Assembly (NCBI RefSeq): GCF_003918875.1
Contig: NW_025764926.1
Coordinates: forward strand, 434,001 to 498,000
Length of the DNA: 64,000 bases
Direction: 5' to 3'
DNA from: Haliotis rubra
Taxonomy: Eukaryota
Position 1 is the first letter of the stretch. The number at the start of each line of letters is the position of its first letter. A program made the translations under genes and the position numbers. Below are positions 1 to 64,000 of this stretch, piece by piece. The notes beneath the pieces are model-generated. The model was not told the DNA's origin, did not search any database, and saw only the letters and a program-made list of their open reading frames with translations.

Positions 1-1452
1 TCCTTGGTCATATCAATTGATTTTTGAAGATAATGCACAGCCTTGATCAGATATTCGTGATTAGGGTGTTTTACTACCTGCTTTGGAGAGTTAAGCATTT
101 TCCTAAGCGTCTGATGAGACCTGCCTCCTCGCAGCTGGTTTTGTATTGAGAGTTTCGCAAACTCGGGAGCCAGAACACTTTCTGACATGAGATGTTGATC
201 ACTGCTCGCCTGCATCTTTGGGACAGATTCTGCAGCCTCTGTATTTAGTGATGTCTCAGCAGCCGGTGCCCTCTGTGGTTCTGCTATGCTACCACCGCGG
301 GAGGCATAGTTATCTCTGTATGGCATTTCAGAGCCTCCTGCGTCATTCCCAGGCTGTCTATGTCCACGATGGCTCCCCCAGACACCATGATCGCGTTCAC
401 GACCGCGTCTACGTCCACGCCCACGTCCACGTCCACCGGCATCACCAGAGCTTTGCTCTGTCATTTTGATTAATATCTTCGCTAGATTATCACAAATATC
501 TGGACTTGGTCTGATAGCATATGCCCGCTCAAGTAACTTATAACATTCCATTAAAGTGTTAGGATATTGATCGTATGGTCTTTCAAAAAGTAGAAGTTTG
601 CCACATCTTCCAAGAACGAACTCATCTTGTAGAGACTCCTTGTTGACTATTTCAAGGGCTATATCAAAATATCGCGCTGCGGTCAGTGATGGACGTTCTA
701 ATTTCACTTTGTCAGCAATCTGCCGAGTTAAAGGGTAAGCTGGCCTTTTCAGCAAGTGGTACAGACAACCCAGCTCCACAAACGCTTTTGCTATCAGACG
801 TTGCTTCTTGCAGCGGTTAGTAATTTCAGAAAGATATCGTGCTGCTCTTTCGCAAAACTCTTTAACCCTTTCCGATGTCATGCCCTTAATACATTTCGGC
901 ATCCCTAAGCATCTCCTACAAGTCAATGCACACCCGAATTTCCACAGGTACTGTTCAGGAAATTCTTTAATGGCATTTTCATAAAGATCAATGGCTTTGA
1001 CATGCAGGTGAGGGCCAATGCGAGACATGCAGTATGCCTGCTCGGCTGTGGCAACCACGACTAACTGTTTGTAGTCATCTCTAGTCCTCAGTTTATGCAG
1101 CTCTTCGACAGCTGCTCGTGACTCACTCATACCCAGTCGCCATTTTCATCACGGCTTTGTTAACTAATGCTGTTATATTGGTCGGGTCATTTTCACAAAC
1201 TTTAGAATTTATTTCCAGAGCTTTCTGTTTTTCACGAGTGGTGAAATGCAGCAATGACAAAAAATTGTTTCGTCTGATTTCTTCTTCTTCATAGCCACAT
1301 GGCTGCAATCCTTCTGACTCGATTCGTTCCAGTATGCTGACACGTCTTTCATGCTTGATGTTGACGATGTGGTCGAGTTGGAGAGAGTGGGGGACGTCAC
1401 TCAGACCACGCTTCAGTCTCTGCTGAGGATCAAATGGCCAAGCCATATCCAT
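1..1452 (-). CDS. TTC22-like tetratricopeptide repeat protein (N-terminal part; runs off the window start; one frameshift at 1143-1146)
   Basis: ATG at 1452 lies just after an acceptor-like TTTTGTTTAAAG. The N-terminus LSDVPHSLQLDHIVN...RNNFLSLLHF...DPTNITALVNKA resembles TTC22 (LDYLPGHFHL...HPGNLNAWANLA, from memory). Removing one A from ATGAAAATGG gives a frame open to position 1: KWRLGMSESRAAVEEL...AEQAYCMSRIGPHLHVKAIDLYENAIKEFPEQYLWKFGCAL...AKAFVELGCLY...YLIKAVHYLQKSIDMTK. The ORF track misses this frame because it has no stop in the window. Confidence 0.75.
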
Positions 1453-1654
1453 GGTATATTCCGTTCCTTTAAACAAAAAGAAATACACTTCAAACACCAC
1501 AAAGATTGATATACAAGAAAATATGATAATTAGTATATGGAGGTTTGACACAGTTTTACAAGGCGGTAGTCAGTCCAAAGTAGTAACTGCACCACGCGTT
1601 GTGGTGTAATTTGTGATGTACGTCACTTACTATGCCATTGGTGACCTGGTTGAA

Positions 1655-1884
1655 ACAGAGTTTTTCGTTGTTAAATGTCACAAACAGCAACACGCAAGCT
1701 GTATCCCAGCTGTCCCCAAATCCAGTGGTTGACATCACGAGCATCGATCTGGGCAGTGGGGATACAATGACAGGTGTCAGCCAAAAATGCAAGTCATTGA
1801 ACCTAACCACACGATCCCTTTAAACTCATCTTACGACAAGCATGGGATGCTGAAGATCACATTGTAACACGGAACTTCACGGGT
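1655..1884 (-). mobile_element. SINE family B copy (degenerate)
   Basis: Aligns to the family B consensus (ACCCGTGAAG...CCCATGCTTGTCGTAAGA...GATCGATGCTC) seen at 49371-49600. Confidence 0.65.
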
Positions 1885-2001
1885 GATTTAATTAAAGCAC
1901 ATAACCCATTATAGACAAATACATCTAGTCACAACAAATGAATTACTTGTTCTTCGTATCTGCGTGTCTTTCATTCCTTAATGTCCAAATTATTTATAAT
2001 A

Positions 2002-3048
2002 TACCGACCTAAAAAAAGAAACTTCACATTTTGAGAAAATGAATCATATTGAAAATGTGTTGTACAAGGTAGTTAATATGGGCAAATGCCATTATACCCA
2101 CGTCTAACCTGACGCATACGCCCATTGCACTCGAGGACAACGCTGCATGCAGCACACCCTTTGGTGAAAACGAGAACCTGCACGTGATCAGGCAAAATAT
2201 CTTAACCATCCTTGATAAACTATTCGCACGCCACGCCTTACAACTGTTAAAAGTGAACGTGCAATTGGCATGCTCGATCCTGGTCAGTCTAATATGGCTG
2301 TTGCACGTGTCATGAGATGCATAACAAATCACACCATGAGGGTATGTGCCCACCACACGGGTACAACAACTCGTCGCCACGGTTCGGGACCGCCTCCTGT
2401 GACGTCACATGCCGAGGACAATCACATTCGGCTACGCCATTTGCATAATCGTTTTACGATTGCAACGTCAACCAGTAACACTCTGTTTAGGAGTCGCGTA
2501 ACTGTCCAGACCATACGAAACCGCTTGCCCATCTTCGTGGCGGACTTCCTTATGTTGGGCCGATTCTGGGACCGGTAAACCGTAAAGAACGTCTACGCTG
2601 GGCACAATTGCACCTGCGAAATGCTGGTATTGACGTCCGGACTGGCCATCGAGATCACAGGACCTCAACCCAGTCGAACACATATGGGATGCTTTTGGAT
2701 GCTCTTGGAAGAAGTCTTCGTGCCTTGAGATGTCAACCCCTAAACGTTCAAGAGCTTGGCGCCACTTTGATACAGCCTAATGATGTGTTCATGGGTGTCA
2801 ATGAGACAACATTGCCTTCTTCTGTGAATGCGAGAAGGGGACATAAGTGGTACTGAACAAGTTCCAATACCGATGGCTTCTCCCTGACTGTGGAGGGTGC
2901 ATCATGCTCACCTTAATGCCTTATCCTGTTTCAGTGTTCACTTATTACGTCCTTAAACCAGATTTATCCACTAGCAACACACTAAGTTCTATATGGGTAT
3001 GCTCAGGACGAAAAGTAACACATGTCAAGTGTCGTTTTTTGTTTAGTA
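2002..3048 (+). mobile_element. Degenerate, internally deleted Tc1/mariner element
   Basis: TA-flanked imperfect TIRs (TACCGACCTAAAAAAAGAAAC ... GTCGTTTTTTGTTTAGTA). Transposase remnants PRLTTVKSERAIGMLDPGQS, QTIRNRL, WPSRSQDLNPVEHIWDA and ARRGHKWY* are homologous to the element at 5811-7327. Confidence 0.85.
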
Positions 3049-3099
3049 TAGGACATATTCTGTAACTAGATATTACCAGTTTGACTTGAAAGTCCCTGT

Positions 3100-3165
3100 A
3101 GGTTTGGTGAGGTGAGGTTTGGTGAGGTGAGGTTTGGTGAGGTGAGGTTTGGTGAGGTGAGGTGA
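3100..3165. repeat. 15-bp tandem repeat (GGTTTGGTGAGGTGA) x ~4
   Basis: Directly visible. Confidence 0.9.
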
Positions 3166-3559
3166 GTCCATCATTAACACAAAGTCACTCTCTAAAGCAA
3201 GTTTCCATATACACACTGTCAGTTTGAAACGTCGATAAACATCAGATTCTGCAATATTCTCTACCACCACTTTATTCTGTGAAAATTTAGGAGGTGAAAC
3301 ACATGGCACGAATTCGTAGTTTTGCGTTGGAAAAGTATACCACGTGAAACAGGTTCAAGCTTAGACTAACGCCTAGTCTCTGAATGTATATAATTTTGAT
3401 AGAAACAAACAATTCCTTTTAAATTGAAAAGGAGTCCCAGTTAGGAAGAAATCTAGATTCGCTTCATTTAGGGCTTTAGCATTGAAGAAGGGGCTGGGCA
3501 GAAGAGAAAATAATGCGGTTCAGGGTCTGATTATTTCAAGCTGAAACTATATAAAAACA

Positions 3560-5720
3560 TTCAACGTAATTGAATGCCTTCATGTACACATTACTAACGC
3601 ATTTGATAATGTGATTTTTTGAAACAAGTCAAAATACCTAATAACATGCAAAGGCAGGGCAACCAATTGGTTTCAGTTGTTCAAAGGTGTTACACAGGGA
3701 TGCCCCTTAAGTCCTTATATTTTTATCATTTGCTCAGAAATCATAAATATGAAAATCAGGAAAAAATTAGATATTCAAGGGATTGGAATTGGGGAGAAAG
3801 AAGTGATTTATTTTGCAGATGATACCAACTTGACATTAAAAAATATACAATCAGCAGCGCAAGCTGTTGAATTTTACAACAGATCTGAAAAAATAACAGG
3901 CCTTAAGATAAATGTAAAGAAAAGTAATGTTATGCCTATACAGAACCGTCCAATATCGTGTGGTATAAAAGGGTTAGACATTGTTTATAGTAGCATTAAA
4001 CGTTTAGGTATCCAATTGTTTAGATATAATGATTCTTTAGCAATAGAAAATCTCAAACCCCAAATTTTGAAAATACGAAAACGATTCTAAATTTGGCCAT
4101 CAAGAAATTAATCACTTTTTGGAAGAATATTGCTTTCTAAAGGGAAAGATTGTTCAAGGCTCATATACCAAAGCAGTATGATGCAGGTTCCAGCAGGTCT
4201 GTGTAAAGAAATCAATGTGGAATTGTTTAGATTTATCTGGAATTATAAGAATGAAAAAGTGAAAAGAACAACAATGCTAAATGTAAAAGAACTAGGGGGA
4301 GTTTCAGCTTTGGATTTTACCAGTATGAGTAAAGCACTCTGTTTGGCATGGAAACCAATATATTATTCCTCTTATGGAAGCTGGAAATTGTTTTTAGATA
4401 AAGGTTTGAAAACTGTAGGAGGGTTATCTTTTGTTCTAAAATGTAATTATGACCTAAGAAAATTGCATATTGCTGTACCATCATTTTATAGATGTATGTT
4501 AAATGTAAAGGGTTGGAGAGAAACTGTTAAGATTGATGAAGATATTTAATCAAATAATTTGGAATAATAAATTAGACATTTTAAATAAGAAGTCTGTGTA
4601 TAATGATAAATGGGTAAAAACTGGCATTGTATATGTTAGAGATTTGCTTGATGAAAGTGGACAGTCAAGAACCAGTTACAAGAGATATAAAAATTGAATA
4701 TTAACAGTAGATATTTTTAAAATATCAAAAGAGCTGTTCAAAGGGCAATAGGGAGCAATATGTTTTATAAAAATAGTCCAAAAATTCAGTTTTTGTTAAA
4801 CACACCACCTAAGTTACAGGGAAATATTATGAATTATAAGATTAAGTCTAGGTACTTTTATTCAGTGATTGTGGATAACAAAGTCACTTTACCATATAAA
4901 TTGAATGATTCATCACATGCTAGCAAAATGTATGGTCTTTTTACAACCCTTCCGTTATCCTACAAGTTAAAAGAATTACAATTCAAGATTATACACAATA
5001 TTGTGCCATGTAAGAAATGGTTGTTAAAACTTCACTTATGTGAATCACCAGAATGCGATGACTGTAAAACTTTGGAGGTCGTTAAGACCATTCTTCAGGT
5101 CACAACAGACGTTTCCCATATTTTCTATAATTGTAAAAAATGTTACTTCAATGATTAATGATTATGTAAAGTTTCTTTCTAAGTATTCACAGCAACAATT
5201 TTCTGTAGAATCCCTCTTGTACGGTTCAACAGATCACTTTGACCCAATATTTGAGTTTTTAAATATGCATTTAAAATACTTTACATATAAGTCTCACTAT
5301 ACCGATATCAAAGTTTCTATGAAGCTTTTCATTATACATTTGAAATATGCTCTGGAAATGTATAAATATTCAAAGGTAAAGTTTATGTATTTAAAAGCAC
5401 CCATGTTAGATTTACAATAGGAATTATATAGGTGAATATTTGCGTTTTTAAATATGCATTTAAAATACTTTATATATAAGTCTCACTATACCTATATCAA
5501 AGTTTATGCTCTGGAAATATATAAATATATATAGGTAAAGTTTATGTATGTAGAAGCACTCATGTTAGATTTACAGTAGAAATCATAATTGGTAAAAGGT
5601 TAAGGCTATAAACCAGTAGTCCCTGACCACGTGGATTTGTATGGTTTATGTTAAAAAGGATGAAAAAATAAAATAAAAATAATTTTTAAAAAAGAAAAAA
5701 AAATAATAATAATAGAAAAA
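3560..5720 (+). mobile_element. 5'-truncated non-LTR retrotransposon (L1/Tx1-type ORF2 remnant) with A-rich tail
   Basis: RT motifs AFDNV, KGVTQGCPLSPYIF, YFADD and TGLKINVKKS; FRFIWN...ELGGV; C-terminal ELQFKIIHNIVP and the zinc knuckle CESPECDDC...HIFYNC. Broken by stops and frameshifts. Local duplication 5305-5425/5435-5585; A-rich tail about 5650-5720. Confidence 0.85.
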
Positions 5721-5810
5721 ATGCACGCCCGGTACAACACAGTGGAAACACAGTCAAACGATTTTGGCTTCAAATCAATATTTTTTGAATAAATTACACT
5801 TTCATAAATA

Positions 5811-7327
5811 TACTCTCCCAAAAAAGAAACGCATATAGGAATTTCAACTGTATTTTTATGTTTATTTTGAAACATCTTGTAGGCTTTATGAGTCAATAAA
5901 ATATAGCGAAATTGCACACTGGGAATGCAGAGTTATCCGTCTTTGGCACCAACTCGAGGAAAGTCAGTTTGAGTGTTACATGGAGACGTGTGTCAATACC
6001 TCGTGTGACCACCGTGCGCATCCAGAACTGCACGGCATCGCCTCGGCATCGAACGAATAAGTCTCAGAATCTCGTGTTGCCCAATCGCAGCCCACTCTGC
6101 CTGTAGTGCCTGTGCGAGTTTCTGAAGTGTCTGGGGCTGAGGGTTACGGCGTCGCACCCGTCTGTCCAGGGCATCCCACAGATGTTCGATCGGGTTTAAG
6201 TCCGGTGATCTTGAGGGCCTGGGGAGCACATTGATGTTGTGGTTCTGGAGGAAGTCTCTAGTGTGACGTGCTGTGTGGGGCCTGGCATTGTCCTGTTGAA
6301 ACAACTCCCTCTGGCGATCAATGATTGGAAGGAGGTGTGGGCGTAGGATTTCGTCACAGTACCGTTGAGCTTTCAGGTTGCCCTGGATCATCACCAAATA
6401 ACTTTTCCTACGGCAGGTGATCACTCCCCACATCATAACACTGCCCCGGCCGGATCTGTCCACCTGGGGAACGCAAGCGTCGGCGAAACAATCACGTCGA
6501 CGTCTGTACACCCGCATTCTTTCATCGCGTCGTTCCAATAGAAATCGTATTTCAACTCTGAACCAGATTCTACGCCAATTCGGTAGGTTCCAGGCCTGAA
6601 CGTTGGTGCACCATTGAACTCGATGTCGACGATGTTGTTGTCGAAGCACAGGGCCAAAATAAGGTCTTCTGGCACGTAAACCAGCCTCTCTCAGCCTGTT
6701 CCTGACGGTCTGTGCAGAAAGCCTCCTCAATCCGGGTATTTGTCGAGCGGTACTGGTCGCCGTAGCTGTTCGATGACGCAGGTGATGTACCCGGATGTAG
6801 CGATCCTGCGCCGCAGTGGTCGCTCGAGGTCGCCCACTACGAGGGGCATCTGCTACCGAATTCTGCTGGCAATATCTCTCCCAGAGCCGTGAAATGGTGC
6901 TTTGGTGAACATTCATGCGTCGGGCAACTGCACGTTGAAACTGGCCAGCTTCAAGCAAACCAATGGCGATATGAAGGTTGGCTTCACTTAGACGTGGCAT
7001 TTTGCGTTCGTCAACAATATTCCAAATACAGTGAATAATCGACAGACAGCGATCAACCTTTTATACCCATCATTGAGACTATCTGATCCCTAACTTTCAC
7101 GTGCATTACATGTGAATTGTGTATTCTGTGACACTACACGCCGAAATTGAAAATCAATTGTTAAATACGGGTATTTTACAAATGGTGCGTTTTGTTGTGA
7201 TGTTTCAAAACATAAACACCATAGGACTCATAAACAGAGCAAAACCTTTTGTAAAATAAATCACGTTTTAATTCAATGCTACATGAAATTGCTATTTTCA
7301 TGATGCGTTTCTTTTTTTGGGAGAGTA
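5811..7327 (-). mobile_element. Full-length Tc1 (DD34E-type) DNA transposon
   Basis: TIRs of about 24 bp (TACTCTCCCAAAAAAGAAACGCAT / ATGCGTTTCTTTTTTTGGGAGAGTA), flanked by TA on both sides; contains a 335-aa transposase ORF. Confidence 0.95.
5993..7000 (-). CDS. Tc1 transposase, 335 aa, first catalytic Asp substituted
   Basis: Paired-like HTH with GRPR motif. FQQDNARPH...SPDLNPIEHLWD has 34 residues between D and E. The expected FSDES motif reads FRVEI. Confidence 0.9.
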   Translation of the reverse strand: MPRLSEANLHIAIGLLEAGQFQRAVARRMNVHQSTISRLWERYCQQNSVADAPRSGRPRATTAAQDRYIRVHHLRHRTATATSTARQIPGLRRLSAQTVRNRLREAGLRARRPYFGPVLRQQHRRHRVQWCTNVQAWNLPNWRRIWFRVEIRFLLERRDERMRVYRRRRDCFADACVPQVDRSGRGSVMMWGVITCRRKSYLVMIQGNLKAQRYCDEILRPHLLPIIDRQRELFQQDNARPHTARHTRDFLQNHNINVLPRPSRSPDLNPIEHLWDALDRRVRRRNPQPQTLQKLAQALQAEWAAIGQHEILRLIRSMPRRCRAVLDAHGGHTRY

Positions 7328-7569
7328 TACATATATCATACATGCATATGCAAATGCATCACTTAGAAATTTCGCCGAAGAATCATAGCGTATGTAACAG
7401 TCGTACATCAGTTTCTTCACTCACAGGATACACACTTTTTTAATGTCACACCAAACCGCCTGTTAATCCACCCGCCTTTACCACCCCTGTCCTAAATAAA
7501 GTCCTTCCATACCAATAAATAAAGAAAAGTGACTTTCTGTTGTCTACACACACTCCAACATCACAATAC

Positions 7570-9121
7570 TAGGGCTCTCACGAGTACTCGGGTACTCGGG
7601 GCCGAGTCGGGTAAAGCAGGACTCGAGTCCAATTGAATGGACTCGAGGACTCGCAGGGGAGATACCTCTAAACATCTCATGCAATCAAGATTGATGATCG
7701 TGAGAAAAAATCCAATGTCTGGACGCATTTTTATCTTGATTTAGTGGCCAAAATACGAAATGCCGTCTTTGTGGCGTTTCCCTTAGTTACGGAAGCATTT
7801 GTCCTGTAAGCACCCACAATAAGCACTGTAGACAGAAAAGTAGCTCAACAAGCAACGCTGGGGCAGTTTGGTAAGTTTGATATCAAAAGTCGCAAGCCTG
7901 TTGACAGGAAATGGTATGAAGGTATTACGCAAAAAGCAATGCTTATGCGCGTTAAGGATATGCGACCATTCAGTCTTGTTAAAGGGGAGGGTTTCAGGGC
8001 TTTCTGTGAACCATTGAACCCAAATTACCAGGTCCCATGTAGTGCGACAATTCACAACTATCTCATAAAGTCGTATGAAGTTTGCAAGGAGAACATAATA
8101 TCAGTACCCATTTACTACCCAAAACAGTACCTGCCGTTGCCCTAACTACGGACGCGTGGACAAGCGTAACCACTCGCTGTATCACTGTCCCTGCCCATTA
8201 TACCTATGTTTGAACAACTTGTTTTCTACATAGATATTCGGTCGTTCTTATCCAGCGTATTTCAGTGTTACATATTCAACAATCAACACATACATACGCA
8301 TTCAAAATAACATTCACACTTGGAGACCTATATCCTTAATAGTGAAAATTTTAATCACAATGAATACCATTGACGTGATCTCCGTTCAGCAGAGTTTCGG
8401 AAGAAGAAATACAGCGTAATGTTACTCAATAAATGGTTAGTCTTTAGTTTGAAACCAAACCGTTTTCACTATAAGAAGTCTCAAATAAACATCAATCCTG
8501 TTTTACATATTCTTTAAGTTCCATAGTCGATCCATCTTTACAAGATACTAGTATCTAATGCACCACCAATCAATGAATGCTTTATCTATGTATCTTCCAG
8601 CTTTGGAACGTGTTTTGCCGCATTTTAACCTTGATTAAGGTTAATTGATTATGTGACTTATCGTCCAGGTGAATGTTTAAAAGTTGCTAATATGTCGTAG
8701 CTGCAACGACATATTACTATTAGATCATTTTGAAAGCGCAGTCAAACTTAAAACCAAAAGAAAAGAGAAGTAGATTTCTTTTCCCGGACACATCAAATCA
8801 TATTACAGCATTTACAGGCGTAATAAGGTATCACCGGCCCAGCTCATGAATATTAATCACATAATTGATCGCGTAGAACTGGGTCACAGTGACACTTACG
8901 TTGCCTTCACATTCTGTTTGCAAATAAAAAGGTAATAGATACTTCCATTGACATTGAATATCAATTGCTTTATTCAGGAACGTTTGGATTCACATATACT
9001 TGTTGCATTATTCGTAGATTGGAAGTTTGAACAGCTACGTGTATGGTTGAATGTTGGTTTCAGATAAGCATCCAAATTGTCGGGTACTCGGGTCCCAAAT
9101 TTTGGACTCGTGAGAGCCCTA
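7570..9121 (+). mobile_element. Non-autonomous hAT element with BED-finger/transposase remnant
   Basis: Perfect 16-bp TIR TAGGGCTCTCACGAGT; 8-bp TSD CACAATAC at 7562-7569 and 9122-9129. Remnants KKSNVWTHF, KDMRPFSLVKGEGFRAFCEPLNPNYQVP and ALTTDAWTS. Confidence 0.92.
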
Positions 9122-12100
9122 CACAATACTATCTACAGCTTGAAAGAATGAGCTACAACAATACTATTTACAACCCAGAACACTGACCAGAAGTGCACAC
9201 GCAGTAAGAAAATCATAGTATTGAAACAAAATTAAACAATGAAAGAGCAGAGGCTATTCCGTGCAACAAACAATCAGTCTCAAGTATATGTACCTTTGTG
9301 AATACACGATTCGAGAGTGAAGTAGATTACGGCGGCTTTTGAAATCTGCTTCTGTTCTGTGTCAGAACGAAAGTAATATTGATTCACGTATCAAAACGAA
9401 AATAGAAAATGACAGAGTGACGTTCACATAATGAAATAAATACCTCAGATATACCTGTCAATTGAAGAACATTACACATATTAAATAGTATACTTAAATA
9501 CAGCTAAGTATCTACACGCTGAATTACCTGGCGATGTACAACAGAGAGAGGATCCGTGATAATCGTACAGGACCTGGAGACCAGAGTACTACTGTCACTG
9601 GGCACCGCAGGAACGCCTGTCTCAATATACTTGTAGATAGAGGCTGTGACGTAATAGCATAGTCACATCAAACATTGAGGTTTACAGGAATGTATACTGC
9701 ATCAGGCTAAAACAGCAATGAGTCAAAACGGCGCCATATGTAAGTCACTTATTCGGTGCAACTTCTATGAAGGAAAAGAAACTTTCCCAATTTTGTATAT
9801 AAAATGTATTATTGTACAACCAATGCAAAGTTATTATGGATACAAGCGATTATGTAGATTATCATACATATTTAACAACCCTTTACTTTTGTTAGGCTGT
9901 GTCCCATCCGGGATTCGAACCCATACTATCAGAGTCAGGCACATAATCGCCAGCACAAAAAGCCATAATCATCCATGCTTCAACTTGAGGAATAAGGATT
10001 TGGGGTAAAAAAACCTCGTCTAAATAGTGTAGTCAGCAATTCATCCGAGTGAATTATTGTGTATGCTTACTTTTGATTCTCAAATATTATTTGTGGAATG
10101 GTAAACAATTTAATAAATTGACCGACTAATTGCTTCGGGCAAGTGCCTCTGAAATATCAAGTCTAGATTCAACAATTCAGCGACTACGGCACACAATCAC
10201 CAATGTCAGCTACCCGGACCGCCCAATCCACAGATAGTCCTCTCTCACGTCCACCATTGGTTACTGAGGTTGTTATGACTGACAGCAACACCATTTCGGA
10301 ACGCTTCAAAATATTCAATGACGACACATCCTTTCCACGAGTGCGTATGGATGACTATTTAAATTGTTTTCAGGCGCGTAGCAAGCCATTTTTGTGTGTA
10401 AGCCTGATAGGTTGCAAAGCGTTATATTTAGATAGCATTGAGGGCTTGCCAACCCTTTTTAGCCAAAATCATGTGTAAGCCCGTGCTTTTTTTCATAATA
10501 GTCGCTACGCCCTTGTGATATGTACTTATTGTCCCTGTCATCTTGCTGTCTGCTGTGTATTCAGTGTGCTGTGTTCACGATTCACCCAAATACTCCTACC
10601 CAAATATGATATCGAGACGGCCTGTGGGGACTGACATAAGTGATAAACAGTATGTCCGATGCAATATCATATTTTGACTGGTTCCATATGTTCCCGTGCG
10701 TTTGTGATGGGGAAATTCCCATTTTCAGCAACAGGACCATGATAATGACATGGCTATTGCTTAGTGATTCATAAACACAAGTTGACGATACAGTCAAACT
10801 GAGCAAGGCTATTTGCTTTATTTTCAAACATTCTTATGTTGACTTGAGTAGCTGAATGTCCGCAACAAAGGTAACACTGGCCAAGAAAACATATCCTTAT
10901 TATTTAGTATTTACTGAAACGGAATTTAACCGCGAACACGAAGTTTGATAAGGGTTATATGTTCGTTGTGACTTGCGAAGACTGTTTAACTATTGGAAAG
11001 AAATGCCTCATAATCTATGTACATGTATACTCCTATAAATTGACTAAAGTAAAGGAAGAGAATCGGGACGTCAGTAACTTCGTTTAAGTTGTATGTAAAT
11101 TGAATACGTTCTAATAATCAGGAATACGGAGATACATGTACACCTATGCCACGTCTGTCTCTATTACACGTGGCTAAGCACTGCGGCCATGTACACGGTC
11201 AACACATGTACACTTTGACAACACCTTCATAATACAGACCAACATACATCCGGCCGCGCCCATCTATATCAACTCCTAGGGGAGTGTCAATACCGTCCTC
11301 ATCTGTCAGTATGTTTCTAACAAACTCTCCTGCCTCAGTCAAATGGATGACTCTGTGTAGAAAGAAGTATGTAACCAGAATGTCACCTCTGCAAGTACTT
11401 GTGATACTCTGAGGACACTCCAGTACTGTGTCTCCTGTAGGTCATTTGTGCGTATCGAGACGTAATATCCCAGTACTTTTTTGCTGGTCGTAATGGCTGA
11501 CAGCACTTCCAGATCCGGGTTAACTCCTACTGTCACAATCTGGTTTTCAGCTGGAACGGTCACAGCCACCTGGCTGTGTGGCAGCTTAGTCATACCATCC
11601 GGAAATGTAGTTAGACGTAGCCTACTATGATAAGGTTGATTGTTTCTGGTGTAGAATGACTTCACACTTGTGTGGTTCCAGTCTGTGACCACAACTGTAT
11701 CTGTACCATCCACCATCATCACGGTCAGGTCAGCTAAGCGTGCTGCACGTCGTTCTCCTGCTATTCTGACTGTAATGGTCTTGAAGCACTGGATCAGCCG
11801 TCAGGTCCACATCGCCATCACGCAGGACGTCTATCGCACCCAGCTGCAGATCACTCAGAGCTTTACTCAGCTTCTCAATGTCATGTCTGAATGTGACCCT
11901 GACCATTCTTCCATCCTCTGCGCCCCCAACAGCCTCCACGACACCTGCCTCACAGCCCTGATACATCTCATACACATCCATGTCACATTCAGATTGTAGA
12001 GCCTGGTCTATCAGCTCAGTCTGTTGTTGGTACATCTGTAATGACAACTGTCTGGATTTTATGCATGCTGTGGATGTGGATGTCTGACATCTATTTGAGA

Positions 12101-12949
12101 TTATCCAGAAGTTGCTTTCCCCTAAAAGTGATCTGTTGTATGGCTTCCTGTGTTACAGACATTATGTTTTCTTCCATTCGTGAGTATCGAGACGTTTCTT
12201 TATTTACTTTCGACTGCAGTTCATTAGTTTTGGACTCCTTGTCTTCTTGCTTCTTTGATAACGTCTCCTTCTTCTTCTTGAGTTCTGTTTTCATGGTCCC
12301 GATCTGTGACTCGATTGTGACAACGGAATCACACTTCCTATGATACATGATGCAACATTTGTGACAAACCATCTTCTCGCAATCCTCACACAGAAACTCC
12401 ACGCATTCCTGCTTGTGTTCCTTGCACGTGACCTTTCGCTTTCTTTTGACCTTGGCCTCCACACACAGGTCAGTGACGTCATGGTGACGTGTAGATGGGA
12501 TGCGACTTTGCACTCTGTCACATTTCTCACATAGTGCGTCATCACAGACAAAACACCAAACAACAGCTGGAGTTGTCTCCCCTCCCTCATTACAGTATGC
12601 ACAAAAGGTTGTATCTGGAAAGCATTGGTACATTTAGGAAGTATTTTAACACAAATGAAACACGAATTTACACGACAACTTTCACAAAAACCAAACACAA
12701 CCTGATACTAATTGTTGCATACCACTTACCAGAATTTAATGTGGGACTTAAATAACTTTAGTCAGGCACACATGCATACAAAGGCAAGCGCAGCTACAAT
12801 TGGATCAGAATTGCAGTACATGTGAGTGTGAATTGTATCCAAAGCAACTATATACATATATACCCTTGGAGTCCAAATGTCCCTGCATGGCAAAGCTTGG
12901 CTTGACGTCATCTGCCCATTCCTCCACTGGTTTCTCAGGGTCAGACACT

Positions 12950-13764
12950 TGTTACGAGAGTGTGTGTTTGGTAATTTGTAATTGTAATATCACATTGATT
13001 AGGTGATGATTATTATGGGTCACAATGGTTAAAGTTTTGACTGGGGATTAGGCTCGCATCTGGCATTATATATGTTTTCAGTGGCAATAGTATTTGTAGC
13101 GGTACGCCTTTCTGATAGTGCTTCAGAGTTGCCTCCCCTTGGGACAATCTTTTGTATTTGTTTTGACTTCCGGTCGTGTGTTCCACATGATTCCGCATCG
13201 TTCTGAGAGAATAATTATACCAAACGACGTTAAAATATGATACTTGTTGGTCCCTGCCTGGCGCTCGGCATTAATGGGTACAACAAGGACTGGTCGGCTG
13301 GGAGTCAGTATAATGTGTCTGAGTGGGGAATTCATGCTTCACTGCGGCATGGTATCTCAGTGGGCTAGCACTATAAAACCAGCTTAAGTCTGGGCTAGTA
13401 CAAGCAGCCACACATACACATACACACGCATGCACGTCGTCATATAAGCAAAATATTCTCAAGCACGACGATAAACCCAATTTCACCTCACACCTCACAC
13501 CTCGTCTATATTCAAGTGTTGTCATTGTAAACAACCTTCAATCAGTATATTTGTTCTCACTGTGCATGTCAAGACTCTGGTGAGTTAATATTTTATATTT
13601 GTGACCCAATATTGTAGATTTGTGACTCAATTGCATTGTACTAGATATCTTGCTCATTGTTTGCTCAATATATAATTGTATATTTTAGATTTGTCTGTGT
13701 TCTATTTTGCTCATTCAAAGGGGACTCTTAAACCTTTTGTTACGGCAAATTATTAACCGTAACA
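12950..13764. mobile_element. Solo LTR (Gypsy-like) inserted in the TRIM copy 1 RING exon, with a nested SINE
   Basis: TGTTACG...CGTAACA termini; 4-bp TSD CACT at 12946-12949 and 13765-13768. The empty site GGGTCAGACACTTTCGTCATC is present in copy 3. Confidence 0.85.
13224..13503 (+). mobile_element. SINE family C, 5'-truncated, nested in the solo LTR
   Basis: Near-identical to the body and tail of the full copy at 16036-16390. Confidence 0.85.
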
Positions 13765-14016
13765 CACTTTAGTCATCTTCCTGCACAAAGGGCAGATGAC
13801 AGACTTGGCATTGATGGCTTCTGGTCTGATTTTGGTGTAGTTAATGACACATTTCCAACAGAACGTGTGATAACACACAAGTGTACAGGGATCGACGAAC
13901 ACCTCTGTACATATTGTACACGTTAGGAAGTGTTCAGCCAGCTTCTGGGTAGTCGCATTCTGGAAGGATATAACCAAGCAGATGCAATGTGTTGGGTACG
14001 TACTCGATGATGTAAA

Positions 14017-14630
14017 GTTGAACACCGTTGTGTCGAAGTCAGAGGGACCAAAATCAGTACACACTACAGTTGGACACCGTTGTGTCGAAATCCCAGGGAC
14101 CGTGATAAGTACACACTACATTTGAACACCATTGTGTCGAAGTCAGAGGGACCAAGGTAAGTACACACTACAGTTGGACACCGTTGTGTCGAAGTCAGAG
14201 GGACCAAGGTAAGTACACACTATAGTTGGACACCGTTGTGTCGAAGTCAGAGGGACCAAGGTAAGTACGCACTACAGTTGAACACCGTTTTGTCGAAGTC
14301 AGAGGGACCAAGATAAGTACACACTACAGTTGAACACCGTTGTGTCGAAGTCAGACGGACCAAGATAAGTACACACTACAGTTGAACACCGTTGTGTCCA
14401 AATCAGAAGGACCAAGAAAAGTGCACACTGTGTCGAAGTCAGAGGGACCAAGGTAAGTACACACTACAGTTGAACACCGTTGTGTCGAAATCCGAGGGAC
14501 CGTGATAAGTACACACTACATTTGAAAACCATTGTGTCGAAGTCAGAGGGACCGAGATAAGTACACACTATAAGTACACACTATACAGTTGAACACCGTT
14601 GCGTCGAAGTCAGAGGTACCAAGGTAAATA
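14017..14630. repeat. 52-bp minisatellite, about 12 copies
   Basis: Unit GTTGAACACCGTTGTGTCGAAGTCAGAGGGACCAAGGTAAGTACACACTACA. About 2 units at 39190-39285 and about 1 unit at 24005-24050 occupy the same position in the other TRIM copies. Confidence 0.95.
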
Positions 14631-16035
14631 CTGCAGGTTATCCTAGGTTCGACACAACCGATAATGATGAAGATGCAATACGAAGGTGCCAAGATTTCAC
14701 TTCGAGACAATCGTAATTTCGACATATCAACGGTATTTGACTGTATGTTACCTGTCATGGTATGTCAAGACGCTGCCAAATACTCTCAGAAATCTTAAAG
14801 TGCCAACGAACCTATACATATGTACAGAATGTAGATGTCCAAACACGAATTTTCCCAAGACTTTAACAGGTGTATAAGAATAACATGTTCATAATTGCCC
14901 AAGCGGCGGTGGGGTAGCCTTGTGGTCAAAGCATTCACCCATAACACCGAGGACCCCGTTTCTATCTCCAACATGGGTACAATACAATGTTCTTTTCACC
15001 AACATAGTTCGAAGTTGAGTTTCCATCCATTTTTGTAAAGAGACAGTTAATTCCATACCGAGACTATTATATATAATATATTGTTTCCCATCTTCTCTTT
15101 CATTACACAAGACCTTCAGAATTACAAAAACCTGTATTTAAACGATTAAAAATTTATTAAGTTGTGACGGGTTCTTCACAGAAAACGTTAACATACAATT
15201 CTTGATTAAATACCGTTTTAATGGATGCATACAAACACAAAGATTTCTTTTCTAATAATTCAGAATGCACACTTTGTTTATGTTAGAAAAATACTTCATG
15301 ACATCTTTAAGATCCATCCATCCATGTCTTTCTATATATACTTGTATGAATAATGGGTCATTTAGCCTTTTGAAAACTTGCTTTGTTTTTTCTGTTTTCC
15401 CATTTCTCTTAAGCTCATATATGTAGCTATGAAAATATCGTTGCAATCTCTTGAACGCTTGACATATTTGTCGCTGTATTAACGTCATGTATCAAAGTTT
15501 TATCAGATTGTATATGCATATGAAGTGTATAACGCAGCTGAGTCGTGTCTCAGCATGTGTGTACCACCTGACGACGTCCCTTCATTATTAAAAGACGATA
15601 GGACGGGTGTTTTTAAATACCGGTATAGATTTTATCAAACGAGTCATTTTAAAATGTCATATGCCGAACATTTGTGAAAGTTAAACCGAACATAAACCGG
15701 TTGACCTTTTATTTAATTCCACTAACACACAAATTTCCTTGTACAACAAGTATATCTCTGTGTCCTGATAGAGGTGACTAGGAATACAAACAAACACATT
15801 CATACATTGAGTGTGAATTTGTTTGTTGTGTGTGTGACCAGGGAGTGTGATATTTTGTGTGTCATGGTGTGACAGGTGTCTCATGGTGTGACATATCAGC
15901 TGTGTACGTCTGTGTGATTATTAATGTCCCACCGAGAGTGTCTGCAACAACCTACCTCGACCAAGCTGTCCGTGCCACCTGACTACAGGGTGTGTGACAG
16001 ACAGAGTTGCCTCCCGTCTAGTAGAATGCCGAAGG

Positions 16036-16390
16036 TGAGGTGAGGTGAAATTGGGTTTAACGTCGTGCTTGAGAATATTTCGATCATATGACGACGTGCA
16101 TGCGTGTGTATGTGTATGTGCGGCTGCTTGTACTAGCCCAGACTGAAGCTGGTTTTATAGTACTAGCCCACTGAGATATCCATGCCGCAGTGAAGCATGA
16201 ATACCCCACTCAGACACATTATACTGACTCCCAGCCGACCAGTCCTTGTTGCACCCTTTAAAGCCGAGCGCCAGGCAGGGACCAACAAGTACAATATTTA
16301 ACGTCTTTTGGTATGACGCGGTCGGGGATAGAACCCGCAACCTTCCGGTCTCCAGGCGGACGCTCTAACCACTACACCACGGAGGCGGTC
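16036..16390 (-). mobile_element. Full-length tRNA-derived SINE family C (central domain resembles the Meta-SINE domain)
   Basis: A/B-box head (TGGTGTAGTGG...GGTTCTATCCC), body GTCATACCAAAAGACGTTAAA..., (CACCT)n tail. 12-bp TSD GAATGCCGAAGG at 16024-16035 and 16391-16402. Another copy at 57783-58043. Confidence 0.9.
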
Positions 16391-18763
16391 GAATGCCGAA
16401 GGAAACTGATAAAGTGAATAGCCGACTGACTTGATACCCACATTACGTTCCTCATGCCTGCCCTTTTTTGCGAAAACCTGGTGACATAAAGAGATCAATT
16501 CATATAATTTTCACAACTATTTCCCCTTCAAACCAAACGGAATTTGTTTTTGAGTTTGGTTAAAACTGGGCATTCCCATGTACTGGCCACTTACATTCAC
16601 TGATATGCTACCAAATATAATCAAATGTATACCACTATGATCAGTCACAGAAAACGTTTCTTTTCCACTTTTGAGCTCAGTAGGTCCTTAATAGGTATGT
16701 ATCTGATTACAGATACATGTAAAACAAAGGTATCCTGCTTTTGTTACAGAGATGTGAATATTGAGTCATATCTGTAAGTTATTTAGTAATGGCCGCCAGC
16801 TAGTACCCAACACTGCCGCTGTTACAGGTCATTGGCTCCCTCCCTCTGCAAGCCTTCTGCGTTCTGCTGTTTATTTTGTTGACAGTTACATAGACAGATT
16901 CTTTAATACAAATGCATACAATCGGTGATTTACAATGTGATTAGGTTGTCTGACAAAACATCCACTTGCACAGTTTGAGATCGATTGGGTCATTGGATGA
17001 AGATATATTTACAAAAAAACCGGGTCCACATGCATTTCATGCCAAACTATAGGTTTTCTGGACAATTTGCAGCCTTTACATGCATGTTCCCTACAATGTT
17101 CCGGGCGCAAATCCATATCAAATTTAATGGAAATCATTATCTTGTAAAACGCAGGTTTTGCTTTTAGTGGCATTATGTCGTGAGCTGAAGATGAGTCCAC
17201 TTGAACAGTTACCAAATTGATTTAACTGATTAAACTTGTGGACTATGGAACCAGTGACTCATAATATGAATATCTTCTAATCGGGTCACGATGACCCACA
17301 TTCAACCTTGGAACACACATTGTAACTACACGCGGTTTAAATATTTGCTAGAGGTGACCTACCTGCATTTATGTCAAAACATATTGTGATTATATCAACG
17401 AATTGTATGTCTGGAGCAATTCCTTCCTCAAACCGATGTGTCATATACAACCCATTCCATTACATAAGGCAAAATATGAAATATGTACACAAACCAATCA
17501 ATTGATCGATGGACCAAATACTTCAGTTGTTATTTTCGAATTACGACTACTGCGTGGATGTGCAGAGATTCCACTACTTACAAGTAATGAAAACAAAACA
17601 TTTTGGAGCCACAGAGTGGAACAGAATTTTTACCCCCCAGAGCAACATTCAGTTAGTAGTTGACTCAGCTATCTGAATAGATCCGGTAAAGGATACAGAC
17701 ATCCTTTAAATAGTCTCAGTCACAACCAAATTGTTCTGTAGTAGTGTCAGAACATCCTAATCTGGTTAGTTATATATGTCTTATTGACGTATTATTTGGC
17801 ATGGCAACAGCTGTCTAAATAGAACATTTAACAAGTCATCAATTAGTCTCGACCTCAGCAGGTGCAGAAGTCGTAAGAGTTGGCGTTCAGAAACTCCAGT
17901 CTCCGTCGGTGACGACATTTATGTAAGGAGCTGGTAACTCACAGTTGGATACGTTGGCAGTCAAGGGGGAGAAATGAAATCCTACAAACAATTAGAGTCC
18001 CCTGTCCACGTGTCATCATGTTTAGTTTGTTAAAGGTCCCTCGTGTTTATCTGACGACAAGTCATCCCTTGAAGGCACATTTTCAAATATTGCTATGATT
18101 ATCGTAAGGCATGTGTATTGTAAAGTCCTTTGATCAATGCTTGCAATTCAGTGGACATAGCAGTAGGAAGACGTCCAATATATCGCCGTATAAAACGTCA
18201 GTGCCAAAGAAAACCCAGTCTTGATTATCCTCATAAACAGATTCCATTTAGTGAGGAGAGAAAGTAGCTGTGAAATGTTTATGAATGGAGCATAGAAAAT
18301 CATTGACACCAGGTGTTCGCGAAAAGGGAAAGCACGTCCGGCCGTTCCAGTAGCACCCGCCATTCACCCAATTTACATCAAAAAGTAAGCTTATATACCC
18401 TGACACCGCACAGTCGTACACTTGTAAGCAAGCCAATCACGTGATAGATGGCCAAATGATTGAGTTATTAATTACGCCGGCTACGTAGAAATGCACAGAT
18501 CCCACTACTTCTTATCATAGAAAACCGCCTTGAAAATATAGTTGTTTTACAACACAGTGTGGATCAGTATTGATCACAGACCAAACATTTCTTTTGTAGT
18601 TGAATCAACACAGATAAATACTTCGGAGCTTATGGTGAAACTTCTGGACTTCTGTCCAGACACATCAACACAGTTCTAGTAAATGCATATCATCAGTGCA
18701 TAAAACTACCCAGGCTCAACCATCCTCAGATACAGGCACTCCTGGCATTAGTAACGCGAAGAG

Positions 18764-19211
18764 TAGGACTGCATGGGATTACCGTATGCAATGCGCTTTT
18801 CAAACGATACGCATTGCAATATTTAATTCCTGAGAATCGGTATATTGGGTAAAGAACATATATGAAGTTTTTGTGATTATCTTTATGGTTAAAATTAAAA
18901 TCTACACAGACTTTCATTCACAACAAATGTTTTCCTTCTTTATTCAATGACAAAACGACATACTGTAATACTATAAATTGTACACACAAAAAAATAGAAT
19001 CCCTGACTAACCTAATTTTGAGATTGCTGTTATCAGAACCATAACATATATGTTTAGGGACTTATAATGTAGAAAATAGGATTGACATGCACAGTTAGCG
19101 TCACTCACTGTCTAACACTTAAGCTCCCAATATATCGCAATACGTATCGCAATAAGGGTACCCGAATCGCAATATATTACAATACAATTTATTTGTCAAT
19201 ACACAGCCCTA
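18764..19211. mobile_element. hAT-type MITE
   Basis: TAGGACTGC...CACAGCCCTA termini; 8-bp TSD GCGAAGAG/GTGAAGAG; ATCGCAATA-type subterminal repeats. Confidence 0.75.
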
Positions 19212-21699
19212 GTGAAGAGAATACATTATACTGTTTGGTGGTGCCAGGCGTGGACTTCTTACCATATCGCTAGTTCCGTTCCAAGGGATCTGTACCTTGA
19301 AGTAGCGTCCTTAGAGGGGCGACTGACAGGAGCGAGTCTTCGTTCGTCTCGCCCCCTTCAGACCTGGATGGTGGTGTCAGACGCCTTGCTCATCCCTTCG
19401 TTTTCGGCCAGGAGGATCTGGAAGTCATGAAGACGGTTTGACAAACAATTCACTTCATAATTAAGAATGAACAATCTGGGTGATCACTAAGGCAGTAGCT
19501 CGTAAAGTACAAAAGAGCAATTGCGAAGAACATTCTATCATTTTAACAATATATAGAAAATGATTTAATGAAAGTACATACATGCTATAAATTGCCTGCA
19601 ATACCCGTAATGCTGTACGTATATATAATGCTGATATGTACTTATTGTCCCTGTCATCTGCTGTCTTTGTGCACGATTCACCCAAATACTCCCAAATATC
19701 GATATTGAGAGGCTGTGGTTGACGCATTATGACAAACATTATGTCCGAAGCAATACCCTACTGTGACTGGTTCCATTTGTTCCCGTGGATTGTTTTCAGG
19801 TGAACAGGCCTTTTGTGCGTTTGTGACGGGTAATTCCCATTTTCAGCAACACAAGCATGATAATGACGTGACTATTGCATAATGACTCATGAACACACGT
19901 TGACAATACAGTCGAAACTGAGCAAGGCTATTAGCTCTATTTGGAAAAACTCTTATGTTGAATTGAATAGTTTAATGTCCGCTAAAAAACTGGCCAAGAA
20001 AACATAAAATAACCTCGAACACGAAATTAGTTATATGTAAGATGTGGTTAAGACCATTTAACTAAATGAAAGTTGGGGGTTTAGAGAGGAATAACTCAAA
20101 ATTATGTGAATTATACTACGAATAAAAGGTTAAGGACCATTTCTTACATGTCAGCAGCTTCGTTTGAGTTGTATGTAAATTGAATACGTTCTAATAATCA
20201 GGAATACTAACCTAAAATAATTAAAAAGTCATAACTGGTGAGAAACATTACTAGTCGGCGTAGTCTCTATTTACAGACTGCCGCCACAGAGCTGGAACGT
20301 TGCAACAAACCAACAAAAGCAACGCATGGGGACATTTTAATCTACATTAGTTGTAGCCATGCCACTGTCTGCATGTTTGACTAACCACATGAAGAATACA
20401 AAAGGACAAAGACGACTGATGATTAAACTATATGCTATAAACAGCACGTTTTGGTGAATAAGTGAATGCTGTTTGAGGCCGCAGTCAGACACACCCAGGC
20501 TGTATCACACGGCTGGTCAATAATGGAGTAAAGTCAAAACATTGGTTACACAACAGTCTCGTTTCCTGCTGACTGGGTTACGTCCTATTGCGCAACTTAG
20601 TACAATAACCAGTCCAGAATTTTGAGACCAATTCATTCAACTGGATACATTTAATATCAATCAGTATTATTTGATACATCTAAGCACTTGTATATTGCAA
20701 CACTACGCTCCTTCTAATTCTTGCAAACACGTCGTGCAGCGTGCTCTGACAAATGGAAATCTGGAAATCGTGGAAATCGTGGAAATCTCAAAACGAGGCT
20801 CTGCCGCTAGAAAAGTTTGGCGGTCTTGTACGGACTTGATATTATATCAATCATATTGTGCGTTACAAAACTACACTGAATAAGCGCAAAGAACACATAA
20901 CAGGTGTAACCAGTGAGCCTTGTGAATCATTTTACGACCTCATCAAACAGGGGCAGTCATGCTGCTACACCTCGCCATAAAATAAAGAAATACGATGTTA
21001 TTAAAGTTTAAAATTAACTTGTAAATACCATTTTCTTATGAAACAAGAAATTGAAATTCAGTGTAACCAAAGTTGTTTGTGGTGTCTCTTCACTTTCACA
21101 CGAGAAAATTCGGATCGGCTGAAAAGTAGGTCATTGTCTGAATAGGTTAATGAGACTCATGTTTCGGTTTGTGAACTTGAGTAACCAATGACTGATATTT
21201 TAAGCAACGACAGGTAATAATGTGCCATCATCCAAGTCAAGCGAAAGATAATCCCAGTCATATGAATCACCTTTAACGACCAACTTGTTGGTTGAAACAA
21301 ACTGCATTCAGGAGTCTCAGTAAAGAACCAGTTCAACATTGATTGCATTAAGGCAACGCACAATATAGACGAATTAAATTGTTCTATTGATTAATGTTAT
21401 AAATGTGTATGTTTGTTTCCACAAGTAGTCCGTGTAAAATCTGCAGATGGTCCGGGGCGGTGAGGTAGCCCTATGGTTAAAGCGTCCGCTCGTCACGCTC
21501 ATGGCTCTGGTTCGATTCCCCACATTGGTACAATATGTGATGCCCATTTCCGATGTACCCCGCCGTGAAATTGCTTGAATCTTACTAAAAGCGATGTAAA
21601 CCATATTCACTCACTGTAGATGTACGGACAAACATGTACACCTATGCCACGTCCATCGACGGTATTCCACGTGGATAAGCACTGCGGCCATGTACGCTG

Positions 21700-23948
21700 T
21701 CAACACATGTACACTTTGACAACTCCTTGATAATACAGACCAACATACATCCGGCCACGCCCATCTATATCAACACCTAGTGGTGTGTCAATATCGTCCT
21801 CATCTGTCAGTATGTTTTCGACAAACTCTCCTGCCTCGGTCAGATGAATGACTCTGTGTAGAGAAGAGTCTGTAACCAGGATGTCACCTCTGCAGGTACT
21901 TGTGATACCATGTGGCTCTTTCAGTGCTGTGTCTCCTGTAGGTCTGTAGTGGAAAACAGTCTCACCCTCGGGGGTCAGACACACGACAGATTTAGATCCC
22001 CAGTCAGACACCAGGATGTGCCCTGTCCTTGTGCTACAAAGGTAGGAGGGATCCGGAAAGACCTTGGTACCACTCTTGTATGTGCTGATTGACTTCAGCA
22101 CGTCTCCTGTCATATCCAGGATATCGACACAGGGGAGGAGACGGAGAGCTTGCTGCGAGTGTTGACGGGTTCAGAAATGTTATACCCCAGTACTGTTTAC
22201 TGGTAGTGATGGTTGACAGCAGTTCCAGATCCGGGTTGACACCTACTGTTACAATCTGGTTTTTAGCTGGAACTGTTACAGCCACCTGGTTGTACGTCAG
22301 CCTTGTCAAACTTTCCGGACAATTCCTCAGACATAGCCTGCTGTGACAAGGTTGATTGTTCCTGGTGTAGAAAGACTTCACACTGGTGTTCTCGCAGTCT
22401 GTGAGTACAACTGTTTCTGTACCATCCACCATCATCACGGCCAAGTCAGTCATCCGTGCTGCACGTCGTTCTCCTGCTATTCTGACTGTAATGGTGTCTT
22501 GTAGCACTGGATCAGCCATTAGGTCCACATCGCCATCACGCAGGACGTCTATCGCACCCAGCTGTAGATCCCCCAGCGCTTTACTCAGCTTCTCAATGTC
22601 ATGTCTGAATGTGACCCTGACCATTATTCCATCCTCTGCGTCCCCAACAGCCTCCACACCACCAGCCTCACAGCCCTGATACATCTCATACACATCCATG
22701 TCACATTCAGATTGTAGAGCCTGGTCTATCAGCTCAGTCTGTTGTTGGTACATCTGTAATGAAAACTCTCTTGATTTTACACTTGCTTTCAGTTGTCCGA
22801 TGTGGATGTCTGACATCTCTTTGAGATTATCCAGAAGTTGCTTTCTCTTAAACGTGATCTGTTGAATGGCTTCCTGTGTTACAGACATTATGTTTTCTTC
22901 CATTCGTGCGTATCTAGACATTTCTCTATTTAATGACGATTTCAGTTCATCAGTTTTGTATTTCGTGTCTTCTTGCTTCTTTGATAACGCCTCTTTCTTC
23001 TTCTTGAGTTCACTTCTCATGGTCTCGATCTGTGACTCGATTGTGACAAAGGAATCACACTTCCTGTGATAAATGATGCAACATTTGTAACAAACCATCT
23101 TCTCGCAATCCTCACACAGAAACTCCACGCATTCCTGCTTGTGTTCCTTGCACATGACATTTCGCTTTCTTTTGACCCTGACCTCCCCACACAGTTCAGT
23201 GACGTCATGGTGACGTGTAGCTGGGATGCGATTGTGCACTCTGACACATTTCTCACATAGTGCGTCATCACAGACAGAACACCAAACAACAGCTGGAGTT
23301 GTCTCCCGTCCCTCTTTACAGAATGCGCAAAAGTTTGAATCTGGAAAGGATTGATATGTTAAGGAAGTAGATCTTAACACAAACGTAAAAGGTGGAATCA
23401 ATAACAGTTATCATTATACCCAAAGATCACCTGATAGCGATTTATGCACATTACTGCCAGAATTAAATGTAGGACTTTTATCATTTCAGACACTTTGACG
23501 ATGTAATAACGTCGTACACTCAAAATCTCTTACTGTGATATTGCATGGTACATTATATATTCACTGATTTATAAAAGACAAAATAAAACTTAAAGCATTC
23601 CTGGAGCTTCAACTTGTGATTCGATCAGCAGTACATGTGAGTGTATATATACATACCCTTTGATTCCGGACCAAACGAGTCCAAAAGTCCCTGCATGACA
23701 AAGCTTGGCTTGACGTCATCTGCCCATTCCTCCACTGGTTTCTCAGGGTCAGAGACCTTCGTCATCTTGCTGCAGAAAGGGCAGATGAGCGACTTGGCAT
23801 TGATGGCTTCTGGTCTGGTTTTGGTGAAGTTGATTACACATTTCCGACAGAAAGTGTGATAACACACAAGTGTACAGGGATTGACGAACACCTCTGTACA
23901 TATTGTACACGTCAGGAAGTGTTCGGTCAGCTTCTGGGAGGTCGCCAT
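21700..23948 (-). CDS. TRIM-NHL E3 ligase copy 2 (RING, B-box1, B-box2, coiled coil, NHL); one extra G at 22132-22135
   Basis: Exon 23657-23948 (ATG; C3HC4 RING CTIC...CYHTFCRKC...CPFC; donor G|GTATGT) and exon 21700-23340 (acceptor TTTCCAG). Removing one G from the GGGG run restores SPPCVDIL as in copy 3 and gives 643 aa. Confidence 0.85.
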
Positions 23949-24329
23949 CTGGAAGGATATAACCAAGCAGATGCTATGTGTAGGTAAGTACACAATGATA
24001 TACAGGTTAACACCCTTATGTCGAAGTTAGAGTAACCAAGGTAAATACTGCAAGGTTCGACACAACCGTAAATGATGACGATGTAATACGAATTTGCCAA
24101 GCTTTCACTTCGAGACAGCCGTAACCTTGACATATCAACAGTGTTTTTACAAGGGGCGGTGGCGTAGCCTTGTGGTTAAAGCATTCGCTCGTCATACCGA
24201 GGACCAGGGCTCGATCCCCCAGATGTGTACAACGAGCGAAGACCATTTCTGGTGTCTCCAGGCGTGTTGGATATATGTGAAATATTGTTAAAAGTGGCGT
24301 AAAATTAAACTCACACACTATTATAGGAT

Positions 24330-24790
24330 ATTTATATAGCGCACATAGTACAAGCTCAAGGCGCTGGAATGTTCCCTTGATCAATGGATATCTTTTTTCT
24401 GGCATTCTGTTTTATTAACCATCTCAACTTCATGGGTAGTATTTAACTCATGCAGTCTGTTAGGCCCAGCGAGTTATCACACAGCCTCATCCTCACAAGG
24501 TACCCATTTGCAGGCGCTGAACTGGGACACATAGTCACAGTATTTTGTCCAATGATACTGCACGTTACTGTACCCGCAACGAGGTGTCTGCACGTGTTCG
24601 TGTGTCCACCATCTAGTTACCTACCATCGGATGAGTGGGTTCTTGAAAGTGCACAGGGTTGTGTAGTAGGTGTTGTGACAACGCCTGCAAGTAATGATGC
24701 TCCAAGGTTTTTACACTCGGTCACAAGTGGGGATCGATCCAGGAACCTTTCGCTTATTAGCGCGGCGCTTTATACACGTCGCCCACCTTG
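24330..24790 (-). mobile_element. SINE family D (tRNA head plus CORE-like domain), degenerate
   Basis: Homologous to 42262-42650. Confidence 0.6.
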
Positions 24791-25442
24791 CCACTCACAT
24801 ATTTGCAAAGAAACTACCGTCGACTCAAAGATGAAGTCGCTAACAGTGACCTTCACATACAAACATACTCCAAAAGCGCCTTTGAAAATTTCATACGGGT
24901 ATTATTATTCAAGGTTATTGTTCAGATAGCGAAAATTGAAAGTTGCATCAGAAATTCTGGAAAAGGATTCTCTCCTTGCAAGGCTGCCCATCATCAAAGA
25001 CAACAAATAGTGCTACATCTTGTCGGGTGATTATCCCCACCACTAAGATGTTATTTACGATAACCCCTTAAATATAATAACAAGAAATATCTACAGACAG
25101 CCTGTGTTGATACGTACGTGACGTGTGTCGTTATTTCATGGCGGTAATGCCACCGTGGTCCAACTGTAAGGGTTTTCTGAGAAGTCTATGGGACGTATGG
25201 GTTAATGAATAGAATGTGCATGCATTTCTTTATTTTAAAACAATAATTTATTGAATTTATTTGCCCTTCTTGTACTTAAAATGTCGGATCTGCTCATTCT
25301 GCTGCAGAGTTGTATACTGTGGAACGGGGCGTTTATCATATAATGCAAAGGGAGGTAATCGCACAGTAGTTAACAAGAGGATGTTGGTGTAAAACGGAAT
25401 GAATTGAAACCAGAACTGTTCATATTGTTTGAGCATGACTGT

Positions 25443-25627
25443 NNNNNNNNNNNNNNNNNNNNNNNNNNNNNNNNNNNNNNNNNNNNNNNNNNNNNNNNNN
25501 NNNNNNNNNNNNNNNNNNNNNNNNNNNNNNNNNNNNNNNNNNNNNNNNNNNNNNNNNNNNNNNNNNNNNNNNNNNNNNNNNNNNNNNNNNNNNNNNNNNN
25601 NNNNNNNNNNNNNNNNNNNNNNNNNNN
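25443..25627. other. Assembly gap (N run)
   Basis: Run of n. The flanks (about 25200-25440 and 25680-25915) are diverged direct repeats of each other. Confidence 0.99.
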
Positions 25628-26334
25628 AGGGAAATGTTGTTGTGCATATAACTATTTTCTGTCGGATTAATCTCGTGTGGGTAAATGAATAGAAAGTGCA
25701 TCCGCTTTTGTAAAACAATTGTGATTAACGTGTCATATTTGCTCTTGTGCCATAACTGAAGGGTCTTCTGCAGTGATGTTATTTACTGTATAAAGACAAT
25801 GTTTACTATCAATAATAAGGGGAAGCAATCGCACTGTTGTGAACAATAGGGTGCAAGTGTAATACAGGAAATGAATTGAAACCTATACTGTTCATATTGA
25901 TTTGTGTATGATTGTGTTGACTGAACTTTGAAAATTGTTCTTGAGACATTTCGTTCTTTTCTTAATTCACAAAGGGCAACATAATTTTATTCATGACAAC
26001 TCTTCGGTCGGCTCCATCTCACGTTAAAGGCATTTCTTTTGTTGAGACAATCGTAACAATGTTTCAATTTTTCTGACCAGAGAACAGAGAAAGAACATTT
26101 ATAGGAACACTTGGACTGAGCCGTTCGTGTTGTAGTACAAGGTATAGAGTATGGAGGTTGAACATTATTGCAATACATGTATATATTTTCCTTTGTAAAC
26201 TTAACAATCTACAGATTAAGAAAGATGGATGACACCTTTATTGTTATATTATGAAGCTTTGGTATGGATAGGTGTGCTAGCTTGAGAGCGATTTAAGAAT
26301 CTATACCGAAACGTCGGATCATGATAATAATTAT

Positions 26335-26751
26335 TAGGGGTGACTATTGAGGGGCAAACAACTATTGCTATAGCGATAGTCTATTGAAACATACTATTGC
26401 AATAGTTTTTTCTCTCTCCTTGATATGTCTCATTTGAAGTTATGTCCCAAATTAATGTATAGTTTATATGCGATACTACAAGTTGAAGTAGTCTTTTAAT
26501 TGCTGACAAGGAACTTGAAACCCAGATCAAGTAAACAGTTAAAACATAAACTCAATGAAGCTGCAAGTCTACACCCAAACATCTTGTATTTTGCAATGCG
26601 CATTTATCAACAGAAGTCAATTACTAAACTATCGATAGTCACACATACCATCGATGCATCGATAGTTTTTCGTTTCTACCATCGATTATTTGCTATCGGA
26701 GACTCAACAATTTGCAATACATCGATTGTTCGATGCATCGTTACAGCCCTA
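26335..26751. mobile_element. hAT-type MITE
   Basis: TAGGGGTGAC...GTTACAGCCCTA termini; perfect 8-bp TSD ATAATTAT at 26327-26334 and 26752-26759. Confidence 0.85.
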
Positions 26752-27707
26752 ATAATTATATTACTGAAGTTGTCATCCATAAAGTGTCATTCCTTTGATA
26801 ATAAAGTATTAATGAATTTCTTATTATTCATAAACTTCTACAATTCCAATCAAACAAATCAATGTTCAAACATGAAATTTAGAGTTGCATTTATGAGGTG
26901 AAACAATATGGCTTCATTTTCAGTAATATTTTTAATGTACTTTTCTAAAAAACAAACGCATTACCAATGTATATTTCTTACCAATTTATAGTAATCATGA
27001 ATGTCGTTACAAATGTTAAATACCAAACAAACTGATTTTTCCATATCTCCTTACTGCTATATTAGGTTCAACTGGTGTCATTTTTTCATTCAAAATAATA
27101 TTTTTTCTCTGTTTTCCCACTTCTCTCAAGGTCATATAAATAGCTAATAAAATATCGTTGAAACCTCTTTGTCGCTGTATGAACGTCTTGCATCAAAACT
27201 GTCTTAACGCATATGAAGTGTATGGCGCAGCTGAATCGTGTGTGTACCACATATCTTGGACGACCTCATGTTCATAACGAAAGTAGCACGAGTGTTGTTA
27301 GCTAACTGATACAGATTTTGTCAGACAAGTCATGTAAAGATACCATATAAATTACCTTTTGAAAGTTACGACATGGACTGGTTGGTCTTCGATTTAATCC
27401 CACTAATACAATAATTACCTGTTACAACACGTATATCTCTGTGTGTCTGATGTAATATGAAACTAATCCGTAGCAGTGACAAGGAGAGAACGATTACTAA
27501 CAACCTCACACATACTTTGAGTGTAGTTTTGTTAGGTCTGTGTGTGAGCAGGGAGTGTAATACTATGGTGTAGATGGGCTTTTTATGGTGTTACGTAACA
27601 GATGTATGCGTGTGCGTGTGCGTGTGATTATTACTGACACACCAAAACTATCTGCGACAACCTACCTCGACTAAACCGTCCGTGTCACCAGACTACCGGG
27701 TGTGTGT

Positions 27708-27708
<1 letters not shown>

Positions 27709-27771
<63 letters not shown>
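27709..27771. repeat. (GA)n microsatellite in the predicted 5' non-coding exon/promoter of TRIM copy 2
   Basis: About 30 GA units; absent at the equivalent site in copies 1 and 3. Confidence 0.95.
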
Positions 27772-27774
<3 letters not shown>

Positions 27775-28311
27775 CATTTAGAGAGTTACCTCCCTTCCAG
27801 TCGAATGCGGTAGGAAACTGATAAAGTGAAATAGCCGACTGATTTGATACCCCGATTACATTTGTCACGTCTGTCCATTTCGTAATCAGTGATCAGTTCT
27901 TAAAAAGTTTAGAAATATTTTACATTCACACAAAAACGAGTATTTTTGAGGATGGTAAACCACATATATCCTCATTTGAAAGATATATAATGAAATGTAT
28001 ACCGAAATGACAAATGGCAGAAAACGTTCTATTTCCACCTTTGAGCTCAGTAAGTCCTTTAATAGGTATCTATCTGACACATACAAAACAAAGGTAACAT
28101 GCTTTTGTGACAGAGAAGGATTAACACGTCACAATTTAATTCTGGACTCACAAAAGTCCAGAAACTCTCCGCACTGTGGGCACTTCCTGACAAGAGATTT
28201 GACCAAATGAAACATGCAGTTCTTATGAATATATGCCAAGGATGAAAAAATGAAAAAATGTTTTTCGAAAACTTGAAATTTAGACTCGCTCGGACCTTCA
28301 CGGGCGAACAG

Positions 28312-28790
28312 TGGCCCATGGGCGAGAATGTTTAATTTCGATCAGAATTCATGTTTTGGAGGTTGTAAATGAATGAGTGTATGTTTATAAACATCATGAC
28401 ACAAATTTCAACTCATTTTGACTTAAATCGACTAACTTAGAGGGATATTTAAAAATCTCGCCCATGGGCGAAAAACATTTTGGCCCATGGGCGAGAATAT
28501 TTACTTTTACTCAATATTTATGTTTTGGAGGTTGTAAATGAATGAGTATATGTTTATAAGCATCATGACACAAATTTCAACTCATTTTGACTTAAATCGA
28601 CTAACTTAGGGCGATATTTAAAAATCTCGTCCATGGGCGAAAAACATTTTGGCCCATGGGCGAGAATATTTACTTTACTCAATATTTATGTTTTGGAGGT
28701 TGTAAATGAATGAGTGTATGTTTATAAGCATCATGACACAAATTTCAACTCATTTTGACTTAATTCAACTAACTTAGAACGATATTAAAA
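28312..28790. repeat. 169-bp subterminal tandem repeat (about 2.8 copies) with CGCCCATGGGCG palindromes
   Basis: Units start at 28312, 28481 and 28650. Confidence 0.9.
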
Positions 28791-29570
28791 AATAGATAGA
28801 GGACGAGTGTCAGAACACTATCAAGATTTTAACGTATTGTTACAGGAACAAAGTGCGAGTACTTTTATCTATCTTACAGGCAAGTAATCAAGTTGCACGA
28901 ACCAGACACTGCCGATAGACTCACCACAGACGTCCAGATACATTCAAAGCAGACATTACATAATTTTATCTCTAACTGTATATTATATCTGTAACTACTC
29001 CAACATGCCCGTATCATTCTGTATCATGCACTGCTGGCTTGTGTCGTGTGATTGCCAGGGCTGTCAAGTATCATGACGTTTGAGAGTGTCAAGCCTGTAT
29101 ACTTCAGTGTACGTTATCAGCATATAAAGTAGTCCACGTGATGACAAAACAGAGACCACCCATAAGTCCAAAGTGATTGTCTGTGCTCAAACTCGCCAGC
29201 CGTCCTACCTCGACTCTTTAAGCCCCATAGGTCAACGTTTATGCTTACAGTTAAAGTGTAACCCAATTTAATTTGGTTATTAGGACCCTGTATTTTTATC
29301 AGCTGCAGCTTAACTGTAATACCAAATTCATAAGCTATACTCCTACTCCTTCTACACACATAATGGCTAAGATAACCTTCTCACTTCTCTCCCCCGTCCT
29401 TCCTTCCCCATACCCCGACCCCACCTATTGTCTTTCTTCATAATTCCAAACCATGATCAATTTATACTCCTTGCTATCATCTTAGTCATACCTACAATTA
29501 TCTACACTCATTTATCATCTGCTTCACATTTTTTCATTTTTGGTGTCTGACGTTTCTTCTTCCAAATTAA

Positions 29571-29830
29571 ACCCGTGAAGGTCCGAGTTAGAATGAGCAT
29601 TCAGTAACCCATGCTTGTCTACCCGTGAAGGTCCGGGTTAGAATGAGCCTTCAGTAACCCATGCTTGTCTACCCGTGAAGGTCCGAGTTAAAATGAGCCT
29701 TCAGTAACCCATGCTTGTCGTAAGAGGCGACTAACGGGATTGGGTGGTCAGGCTCGCTGGCTCGGTTCCCAATTGCGCAGATCGATGCTCATGCTGTTGG
29801 TCACTGGATTATTTACAGACGCCGCCATAT
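29571..29830 (+). mobile_element. SINE family B copy with a triplicated 50-bp head
   Basis: ACCCGTGAAGGTCCG.GTTAGAATGAGC.TTCAGTAACCCATGCTTGTC occurs three times, followed by the body. Confidence 0.8.
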
Positions 29831-30054
29831 ATTTATTATCATGTTTGTAGCCGTTTTCATTCAAAATTCACTTAGGTTAACACCCCATCATTTGCATTTT
29901 TGGGGTATGGCGGTTTATCCCTTATTATAAACATATTAATTATTACTTTAGCTCCCACCTACCCTGTCGGCGTTATTGGCTACAGCCAGAAGCTGACGTT
30001 AAACTCATAATCATCATCATATGTAGTCACTAGGCACTTAAAACATTAGAAGTA

Positions 30055-31168
30055 ATGCCATGGAACAAGTTATCTAACTACAGTATGACGTGATATTGTA
30101 TAGTAGATGATTTGAGAATACAGAAGCACTGAAAAAGCATCGTTTTTTACCACCAAGGGCATAACTCTTGTGACCCAGTTCAGGATCGAATGATGACTGA
30201 AAATGTCAAAAATGCCGCTTCGCAACAATCTGCAAATGATCCAGAGTTCTATCATTTTTATGTGATATGGCTTCACAGTACAACACAAAGGTACTACCTT
30301 GTGTTGGAAACTGTATCTGACATACTGCTTCAATGATACATTGATTCATAAAACAGAACAGAAATCACAGCAAGATAAGCCCCATTACAGTAGCTTATTT
30401 ATTAATTTGTTAACGTACAACATGCGAAATAACTCAGTGCAGTTGGAAATGTGGCTCGTCAATGGTATGCGTGTACGAACAGATAATATCAAAACATACA
30501 CGTCGGAACAGTCAAAATTAAGAAATTGTTGAATATGAAATATTACTTTTAATTTGTAATTCTTGTAACATAAACAGTATTGTGAGAACTTTAACTGTAT
30601 TGAAATATGTCTTGTCAATCCTATTGACATTTGCCAATAACCACTTCCAAATAAAATAAATAGTCTATGCTGCTTCAGAACAAATAAAGGTTAATTAGGG
30701 AGCCATGCCATGGAACAAGTTATCTAACTACAGTATGACGTGATATTGTATAGTAGATGATTTGAGAATACAGAAGCACTGAAAAAGCATCGTTTTTTAC
30801 CACCAAGGGCATAACTCTTGTGACCCAGTTCAGGATCGAATGATGACTGAAAATGTCAAAAATGCCGCTTCGCAACAATCTGCAAATGATCCAGAGTTCT
30901 AGCCAGTTGGAAATGTGGCTCGTCAATGGTATGCGTGTACGAACAGATAATATCAAAACATACACGTCGGAACAGTCAAAATTAAGAAATTGTTGAATAT
31001 GAACTATTACTTTTAATTTGTAATTCTTGTAACATAAACAGTATTGTGAGAACTTTAACTGTATTGAAATATGTCTTGTCAATCCTATTGACATTTGCCA
31101 ATAACCACTTCCAAATAAAATAAATAGTCTATGCTGCTTCAGAACAAATAAAGGTTAATTAGGGAGCC
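30055..31168. repeat. Near-identical direct duplication (~650-bp unit; second copy internally deleted)
   Basis: ATGCCATGGAACAAGTTATC... starts at about 30055 and 30705; both copies end ...TAATTAGGGAGCC. Confidence 0.9.
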
Positions 31169-32602
31169 CCAACTGGGTAATTAAGGAAAGAAATCAATAC
31201 ACTGTCACTTCCTGCCCAGGACGTCACACGTCACCACTCAGGAGCTAAGGGCATTGTCAAACCTTCTCACAAAGGAAAAAAAAGCATCAAAACTGTGTTT
31301 TTATTCTACGTGACACTCGGTATGTCGTCATAGTATTCATTGTTGAATAAATTCTATCGTGGGCAACCCCCCACACTTGCGAGGTGTACCTACCCAGGTT
31401 CGCACGTTTCGTTTTAATATTTTGTGATCAATTATTTTGTAATTCCCGTCTGCCCGTCACGGCTATTCTTCGCCCGAGGTTTTAGGGGAGTACAATCTTG
31501 AACATATGCTTTAAACATATTTATATTCTCAGAGAATCTGGTTTGGTAACCGGTAATACCTCACCGGTACATATATAATATAACAGAATACACAAGAACT
31601 GGATACACAAAAACGTCAAATTAATTCCTATCATAAGTAGTAGCAAACTGTCACTGACGCCTTCGGCTAGGTGGATAAAACGGGACGCAAAAATTCCCGT
31701 ATACGCCGCATCACAATAGTAAACAGAAATTATTTTATCGAATGTTTAAAGACAGACAGACAGATAGACATAGTTTTTTAAAGTGTCCCATGTATGTAAA
31801 CAAGATATAAAATTCATATAAAATAAACACGTAATGTTTTACATACATCCAGCCTTAACAGGCTTATGGGACACTGTTAATCTAGAGGGTCAAAATATAC
31901 ATCATAGAAAGATTTTTATAAAACCATATAAATACATAACCTTAGGCAAAAATATCTTAAATCTCTCTTCATGTAAATATAGCATGAAATTCAGTCATAT
32001 ATTTCACTAACATGGTACTGACTAGTCGATTTGAACCAGTGCTTCACGGTTCACTGACTGCTGTGGATGCATATTATCAAGGGTACAGCTTCATTAAGCC
32101 TTATGCAACCAACCATAAAATGTGCTGTTTTAAGCGGTCTGTCTTTTGGGAGGTCTATCTGGTGTCAGCCCGATCTGTCGACAAATAAAAAATAGGATGT
32201 CCCTAACTGTCGACAAAACAAAAAACCCGGAATGTCGACATCGCGTGGTCAACATACCGTGACGGTGTTAATTAATGAAAGAGAATGTTTGCTTAGTGGT
32301 TGCAAGTGGCCATGGCGGCTACAGCTATGCTCGTATCATGAGTAAATGAATTAAGTAGATTAAAGAGAATGTCGTTTTAACAATTTGCAAGAGAATTAAG
32401 GTTGCAAAAACAGATTATTATTTTACGTTATGCGAGTGGAAGGATTACCATTTTGGAGTTTAACATGCAACAACATGAGAAACGGAGAGCTTACAAATTA
32501 TTTTGTGATATTGGGAGTAGAAGGATTATCGAAATGCTTTTGTAAACATTTCGCATGTGGGTATATATAATAGATCATGAATATTTTGTCACCACTGTCA
32601 AA

Positions 32603-33026
32603 ATGGCAAATGCTATGGTGCGGGTTACATTGATTGACAACATTCATAGAGGTCAGAATCTTTACCACAATGGATTCAAGTACAAAGTCAACAGAAGCAG
32701 AGGTCAGAAAACATACTGGAGATGTACAGAGGCAACCTGTCCATCATATCTGGTTACAGAAAACAACCTGCTGAATATAGTCGGTCAAGGTCACAACCAT
32801 CCTGCTATTCCGTTTCTTACTGAAGTTGATGCGTTCAAGTCAAAGCTCCATCATCGTGCAAAGACTGACAACGCTACGCCTATCCCCCAGACGTCGCTAC
32901 CGAATCATCGACGCTAGGATTCAATCCTTGAAGGCCGACCTTCTTGCCGACAGACTTACCGACTTGAATTACACAGACCATGTGTCAGAGTCGCTTCATC
33001 TTGGCCGAACATTCAGATTACTTTAG
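32603..33026 (+). pseudogene. Internally deleted MULE-type transposase: FLYWCH zinc finger joined out of frame to the C-terminal tail
   Basis: FLYWCH motif GQNLYHNGFKY...KTYWRCTEATCPSYL...HNHP. After about 32890 another frame reads RRRYRIIDARIQSLKADL...YTDHVS, which resembles invertebrate MULE C-termini. The DDE core is missing. Confidence 0.7.
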
Positions 33027-33524
33027 TGCACATATAAAGTAATTTTGGCAAGAAGAAATAACTGGACTCATCTTTTATATATTTATTACTTATACACCTG
33101 CAGAAAGTACTTATTTATATAAAACACACACACAAATATATTGTGTTAGCTTTATGAAATATATGAACAAATATGCTATATTATGTGACATATGATACAT
33201 GCATGTTGTTATATTGACTGAATAAATATATTGTCTACTTTATATATCACACTCTGTTTTAATTAGTTTGTTAATTCGAGAACACTGGGAGTGAAGTCAC
33301 TCACTCATGTAGAACATCACCTCCCTTTTCCCGGACTGTCGACAAGTATTTTGGACGGATTATTTCTTGTTGTCGACAGTCCGGGCATAAACCGGTCCAT
33401 CTTATGGGAAGATACCGGTTTTTTCCATGGGGCGGGATATAAATGATTTATTCTGCCTGATGATTTGTACAACACCACCCAAGCAGTGCACAACCGTGCA
33501 CCCGGCATACATTGTAATTTGTTC

Positions 33525-34168
33525 GGTTGTAGAAAAAAGTCATGGAAAAAAGTCATAGATTTGGTAGGGATATAAAGTCATAGGAAAAAAGTCATAAACT
33601 CAAAAAAGGTCAGGATTGTAACAAGTCATAACAATATTATTATCAACAGCACTACCACATTTGAACCTAACTTATAAAATTAATGTAATCATTCAAGTAA
33701 AATACATCATCATACCACTTTCATCTGCAACAGCACTACATCAGTCAGTTGTCCTAGCACATTTTATTTAACCGAATGTTCCATCCAACACCGTGAAGAG
33801 TTTGGATCACAGTCTTAGGGCCAGCGTGTCTTATATTAGCTGCTAGAAGGAAGCCATTTGAGTAAAAAGTATTAACTGATAATCCCATGAGTTCATTAAT
33901 TGGTATGATATCGTCAAGCTCAAAGCTAGGTATAAAAACAATCATGTGACTTGTGACTTTTAATCCCACAATCCGTTAAGAACTAAACAAATAATAATCT
34001 GTTCATTTCTCCTGTTTTGATAAGATCCAATTGCTTACAGCGTCACACTAAAGGAATAATTAACTTGAAAGTGAAATAGTATAAACAAAGTAAATAACTG
34101 GAGAACATGATGTTTTATAATAGTTATTTTTTCTATGACTTTTTTTCCATGACTTTTTTCCGTCCACC
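33525..34168. mobile_element. MITE (probably MULE-type) with GAAAAAAGTCAT subterminal repeats
   Basis: Inverted ends GGTTGTAGAAAAAAGTCATGGAAAAAAGTCATAGA / TCTATGACTTTTTTTCCATGACTTTTTTCCGTCCACC; flanking ATTTGTTC/ATTTGTTG. Confidence 0.7.
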
Positions 34169-34387
34169 ATTTGTTGTAGGTCACGTGAATCAATCAGAGA
34201 TAGACATTATTACATGAGGTAGGGTAAATGTGCATTGTACGTGCTTAGGAACCTTGAACTTGCAGTTACATTTCATTATTTGTGTACAGATATTGGAATA
34301 ATTTATGGATGTATTGATGCAGGGACTCCATTATGTTCTTGTTGACATTGTTGGTAGCGAGAGGTGTTCCTAATTTTCACAGTTTGG

Positions 34388-34763
34388 AGTGAGTGAGCGA
34401 GTGAGTTTAGTTTTAGGCTGCACTCAACAATATTCCAGCTATATTAAGGCGGTCTGTAAATAATCGAGTCTGGACCAGACGATCCAGTGATCAACAGCAT
34501 GAGCATCGATCTGAGCAGTTGGATGAGTGAGTTTAGTTTTACGCCACACTCAGCAATATTCCAAATATATGGCAGCGGTCTGTAAATAATCGAGCCTGGA
34601 CCAGACAATCCAGTGATCAACAGCATGAGCATCGATCAGCGCAATAGGGAACCGATGACATGTGTCAACCAAGCCAGCGAGCCTGACCACCCGATCCCGT
34701 TAGTTGCCTCTTACAATAAGCATTGGTTACTGAAGGCCAATTCTAACCCGGACCTTCACGGGT
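34388..34763 (-). mobile_element. SINE family B, one full and one partial copy in tandem
   Basis: Matches the family B consensus with a (TCAC)n tail. Confidence 0.8.
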
Positions 34764-36465
34764 TTCACAGTTTTGTCTTCTTGAGAGGGTACGTAAGTCT
34801 CAAAACATCTGAAGTAAATTTAGATATACCAGGTTTATAATAGTAGGATACTTGTGTTTTTAAGAGATGGCTAAATTTGTGCACAATCGCCAACGTATGA
34901 AGGGACCATGTAAGTCCTTCTAGGGTGGGTGGGGTGAAGGGGTGGTATGGGAGCATTGAGGGGGGCAAGGCAGGCTGAGCGAGGTTGAGAGGTGGGCGCG
35001 GACGTCGGAGAGTTTAAATTTCAAGTTTTCGATAACATTTTTTTTCATTTTTTCATCCTTTGCATATATTCATAAGAACTGCATGTTTCATTTGGTCAAA
35101 TCACTTGTCAGAAAGTGCCCACAGTGCGGAGAGTTTCTGGACTTTTGTGAGTCCAGAATTAAATTGTGACGCGTTGATTTAATATCTGGCAATCAATTAT
35201 TAATGGCGAGCCCAGCCAGTGTCATGTTGTCTGGGCTGTGTTAAGCCTTTACATACACATGAAACTATACTTCGTACAAAGCCCAGAGGCGCAAGTCCAT
35301 ATCAGATTTAATTGGAAATCATTATCTTGTAAAGCACAAGGGTATACAGTATTAGCTTTCATTTCAAGAACTGAAGATGAGTCCACTTGCACAGTTAACA
35401 AATTGATTTAACTGATAAAGCTTGTGAACTATGGAACAAGTGGCAGATAGCACGAGCACCAACTAACCGGGGCACGATGACCCACATTCAGTCAAGGAAC
35501 ACACATTGTAGCTACACACGGTTGAAACATTTGATAGAGGTGACCTACGTGTATTCATGTCAAAATATATTGTAGATATATCAACTAATTGTATGTGAAC
35601 AATTCTGTCTTCAATCCGTTCAGTCATATATATACAACCCATTCCATTCCATAGGGCAAAATACGAAATATATACACAAACCAATCAATTGATCGATAGA
35701 TCAAATAATTCAGTTGTTATTTTAGAATTACGACTACTGCGTGGATGTGCAGAGGCTCCACTACTTACAAGTAATGAAAACAAAACTTTTTGGACCCACA
35801 GAGTGGGACAGAATTTTTACCCCCACAGAGAAACATTTCGATTGTATAAGTTTGTCATTTTGACTGAGCATTTGACATGTGCCCCGGCTGGTTTATCTCG
35901 TAGATATATACTACTGAAATTATGGGGACTTCAGTCCATCAACAGAAGTACGTCGTAAATATAAAGCTTCAAAAATGGGAAACTTCAGTGTTTTCTCTTC
36001 ACCCAAGAACAAAAAATATTGATCAAATTATTTAAAATAATTTCATTATGAAGAAAATGTTAGACTGGGTACCACTCGACGTGATGTACCTTAAGTCAAC
36101 AATGGCCGTTATTTGTGGCTGTGTGCCGAGAAATTTGGCGAACACATTTTGATTCGCGGGCGTTTCGTTTAAAGGTATATAAACTAATTGAAGATTATAT
36201 ATTTAGAAAGCTGTGAATAAATGCATTCCATACATAATTCAAATGACACGTAAATCCGACTTGTTGAATAATTATTGCAAGTCTTATTTGGGGATGTCAT
36301 TATGCTGCTCTCCTGTAGTAGCATTGAGAGGATTGATGGGTTTATGGATTATTGTTTTAAATGTGTATATTTGAGCTTTCAAATATTGTCCGTGTCCAGA
36401 CATACATCTATACCACGTCCTTCCACGCTATTCCATGTGTACAATTACTGCGACTATGGCCATTG

Positions 36466-39133
36466 TCAACACATGTACATCTTTACAATTCCAAGATTAT
36501 ACAGGCCAACATACACCCGACCACGTCCATCTATATCAACTCCTACTGGATCTTGAATACCGTCCTCATCTGTCAGTATGTTTCTTACAAACTCTCCCGA
36601 CTTAGTCAGATGAATGACTCTGTTTAAGGAGGAGTCTGTCACCAGGATGTCACCCCTGCTGGTACTTGTGATACCACGTGGCTCCTTCAATGCTGTGTCT
36701 CCAGTAGGTCTGTAGTGGAACACCGTCTCGCCCTTGGGGGTCAGACACGCGACACCCTTGGATGCCCTGTCAGACACCAGGATGTGTCCTGTATTTGTGG
36801 TGCAAAGGTTGGCGGGATACCGAAAGATGTTACCATTGTCATGAGGATTGAATGACTTCAGCACGCTTCCTTTCATACCAAGGATATCTACACAGGGAGG
36901 AACCAAGGAGCTTGCTGCGAGTGTTGACGGGTTCACATATGTTGTATCCCAGTACTGTTTAGCGGTTGTGATGGTTGACAGCAGTTCCAGGTCCGGGTTG
37001 ACTCCTAGTTTTACAATCTTGTTTTTACGTGGAACTGTTACAGCCACCTGGTTGTGTGGCAGCTGAGTCAGACCATACGGAAAGTTTGTTAGACTTAGCC
37101 TACTGTGACATGGTTGATTGTTCCTGGTGTAAAATGACTTTACACTTTCGTTCACAGGATCTGTGACTACAACTGTATCTGTACCATCCACCATCATCAC
37201 GGTCAAGTCAGCTATCCGTGCTGCACGTGGTTCTCCTGCTAATCTGACTGTAATGGTGTCTTGTAGCACTGGATCAGCCGTTAGGTCCACATCGCCATCA
37301 CGCAGGACGTCTATCGCACCCAGCTGTAGATCCCCCAGCGCTTTACTCAGCTTCTCAATGTCATGTCTGAATGTGACCCTGACCATTCTTCCATCCTCTG
37401 CGTCCCCAACAGCCTCCACACCACCTTCCTCACAGCCCTGATACATCTCATACACATCCATGTCACATTCAGATTGTAGAGCCTGGTCTATCAGCTCAGT
37501 CTGCTGTTGGTACATCTGTAATGAAAACCCTCTTGATTTTACACTTGCTTTCAGTTGTCCGATGTGGATGTCTGACATCCCTTTGAGATTATCCAGAAGT
37601 TGCTTTCTCTTAAACATGATCTGTTGTATGGCTTCCTGTGTTACAGACATTATGTCTTCTTCCATTTGAGCGTATCGAGACGTTTCTTTAGGTACAGTTG
37701 ACTTCAGTTCATCAATTTTTAATTTCGTGTCTACTTGCTTCTTTGATAAAGTCTTTCTCTTCTTCTTGAGTTCTGTTTTCATGTTCTCGATCTGTGACTC
37801 GATTGTGACAACGGAATCACACTTCCTGTGATACATGATGCAACATTTGTGACAAACCATCTTCTCGCAATCCTCACACAGAAACTCCACGCATTCCTGC
37901 TTGTGTTCCTTGCACATGACCTTTCGCTTTCTTTTGACCTTGGCCTCCCCGTAAAGGTCAGTGACGTCATGGTGACGTGTAGCTGGGATGCGACTGTGCA
38001 CTCTGACACATTTCCCACATAGTGCGTCATCGCAGAAAGAACACCAAACAACAGCTGGCGTTGTCTCCCGTCCCTCTTTACAGAATGCACAGAAGGTTGT
38101 ATCTGGAAAGCATTGGTAGAATTAGGAAGTATTTTAACACAAATGATACACGAATTTATTCGACAACTTTCACAACATCCAAACACAACCTGATAGTAAT
38201 TGTTACATATCACTTACATCAACTAAATGTAATAACTTCAGACTGTTTGATCACGTAATGCACTCCAAATCACTCACTCAGTTTATACACTAATTTCTAA
38301 CAAGCACAGATACAAAGGCAAGCACAGCTACATCTTCGATCAGAATTGCAGCAAACGTGAGTGTGAATTTTGTCCAAAGCAACCATTCGTAACTACTCGT
38401 GTCATTCCCTCTCGTGGCCATGTTTACGACTAGGCTCTGTCTAAGCACAAACGGGCACCGAGATGAAAATAGTCTAGTACTAGTACCAAGGAAAGATAAC
38501 TATGAAGTTCCAAACATGGCTACTCCAAGAATACCCTATAGCTATATTCCGTGGACAAAACAACTATACAGTCATTTCCTTTGTAAGTATGTTTCAGTGT
38601 TGAAAGTTGCTGATCCTTTAGCTCAAAGTTTATTTTAAATTGTGCTCTGCATAGTTACCGAAGTTTCAAGGTTCAACGATGCCGCCATTTTTATGCTTCG
38701 AAATGCGTTTTACTACGTGCGATTTGATTGGTTTGCCACGATTCTTGGCAGTAATGGCGTACGATAGGGGTACGAGTCTTCTTGTAGGTCACGGAAAGAG
38801 GCGAGTAGTTACGAATGCAAAGCAACTATATGTATGTATACCCTTGGATTCCGGACCAAACGAGTCCAAAAGTCCCTGCATGACAAAGCTTGGCTTGACG
38901 TCATCTGCCCATTCCTCCACTGGTTTCTCAGGGTCAGACACTTTCGTCATCTTGCTGCAGAAAGGGCAGATGAGAGACTTGGCATTGTCGGCTTCAGGTC
39001 TAGTTTTGGTGTAGTTGATGACACATTTCCGACAGAAAGTGTGATAACACACAAGTGTACAGGGATTGACAAAAACCTCTGTACATATTGTACACGTCAG
39101 GAAGTGTTCGGTCAGCTTCTGGGAGGTCGCCAT
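36466..39133 (-). CDS. TRIM-NHL E3 ligase copy 3, intact, 642 aa (TRIM2/3/56/71-like architecture)
   Basis: Exon 38842-39133 (292 bp; RING; donor G|GTATAC) and exon 36466-38102 (acceptor TTTCCAG; B-box1 CAFC...WCSFCDDALCGKCVRVH, B-box2 CKEHKQ...CEDCEKMVCHKC...HRKC, coiled coil, NHL repeats such as EPRGITSTSRGDILVTDSSLNRV). Intron phases are compatible and there are no internal stops. Confidence 0.93.
38384..38817. mobile_element. MULE-type MITE in the TRIM copy 3 coding intron
   Basis: Perfect 16-bp TIR CATTCGTAACTACTCG; 9-bp TSD CAAAGCAAC at 38375-38383 and 38818-38826. Empty site in copy 1 near 12840. Confidence 0.9.
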
Positions 39134-39544
39134 CTGGAAGGATATAACCAAGCAGATGCAATGTGTAGGTAAGTACCCGATGATATACAGTTGAACACTG
39201 TTGTATCGAAGTCAGAGGGACCGAGATAAGTACACACTACAGTTGAACACCGTTGTGTCGAAGTAAGAGGGACCAAGGTAAATACCACTAGTTATCCTAG
39301 TTTCGACTCAAGCTGAAAATGATAAAGATGTAATACGAAGTTGCCAAGCTTTCACTTCGAGACAATCGTAATTTCGACATATCAACGGTATTTGACTGTA
39401 CGTTATCTGTCATGGTATGTCAAGACACTGCCAAATACTCTCAGAAATCTTAAAGTGCCAACGAACCTATTCATATGTACGGAATGTAGATGTCCAAACA
39501 CGAATTTTCCCAAGACTTTAACAGGTGTATAAGAATAACATGTA

Positions 39545-40190
39545 CAGTGAAGCCCCGTTAGTCCGGACTCCGATAATCCGGATGTCTCGTCTCCCGGGCG
39601 ATTTCAGCTTGTTACCAATCTATGCCTATATAATTTGCCTCGATAATCCGGAAATTCGGTTTCCGGAACCGGACGGTAAGTAGCTGTCACCAATCAGTAA
39701 AATAAACAGTAAATTGCTTCACAGTCCGGACGCTGTAAGTCGTGTTGACGAACCGTAACAACACCGCCCGGCGATGTTTACTTAAATAACTGGCCAACTG
39801 GGTTGTTGTTTTAATTAGACATAAAAAAGCTCCCGACTGAAGATACTGTACATTTACACTTTGATTGACACCACAATACAAAGGCGTGGATGACAAGTGA
39901 GCTGTTTTGTGATTGGTTAATGTACTTTGACAGACAGATCCGGTCACGTGGACTAAAAGTGATTTTGCTTTACGACAATGCTGCAAGTCGAAAGTGTGCT
40001 TCGCTAACTTTGCGAAATGTGACCAAATACCACGTCTCATATTCAACCGATGGATGCAGGAATAATTCGGACATTCAAGGCATACTACAATAGATCGCTT
40101 GTTAGACATTACCTCACCTGTGCTGAGGCAGGACGTGATCAGACACGTCGGATCAACATGCGGATGTCACTCGGTAAAATTATTGATGTG
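39545..40190 (+). mobile_element. Truncated pogo/Tigger-like element
   Basis: TA|CAGTGAAGCCCCGTTAGTCCGGAC left end. DDE_1 remnants AWMTSELFCDWL...KVILLYDNA and QPMDAGIIRTFKAYY. No right TIR found. Confidence 0.8.
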
Positions 40191-41074
40191 ATGAATTAAG
40201 CTTTACATTAGATGAATTAAGCTTTACATGTATACTTGTATGAATAATGGGTCATTTAGCCTTGAAAACAATGAAGATGATGATGATGATGATTATTATT
40301 TTGTTTTTTTCTGTGTTCCCACTTCTTTCAAGCTCATATATGTCGCTAGGAAAATACCGTTGCAATCTCTTGGACGCTCGACCTCTTTGTCGCTGTATTA
40401 ACGTCTGGTAATTCTAATGCGCCTATGCATATCTTTCTGTATTTTTTGTATGAATAATGGGTCATTTAGCCTTGAAAACAAAGATGATGATGATGATGAT
40501 ATGCTGCTGTTGAGGATGACGATTTTGCTTTGCTTTTTCTGTTTTCCCTCTTCTCTCAAGCTCATATATGTAGCTAGGAAAATATCTTTGTCGCTGTATT
40601 AATGGCTTGTTTCAAAGCTTTCTCAGGTGGTGTATGCATATGAAATGTATGGCGCAGTTGAATCAAGCGTAATCATGTGGATACCACGTGACGACGTCAC
40701 TTCATTATCAGTTGGCGATAGCACAAGTGTTGTTTATTACAGGTATAGATTTTATCAAACGAGTCATTTTAAAATATCATATGCATAACATTTTAGAAAG
40801 TTGCGACATAAACCGTTTGATCTTTAATTTAATTCCACTAATACACAAATTATCTTTTACGATGCGAATATCTCTGTGTCCTGACAGAGGTGACTAGGAG
40901 AGATCGAATACAAACAAACACAGTCATACATTGAGTGTGGTTTTGTTAGTTCTGTGTGTGGCCATGGAGTGTAAATGAGTGTGTCATTCTGTGTCTGTGT
41001 CATGGTATGACGTATCAGCTGTGTACGCCTGTGTGATTATTACTGTCACACCGAGAGTGTCTGCAACAACCTAC

Positions 41075-41172
41075 CTCGACCAAGCTGTCCCTGTCACCTG
41101 ACTACCAGGGTGTGTGACAGAAAGAGTTGCCTCCCTTCCAGTAGAATGCGGAAGGAAACTGATAACGTGAAA
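41075..41172 (-). promoter_or_regulatory. Predicted 5' non-coding exon and upstream conserved motif of TRIM copy 3
   Basis: Donor GAG|GTAGGT at 41075/41074 is conserved in copies 1 (15956) and 2 (27666). The RING-exon ATG directly follows TTCCAG, implying an upstream UTR exon. The motif GGAAACTGATAA(A/C)GTGAA is conserved at 41154, 27813 and 16401. Confidence 0.5.
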
Positions 41173-42261
41173 TCGCCGACTGAGTTGATATAGACAATAC
41201 GTATGTCATGTCTGTCCATTTCGCGAAACACCTGGTGTCATCACTAATTTCATCAATTCATAAAAAGGTTCACAGCTGTTGTTCCTTCACAGAAAATGGT
41301 GTGATGGTAAAACCACTTATATCCTCACTTAAAAATATATATAATTAAATGTGTACCGAAATGACAAATGGCACAAAAACAGTTTTTCCTCCTTTGAGCT
41401 CAGTAAGTCTTTTAATAGGTATGTGTCTTACACATGCAAAACAAAGGTAACATGATTTAGTTACAGAGAAGGATTCAATATCTGGCAATTATTTACTACT
41501 GGCGAGCCCAGTGTACTGTTTTCTGGGCAGTGTTAAGCCTTTACATACAAATGAAACTATAGTTCGTACAAAGCCCAGCGGGTCAAATCCATATCAAATT
41601 TAACTGGAAATTGTTATCTTGTAAAACACATGTAGCATCGTTTTTCTACAGAGTCTTAGCTTTTAGTAGCACAATGTCGTAAGAGCTAAAGATGAGTCCA
41701 CTTGCACAGTTAACAGATTGATTTAACTGATAAAGCTTGTGAACTATGGACCAGTGGCAGATAGCACGGGCATCAACCAACCGGGGCACGATGACCCACA
41801 TTCAATCTTGGAACACACATTGTAACTACACGCGATTCAGGCATTAACTGGAGGTGACCTATGTGTATGCTGCTCCTGAATCTTAACTCTCATAGTTCCA
41901 TTCAAAACACCCAACAGATTCCATCTGAGTCCACCTATATGCCTATTTGCATTATTATCTATACTGAAAATAACCCCTGTCTAATTCATTCACGAGACAG
42001 AAATACGTGTTCAACATGAAGCAGGCAGTCAGTTCTCTCATATTGTACATGAACGTGAATTATGACTCCAGTATCTACCAAAACAATGTCGCTGATGAAG
42101 CTCACAGATGGATACGTTGACAGTCAAAATGGCAGCGATGACGTTACCATTTTCACTCATTTTCACACAGAAGTGCATACAGTTAAATATCTTTCTTCAA
42201 TGGGTCTTGACAGTTCGTGAATTGTCATCTACTTTAACTGGGAAAACAATATGTCAGATAT

Positions 42262-42650
42262 AGGGACGTGGTGGACGAGCTGTCTAAGGCGCTGGGTTAG
42301 TGAACAAGCGAGCTCGAGGTGCCGGGATCGAGCCTACCTGTGACCGGGTGTAAAAACCTTGGAGTCAACTCTTTCAGTGTTGTCACAACCCCTAGTGTAC
42401 AGTACACAACCCAGTGCACTTTAAAAAAACCACGAATCCGATGGTAAATGACCAGATGGCGGTCACATGTATTTGCAAACACCTAGTTGCGGGTACAGCA
42501 ACGTGCAGTAAACTTAGACAAAGTACTGTTACTATGTGTGCCAGTCCACCTAGCTGTGAATGGATACCATCGTAAGGATGGGAAAACCATATTAACTCGG
42601 TGTGCCTAGTGGCTGCAAGAGTTGTAAAATCCCAAGGGATCTGATACAAT
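42262..42650 (+). mobile_element. SINE family D (tRNA head plus CORE-like domain)
   Basis: Head TGGACGAGCTGTCTAAGGCGCTG...GGGATCGAGCC; CORE-like segment TGCCAGTCCACCTAGCTGTGAATGGATACC. Second copy at 24330-24790. Confidence 0.65.
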
Positions 42651-43009
42651 GATTATACTATAATTATATATAATATTATATGTGCCGTTTGGTATCATTT
42701 CAAAGATTTCAAAGAGCGTCTCGACACTTTCTCAGAGGCTGTTTGATCAAGGTTACAATATTCAGTTCCTCACTTAAGCTTTGAAGCGTTGAATGGTAGA
42801 GAGGGGGATGAGTGTCACTTGCTGAATTATACTCTTAAAATGGTTGGGGACTTCATCTTTAATTTACGATTGAAAAAAATGGGAGATTTATCGGAATCAA
42901 TCAATGGTATATATATCGGAGTCAATAAAAAATGTTGATATGATAATAATGAACGTTTTGAGAGTGCATCACCACTTCCTTATGACCATAGTTTTTTGTT
43001 CAGTAAGCG

Positions 43010-43117
43010 CTCTTGATCGATGATTGGCTCTTGATCGATGATTGGCTCTTGATCGATGATTGGCTCTTCATCGATGATTGGTTCTTGATCGATGATTGGC
43101 TCTTGATCGATGATTGG
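43010..43117. repeat. 18-bp tandem repeat (CTCTTGATCGATGATTGG) x6
   Basis: Directly visible; followed by a poly-A run at about 43158-43189. Confidence 0.95.
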
Positions 43118-43985
43118 TGCAAGACGTGAAACTTGCATGTGTATGGTTTTCCTTTAGAAAAAAAAAAAAAAAGAAAAAAGAAAAAAAAACCAAACGCCTA
43201 GAATGAAACATTAAACACTGTGTGATGCAAGTTGATTGTCAAAATTAATGGTCTACAGTGATTTATCGACCCTCTTGAAAACCGTCAAAATCAAGAATGA
43301 CACCCCATGCAGGTGTATGGGGCTACTGCGTTGTGTACGTGCATGCCATGCGTTGTGTTAGGGGTGCTGATCAGGGAGCTTATACTTCCTATCCAAATTG
43401 AAAGTTCAGGTTCCCCTATTTTTTATATGTCAACAAGTATTTTTTCAATGATAAAAATGAAAGGCGTTGCATTCATAATGTACATAGCGCCCTGATAGAA
43501 CAGTGATTGCCAAGTTGTTATCACATGACCCGTTTGCGTCACGTGGACCATCTACTATCCAGTATCGTCTTTATGCAACCAAAGCCTCGCTCTCAAACCG
43601 GAACTGGGGAAGTGTTGTAAAGGTCCATGAGAACACCATGATGGACAAGGCATAAAACTGTTTATTTGAAAACACAGCCTCAATTTGAAGATAAAGTAAA
43701 AGTTATTACAATAACAATGGTGAGAACTACTTAGCCTTTGGTGATTTTATAATCAGTTGTGTAATTCCGGTTTCAACAATGCTGAAATCCATTTTCATTT
43801 CCAACATAGGGGATTACAAATATCATGTGACGTATTCATATCAAAAGCAAGAAACAAAAAGACAATATTTCCTTCACTGAATCATGATTCTTTTCCAGAA
43901 AGTATAATCTAAACTCTATGTAAATATATATCGAAGAATGCTGTAGTAACTGTGTGTCGGATGACGAACGGAAAGCAAGCACAGT

Positions 43986-46900
43986 CTACAGTTTCGCCTC
44001 AACACCACTCCATAAGGAAAACGTTGGTTTGAAGGTGGGGTCCTGGATGGCGTCTCTGGTGATGTTGAACTGACTGATGTCATACTGGGTTCGGCCGTCA
44101 ACGGCGAGTTCGCTTAGGATCTTACCAAGCAGACTTGCAAATCTGAAAAAAACAAACGAACAGCCAGTTATAAACTGAGGAACAGAATTAACAATACCTG
44201 TCAGTATCATCTGTTTGATTTTCAAAAAATATCTTATGTTACAGACATTGAACCATTTTGTAATTACAAAATCATTCTATCCTTTAGAAATTTAGACATA
44301 CATGTGTGGATCTTGGGACCGATTCAAAGGTTCGAAAAAGAGATATGTAAAATCTGGAGTTCGGCTGTCAAATCTATATGTAGATAAATAGCAAGACGGT
44401 CGGAAAATGGGTTCCAAATATATGGACATTCGAGAAAACATGGTCCGACTGTATTAAACTTTTGTGGATAATACAAAAGATATGCTGAATAATCCAACAC
44501 ACTTATTCATTAAAATATGAACATTTTACCACCATTACATATGTATCACTGTAATTATCATGTATATGAGCCCGAGCCTCTACCCAACCCCCACGCACCA
44601 CACGGGCATGTATTGACAATAACAGTTCGTCTAAAATCTCAAACTGAAATAAACGAAAAGATTACTGAAACGATTGATTGCATGTCCAAGGTTTTCATTT
44701 ATGGAAAAATTGAATTGAGGACATGATTCAATTCAGTCTGATTCAACCAATATTATGTCGCTATAGCTTATGTAATTTATATAAGGAGTCAGACATCACT
44801 CGCTCGGCAAATAGTGTTGCATAGGAAATGACATGTGCCTACACTGAAGTATGAACGCAAGTTTCAGTAGAGAGTTACATATAACATGACGTCATTCACA
44901 TAGTCGGTGGCTCTTGGTCGTATTGTCACAAAGGTAACAAATACATTGGTCACATTGGTGACTTTACCTACACATCACAGAGGACAAACAATCAGTGATC
45001 CTAATCTGAATGATTTGCTGAATAAACATATATTCTTGTCTGATTCAGCTGCTAGCATTACATTATTGTCTCCAACCTGTTAATCATAGTTCAATGTATA
45101 TATAAGTAATAAACTGTGTAGTATTTCCACAATATTTACACGTTTTTCACTCATGTATGAGATGCACACGTTTCAAATTCCAACACATTGTATGATGTAT
45201 ATATCCTGTACATCAATACTGTATATGTATAGGTATTTCCACAATGTCAAGCTTCCATTACACGTTTTTCATTCTCATTATGCAATATTATGCTTAACTG
45301 TATTTAAATCCCTTTGTCTTTTGGACAATAAAACATGTTTAAAACAAAACATCATACAGAACAGGCATTACGTACAGAATGTGCCTGAATATAATCCTAA
45401 ATACTGTCACTACCCCTGAAGGAAATGCATTCCAAGGAGTGCTCACTTGTACGCATGTCCAGCTCCACAACAAACGATGACGTCAGACCAGCCCTTGTAT
45501 GCGCATGTGTCGACCAGGAAGTCTCTGTCCGGGGGGATGGTGTACAGGCAGGTTTTGGTCTGGAGAATTGGTCCCAGAAACTGTAAACACGAAGTACAAA
45601 TCAGGATGTAAATTAATGTTCAGGCGTAGAGTTACCGCTTGAAGACGCGAAGTGTCACAGAATCAATGTGAAACAGGCATGACACTGGATACACTCAACG
45701 GTCATTGTGTAAAGTTTTCACTTTAGGATACAAGCTCTTAAGTTACAGGGGCGATGGGGTAGGCTGGTGGTTAAAGCGTTTGCACGTCACGCCGAAGACC
45801 AGGGTTCGATTCCCCACATGGGTACAATGTGTGAAGCCCATTTCTGGTGTCCCTCACTCACTCACTCTCTCTTAAGTTACAGGAACAATAACAGTAAATC
45901 TGACTGAGAAAAGTTCAGGCAAGAAATAGATAACATTTCCAATGGCATCTGTATCAACTGTATGAATATCAGAACGAGATAAGTGTACATAGCCTAACAT
46001 ACGCCATATAGACTGAGAAAACACCCCTTTTAGATAAACATCTCGGAATACGATCACCTAATTGATTCGGTAGTTTAAACGACGGGGTGCTGAAACGAGG
46101 GATTTTTAAACAATCGCCTAGCAAACTTATTTCTTGTATTTCAAAAAACAGAATTGATCTCCAGCAACCAATATGAGTGGCAGGCGACAACTATTGAGAT
46201 CAGGTGGTCAGACTGGCTGACTTGACTGTCCCAAGTGCGTATATCAATGCTTAATCACTGGGTTGTCTAATCCAGACTCAAATATTTACAGAGAGCTGGC
46301 ATTTCGCTAAGTATTACGTTATAGAACAAAAAAGCAAAACACACAACAACAACAACAACAACAAAAAAGAAACAACACAAAATATAACGAATGCCGTTTT
46401 TACATAATTGATTCCTTTCCAAGTTCAACCTTAAAGTTGGTTGTGTATTCTTTTATCTTTATTCAGGCACAATCTCTTTTTAACGGCTATTCTTCATAAA
46501 CATTGTTTCATGTTCTTAATGGCTTATAATTAATGTACATTTCACCGAAGGCCCTCCACCTACCTTGGGACAAATCTCCTGCAGGAGCTCAGTACAGACC
46601 CGCTCTCGAGCAGGTTCCGGTTCAAAGGTCCTCGTGTCGGCGGTGACAACGTTACCTCCAACGTCGATCCCGATCTTCGTCCCCGTGTTGCCGTGGATGG
46701 GGAGGGCGTAGAAGTCGTACTGTGGGCAGTGAAAAATCCAGATGGGGAACCTATCAAAAGAAAGATTTTGAGGGTTTCAATTTGTAATCAAGTTTTAACA
46801 TAGTAATGATGAGCATGAAAACATTGTTAACATCATTGACGGTGCCAATATGTACGTATGTACGTATGTGTGTTTGTCCCGACCCACAAAGTGTCCGAAG

Positions 46901-49900
46901 CGTTACAAACTATCGTTACTATATAGTGTATTATAGGATTACGACTGACTGACTGAGTTTGGTTTTACGCCGCTTTATGCAATATTCCTGCAATATCACG
47001 GCGGGGGACACCAGAAATGGGCTTCACTCATTGTACCCATGTGGGGATTCGAACCCGGGTCTCCGGCGTGACGAGCCAACGCTTTAACCACTAGACTACC
47101 CCACCGCCCCATAGGATTTCGAATGACGTAGTGCTATGAACGTTTCGCAGATCGGGCCCTGCTGAGTAACTGTTTATGGAACCATATGGTACAAGTCAAA
47201 ACAGGGTATTTCGTTGCACATTATTGAGCGTAAAAATATAAATGTCCACCATAACACCTTTTGATGGTTATACATTGGCCTTGAATTTCTTGAATGTACA
47301 AATTGTTGTAAACTCTCTGAAGTTTGTGTAGGAAGACCGTGTTTGGGTGTGGCTTAAATGATAAAATGTGACCACGAAACACTGAATACTGCTTGACATA
47401 AAGGGGAAGCTGGAGTCGCCCTTCACCAACAGTCGTGTAGTTTATTTGAATGCTTCTGCACACCTCTACGTATGAAGCATAGAGGTTTCATTGGTTTCTA
47501 ATCCATGTTAAGTCGAGGTGGAGAAATCAGTGGAATTGAACTGGCTGTGTTACCGGTATTAAACAATGTCTGACCATTGATAGAAGAGACGGTTTTTTGT
47601 TATCTTCAGACATCATGTGCTCACTTTTTCTCGGTGAACTCCTTCATGTGCGGCGTGGCGTAGTACGTCACCTGCTCCTGTGTGACGGTGACGGGGACGT
47701 GGACGCCGATCGTCCCCAGAACCGAGTTGAGCCAACCGCCTGCCGTCACCACCACCTTCCGGCACTCGAACACGCCCTTCGTTGTGTGAACCTGCGTTAC
47801 GATTAAGTATTTACTTAGCAGTCTTACACAAAAGCTGATGTATTTACTTGTTCAACAAATAAATAGCTAACGTTATCCACCTATATCTGTCAGAATGGGT
47901 GATTGAAATTGTGTTCTTTAGAGGCTGTAGTGTAATGTGCCTGCAATGATATACGCAACCCTGAGTGAGTGAATTTAGTTTCACGGCGCTTTTAGCAATA
48001 TTCCAGCAACATCACGTCGGGGGAACATCAGAAATGGGCTTCACTCATTGTAGCCATGTGGGGAATCGAACGCGAACGCTTTAACCACTGGGCTACCTCG
48101 CCGTCCCCAATATTCGCAAAGAGATAATGATACAAGTGGTCCCTTGAGGTCAGTTACGGATCGCATATGAAGATTATTTCTCATATCCTTCAAGATCAGT
48201 ACATGCAATGCCATTGCCCTGTTCAAGTTCAGTGAAATATGTATTTCCGCACTACACAATGGCTTATGTCCGAACAGTGACGCTGATGTTGAACGTGTAA
48301 AGCACGTACAATGACGTTGATGTAAAGTACGTATAATGACGTTGATGCTGGTGATGTAAAGTACGTGCAATGACGTTGATGCTGGTGATGTAAAGTACGT
48401 ACAATGACGTTGATGTTGGTGATGTAAAGTACGTACAATCACGTTTTGGTTGGTGATGTAAAGTACGTACAATGACGTTGCCGTTGTTGGCCCTAGTCAG
48501 CCTGGTAGCGGGACAGTTCTCCAGGATTGTAGCCCCGTTACCCCTGGCCAGCTGAATGTGGACAGCGTTCCCCATGGCCGCGTCCACAAGGCCCGCCTGT
48601 TCCTGGTACAAGGCCACGACATCTGGACCCACTGTGAACTGGGGGTAGCGGGCCATCAGCTGCTGGTTTGACAGCCTGTCATATCTGATGAGAAAATGTC
48701 ATGAATATAAAGCTATCAGTTTGTATATACGGTGTGCTTAAGAGTTTCGCTCGCTGGCTTCCTTTAAAAAGAAATCTAGAATCACCTACAATCAGAACCA
48801 GTTTGTTACGACATCCGCTTCACTGTACAACCTACCTGATTTTGTTCCTGTCCATTTCTACAGCATACGCCTCCAAACGTGCGTCACTCTGTCCCTTCCT
48901 GGCCAGCCTCAGACCCCCGGTCATCCATACAACCTGCAGGCCGGACTCGCGCTCTATCTGTTCCCATCTATACACGAACAAAATAAATATATATTACATG
49001 ATGCTAAAAGTAGCCACCGAAAGTTCACTGCAAGACCTGCTTTTCTGTTAACTATAACTTACACATGTGCACAACTGTTGATGTACCGCTCTAAAAGTAA
49101 TAACAACTACCTTGCTAAAGTGTTTCTTGTTAATATAAATATACTCACCAAGAAATAAAGATCGCTGTTATTTGGGGAGATATGTCTATGAAATTATGTG
49201 ACTTCATTTCCCCCAAAATATCAAAAAAATATTCAAGTTGCTTTACTTTTTGCGTTCAGTATATGTATGGTACTCAGTTTCGATCAGTTTGATCATAAAA
49301 GGTAAATTAAAATGATCTAAACAGGGGCAACTAAAGTATAAACCCATGTTGAATGGTTGCTTATTAAAACACCCGTGAAGATCCGGGTAAGAATTAGCCT
49401 TCAATAACTCTGAAAGAAGCGACTAACGGGATCGGGTGGTTAGGCTCGCTGACTTGGTTGACACATGTCATCGTATCCCAATTGCGTAGATCGATGCTCA
49501 TGATGTTGATCACTAGATTGCCTGGTCCAGACTCGATTATTTACAGACCGCCGTCATATAGCTGGAATATTGCTGAGTGTGGCGTTAAACAACAAACAAA
49601 CCATCTTATTTAAAACAAACAAGGCGATGTTTGATACTGGTGTCATAATTGTGTTTCTGGGACATAAGTTTGCACTCACCCACTCACTCACTCACTCAAC
49701 GCACTGTCACTTACGCCTTGAAGGTGTCGGGGACGAGTTTGGTGTAGCGGTCATCATGGTGCGTCAGGCGACTGTAACACAACAGCGAACTGTACATATA
49801 TTACAGATGTTCCTTGAAACCCGGAAGTGAAGTGGATACCTATGTCACTTCCGGTTTCGTTGATGTATATTTATATGACCTGTCGACGATGATATGACGT

Positions 49901-52900
49901 GGTACAGTAAAGATACGTCTGCGTATATTGTCAGAAAAAATATGTCACTAATCAAAAACATAGTCAAAACCTTTCAGCCGGTGTGTCAGGATTAAATCAC
50001 TCCCCTCAATTTCACTCTGGAAGAAACTTCATGGAACTCATCCACAAAAATGTTTACTTTAATAATGACAACAATGAGAATTAGTCGAGGATTTCTTCCT
50101 TCCACGATGACTGAGGTTTGACACCACTGGTCTATAAGTGTACGTTTGTCATGTAATCTTTCTTGTTGTCATAGTGGCTGGTCTATCATTCTGTCAAACA
50201 AACAGTGTACGTTTGTCATGTAATCTGTCTTGTAACCATAGTGACTGGTTTAGCATAGTCTCAAAAAGCAGTGTACGTTTGTCATGTAATCTTTCTTGTA
50301 ACCATAGTGACTGGTCTAGCATATTCTCAAACAAACAGTGTACGTTTGTCATGTAATCTTTCTTGTAACCATAGTGACTGGTCTAGCATATTCTCAAACA
50401 AGCTGTGTACGTTTGTCATGTAATCTTTCTTGTAACCATAGTGACTGGTCTAGCATATTCTCAAACAAACAGTGTACGTTTGTCATGTATTCTGTCTTGT
50501 AACCATATTGACTGGTTTAGCATATTCTCAAAAATGCAGTGTACGTTTGTCATGTAATCTTTCTTGTAACCATAGTGACTGGTCTAGCATATTCTCAAAC
50601 AAACAGTGTACGTTTGTCATGTAATCTTTCTTGTAACCATAGTGACTGGTCTAGCATATTCTCAAACAAACAGTGTACGTTTGTCATGTAATCTTTCTTG
50701 TAACCATATTGACTGGTTTAGCATATTCTCAAACAAGTGTACGTTTGTCATGTAATCTTTCTTGTAACCATAGTGACTGGTCTAGCATATTCTCAAACAA
50801 ACAGTGTACGTTTGTCATGTATTCTGTCTTGTAACCATATTGACTGGTTTAGCATATTCTCAAAAAGGCAGCGTACGTTTGTCATGTAATCTTTTCTTTT
50901 ATCTACTGGTCTGGCATATTGTCACAAAGGCGGCGAACGTTTGTCATGTTAGTGCTTCTCGACAACTCGGTCTAGCAAATCATCAAATTAGCAGTGTACA
51001 CGAATACACAATGTCATTTAGAAAGTGGTCAAATGTAACATATGTTATATTTAGGATTACTCTTTCTCAGTACAGTACAGGCTATATTACTTTCATCCGG
51101 GATTCGAACCCACACTCTGAGAGGGAGGCACCTAATTGCCCGTACATTAGTCAGCAATCTAAGCCACTTAGCCACCGTGACTCCCTCAAAAATGGAAGCC
51201 TGGCAGCTGGTAGCCTTGATCACTGTGTATCCCTCTGGCATATGTAAAGTGGATATCCCAATCAGTCGAGGGGCGGTGGGCTAGCCTAGTGGTTAAAGCG
51301 TTCACTCATCACGCCGAAGGTCCGGGTTCGATTCCCTACAAGGGTACAATGTGTGAAGCCCATTTCTGGTGTCCCCTGGTGATCTGGCTGGAATATTGCT
51401 AAAAGCGGCGTAAAACTTAACTCACTCACTCACTCAACCAACCAAACAGTCGAAAACTATGAATACACAATGTCTTTTAGAAAGTGGTAAAATGTATCAT
51501 GTTATTTTGGGATTACACTTTCTCAGGAAAGAATCAGATTCTAGAACCCAACCATCAACGAAAACCACTGAGAACGTGTTATCCCAAATAAAACATGTGT
51601 TAGCTAACGATGTACATGTTTCAGATTATAATTTCTTGTCACCATCAGTCTAGCATAGTGTCAAACTTGCAGTGTACATGGTTCATGCTCTGTGTTGTAA
51701 TCATCGGTCTTCGGCCTGACATATTATCAAACTGACAGTGTGTATGATTCGTAATGTTTTTCTTGTGCACATGGGCCATTTTATGTGTTCGTTCTTGATA
51801 CCACGATCCACCATACTATCAGACTAACAGTGTAGCAGTAACACATGATAACACTGAGGAGCATGAAAGTATTATCTATGTAAATTCAGTTATTGGTTAA
51901 CGCTAAACTGACATGATCCTTGATACATCTTGTGAGCCTCCTCGTTCATGACCGAGAGAAAACTGCTCGAGACCAAGGACTGAAATATAAAATACATTGC
52001 CTTAATATAGGGGTGAAACGGTACGCTCTTACCACGGTACGGTACGTATTGCGGTACAAGGCCTTCGGTTCGGTCAGTTTCGCTTCGGTATATGAGATAT
52101 GATCATAACGCAGAAAAATTGACAACAAGAGCCAAACCTAGATAGATTTTGACAAAATGATTCGATTTCTTGACACTTTAGAAACGGTTTAAAAAGGTTT
52201 ATAAAATGATGATACGAAAACCGAAAATACCGATATTTTTGTATTGCATTACGGTATACCGAACTAAAGGCAAAATACCGCTGTTCTACTATTACCGCGG
52301 TATACCGTTTCACCCCACCTTAATATATAAAGATAGTGAGCAAGTGACCTTTTTCTGCTGACTCATGTTGTTTTGTCTTTCGTTTTTCCTTCGAAATTTT
52401 CCCTATCTTTCCAGAAAAAGAAACACCCAAGAAATATTAATGCAAACAGCGGTGAAGGTTTCACTGCCTTATCTCTAGTTACCAGCAAGGTTTCCATGTT
52501 CATGGAACAGATTTGTACTACCTCACTACAGTGAGTAGTGTCTTGCACTCTTTAACTCTTAAACTCTAAGAGTTTAAATTATTTGAGGAGAGACAAATAT
52601 TCTGAGGATTAGATACTTTTTTACTGATTTTACTCTGCAAACCGTAGTGAGAATAACGCAAACTGATAGAAAGTAAGAAAGTAGTCCCGTCATCAAGAGG
52701 TAAATATATGTCGGATTGTATGTGAAAAGAACGGAGCACATGTATGGTGCAGCTGTAGTATTTCAGCTACAGCTACAGTATTTCAGCTATATCGTGGCGT
52801 GACAGATTGTATAGAGAAAACTCCGAGGTATATTTGACAGAAATTAGCCCTGAGACTTTTCAGAACCTGTGGTAATCTGGACTTGCCACATATACTACTC

Positions 52901-53339
52901 TTGGATGACCAGTATTGGGTATATTTGTTTCAGGGCCTGTATGCCAGACTACCCGAGGTGATGCACGTGTTGTACAGTGGTGAAACACGCAAGCACGGGT
53001 ATCGTGCTGACAAACTAAAATCTTGGTCGACTCCCTGATCACAGGTTCCTGTCAAGCCTAAGGGACGCAACTCGTAGGCGACAGTGCTAATGATGCCCCT
53101 AACATACAGCAAAGGAGACTATGTACATAATACCACTGAAAAATGTTAAGACATACTTGTTAGAAAACACAGGTACGCAAGTTGCTGAGTTCTTGCACAT
53201 TAAAGGGAGCAGAATAGAATGAATAATAAAACATCTCACCTGAGCTGGACCGTTTGGACAACCAGTACAGTGCTCCGCTGCCGATTCCTCCACAACCAAT
53301 GACAATATACTCAAAGTACTGTCGCTTTGTCGCAGCCAT
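43986..53339 (-). CDS. Monomeric sarcosine oxidase / pipecolate oxidase-like flavoprotein, copy A, 9 exons, 404 aa, PTS1 (AKL)
   Basis: Exons 53240-53339, 51913-51979, 49715-49771, 48836-48967, 48471-48684, 47625-47791, 46564-46750, 45447-45580 and 43986-44142 total 1215 nt, all GT-AG and phase-compatible. Motifs IVIGCGGIGSG (FAD), GLEQFSLGHERGGSQDVSRIIR, KTCLYTIPPDRDF (flavinylation Cys), GAGHAYKFASLLG; ends EAKL*. Confidence 0.93.
46943..47110 (-). mobile_element. SINE family A (tRNA-derived, about 165 bp)
   Basis: GGGGCGGTGGGGTAGTCTAGTGGTTAAAGCG...GGTTCGAATCCC...ATATTGC...GGCGTAAAAC. Other copies at about 14903-14990, 21454-21614, 24153-24315, 45748-45870, 47962-48108, 51270-51435, 58277-58430, 61369-61535 and 63813-63980. 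Confidence 0.9.
48275..48480. repeat. 34-bp tandem repeat spanning the exon 5 splice donor of oxidase copy A
   Basis: Unit AATGACGTTGATGCTGGTGATGTAAAGTACGTAC with starts at 48437, 48403, 48369, 48335 and 48310. Degenerate copies at 59560-59720 in copy B. Confidence 0.9.
49142..49261. mobile_element. Short Tc1-type MITE
   Basis: TA-flanked imperfect inverted ends TACTCACCAAGAAATAAAG / CTTTACTTTTTGCGTTCAGTA. Confidence 0.5.
49371..49600 (+). mobile_element. SINE family B (about 235 bp)
   Basis: ACCCGTGAAGATCCGGG...GCGACTAACGGGATCGGGTGG...GCTGGAATATTGCTGAGTGTGGCGTTAAAC(AAAC)n. Other copies at 54450-54673, 56180-56374 and 62380-62627 (minus strand). Confidence 0.85.
50137..51000. repeat. 67-bp minisatellite, about 12 copies, in intron 2 of oxidase copy A
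   Basis: Unit CAGTGTACGTTTGTCATGTAATCTTTCTTGTAACCATAGTGACTGGTCTAGCATATTCTCAAACAAA. Degenerate units at 51570-51840 and 61550-61810. Confidence 0.95.
52008..52317. mobile_element. hAT-type MITE
   Basis: TAGGGGTGAAACGGTA / TACCGTTTCACCCCA ends; 8-bp TSD CCTTAATA at 52000-52007 and 52318-52325. Absent from the paralogous intron near 62000. Confidence 0.88.
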
Positions 53340-53839
53340 TGTGCAATCTGTGTCTAGGAGAGAGGTGGAGAAGACCCTGCAGGCGCGGTGCTCGTGATCG
53401 ACCTAACAACTGCTGTTTGTACTGCGGTGAGTCTACATGACTCGTCTTATCTACCAAACACGTGTTAACTGCTCCAATTGCCACAACTGAAGGTGTGTGA
53501 CTATCCATGCAATATAACCATAATACAGTAGAACGTGAAGTCCTTGGTAATATTTAATGACGTCAGTGGAATAAATTATCTTTAATTCTGCTGATGTGTT
53601 GATCCATGAATATGCATGCTGTGTGGCACCCTGGCATCGGTCACAGGTATCTAACCTATATACCTGGAGTTTTTCAGGATATGTATTAACACAAAATATA
53701 ATTTGACATGCGTTTGTTGTAAATTCTGAATTTGTTTTTCAAGTTCTTTGACGTGTGTGAGTTTCACGTTGTACTGATAATAATAAACTAATAAACTGAT
53801 AATTATGTGTAGTTATATTGCGCTACCTTCCACACACAA

Positions 53840-54170
53840 GGTGTATGCGCAAAGCGCTAACTTTATTACAGCCTGCACTTCAACCCAAGCTGATTGTCAG
53901 GCGCTAGAAGATTAACAGACCATCATATCCCACCGGGTACCCATTTACTGCTGAGTGAACAGAGGCATATTATCAACAATGTCACTTGCCTTCGGTGAGA
54001 CCACATGCGTTACACGTTCTTAGGCTGGACCGAAGTCCTAGAAACTCTCAGGATTCAGCAAGCTGCCAAACATGGTCACCCATCCAAGGAGTCTCCACGA
54101 CCAACGTTGCTAAACTTCAACTGATGTTTGACCTGTGATCTTTGAACAGGGACACGCACCACATAATTCT
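53840..54170 (-). mobile_element. 5S rRNA-derived SINE (SINE3-type), degenerate
   Basis: Minus strand GAAGTTTAGCAACGTTGG...CTTGGATGGGTGACC resembles the 5S internal control region. It is followed by a conserved-domain-like TGCCTCTGTTCACTCAGCAGTAAATGGGTACC. Confidence 0.6.
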
Positions 54171-55847
54171 GCTGAACATGCTACCCCGGTAAAATATATG
54201 CTTGACGCCAAGACATTTGGCATGAATCTGTGTATTTTGTGTCTGGTAAATTGTTGTCTTCCATTTTCTTGACTGTGCTCAATACCAAACATAGTTATAC
54301 CTCGCGAATGGATATCGAGGTTACTGGAATGGAGAATCCACATTAAAAATTAGATTCCCTTGTCGCGAACTTTACTAAGAATATTGACATGTCCCTGGGG
54401 CTTGACAAATGCAATATTCTGAACCTGAAACTTGTCCTAGAGTATAAGTTGGTTGGTTTGGTTGGTTTGTTGTTTAACGCCACATTCAGCAATATTCCAG
54501 CTGTAGAGACCAGACAATACAGTGATCAACAGCATGAGCATCGATCTACGCAATTGTGATACGATGACATGTGTCAACCAAGCCGGCGAGCCTGACCACC
54601 CGATCCCGTTAGTCGCCTCTTACGACAAGCATAGGTTACTGAAGATCAATTCTAACCCGGATCTTCATGGGTCGTGAGTATAAGTATACGTACTTACATG
54701 CTAGGATGCGTGTTCGAGACGAACTCCTGAATGCCCATATAAATGCATACTTTTAGAAGAATACACTTGACAAATGGATACAATTCTTGATTGTTGTACC
54801 TACGCAATCGAGTCCAATACACAAATCCTTATGCTGTCCCTCGGCTTCACACTCTCGCACGGAGAGTCAGACAATAGATTCTTCAACAACCCTCGCTCTC
54901 TCAGTAACTTGTATTTATCAGTGTGGCAGAACGTTATGATGCACTTTTGCATACATTAATTTGTTTGATGATCCACTCATGGAGCATGTCAACACTCATG
55001 ATTAAAATGAGGTATTCCACAGTTTCTCGTATACGAACCAAGGAAATGCCAATGTTGATTTTGCTGATGGTTCAGTACTGCTGGACAGTACATACATGAG
55101 TGTCAACCAAGTGAAGTGGTGTATCAAATCACCACCGAATTGTTCTTGGTGGGTTCGACTATGCTGCGCTTCCTGGGAAAAGTGCCATTCGCTGTCTGGG
55201 CTGCGTGTAAAGAAGCCAAAGGCCCTGAGCTGTTAATGAGCATTAACAGCCCGATTGGACCACGAGTATTCATATATTCTAATCTTACGACAGCAATGAT
55301 AAAACTGAGCTATTGGATACTGATACTGAAGATAAATTGTGCCCTGATGATATCGGGACTGCCAAACATTACCGTACGACCAGTATGCGTGCCATGTTAA
55401 TATCGTGCTGAGTGTTAACTAGTCTTCACCGAATGCACCCAAGGCTGTTCAAAGCGAAAGAAGCGAATTGTTGTGAAGGTCCACAAGAATACCACTATGT
55501 ACACTGCATTGGACTATGTTTGTTTAACAACCAGCCTCCATTTAAAGATAAATGAACAATATTGGAATAATGGTGATCATCACCATGACTTTTAGTTATC
55601 TTATATTTGGGAAGTCATGTTTCAACCAGGTGAAAAATCCATATCTGCAATACAAGGGAATTCTAAGTGATATATTCATATCAAGAACAAGCGCCAAATA
55701 CATTTCCGTTGCTGAATCATCACAAATCTAAACGCCACGTGAATAACTGTATATAGAAAGGATGGCAGTTTTGTGGAATAGGGCCAAATTACATGGACAC
55801 TGACACTGTTTCTTGTGGGAGATGAACGGCAAAAAGCAGCTTCCTGT

Positions 55848-58800
55848 TCATAGCTTTGCCGGTACATCACTGCCCAAGAAAAACGTTGGTTTGAAGGTGG
55901 GGTCCTGGATGGCGTCTCTGGTGATGTTGAACTGACTGATGTCATACTGGGTACGTCCGTCAACGGCGAGTTCGCTTAGGATCTTACCAAGCAGACTTGC
56001 AAATCTGAAGAATGAAAACCCATGGAAGACACGGTTATAACCAGACGGGTGAAAGACCATGCCCCTCAGTTGAGCTTTTGCATATGTTATATTTTCAATA
56101 AACAGGGAAAATGAATTACACCTCTCGGTTGTATTCAACTGAAAATATCTTATTTGTTTGACCTTATTCTTCTTTTTGTATTGTTCAACGCCGCACTAAG
56201 CAATATTCCAGCTATATGAATGCGGTCTGTATATAATCAAGTCTGAATCAGACAATCCAGTGATTGACATCATGAGCATCGATCAACGCAATTGATCACA
56301 ACCCGATCCCGTTAGTCGCCTCCTACGACAAGAATGGGTTGCTGAACACCAATTCTAACCCGGATCTTCACGGGTATGAAAATATCTTAAGTTAGCAATG
56401 ATATATCCAAACAAAGAACTGTATGTAGTCAGCTTTGTATGAATATGTCTACGTGGTTCTACTTCTTAAAACATTAATTTAAAACTTTTAAATCTTTTAA
56501 AACCCCATAATATCTCAACACGCAATAGCTAATGGGAAATATTGCTTTCCCGTCGTAACTTTGAAAATCTATCATTGTGATTACTGTCAGCACGAATTTG
56601 CAACATTTGAAACATAGTGGTGAGTCCCGTTTTCTGTGATATTTGTTAAATTGTCTCCAATCTAAAGTCACATTCAAAGTCAAAGTCAAAGTCCATGGCA
56701 TTTGTTACAAATCATACAGAACAGGTCTTACGCACAGAATGTGCCTGAATATAATCCTAAAATCTGTCACTACCCCCGAAGGAAATGCATTCCAAGGTGT
56801 GCTCACTTGTACGCATGTCCAGCTCCACAACAAACGATGACGTCAGACCAGCCCTTGTATGCGCATGTGTCGACCACAAAGTCTCTGTCCGGGGGCATGG
56901 TGTACAGGCAGGTTTTGGTCTGGAGGATTGGTCCCAGAAACTGCAAACACCAAATACGTATACAGAATCTTTCTCACACTATTTGTAGTTTATTTCACCT
57001 CACTGATTCAGTCGTTTTAACGACGGGGTGCTTGTACGGTGGCGTATTAAACGATCGGTTAGCAAACCTATAAACTTTGGTATTCACAATTAATTCCTCG
57101 TGAGAGGCGACCGTTGTGTCCTTATTGAGGCAGATGTCTTTAACGGCAATTGTATTAGAAACACTATTCATATTCATTTCTTATGTATTAATAATGCACC
57201 TTTCCTCGGAGGTCAGACAAAATTACTGTATACGACACATATGGTGACGTTTTACCCCGAATGTCTGCACGTCAGTCGTAAATGTCACTGTAATCTCTGA
57301 ACGAACCTAACCAGAATAAGGATTTGCGGACGGCGGTAATATGACGTGGTACTCGTTTAGGTCTGTCTCTTTTTGAATTCGTTTATGCGCAATGCCGACT
57401 GCAAACCCTAACCCTGGTTCATTACAGATTTTGCAGTTCTGTTGTAGATACTACTAGCACCTTGTGAAAAGGACCCAAGAATGTAAACTATTTTGGCTGT
57501 TTCAGAAATCCCATATATACCTTGGGACAAATCTCCTGCAGGAGCTCTGCACAGATCCGCTCTCGAACAGGATCCGGCTCAAAGGTCCTCGTGTCCGCGG
57601 TTACCACGTTGCCTTGAGCATCGACCCCGATCTTCGATCCCGTGTTGCCGTGGATGGGAAGGGCGTAGATGTTGTAACGGGGGCAGTGAAAAATCCAAAT
57701 GGGGAACCTACCACAGAACAGTTTTATGTGTTTCAGTTTGTAGTCAGCGATGTCGACTTAATTGACTGTGTCAATCTTTACTATGTGTGTGTATGTGTGG
57801 TTGTTTGTACTAGGCCCAGACTTAAGCTGGTTTTATGGTGCAAGCTCATTCTGATACCATGCCGCAGTGAAGCATGAATACCCCACTCAGACACATTATA
57901 CTGACTCCGAGCCGACCAGTCCTTGTTGTACCCATTGATGCCGAGCGCCAGGCAGGGACCAACAAGTACCATATTTAAACGTCTTTTGGTATGACGCGGC
58001 CGGGCATCGAAGCCGCGCCCTTCCCCTCACCGGGCGGACGCTTAAAGAAAAGTCCCTTGAATGATTCTGACTAAATCACAACTCTCTCAGTTCTAAAAAG
58101 ACCTGTTTGTGAAAAGGCGAGTGTGTCCTGCACTCGTTCATTTTCTGACATTCGCAAAAATTCAAACAATTACTTGAAAATCAACCTGGCCTTAATTCCA
58201 TTTGTCTCAATAAACCTACTGTGGATATACAGAAATGTCACTGCTATCCTTTGTGCATGTGGTCTTTAGGATATAGTGAGTGAGTTGAGTTTTACGCCGC
58301 TTTTACCAATATTCTAGCAATATCACGGCGGGGGACACCAGAAATGGGCTTCACCCATGTGGGGAATCGAACCTGGATCTTCGGCGTGACGAGCGAACGC
58401 TTTAACCACTAGGCTACTCCAGCGTCCCTCTTTAAGGGTTAAAAGTAACATATGTACATGGTATGTGTATAACCTTGGTTGGTGGCATGCACTCATCAGT
58501 GATAATATTAAGGAACACCATCGACATTCATTAAAACGAACGTGACGTTTCAGTGTTACAGGTGTACTGCAGTGAGTTAATGTATGTAATGCATGTATGG
58601 TGTACAGCATCGTGGAATGAAAAAATGTAAAAATATGTGTGAGTTTGGAGTGAATTTAAAATAGCGGTGGCCAAATAACACACAGCTTTTTATTCTGCCA
58701 TCTGAGCCATGGATGATGAACGTAGTGAAGGAAACGTATTTGGAAACATTAGAAACATCTTTAAGAAGCATTGAAGAACTGTTGTGTTCCACAAGACTTG

Positions 58801-61800
58801 ACTTCAATCTCAGGCCCTTTTGTCCCACACCTACCTTCCACTCTGGGTTTAGATAATCTCGAAATGTACTACACATTGACTCCCGACGATTTGATATTAT
58901 CTTCGAAATGCGAAACATAGACATGAATTAGCAGCTTACCTTTGATTGCTTTTGTGACTGCAAAAAGTTTAAATAACCCATAACAATTCATTACTTACAT
59001 CAGAAAGTCCGCAGCATCAGTTTGATTCCTTTTCAAAGAGCTGATGCTGACTGTGGTAGTAGTGAGACCATCCAGCAAGTCATGGTCAGAGTTATTTGTA
59101 CTCACTTTTCCTTGGTGAACTCCTTCATGTGCGGCGTGGCGTAGTACGTCACCTGCTCCTGTGTGACGGTGACGGGGACGTGGACGCCGATCGTCCCTAG
59201 AACCGAGTTGAGCCACCCCCCTGCCGTCACCACCACCTTCCGGCACTCGAACACGCCCTTCGTTGTGTGGACCTGACAATAGAATGCTTGATCAGCTTCA
59301 GCAAAGAATCAAGTATTTTGGGGGTTCCTCAAAGAAATGGCAAATTATATCCACCGATATATTTCAGAATGCCTGCGCTGAAATTTGTTTGGTTCGAAGT
59401 TTAAGTGTAATATATCAACAGATGCAAAGGCGTTTAAGATACGAGTGCTCACATGAAGTCGTATTGTTCAAGATAAATTGAAAAGTGCATGCAATGGTAT
59501 TGCAGCTGCGATGTTCAGTGACGTTTTAGCTCATTATGGAAATTCCATTTCAAGAATGACGTTGATATTGAGCATGTAAAGTGCGTCAAATGACGTTGGG
59601 AATGAATAGTACTACAATAAATTTGTTATTAAAGTACATGTAAAGTATATACACTGACGTTGATGCTCGGGATGTAAAGTATGTACAATGACGTTGATGC
59701 TGATGATGTAAAGTACGTACAATGACGTTGCCGTTGTTGGCCCTAGTCAGCCTGGTAGCGGGACAGTTCTCCAGGATTGTAGCCCCGTTACCCCTGGCCA
59801 GCTGAATGTGGACAGCGTTCCCCATGGCCGCGTCCACGAGGCCCGATTGTTTCTGGTACAAGGCCACGATATCGGGACCCACTGTGAACTGAGGGTAGCG
59901 GGCCATCAGCTGCTGGTTTGACAGCCTGTCGTACCTGATGAAGATATGACATGTACATATCTCCAGTTTGTACACACGGTGTGCTTTAGGTACCGCTAGA
60001 TTGCTCAAAACCGAACTAGAATCAGACATAAATTTCATGATGGCTCCTTTCAAGAAGAACTGTAGAACCGACAAAAATCCAAATTGATTTGTTTCCGTTG
60101 CTTTTGTAACCTACTTGATGTTGTTCCTGTCCAGTTCTAAAGCGTACTTCTCCATCATGGCGTCACCCTGTCCCTTCCTGGCCAGCCTCAGGCCCCCGGT
60201 CATCCATACAACCTGTAGGCCGGACTCGCGCTCTATCTGTTCCCATCTTAACAAAGAAATGTATGTACTTCATGTCAGGGGTAGCCATCAAATGCCCTTC
60301 ACCTCTTTAATCCTAAACAATACTTTAACAAATTTGCAGTAATTTGCACCTGACATTTTCTTTGACAATGGCTCACTGGTGCCTCTGTATTGTTACATAT
60401 GGTATTTTTCTTTCTATAACAAATGCTCAATAACCAAAAATACGGCTCATACATACATTGGGGATTTTTGTATCAAATAGTGTGATAGGTTTCCACCGAA
60501 AGAGTGTCTGCCCCATATTCTAAAAGAACATTGTGTTCAATGAATTTACTGTATCTGTTTTATTTGTTTAATACTTGCTTTGTGTCATCACAGACTTTTA
60601 TTTCTTGAAATGAAACTATACACCTATAGGTGTGCCTTTCGGCGACTGTTTTCAGCTCAGTTAATTATTAAAACGTTTGAAACTATTAGGACACATCCAG
60701 TTTTAAAGTGTATTTTTGATTGCCTGGCAGTTTATACAGTTTAAAGTTTCATCACGTTGGTCTTTTCTTCAACACAATGAGATGAATGACAATAGTGTTC
60801 ACAGCGACGTTGAACACACCTCACTCACTCAACACGCAATCACTTACGCCTTGAAGGTGTCGGGGATGAGCTTGGTGTAACGTTCTTCATGGTACGTCAG
60901 GCGGCTGTAATACAACAACAACATGTACACGTCATACACAGTGTGCGAAATAGCCACTGGCCGGCTAGCCCGTGGCTAGTAAAGATCCAGTCAGGCCTTT
61001 ACATCTCCGTCAGTCACTAGCCCGACTGACAGTGAATTTTCATAGGATCATTGCTGTAAATATAACATTCTGTCCGACTTTTAAATCATGTAAGATTATA
61101 GCCTGATAAAATGTTCATCATATTAACAGCTTAATGATGAAACTCGTGTCATGCCGACAATATCTTATTCTCATCTATTTTTGTAATCTTTTGCTTAGTT
61201 TCTATATTCTAATTTGGGCTAGTGAATTATTTTGTGGGCTAGTATAGCTCGCCCGACTGGCTAGTATAATGTGGAAACTATTTCGCACACTGGTCATACA
61301 TATTCACTAAAACCTTGCTGTTTAAGTGGATACTTTAGTTTTGTCATCGTATATTTATATGTGAAACTGGGGCGGTGGGGTAGCCTAGTGGTTAAAGCGT
61401 TGGCTCGTCACGCCATAGACCCGGGTTCGAATCCCCACATGGGTACAATGTGTGAACCCCATTTCTGGTGTCCCCCGCCGTGATGCTGCTGGAATATTGC
61501 TAAAAGCAGCGTAAAACCTAACTCAGTCAGTCAGTATGTGTGAAACTAGAAGCGTACACAGCTCAAGTTATGCTATCTTGTAACCACTGTTCAGCATGTT
61601 GTCAAACAAGCCGTAGACATAGGTCATAACATTTTTTCTTGGTCTGGGGTATTGTCAAACCAGCCCTGTAAATAGATCCTTACATGTTTTCATGTACCAC
61701 TGGTCTAGCAGACTGTCAATCTGTTCTGGCAGTGTACATAGTTTAAGTTATGGTTTCTTGTAACCATCCGTCTTACATATTGTCCGACTAGCAGTATATA

Positions 61801-62905
61801 CGTTTAGCATGAAGAATAAAATATCTTTTGTCTTTATTGATCACAAGCTTAGAAGTAAGACAAAACTTGTTCTGCAGGAATATATATACGTATTCCTTAT
61901 GCTTAACTTACATGATCCTTGATACATCTTGTGAGCCTCCTCGTTCATGACCGAGAGAAAACTGCTCGAGACCAAGGACTGAAATATAAATTGCAATGCT
62001 TAAATATATTAAAATGGTAAATAACTGGCTTTTTTTCTTGTTTGAGTGAAACTTTATTTTTCACTTTCCATCCCTGCCCCACTGTTTGGGAGACAATCGA
62101 GAGTATTTATAGTTTTGGTTTGACATTATAATTTGACTAGTATTAATCTGTGGTCCATTTCGTTCTTGAAAACGACGTTTAATGTATATGTGATCAGGCC
62201 TGGTGGGGATATGTTAATATAATGGGGAAATTGTTTTTTCAGCACTGTGAGTGAGAATATTGGTTGACCCCTTCGACCAATATTTCAATTATATTATGGT
62301 GTATCAGATAGTACGTGAGAAACTCGAGTTGATGTACGTCTTGAACGTGATGAAACACACGAGCAAGGGTAAGGTGCTGAGTGAGTGAGTGAGTGAGTGA
62401 GTGACTGAGTTTAGTTTTACGCCGCACTCAGCAATATTCCAGCTATATGGCGGCGGTCTGTAAATAATCGAGTCTGGACCAGACAATCCAGTAATCAACA
62501 GCATGAACATCGATCTGCGTAATTGGGAACCGATGAAATGTGTCAACCAAGTCAGCGAGCCTGACCACCCGATCCCCTTAGTCGCCTTTTACGACAAGCA
62601 TGGGTTGCTGAAGATCAATTCTACCCCGGCTCACGAGCAAGGGTAAAATGCTGACCAACTATAACCTTGGTTGACATATTGCAGGCCCAAGGGATGAAAC
62701 TCAGCACAATTGTAGACGACAGGGCCAACTTTGCACTGTATAGGGAGTAACTAAGTCCCTGCACATTAAACAGAGCAAACTTGAATGAATAATAAAACAT
62801 CTCACCTGAGCTGCACCGTTTTGACAACCAGTACAGAGCTGCGCTGCCAATGCCTCCACAACCAATGACAATGTACTCAAAATACTGCCGCTTTGAGTCG
62901 GCCAT
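55848..62905 (-). CDS. Monomeric sarcosine oxidase / pipecolate oxidase-like flavoprotein, copy B, 9 exons, 404 aa, PTS1 (AKL)
   Basis: Exons 62806-62905, 61912-61978, 60848-60904, 60115-60246, 59721-59934, 59106-59272, 57521-57707, 56807-56940 and 55848-56004 total 1215 nt, with the same exon sizes as copy A. Same FAD, Cys and GHxYK motifs; ends PAKL*. Confidence 0.93.
57783..58043 (-). mobile_element. SINE family C copy (partial)
   Basis: Homologous to 16036-16390. Confidence 0.85.
60939..61292. mobile_element. hAT-type MITE
   Basis: 15-bp TIR CAGTGTGCGAAATAG; perfect 8-bp TSD GTCATACA at 60931-60938 and 61293-61300. Confidence 0.9.
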
Positions 62906-64000
62906 TGTGTAATCAGTGTCTATGAGATAACTCAGGGGAAGAAACTCTGCAGGCACGCTGCTCGGGATCGACCTAACAGCTGCTCATTCGTACTGCGGTC
63001 TACATGCATTTGTTTTATCAACCAAACAGGTGTTAAATGCTCAAGTTACGATAACTGAAGATGTGTGACTATCCATGCCATATAACGTATAATACAGTAG
63101 AACGTGAACTTCTGCAGCTCATTCGAACTGCAGTGGCATTGGTGGAATAAATCTTTACTTGTGCTGATGTGTTAAATATATGCATGCTGTGTGGCGTGTG
63201 GAAACAGATTAGATAACCTGGCGCTTGTTACCTGACCTGACATGTACCTGCAAGTCTCTTCAACATTAATTCTTAATTTGAGTAACATATTACTTGTTAC
63301 ACCAGCAAATAAACTATATGATTAGCCCAGAGACATATTGCATGACTTTCTGTTTGTTGTCTTTATAAAGAGCTTGTCGAGTCGATTTATGATTCCCAGG
63401 GACAAATACTTATCTCGGAACCTAATTATATTAGAAGAGAAATATTTTAAAACGATTTTGTCTTCCTTTGCTTAACAAAGATGAAGGATACCATCCTGGA
63501 CTTCCTCAGTACATATCCAAGCACATTGTGCTGACCTGTTTTACATGGATCACTCCGAACTTCTTGCCAAGGAAGAATCCACAGTGACAAATCAGAATCT
63601 CCATGCCGAGTCCTTTTCCAAGAACATTGGCATGTACTTCAGACTTGATAAATTTTCCTGGCAAGTTAAAAGTAATTTATGATTAGGGATGCATGTCAGT
63701 CACAAATTCAAGAATGCTTATTTAAAGGACAAACCATGGAAAAAATACATGATTGCATATTGTTTGAGATACCTTTCTGGAATTAGCAAAGAAAATTCCT
63801 TTTCTGAAGAGCGAGTGAGTGAGTGGTTTTACGCCGCTTTTGCAATGTTACAGCAATATCAAGGCGGGGGGACACCAGAAATGGGCTTCACACATTTTTG
63901 GTACCCATGTGGGGAATTGAACCCGGGAATTCGGAGTGACAAACGAACGCTTTAACAACTAGGCTACCCCACCGCCCCCCTTTTTTGAAGGGGGAGAGTG

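Follow-up and report, generated by a model that had tools for sequence, protein, structure and literature searches.

The TRIM-NHL locus

The window, the whole 64,000-nucleotide stretch of Haliotis rubra DNA analysed here, carries three tandem minus-strand genes with a RING/B-box/B-box/coiled-coil/NHL organization. They had been described as three paralogs in the initial annotation; one is intact (copy 3), one is intact but for a frameshift in the assembly (copy 2) and one is dead (copy 1). The region is also rich in transposable elements.

Copy 3 is encoded in two minus-strand exons. Exon 1 (38842..39133) contains the start codon and the C3HC4 RING (residues 1-97; Pfam zf-C3HC4 and zf-RING_UBOX) and ends at a GT donor at 38841; exon 2 (36466..38102), open from the AG acceptor to the stop codon, contains B-box1, B-box2, the coiled coil, a linker and the NHL propeller (Pfam B-box, NHL), the latter being encoded at 36466..37233 (residues 388-642) and assigned as six-bladed from an AlphaFold model and Foldseek. 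The ORF is intact (642 aa), and the spliced product is 100% identical to the RefSeq 'protein wech-like [Haliotis rubra]', P0001.

Alignment to copy 3 places the RING exon of copy 2 at 23657..23948 and its exon 2, with B-boxes, coiled coil, linker and NHL domain (21700-22471), at 21700..23340, both on the minus strand. Exon 2 contains a +1 frameshift in the assembly, which alignment and sequence trace to an extra base in a G4 run (C4 on the coding strand) at 22132..22135, and because of it copy 2 is modelled in RefSeq as a truncated 532-aa protein (P0004). The extra base at 22132 is absent from short-read contigs of two runs (X1 DNA contig, with 4 mismatches in 394 nt, and X6 contig), and a spliced X6 contig, which belongs to 'organism B' at ~95% identity, matches the copy 2 intron exactly, joining 23657 to 23340. 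The frameshift is probably a homopolymer one of assembly or allelic origin, and a correction of the copy 2 annotation follows.

Copy 1 (11199..13956, minus strand), located by blastn and tblastn against copy 3, is a pseudogene with fragmented ORFs. Its exon 1 is interrupted by an 813-nt insertion (12951-13763) with a 6-bp duplication, codon 274 is an in-frame TAG, 8-nt and 2-nt deletions and 1-nt indels near the 3' end are present, and ~234 nt of the NHL region (codons 484-562) are replaced by 22 nt. The PDG and DWNH variants previously attributed to copy 1 thus come from a pseudogene.

An intergenic assembly gap (N) lies between copies 2 and 3 at 25443..25627, ~1.5 kb upstream of the copy 2 ATG and 10.8 kb from the copy 3 stop. 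Blastn and tblastn searches with copy 3 found no TRIM homology between 23948 and 36469, and no TRIM exon touches the gap; therefore no reading frame rests on it, and the one thing that does is the way in which the scaffold connects copy 2 to copy 3.

Domain architecture and fold

The TRIM-NHL architecture proposed from the sequence is recovered by Pfam, which finds the RING (zf-C3HC4, 3e-8; zf-RING_UBOX, 2e-8), two B-box stretches (ANCHR-like_BBOX and zf-B_box) and the NHL domain. The RING zinc ligands C14, C17, C29, H31, C34, C37, C56 and C59 and the B-box Cys/His residues at 102-192 are invariant in 58 paralogs, and E3 ligase activity is predicted from this intact, strongly constrained RING (dN/dS 0.08-0.21). 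AlphaFold models the coiled coil as a single helix of about 110 residues (198-307, pLDDT 82-87) and the propeller, which spans residues 376-642 of copy 3, as six-bladed with 24 strands (pLDDT 94.9). The C-terminal domain profile matches the solved NHL domains of TRIM3, TRIM2, Thin, TRIM71 and Brat (E 1e-27 to 1e-18), and Foldseek aligns the model to those of TRIM71, TRIM2, Thin and Brat with a TM of 0.77-0.86.

Between the coiled coil and the NHL domain, Pfam gave no filamin/Ig match, and residues 308-375 are modelled with low confidence and look disordered. Such a domain is present in TRIM2, TRIM3 and TRIM71 and absent from TRIM32, and does not define the TRIM-NHL class as a whole.

Constraint and probable gene conversion in the RING versus NHL contrast

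The counts reported for copies 2 and 3 are exact: 2 of 97 residues differ in the RING exon (F41Y and I49D) and 65 of 255 aligned residues differ in the NHL domain, where the motif pairs PES/PYG, DCEN/DPVN, PSY/PAN, PHG/PRG, PLG/PVG, DWG/DRA and YYQ/YNL are all found. The difference between the loops ISTYKSGTKVFPD and FNPHDNGNIFRY is also real; however, it is not the swap that had been described, but a d-a loop that has taken many substitutions and a one-codon indel, and whose copy 3 form resembles that of H. rufescens relatives.

The RING exons of copies 2 and 3 carry 9 synonymous changes, so that their near-identity reflects constraint and not recent conversion; as anticipated, purifying selection on the RING is strong (dN/dS 0.08). 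Synonymous divergence between the two copies, 0.19 overall, is uneven: the NHL domain has a dS of 0.32, the RING exon one of 0.16 and the linker one of 0.01, and upstream of the NHL it is 2-30 times lower than within it, which points to gene conversion. Nearly devoid of synonymous differences is a conversion-like tract at codons ~255-411 (minus strand; copy 2 22400..22867, copy 3 37162-37629), with 2.5 silent differences per 98 silent sites versus 70 per 330 in the remainder (Fisher p = 8e-7); the longest stretch without silent change covers codons 323-412. Conversion of the 5' half had been named as a possible full explanation of the contrast; uneven synonymous divergence accounts for part of it, and constraint itself differs as well (dN/dS 0.08 in the RING versus 0.48 across the NHL). 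Between species, dS is uniform over RING, B-box, coiled coil and NHL (0.35-0.63), and dN/dS is 0.10-0.13, 0.20-0.30, 0.26-0.31 and 0.49-0.54, respectively. Gene conversion, which clearly occurs here, can inflate site-model tests.

Amino-acid changes concentrate on the NHL top face

The top face of the NHL propeller, formed by the b-c and d-a loops, binds RNA in Brat (Loedige et al. 2014, PMC4015489). We used the same definition, assigning top and bottom loops from secondary structure and topology. When mapped on the AlphaFold model, the changes are concentrated on the top face, as had been proposed: between copies 2 and 3, 41% of top-loop, 24% of bottom-loop and 18% of strand residues differ, a clustering (top versus bottom) that reaches only p = 0.095 for these two copies alone. 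The same pattern is found in an H. rufescens pair (top 44%, bottom 18%, strands 20%; Fisher top versus bottom p = 0.007) and across 98 Haliotis paralogs, where column entropy is 1.91 bits in top loops, 0.77 in bottom loops and 0.84 in strands (p = 1e-8). Thirty of the 40 most variable family columns lie in top loops; the top face is hypervariable, and the bottom loops are conserved to the level of the strands. Top-loop net charge is +2 in copy 3 and averages +1.4 in the family (bottom-loop mean -2.2). Paralogs range from -6 to +8 in this charge, so that nothing points to one RNA ligand common to all.

Selection on the top face

Across the NHL domain of copies 2 and 3 dN/dS is 0.48, and the expected domain-wide excess of replacement changes is therefore not observed, although the changes are not randomly placed. 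For the top face alone we obtained 0.72 (95% CI 0.37-1.43), and 0.96-1.03 when two H. rufescens genes were added, values that, on these codon estimates, are indistinguishable from a full loss of constraint in those loops; bottom loops and strands give 0.36-0.37.

Site models applied to copies 2 and 3 and the two H. rufescens relatives detect a small class with dN/dS above 1 (p 0.001-0.005), but it comprises only a few top-face codons. The LRT statistics for the NHL domain of these four taxa were 10.5 for M1a/M2a (p = 0.005), 13.05 for M7/M8 and 10.3 for M8a/M8, the overall range for the window genes being 10.5-13.7, and the observed value was reached in 0 of 31 null simulations of a parametric bootstrap; this result derives from four sequences and in-house maximum-likelihood (ML) code, and its posteriors are NEB, not BEB. 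Each of the 12 sites with P>0.8 is located either in a top loop or at the residue that begins strand a, and the site posteriors mark as candidate selected top-face codons 413, 416, 438, 440, 456, 519, 525, 526, 528, 571, 615 and 617 (minus strand, copy 3 numbering). With the most divergent loop removed, about three codons with multi-nucleotide differences drive the signal. As for control regions, the RING gave an LRT of 0, the whole 5' part was not significant and the B-box/coiled-coil region was borderline (p = 0.047).

Six H. rubra paralogs that form a sister cluster on a different scaffold gave a top-loop dN/dS of 2.46 by NG86 (CI 1.57-4.49) and of 3.43 by ML (LRT against 1 = 19.1, p = 1e-5), ML with F3x4 giving higher dN/dS than NG86 (1.03 versus 0.64 for the strands of this cluster); bottom-loop values are 0.29-0.36 and the M1a/M2a LRT is 82.7. 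Of the 12 window sites, six are also among those selected in this cluster. Top-loop dN is alike in old and young pairs (0.29 versus 0.23) in spite of a fourfold difference in dS, suggesting that the loops changed fast at first and then became saturated. As judged by these codon tests, diversifying selection on the top face is demonstrated at the level of the family but no more than suggested for copies 2 and 3.

A probable abalone-specific family

The best 120 of 169 matches (E <= 0.001) all belong to Haliotis, and roughly 50 of them to H. rubra; leaving aside the window's own two genes, identities are 43-69%. Among the matches listed, the H. rufescens proteins that come nearest are 69% identical, and H. 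rufescens likewise has a tandem pair. In the literature searched, we found no account of an abalone cytosolic TRIM-NHL E3 ligase family.

NHL-type TRIMs of vertebrates, flies and worms are conserved, few-copy developmental RNA regulators. The abalone genes share the NHL fold with the canonical members (Brat, LIN-41/TRIM71, TRIM2, TRIM3, TRIM32, Thin/Abba and Mei-P26; class VII, Marin's subfamily C), but differ from them in that they number dozens per genome, lack a filamin domain and combine a hypervariable top face with NHL dN/dS values of 0.5-1.6. Canonical RNA-regulatory TRIM-NHLs are few per genome, single-copy and conserved, with 1:1 orthologs, and belong to the slowly evolving 'group 1' (mean Ka/Ks 0.13; PMC2533329); neither such slow evolution nor 1:1 orthology was found here, given the NHL dN/dS and the restriction of the best 120 of 169 matches to Haliotis. 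Aplysia, by comparison, has no more than 22 TRIMs altogether (PMC9334734).

Tandem multigene arrays with a conserved RBCC module are, however, also found in TRIM5alpha and the fish finTRIM, btr and hltr genes (class IV, B30.2/SPRY). In TRIM5alpha/finTRIM-type genes the ligand-binding loops are hypervariable and positively selected, with recombination among paralogs (PMC3137616, PMC3845644). The abalone sister cluster matches this focused selection on loops, whereas the window genes have few such sites and a mean top-loop dN/dS of ~1. The recognition domain also differs, being B30.2 in TRIM5alpha/finTRIM and the NHL beta-propeller in abalone, where Pfam, profile and Foldseek identify the C-terminal domain as NHL and we found no B30.2/PRY-SPRY domain. 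Invertebrates lack 'group 2' SPRY TRIMs (PMC2533329), and the fast-evolving, expanding TRIMs are all B30.2/SPRY (PMC2533329, PMC3137616). Lineage-specific tandem expansion is also shared with the C1qDC, TLR, IAP and IL-17 families of marine molluscs; most members of these families are receptors, secreted or membrane-bound, or regulators of apoptosis, unlike a cytosolic E3 ligase family.

Discussion

We consider it fairly probable that these genes belong to a large TRIM-type E3 ubiquitin ligase family that is specific to abalone, organised in tandem arrays and evolving by birth and death, in which purifying selection would keep the RING nearly constant, gene conversion between neighbours would homogenise the middle of the gene from time to time, and amino-acid change would be focused on the NHL top face, in its b-c and d-a loops and at the residue that begins strand a. 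This face is positively selected in the younger sister cluster and evolves at about the neutral rate in copies 2 and 3, with a handful of positive-looking codons. In the working model that we find most likely, a coiled-coil dimer would display two variable NHL faces, with RNA or protein ligands particular to each paralog, while the constant RING would ubiquitinate the bound target or signal, the outcome being a proposed germline-encoded recognition repertoire.

It is rather unlikely that copies 2 and 3 have undergone no adaptive diversification, their top loops having simply lost constraint after duplication while conversion kept the 5' halves alike. The top-loop dN/dS of 0.72 (pair) or ~1.0 (four taxa), not above 1, would agree with this, as would the 2-30 times lower synonymous divergence upstream of the NHL and the presence of a neighbour that is already a pseudogene and of a frameshift in the copy 2 assembly, but the frameshift is missing from independent contigs, and the constrained bottom loops and strands (0.36-0.37) indicate that the propeller is maintained. 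In addition, the site models reject the nearly neutral model (p 0.001-0.005), in agreement with the parametric bootstrap, equivalent structural positions are clearly positively selected in the sister cluster, and the similar top-loop dN (0.29 versus 0.23) at a fourfold dS difference suggests an early burst with later saturation. One further reading takes copies 2 and 3 for haplotypes assembled wrongly, or for collapsed repeats, with allelic differences or sequencing errors between them; it is effectively refuted: despite the assembly gap between them and at least one candidate homopolymer error, their overall dS is 0.19, their introns (316 and 739 nt) can be aligned only over the last 43 nt and their flanks are at best 79-85% identical; copy 2-specific short-read contigs exist, H. 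rufescens has a tandem pair of its own and NCBI annotates copies 2 and 3 as separate genes.

What the top face would recognise is a further matter. Brat, LIN-41 and Mei-P26 have RNA-regulatory roles, and by analogy the function could be adaptive but non-immune, with the NHL face reading endogenous targets that evolve fast, for instance RNAs of transposons or the germline, or proteins of reproduction; this seems unlikely to us. The nearest solved structures are NHL domains that bind RNA, the Brat top face binds RNA (PMC4015489), mean top-loop charge exceeds that of the bottom loops (+1.4 versus -2.2) and the surrounding region is rich in transposable elements; however, the results fit an immune role equally, top-face charge ranges from -6 to +8, and the canonical TRIM-NHLs that regulate RNA are conserved, single-copy genes (PMC2533329). 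An immune 'sensor' role is purely conjectural. More specifically, abalone might possess a convergent TRIM5/finTRIM-like intracellular repertoire, with the NHL top face as a pathogen-binding surface (viral RNA or protein) and copies 2 and 3 as two specificities, a possibility that we regard as tentative and less likely than not.

The window's own contribution to the proposed abalone recognition repertoire is modest, consisting of two more family members, a pseudogene, exon-level evidence of gene conversion and the corrected annotation of copy 2. The candidate specificity-determining positions listed above are available for binding work, which is of relevance to farmed abalone under threat of viral disease. 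If the account is true, the 'constant effector, variable recognition' logic would extend, convergently, to a new fold and a new phylum.

Gene models and status of the TRIM-NHL copies

Three homologous TRIM-NHL genes lie head to tail in the window, which derives from the blacklip abalone, Haliotis rubra; all are on the minus strand, and no further one was found within the window. Copy 3 consists of two exons (39133-38842 and 38102-36466, minus strand) separated by a GT-AG intron of 739 nt; its ORF is intact, and the spliced 642-aa product is 100% identical to the RefSeq entry 'protein wech-like [Haliotis rubra]' (P0001). Copy 2 has the same kind of structure (exons 23948-23657 and 23340-21700, minus strand; intron 316 nt). 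In the assembly it carries one surplus C in a C4 run (plus-strand G4, 22132-22135) that shifts the frame within the NHL domain, and the NCBI model is therefore a truncated 532-aa 'E3 ubiquitin-protein ligase TRIM33-like' (P0004).

The frameshift was checked by aligning public short-read contigs to positions 21500-24100. A contig from the DNA run X1 (394 nt, 4 mismatches) and one from X6, probably an RNA run from a different organism (712 nt, 39 mismatches), both have one base fewer at exactly 22132, which restores the frame. A second X6 contig joins 23657 to 23340 (CT..AC on the plus strand, GT..AG on the minus), matching the predicted copy 2 intron exactly, so a spliced transcript of copy 2 or of a close ortholog exists. 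The view of copy 2 as a true pseudogene is weakened, as two independent runs yield contigs without the surplus G and the spliced contig fits the intron. Since the base is missing from both the X1 and X6 contigs, the frameshift probably reflects a homopolymer error in the assembly or a segregating allele, and P0004 is probably an incomplete model of an intact TRIM-NHL gene of 643 aa. In all codon analyses copy 2 was used with the surplus base removed.

Copy 1 (11199-13956, minus strand) is a pseudogene. Its RING exon is interrupted by an 813-nt insertion with a 6-bp target duplication, and it also carries an in-frame TAG, deletions of 8 nt and 2 nt, additional 1-nt indels, and 22 nt in place of approximately 234 nt of the NHL domain. 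The insertion (12951-13763) has short inverted ends (GTTACG...CGTAAC), and its core of about 280 nt recurs twice in the window, at 16035-16314 and 57784-57992, with 92-94% identity; it looks like a non-autonomous transposable element.

A 52-nt tandem repeat of about 10 units lies directly 5' of the copy 1 start codon (14016-14570); two units are found 53-157 nt before the ATG of copy 3 (39186-39290), and a weaker match is present upstream of copy 2. The repeat was absent when looked for in the H. rufescens locus and in the six loci of a sister cluster of H. rubra paralogs, and may represent a minisatellite of the promoter or 5'UTR that is particular to the sub-cluster of copies 1-3.

Two further assembly problems were considered and rejected. 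The N run at 25443-25627 lies about 1.5 kb upstream of the copy 2 ATG and 10.8 kb from the copy 3 stop, with no TRIM homology near it; this gap is intergenic and affects the scaffold join only, not a reading frame. Copies 2 and 3 are not a haplotig or an assembly duplication, because H. rufescens also has a tandem pair, the introns of the two copies are largely unalignable and their flanks share 79-85% identity.

Domain architecture and predicted structure

In the TRIM-NHL product, Pfam recognizes a C3HC4 RING, two B-boxes and an NHL repeat. A profile built from the C-terminal 263 residues of 98 Haliotis paralogs matches the solved NHL domains of TRIM3, TRIM2, Thin, TRIM71 and Brat (E from 1e-27 to 1e-18). 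AlphaFold2 models this region as a six-bladed propeller of 24 strands (pLDDT 94.9, pTM 0.92), whose best Foldseek matches are the NHL domains of TRIM71, TRIM2, Thin, TRIM3, LIN-41 and Brat (TM 0.77-0.86). The full-length model adds a single 110-residue helix (residues 198-307), which is the coiled coil, followed by a linker modelled with low confidence (308-375); it contains no filamin domain. These data bear out the TRIM-NHL architecture proposed in the initial annotation.

Divergence between copies 2 and 3

The residue counts made by hand in the initial annotation proved exact: copies 2 and 3 differ at 2 of 97 residues in the RING exon and at 65 of 255 in the NHL domain. By the Nei-Gojobori method, the RING has a dN of 0.013, a dS of 0.162 and a dN/dS of 0.08, and the corresponding values are 0.054, 0.104 and 0.52 for the B-boxes and 0.078, 0.136 and 0.57 for the coiled coil; the linker has a dN of 0.030 and a dS of 0.010 (no ratio given). 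For the NHL domain the values are 0.154, 0.319 and 0.48, so that a dN/dS above 1 across the whole domain is rejected for this pair. The RING differences comprise 9 silent and 3 replacement changes; its near-invariance therefore reflects purifying selection and not recent homogenisation, and the constant RING claimed at the outset is upheld.

Silent divergence between the two copies is uneven. There are 2.5 silent differences per 98 silent sites in codons 255-401 and 70 per 330 elsewhere (Fisher p 8e-7), codons 323-412 form the longest stretch free of silent change, and pS is 0.139 in codons 1-254 versus 0.275 in codons 402-643 (p 0.004). The introns can be aligned only over their last 43 nt, and where the flanks are alignable their identity is 79-85%. 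The uneven silent divergence and the unalignable intron thus mark the locus as a mosaic, for which the best explanation is an older duplication whose 5' and middle parts have undergone gene conversion at the level of exons. Between the RING and the NHL domain dS differs about 2-fold but dN about 12-fold, and conversion as the whole cause of the contrast is rejected. Approximately 2-fold of the dN contrast is attributable to time or conversion and approximately 6-fold to constraint; gene conversion adds to the contrast but does not account for it. A whole NHL loop had also been described as swapped between the copies; the divergence of this loop is real, but it consists of heavy substitution and a one-codon indel in the copy 2 lineage rather than a swap.

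The nearest relatives outside H. rubra are an H. rufescens tandem pair (P0002 and P0003, locus L001). Between the two species dS is 0.35-0.63 in every domain, while dN/dS rises from 0.10-0.13 in the RING through 0.20-0.31 in the B-box and coiled coil to 0.49-0.54 in the NHL domain. The gradient from RING to NHL is reproducible between species, and the NHL ratio overall is below 1. Family-wide, mean pairwise identity is highest in the RING exon (0.81), followed by the B-boxes (0.65), the NHL domain (0.63) and the coiled coil (0.56).

Placement of NHL changes on the propeller

Three features of the model served to assign strands a-d in each blade: the order of strands given by DSSP, the long d-a connections and the closure of blade 6 by an N-terminal strand. 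Loops were assigned to the faces by topology, following Loedige et al. 2014 (PMC4015489), where the top surface, which in Brat is the RNA-binding platform, is made up of the b-c and d-a loops and the bottom of the a-b and c-d loops.

Between copies 2 and 3, 41% of top-loop residues differ, compared with 24% in the bottom loops and 18% in the strands (top versus strands p 2e-4; top versus bottom p 0.095), with dN/dS of 0.72, 0.36 and 0.37, respectively. The H. rufescens pair gives 44%, 18% and 20% (top versus bottom p 0.007), with dN/dS of 1.46, 0.43 and 0.41. Among the 98 Haliotis paralogs, mean column entropy is 1.91 bits in the top loops, 0.77 in the bottom loops and 0.84 in the strands (top versus bottom p 1e-8), and of the 40 columns with the highest variability 30 belong to the top loops. 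The others include several that correspond to the residue following the blade Pro, in agreement with a by-eye remark in the initial annotation, whose clustering of changes on the top face is likewise supported by the copy 2/3 and family-wide comparisons. The net charge carried by the top loops lies anywhere between -6 and +8 in different paralogs, and this speaks against a single uniform ligand of the RNA type.

Tests for diversifying selection

Site models M0, M1a, M2a, M7, M8 and M8a were fitted with purpose-written GY94/F3x4 maximum-likelihood code. For the NHL domains of copy 2, copy 3 and the two H. rufescens genes, M2a was preferred over M1a (LRT 10.5, p 0.005; omega 4.1 at 6% of sites) and M8 over M7 (LRT 13.05, p 0.0015) and M8a (10.3); in a parametric bootstrap of the fitted M1a (n = 31) the largest LRT was 5.9. 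When the most divergent loop was removed the LRT was 13.7, driven by about three extreme codons. All 12 sites with a posterior above 0.8 (candidate residues 413, 416, 438, 440, 456, 519, 525, 526, 528, 571, 615 and 617) map to top loops or to the initial residue of strand a. As controls, the RING gave an LRT of 0, the whole 5' part was not significant in the site models on four sequences, and the B-box plus coiled coil was borderline (p 0.047). When the top loops are treated as one fixed partition, omega for the four genes is 1.03 by ML and 0.96 by NG86 (CI 0.67-1.42), not different from 1.

Replication was performed on the younger sister cluster, six H. rubra paralogs on scaffold QXJH01000498.1 (loci L002-L007, assembly GCA_003918875.1). 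Pairwise dN/dS is 0.6-1.6 across their NHL domains and 0.26-0.66 in the upstream part of exon 2, at similar dS. Their top loops reach 2.46 by NG86 (CI 1.57-4.49) and 3.43 by ML (LRT against 1 of 19.1, p 1e-5), and their bottom loops 0.29-0.36. M2a is again preferred over M1a (LRT 82.7) and assigns an omega of about 10 to 11% of sites. Seventeen sites have P>0.9, of which 13 belong to top loops, and 6 of the 12 candidate sites of the window set recur in the cluster. On these codon comparisons, the diversifying selection initially proposed is demonstrated for the TRIM-NHL family, through top loops above 1 in the sister cluster, and is suggested at only a few codons for the genes in the window. 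Top-loop dN is 0.23 in the young cluster and 0.29 between copies 2 and 3 despite a fourfold difference in dS, from which we infer fast early diversification of the top face followed by saturation.

In the sister cluster (L002, L003; QXJH01000498.1) the TRIM-NHL genes are separated by approximately 30-100 kb, with Arf-like GTPase genes lying between them. TRIM and ARF domains (PF00025) are fused in some RefSeq models (P0037, P0110), representing either a TRIM23-like architecture or annotation read-through.

Other elements in the window

An intact Tc1/mariner-type transposase ORF of 335 aa (5993-7000, minus strand; Pfam DDE_3 and HTH_Tnp_Tc3_2) occupies the most GC-rich part of the window. An ORF series with an RVT_1 reverse-transcriptase match (3677-5420, plus strand), in an AT-rich stretch with a GC content of 0.30, probably represents the decayed remains of a non-LTR retroelement. 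Copies 2 and 3 are separated by a spacer that contains a FLYWCH zinc-finger ORF of 120 aa (32555-32917, plus strand), two near-identical ORFs (MSIGLTRHISIQLKF...; 30070-31094, minus strand) and a 169-nt tandem repeat of about three units (28312-28793); the paired ORFs and the repeat are local duplications. DAO-like pieces and a candidate N-terminal exon lie on the minus strand at 48267-48656, 59589-60074 and 62621-62956. Two near-identical ORF pieces match Pfam DAO with 18.5 and 23.5 bits, short of the gathering score of 27.9, and the possible N-terminal exon after them has a GxGxxG dinucleotide-binding motif and no Pfam match. The arrangement suggests that an exon or a gene fragment has been duplicated, perhaps from a FAD-dependent oxidoreductase.

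Relation to known TRIM families

TRIMs of the NHL type have been placed in a conserved 'group 1', with a mean Ka/Ks of 0.13 and 1:1 orthologs, while the dynamic 'group 2' TRIMs use SPRY and are absent from invertebrates (PMC2533329). Aplysia has 22 TRIMs in total (PMC9334734). In the literature searched we found no description of NHL-face diversification in molluscs or of an abalone TRIM-NHL family, which is not proof that none exists. In the fish ftr, btr and hltr families and in TRIM5alpha, positive selection acts on the variable loops of the B30.2 domain (PMC3137616); the abalone genes differ in that the diversifying surface lies on the NHL propeller. The abalone family is one of TRIMs in which a constant ligase is combined with a diversifying face of the NHL propeller, in place of B30.2, as the putative recognition surface; the sensor or immune role proposed in the initial annotation would be one possible use of such a surface.
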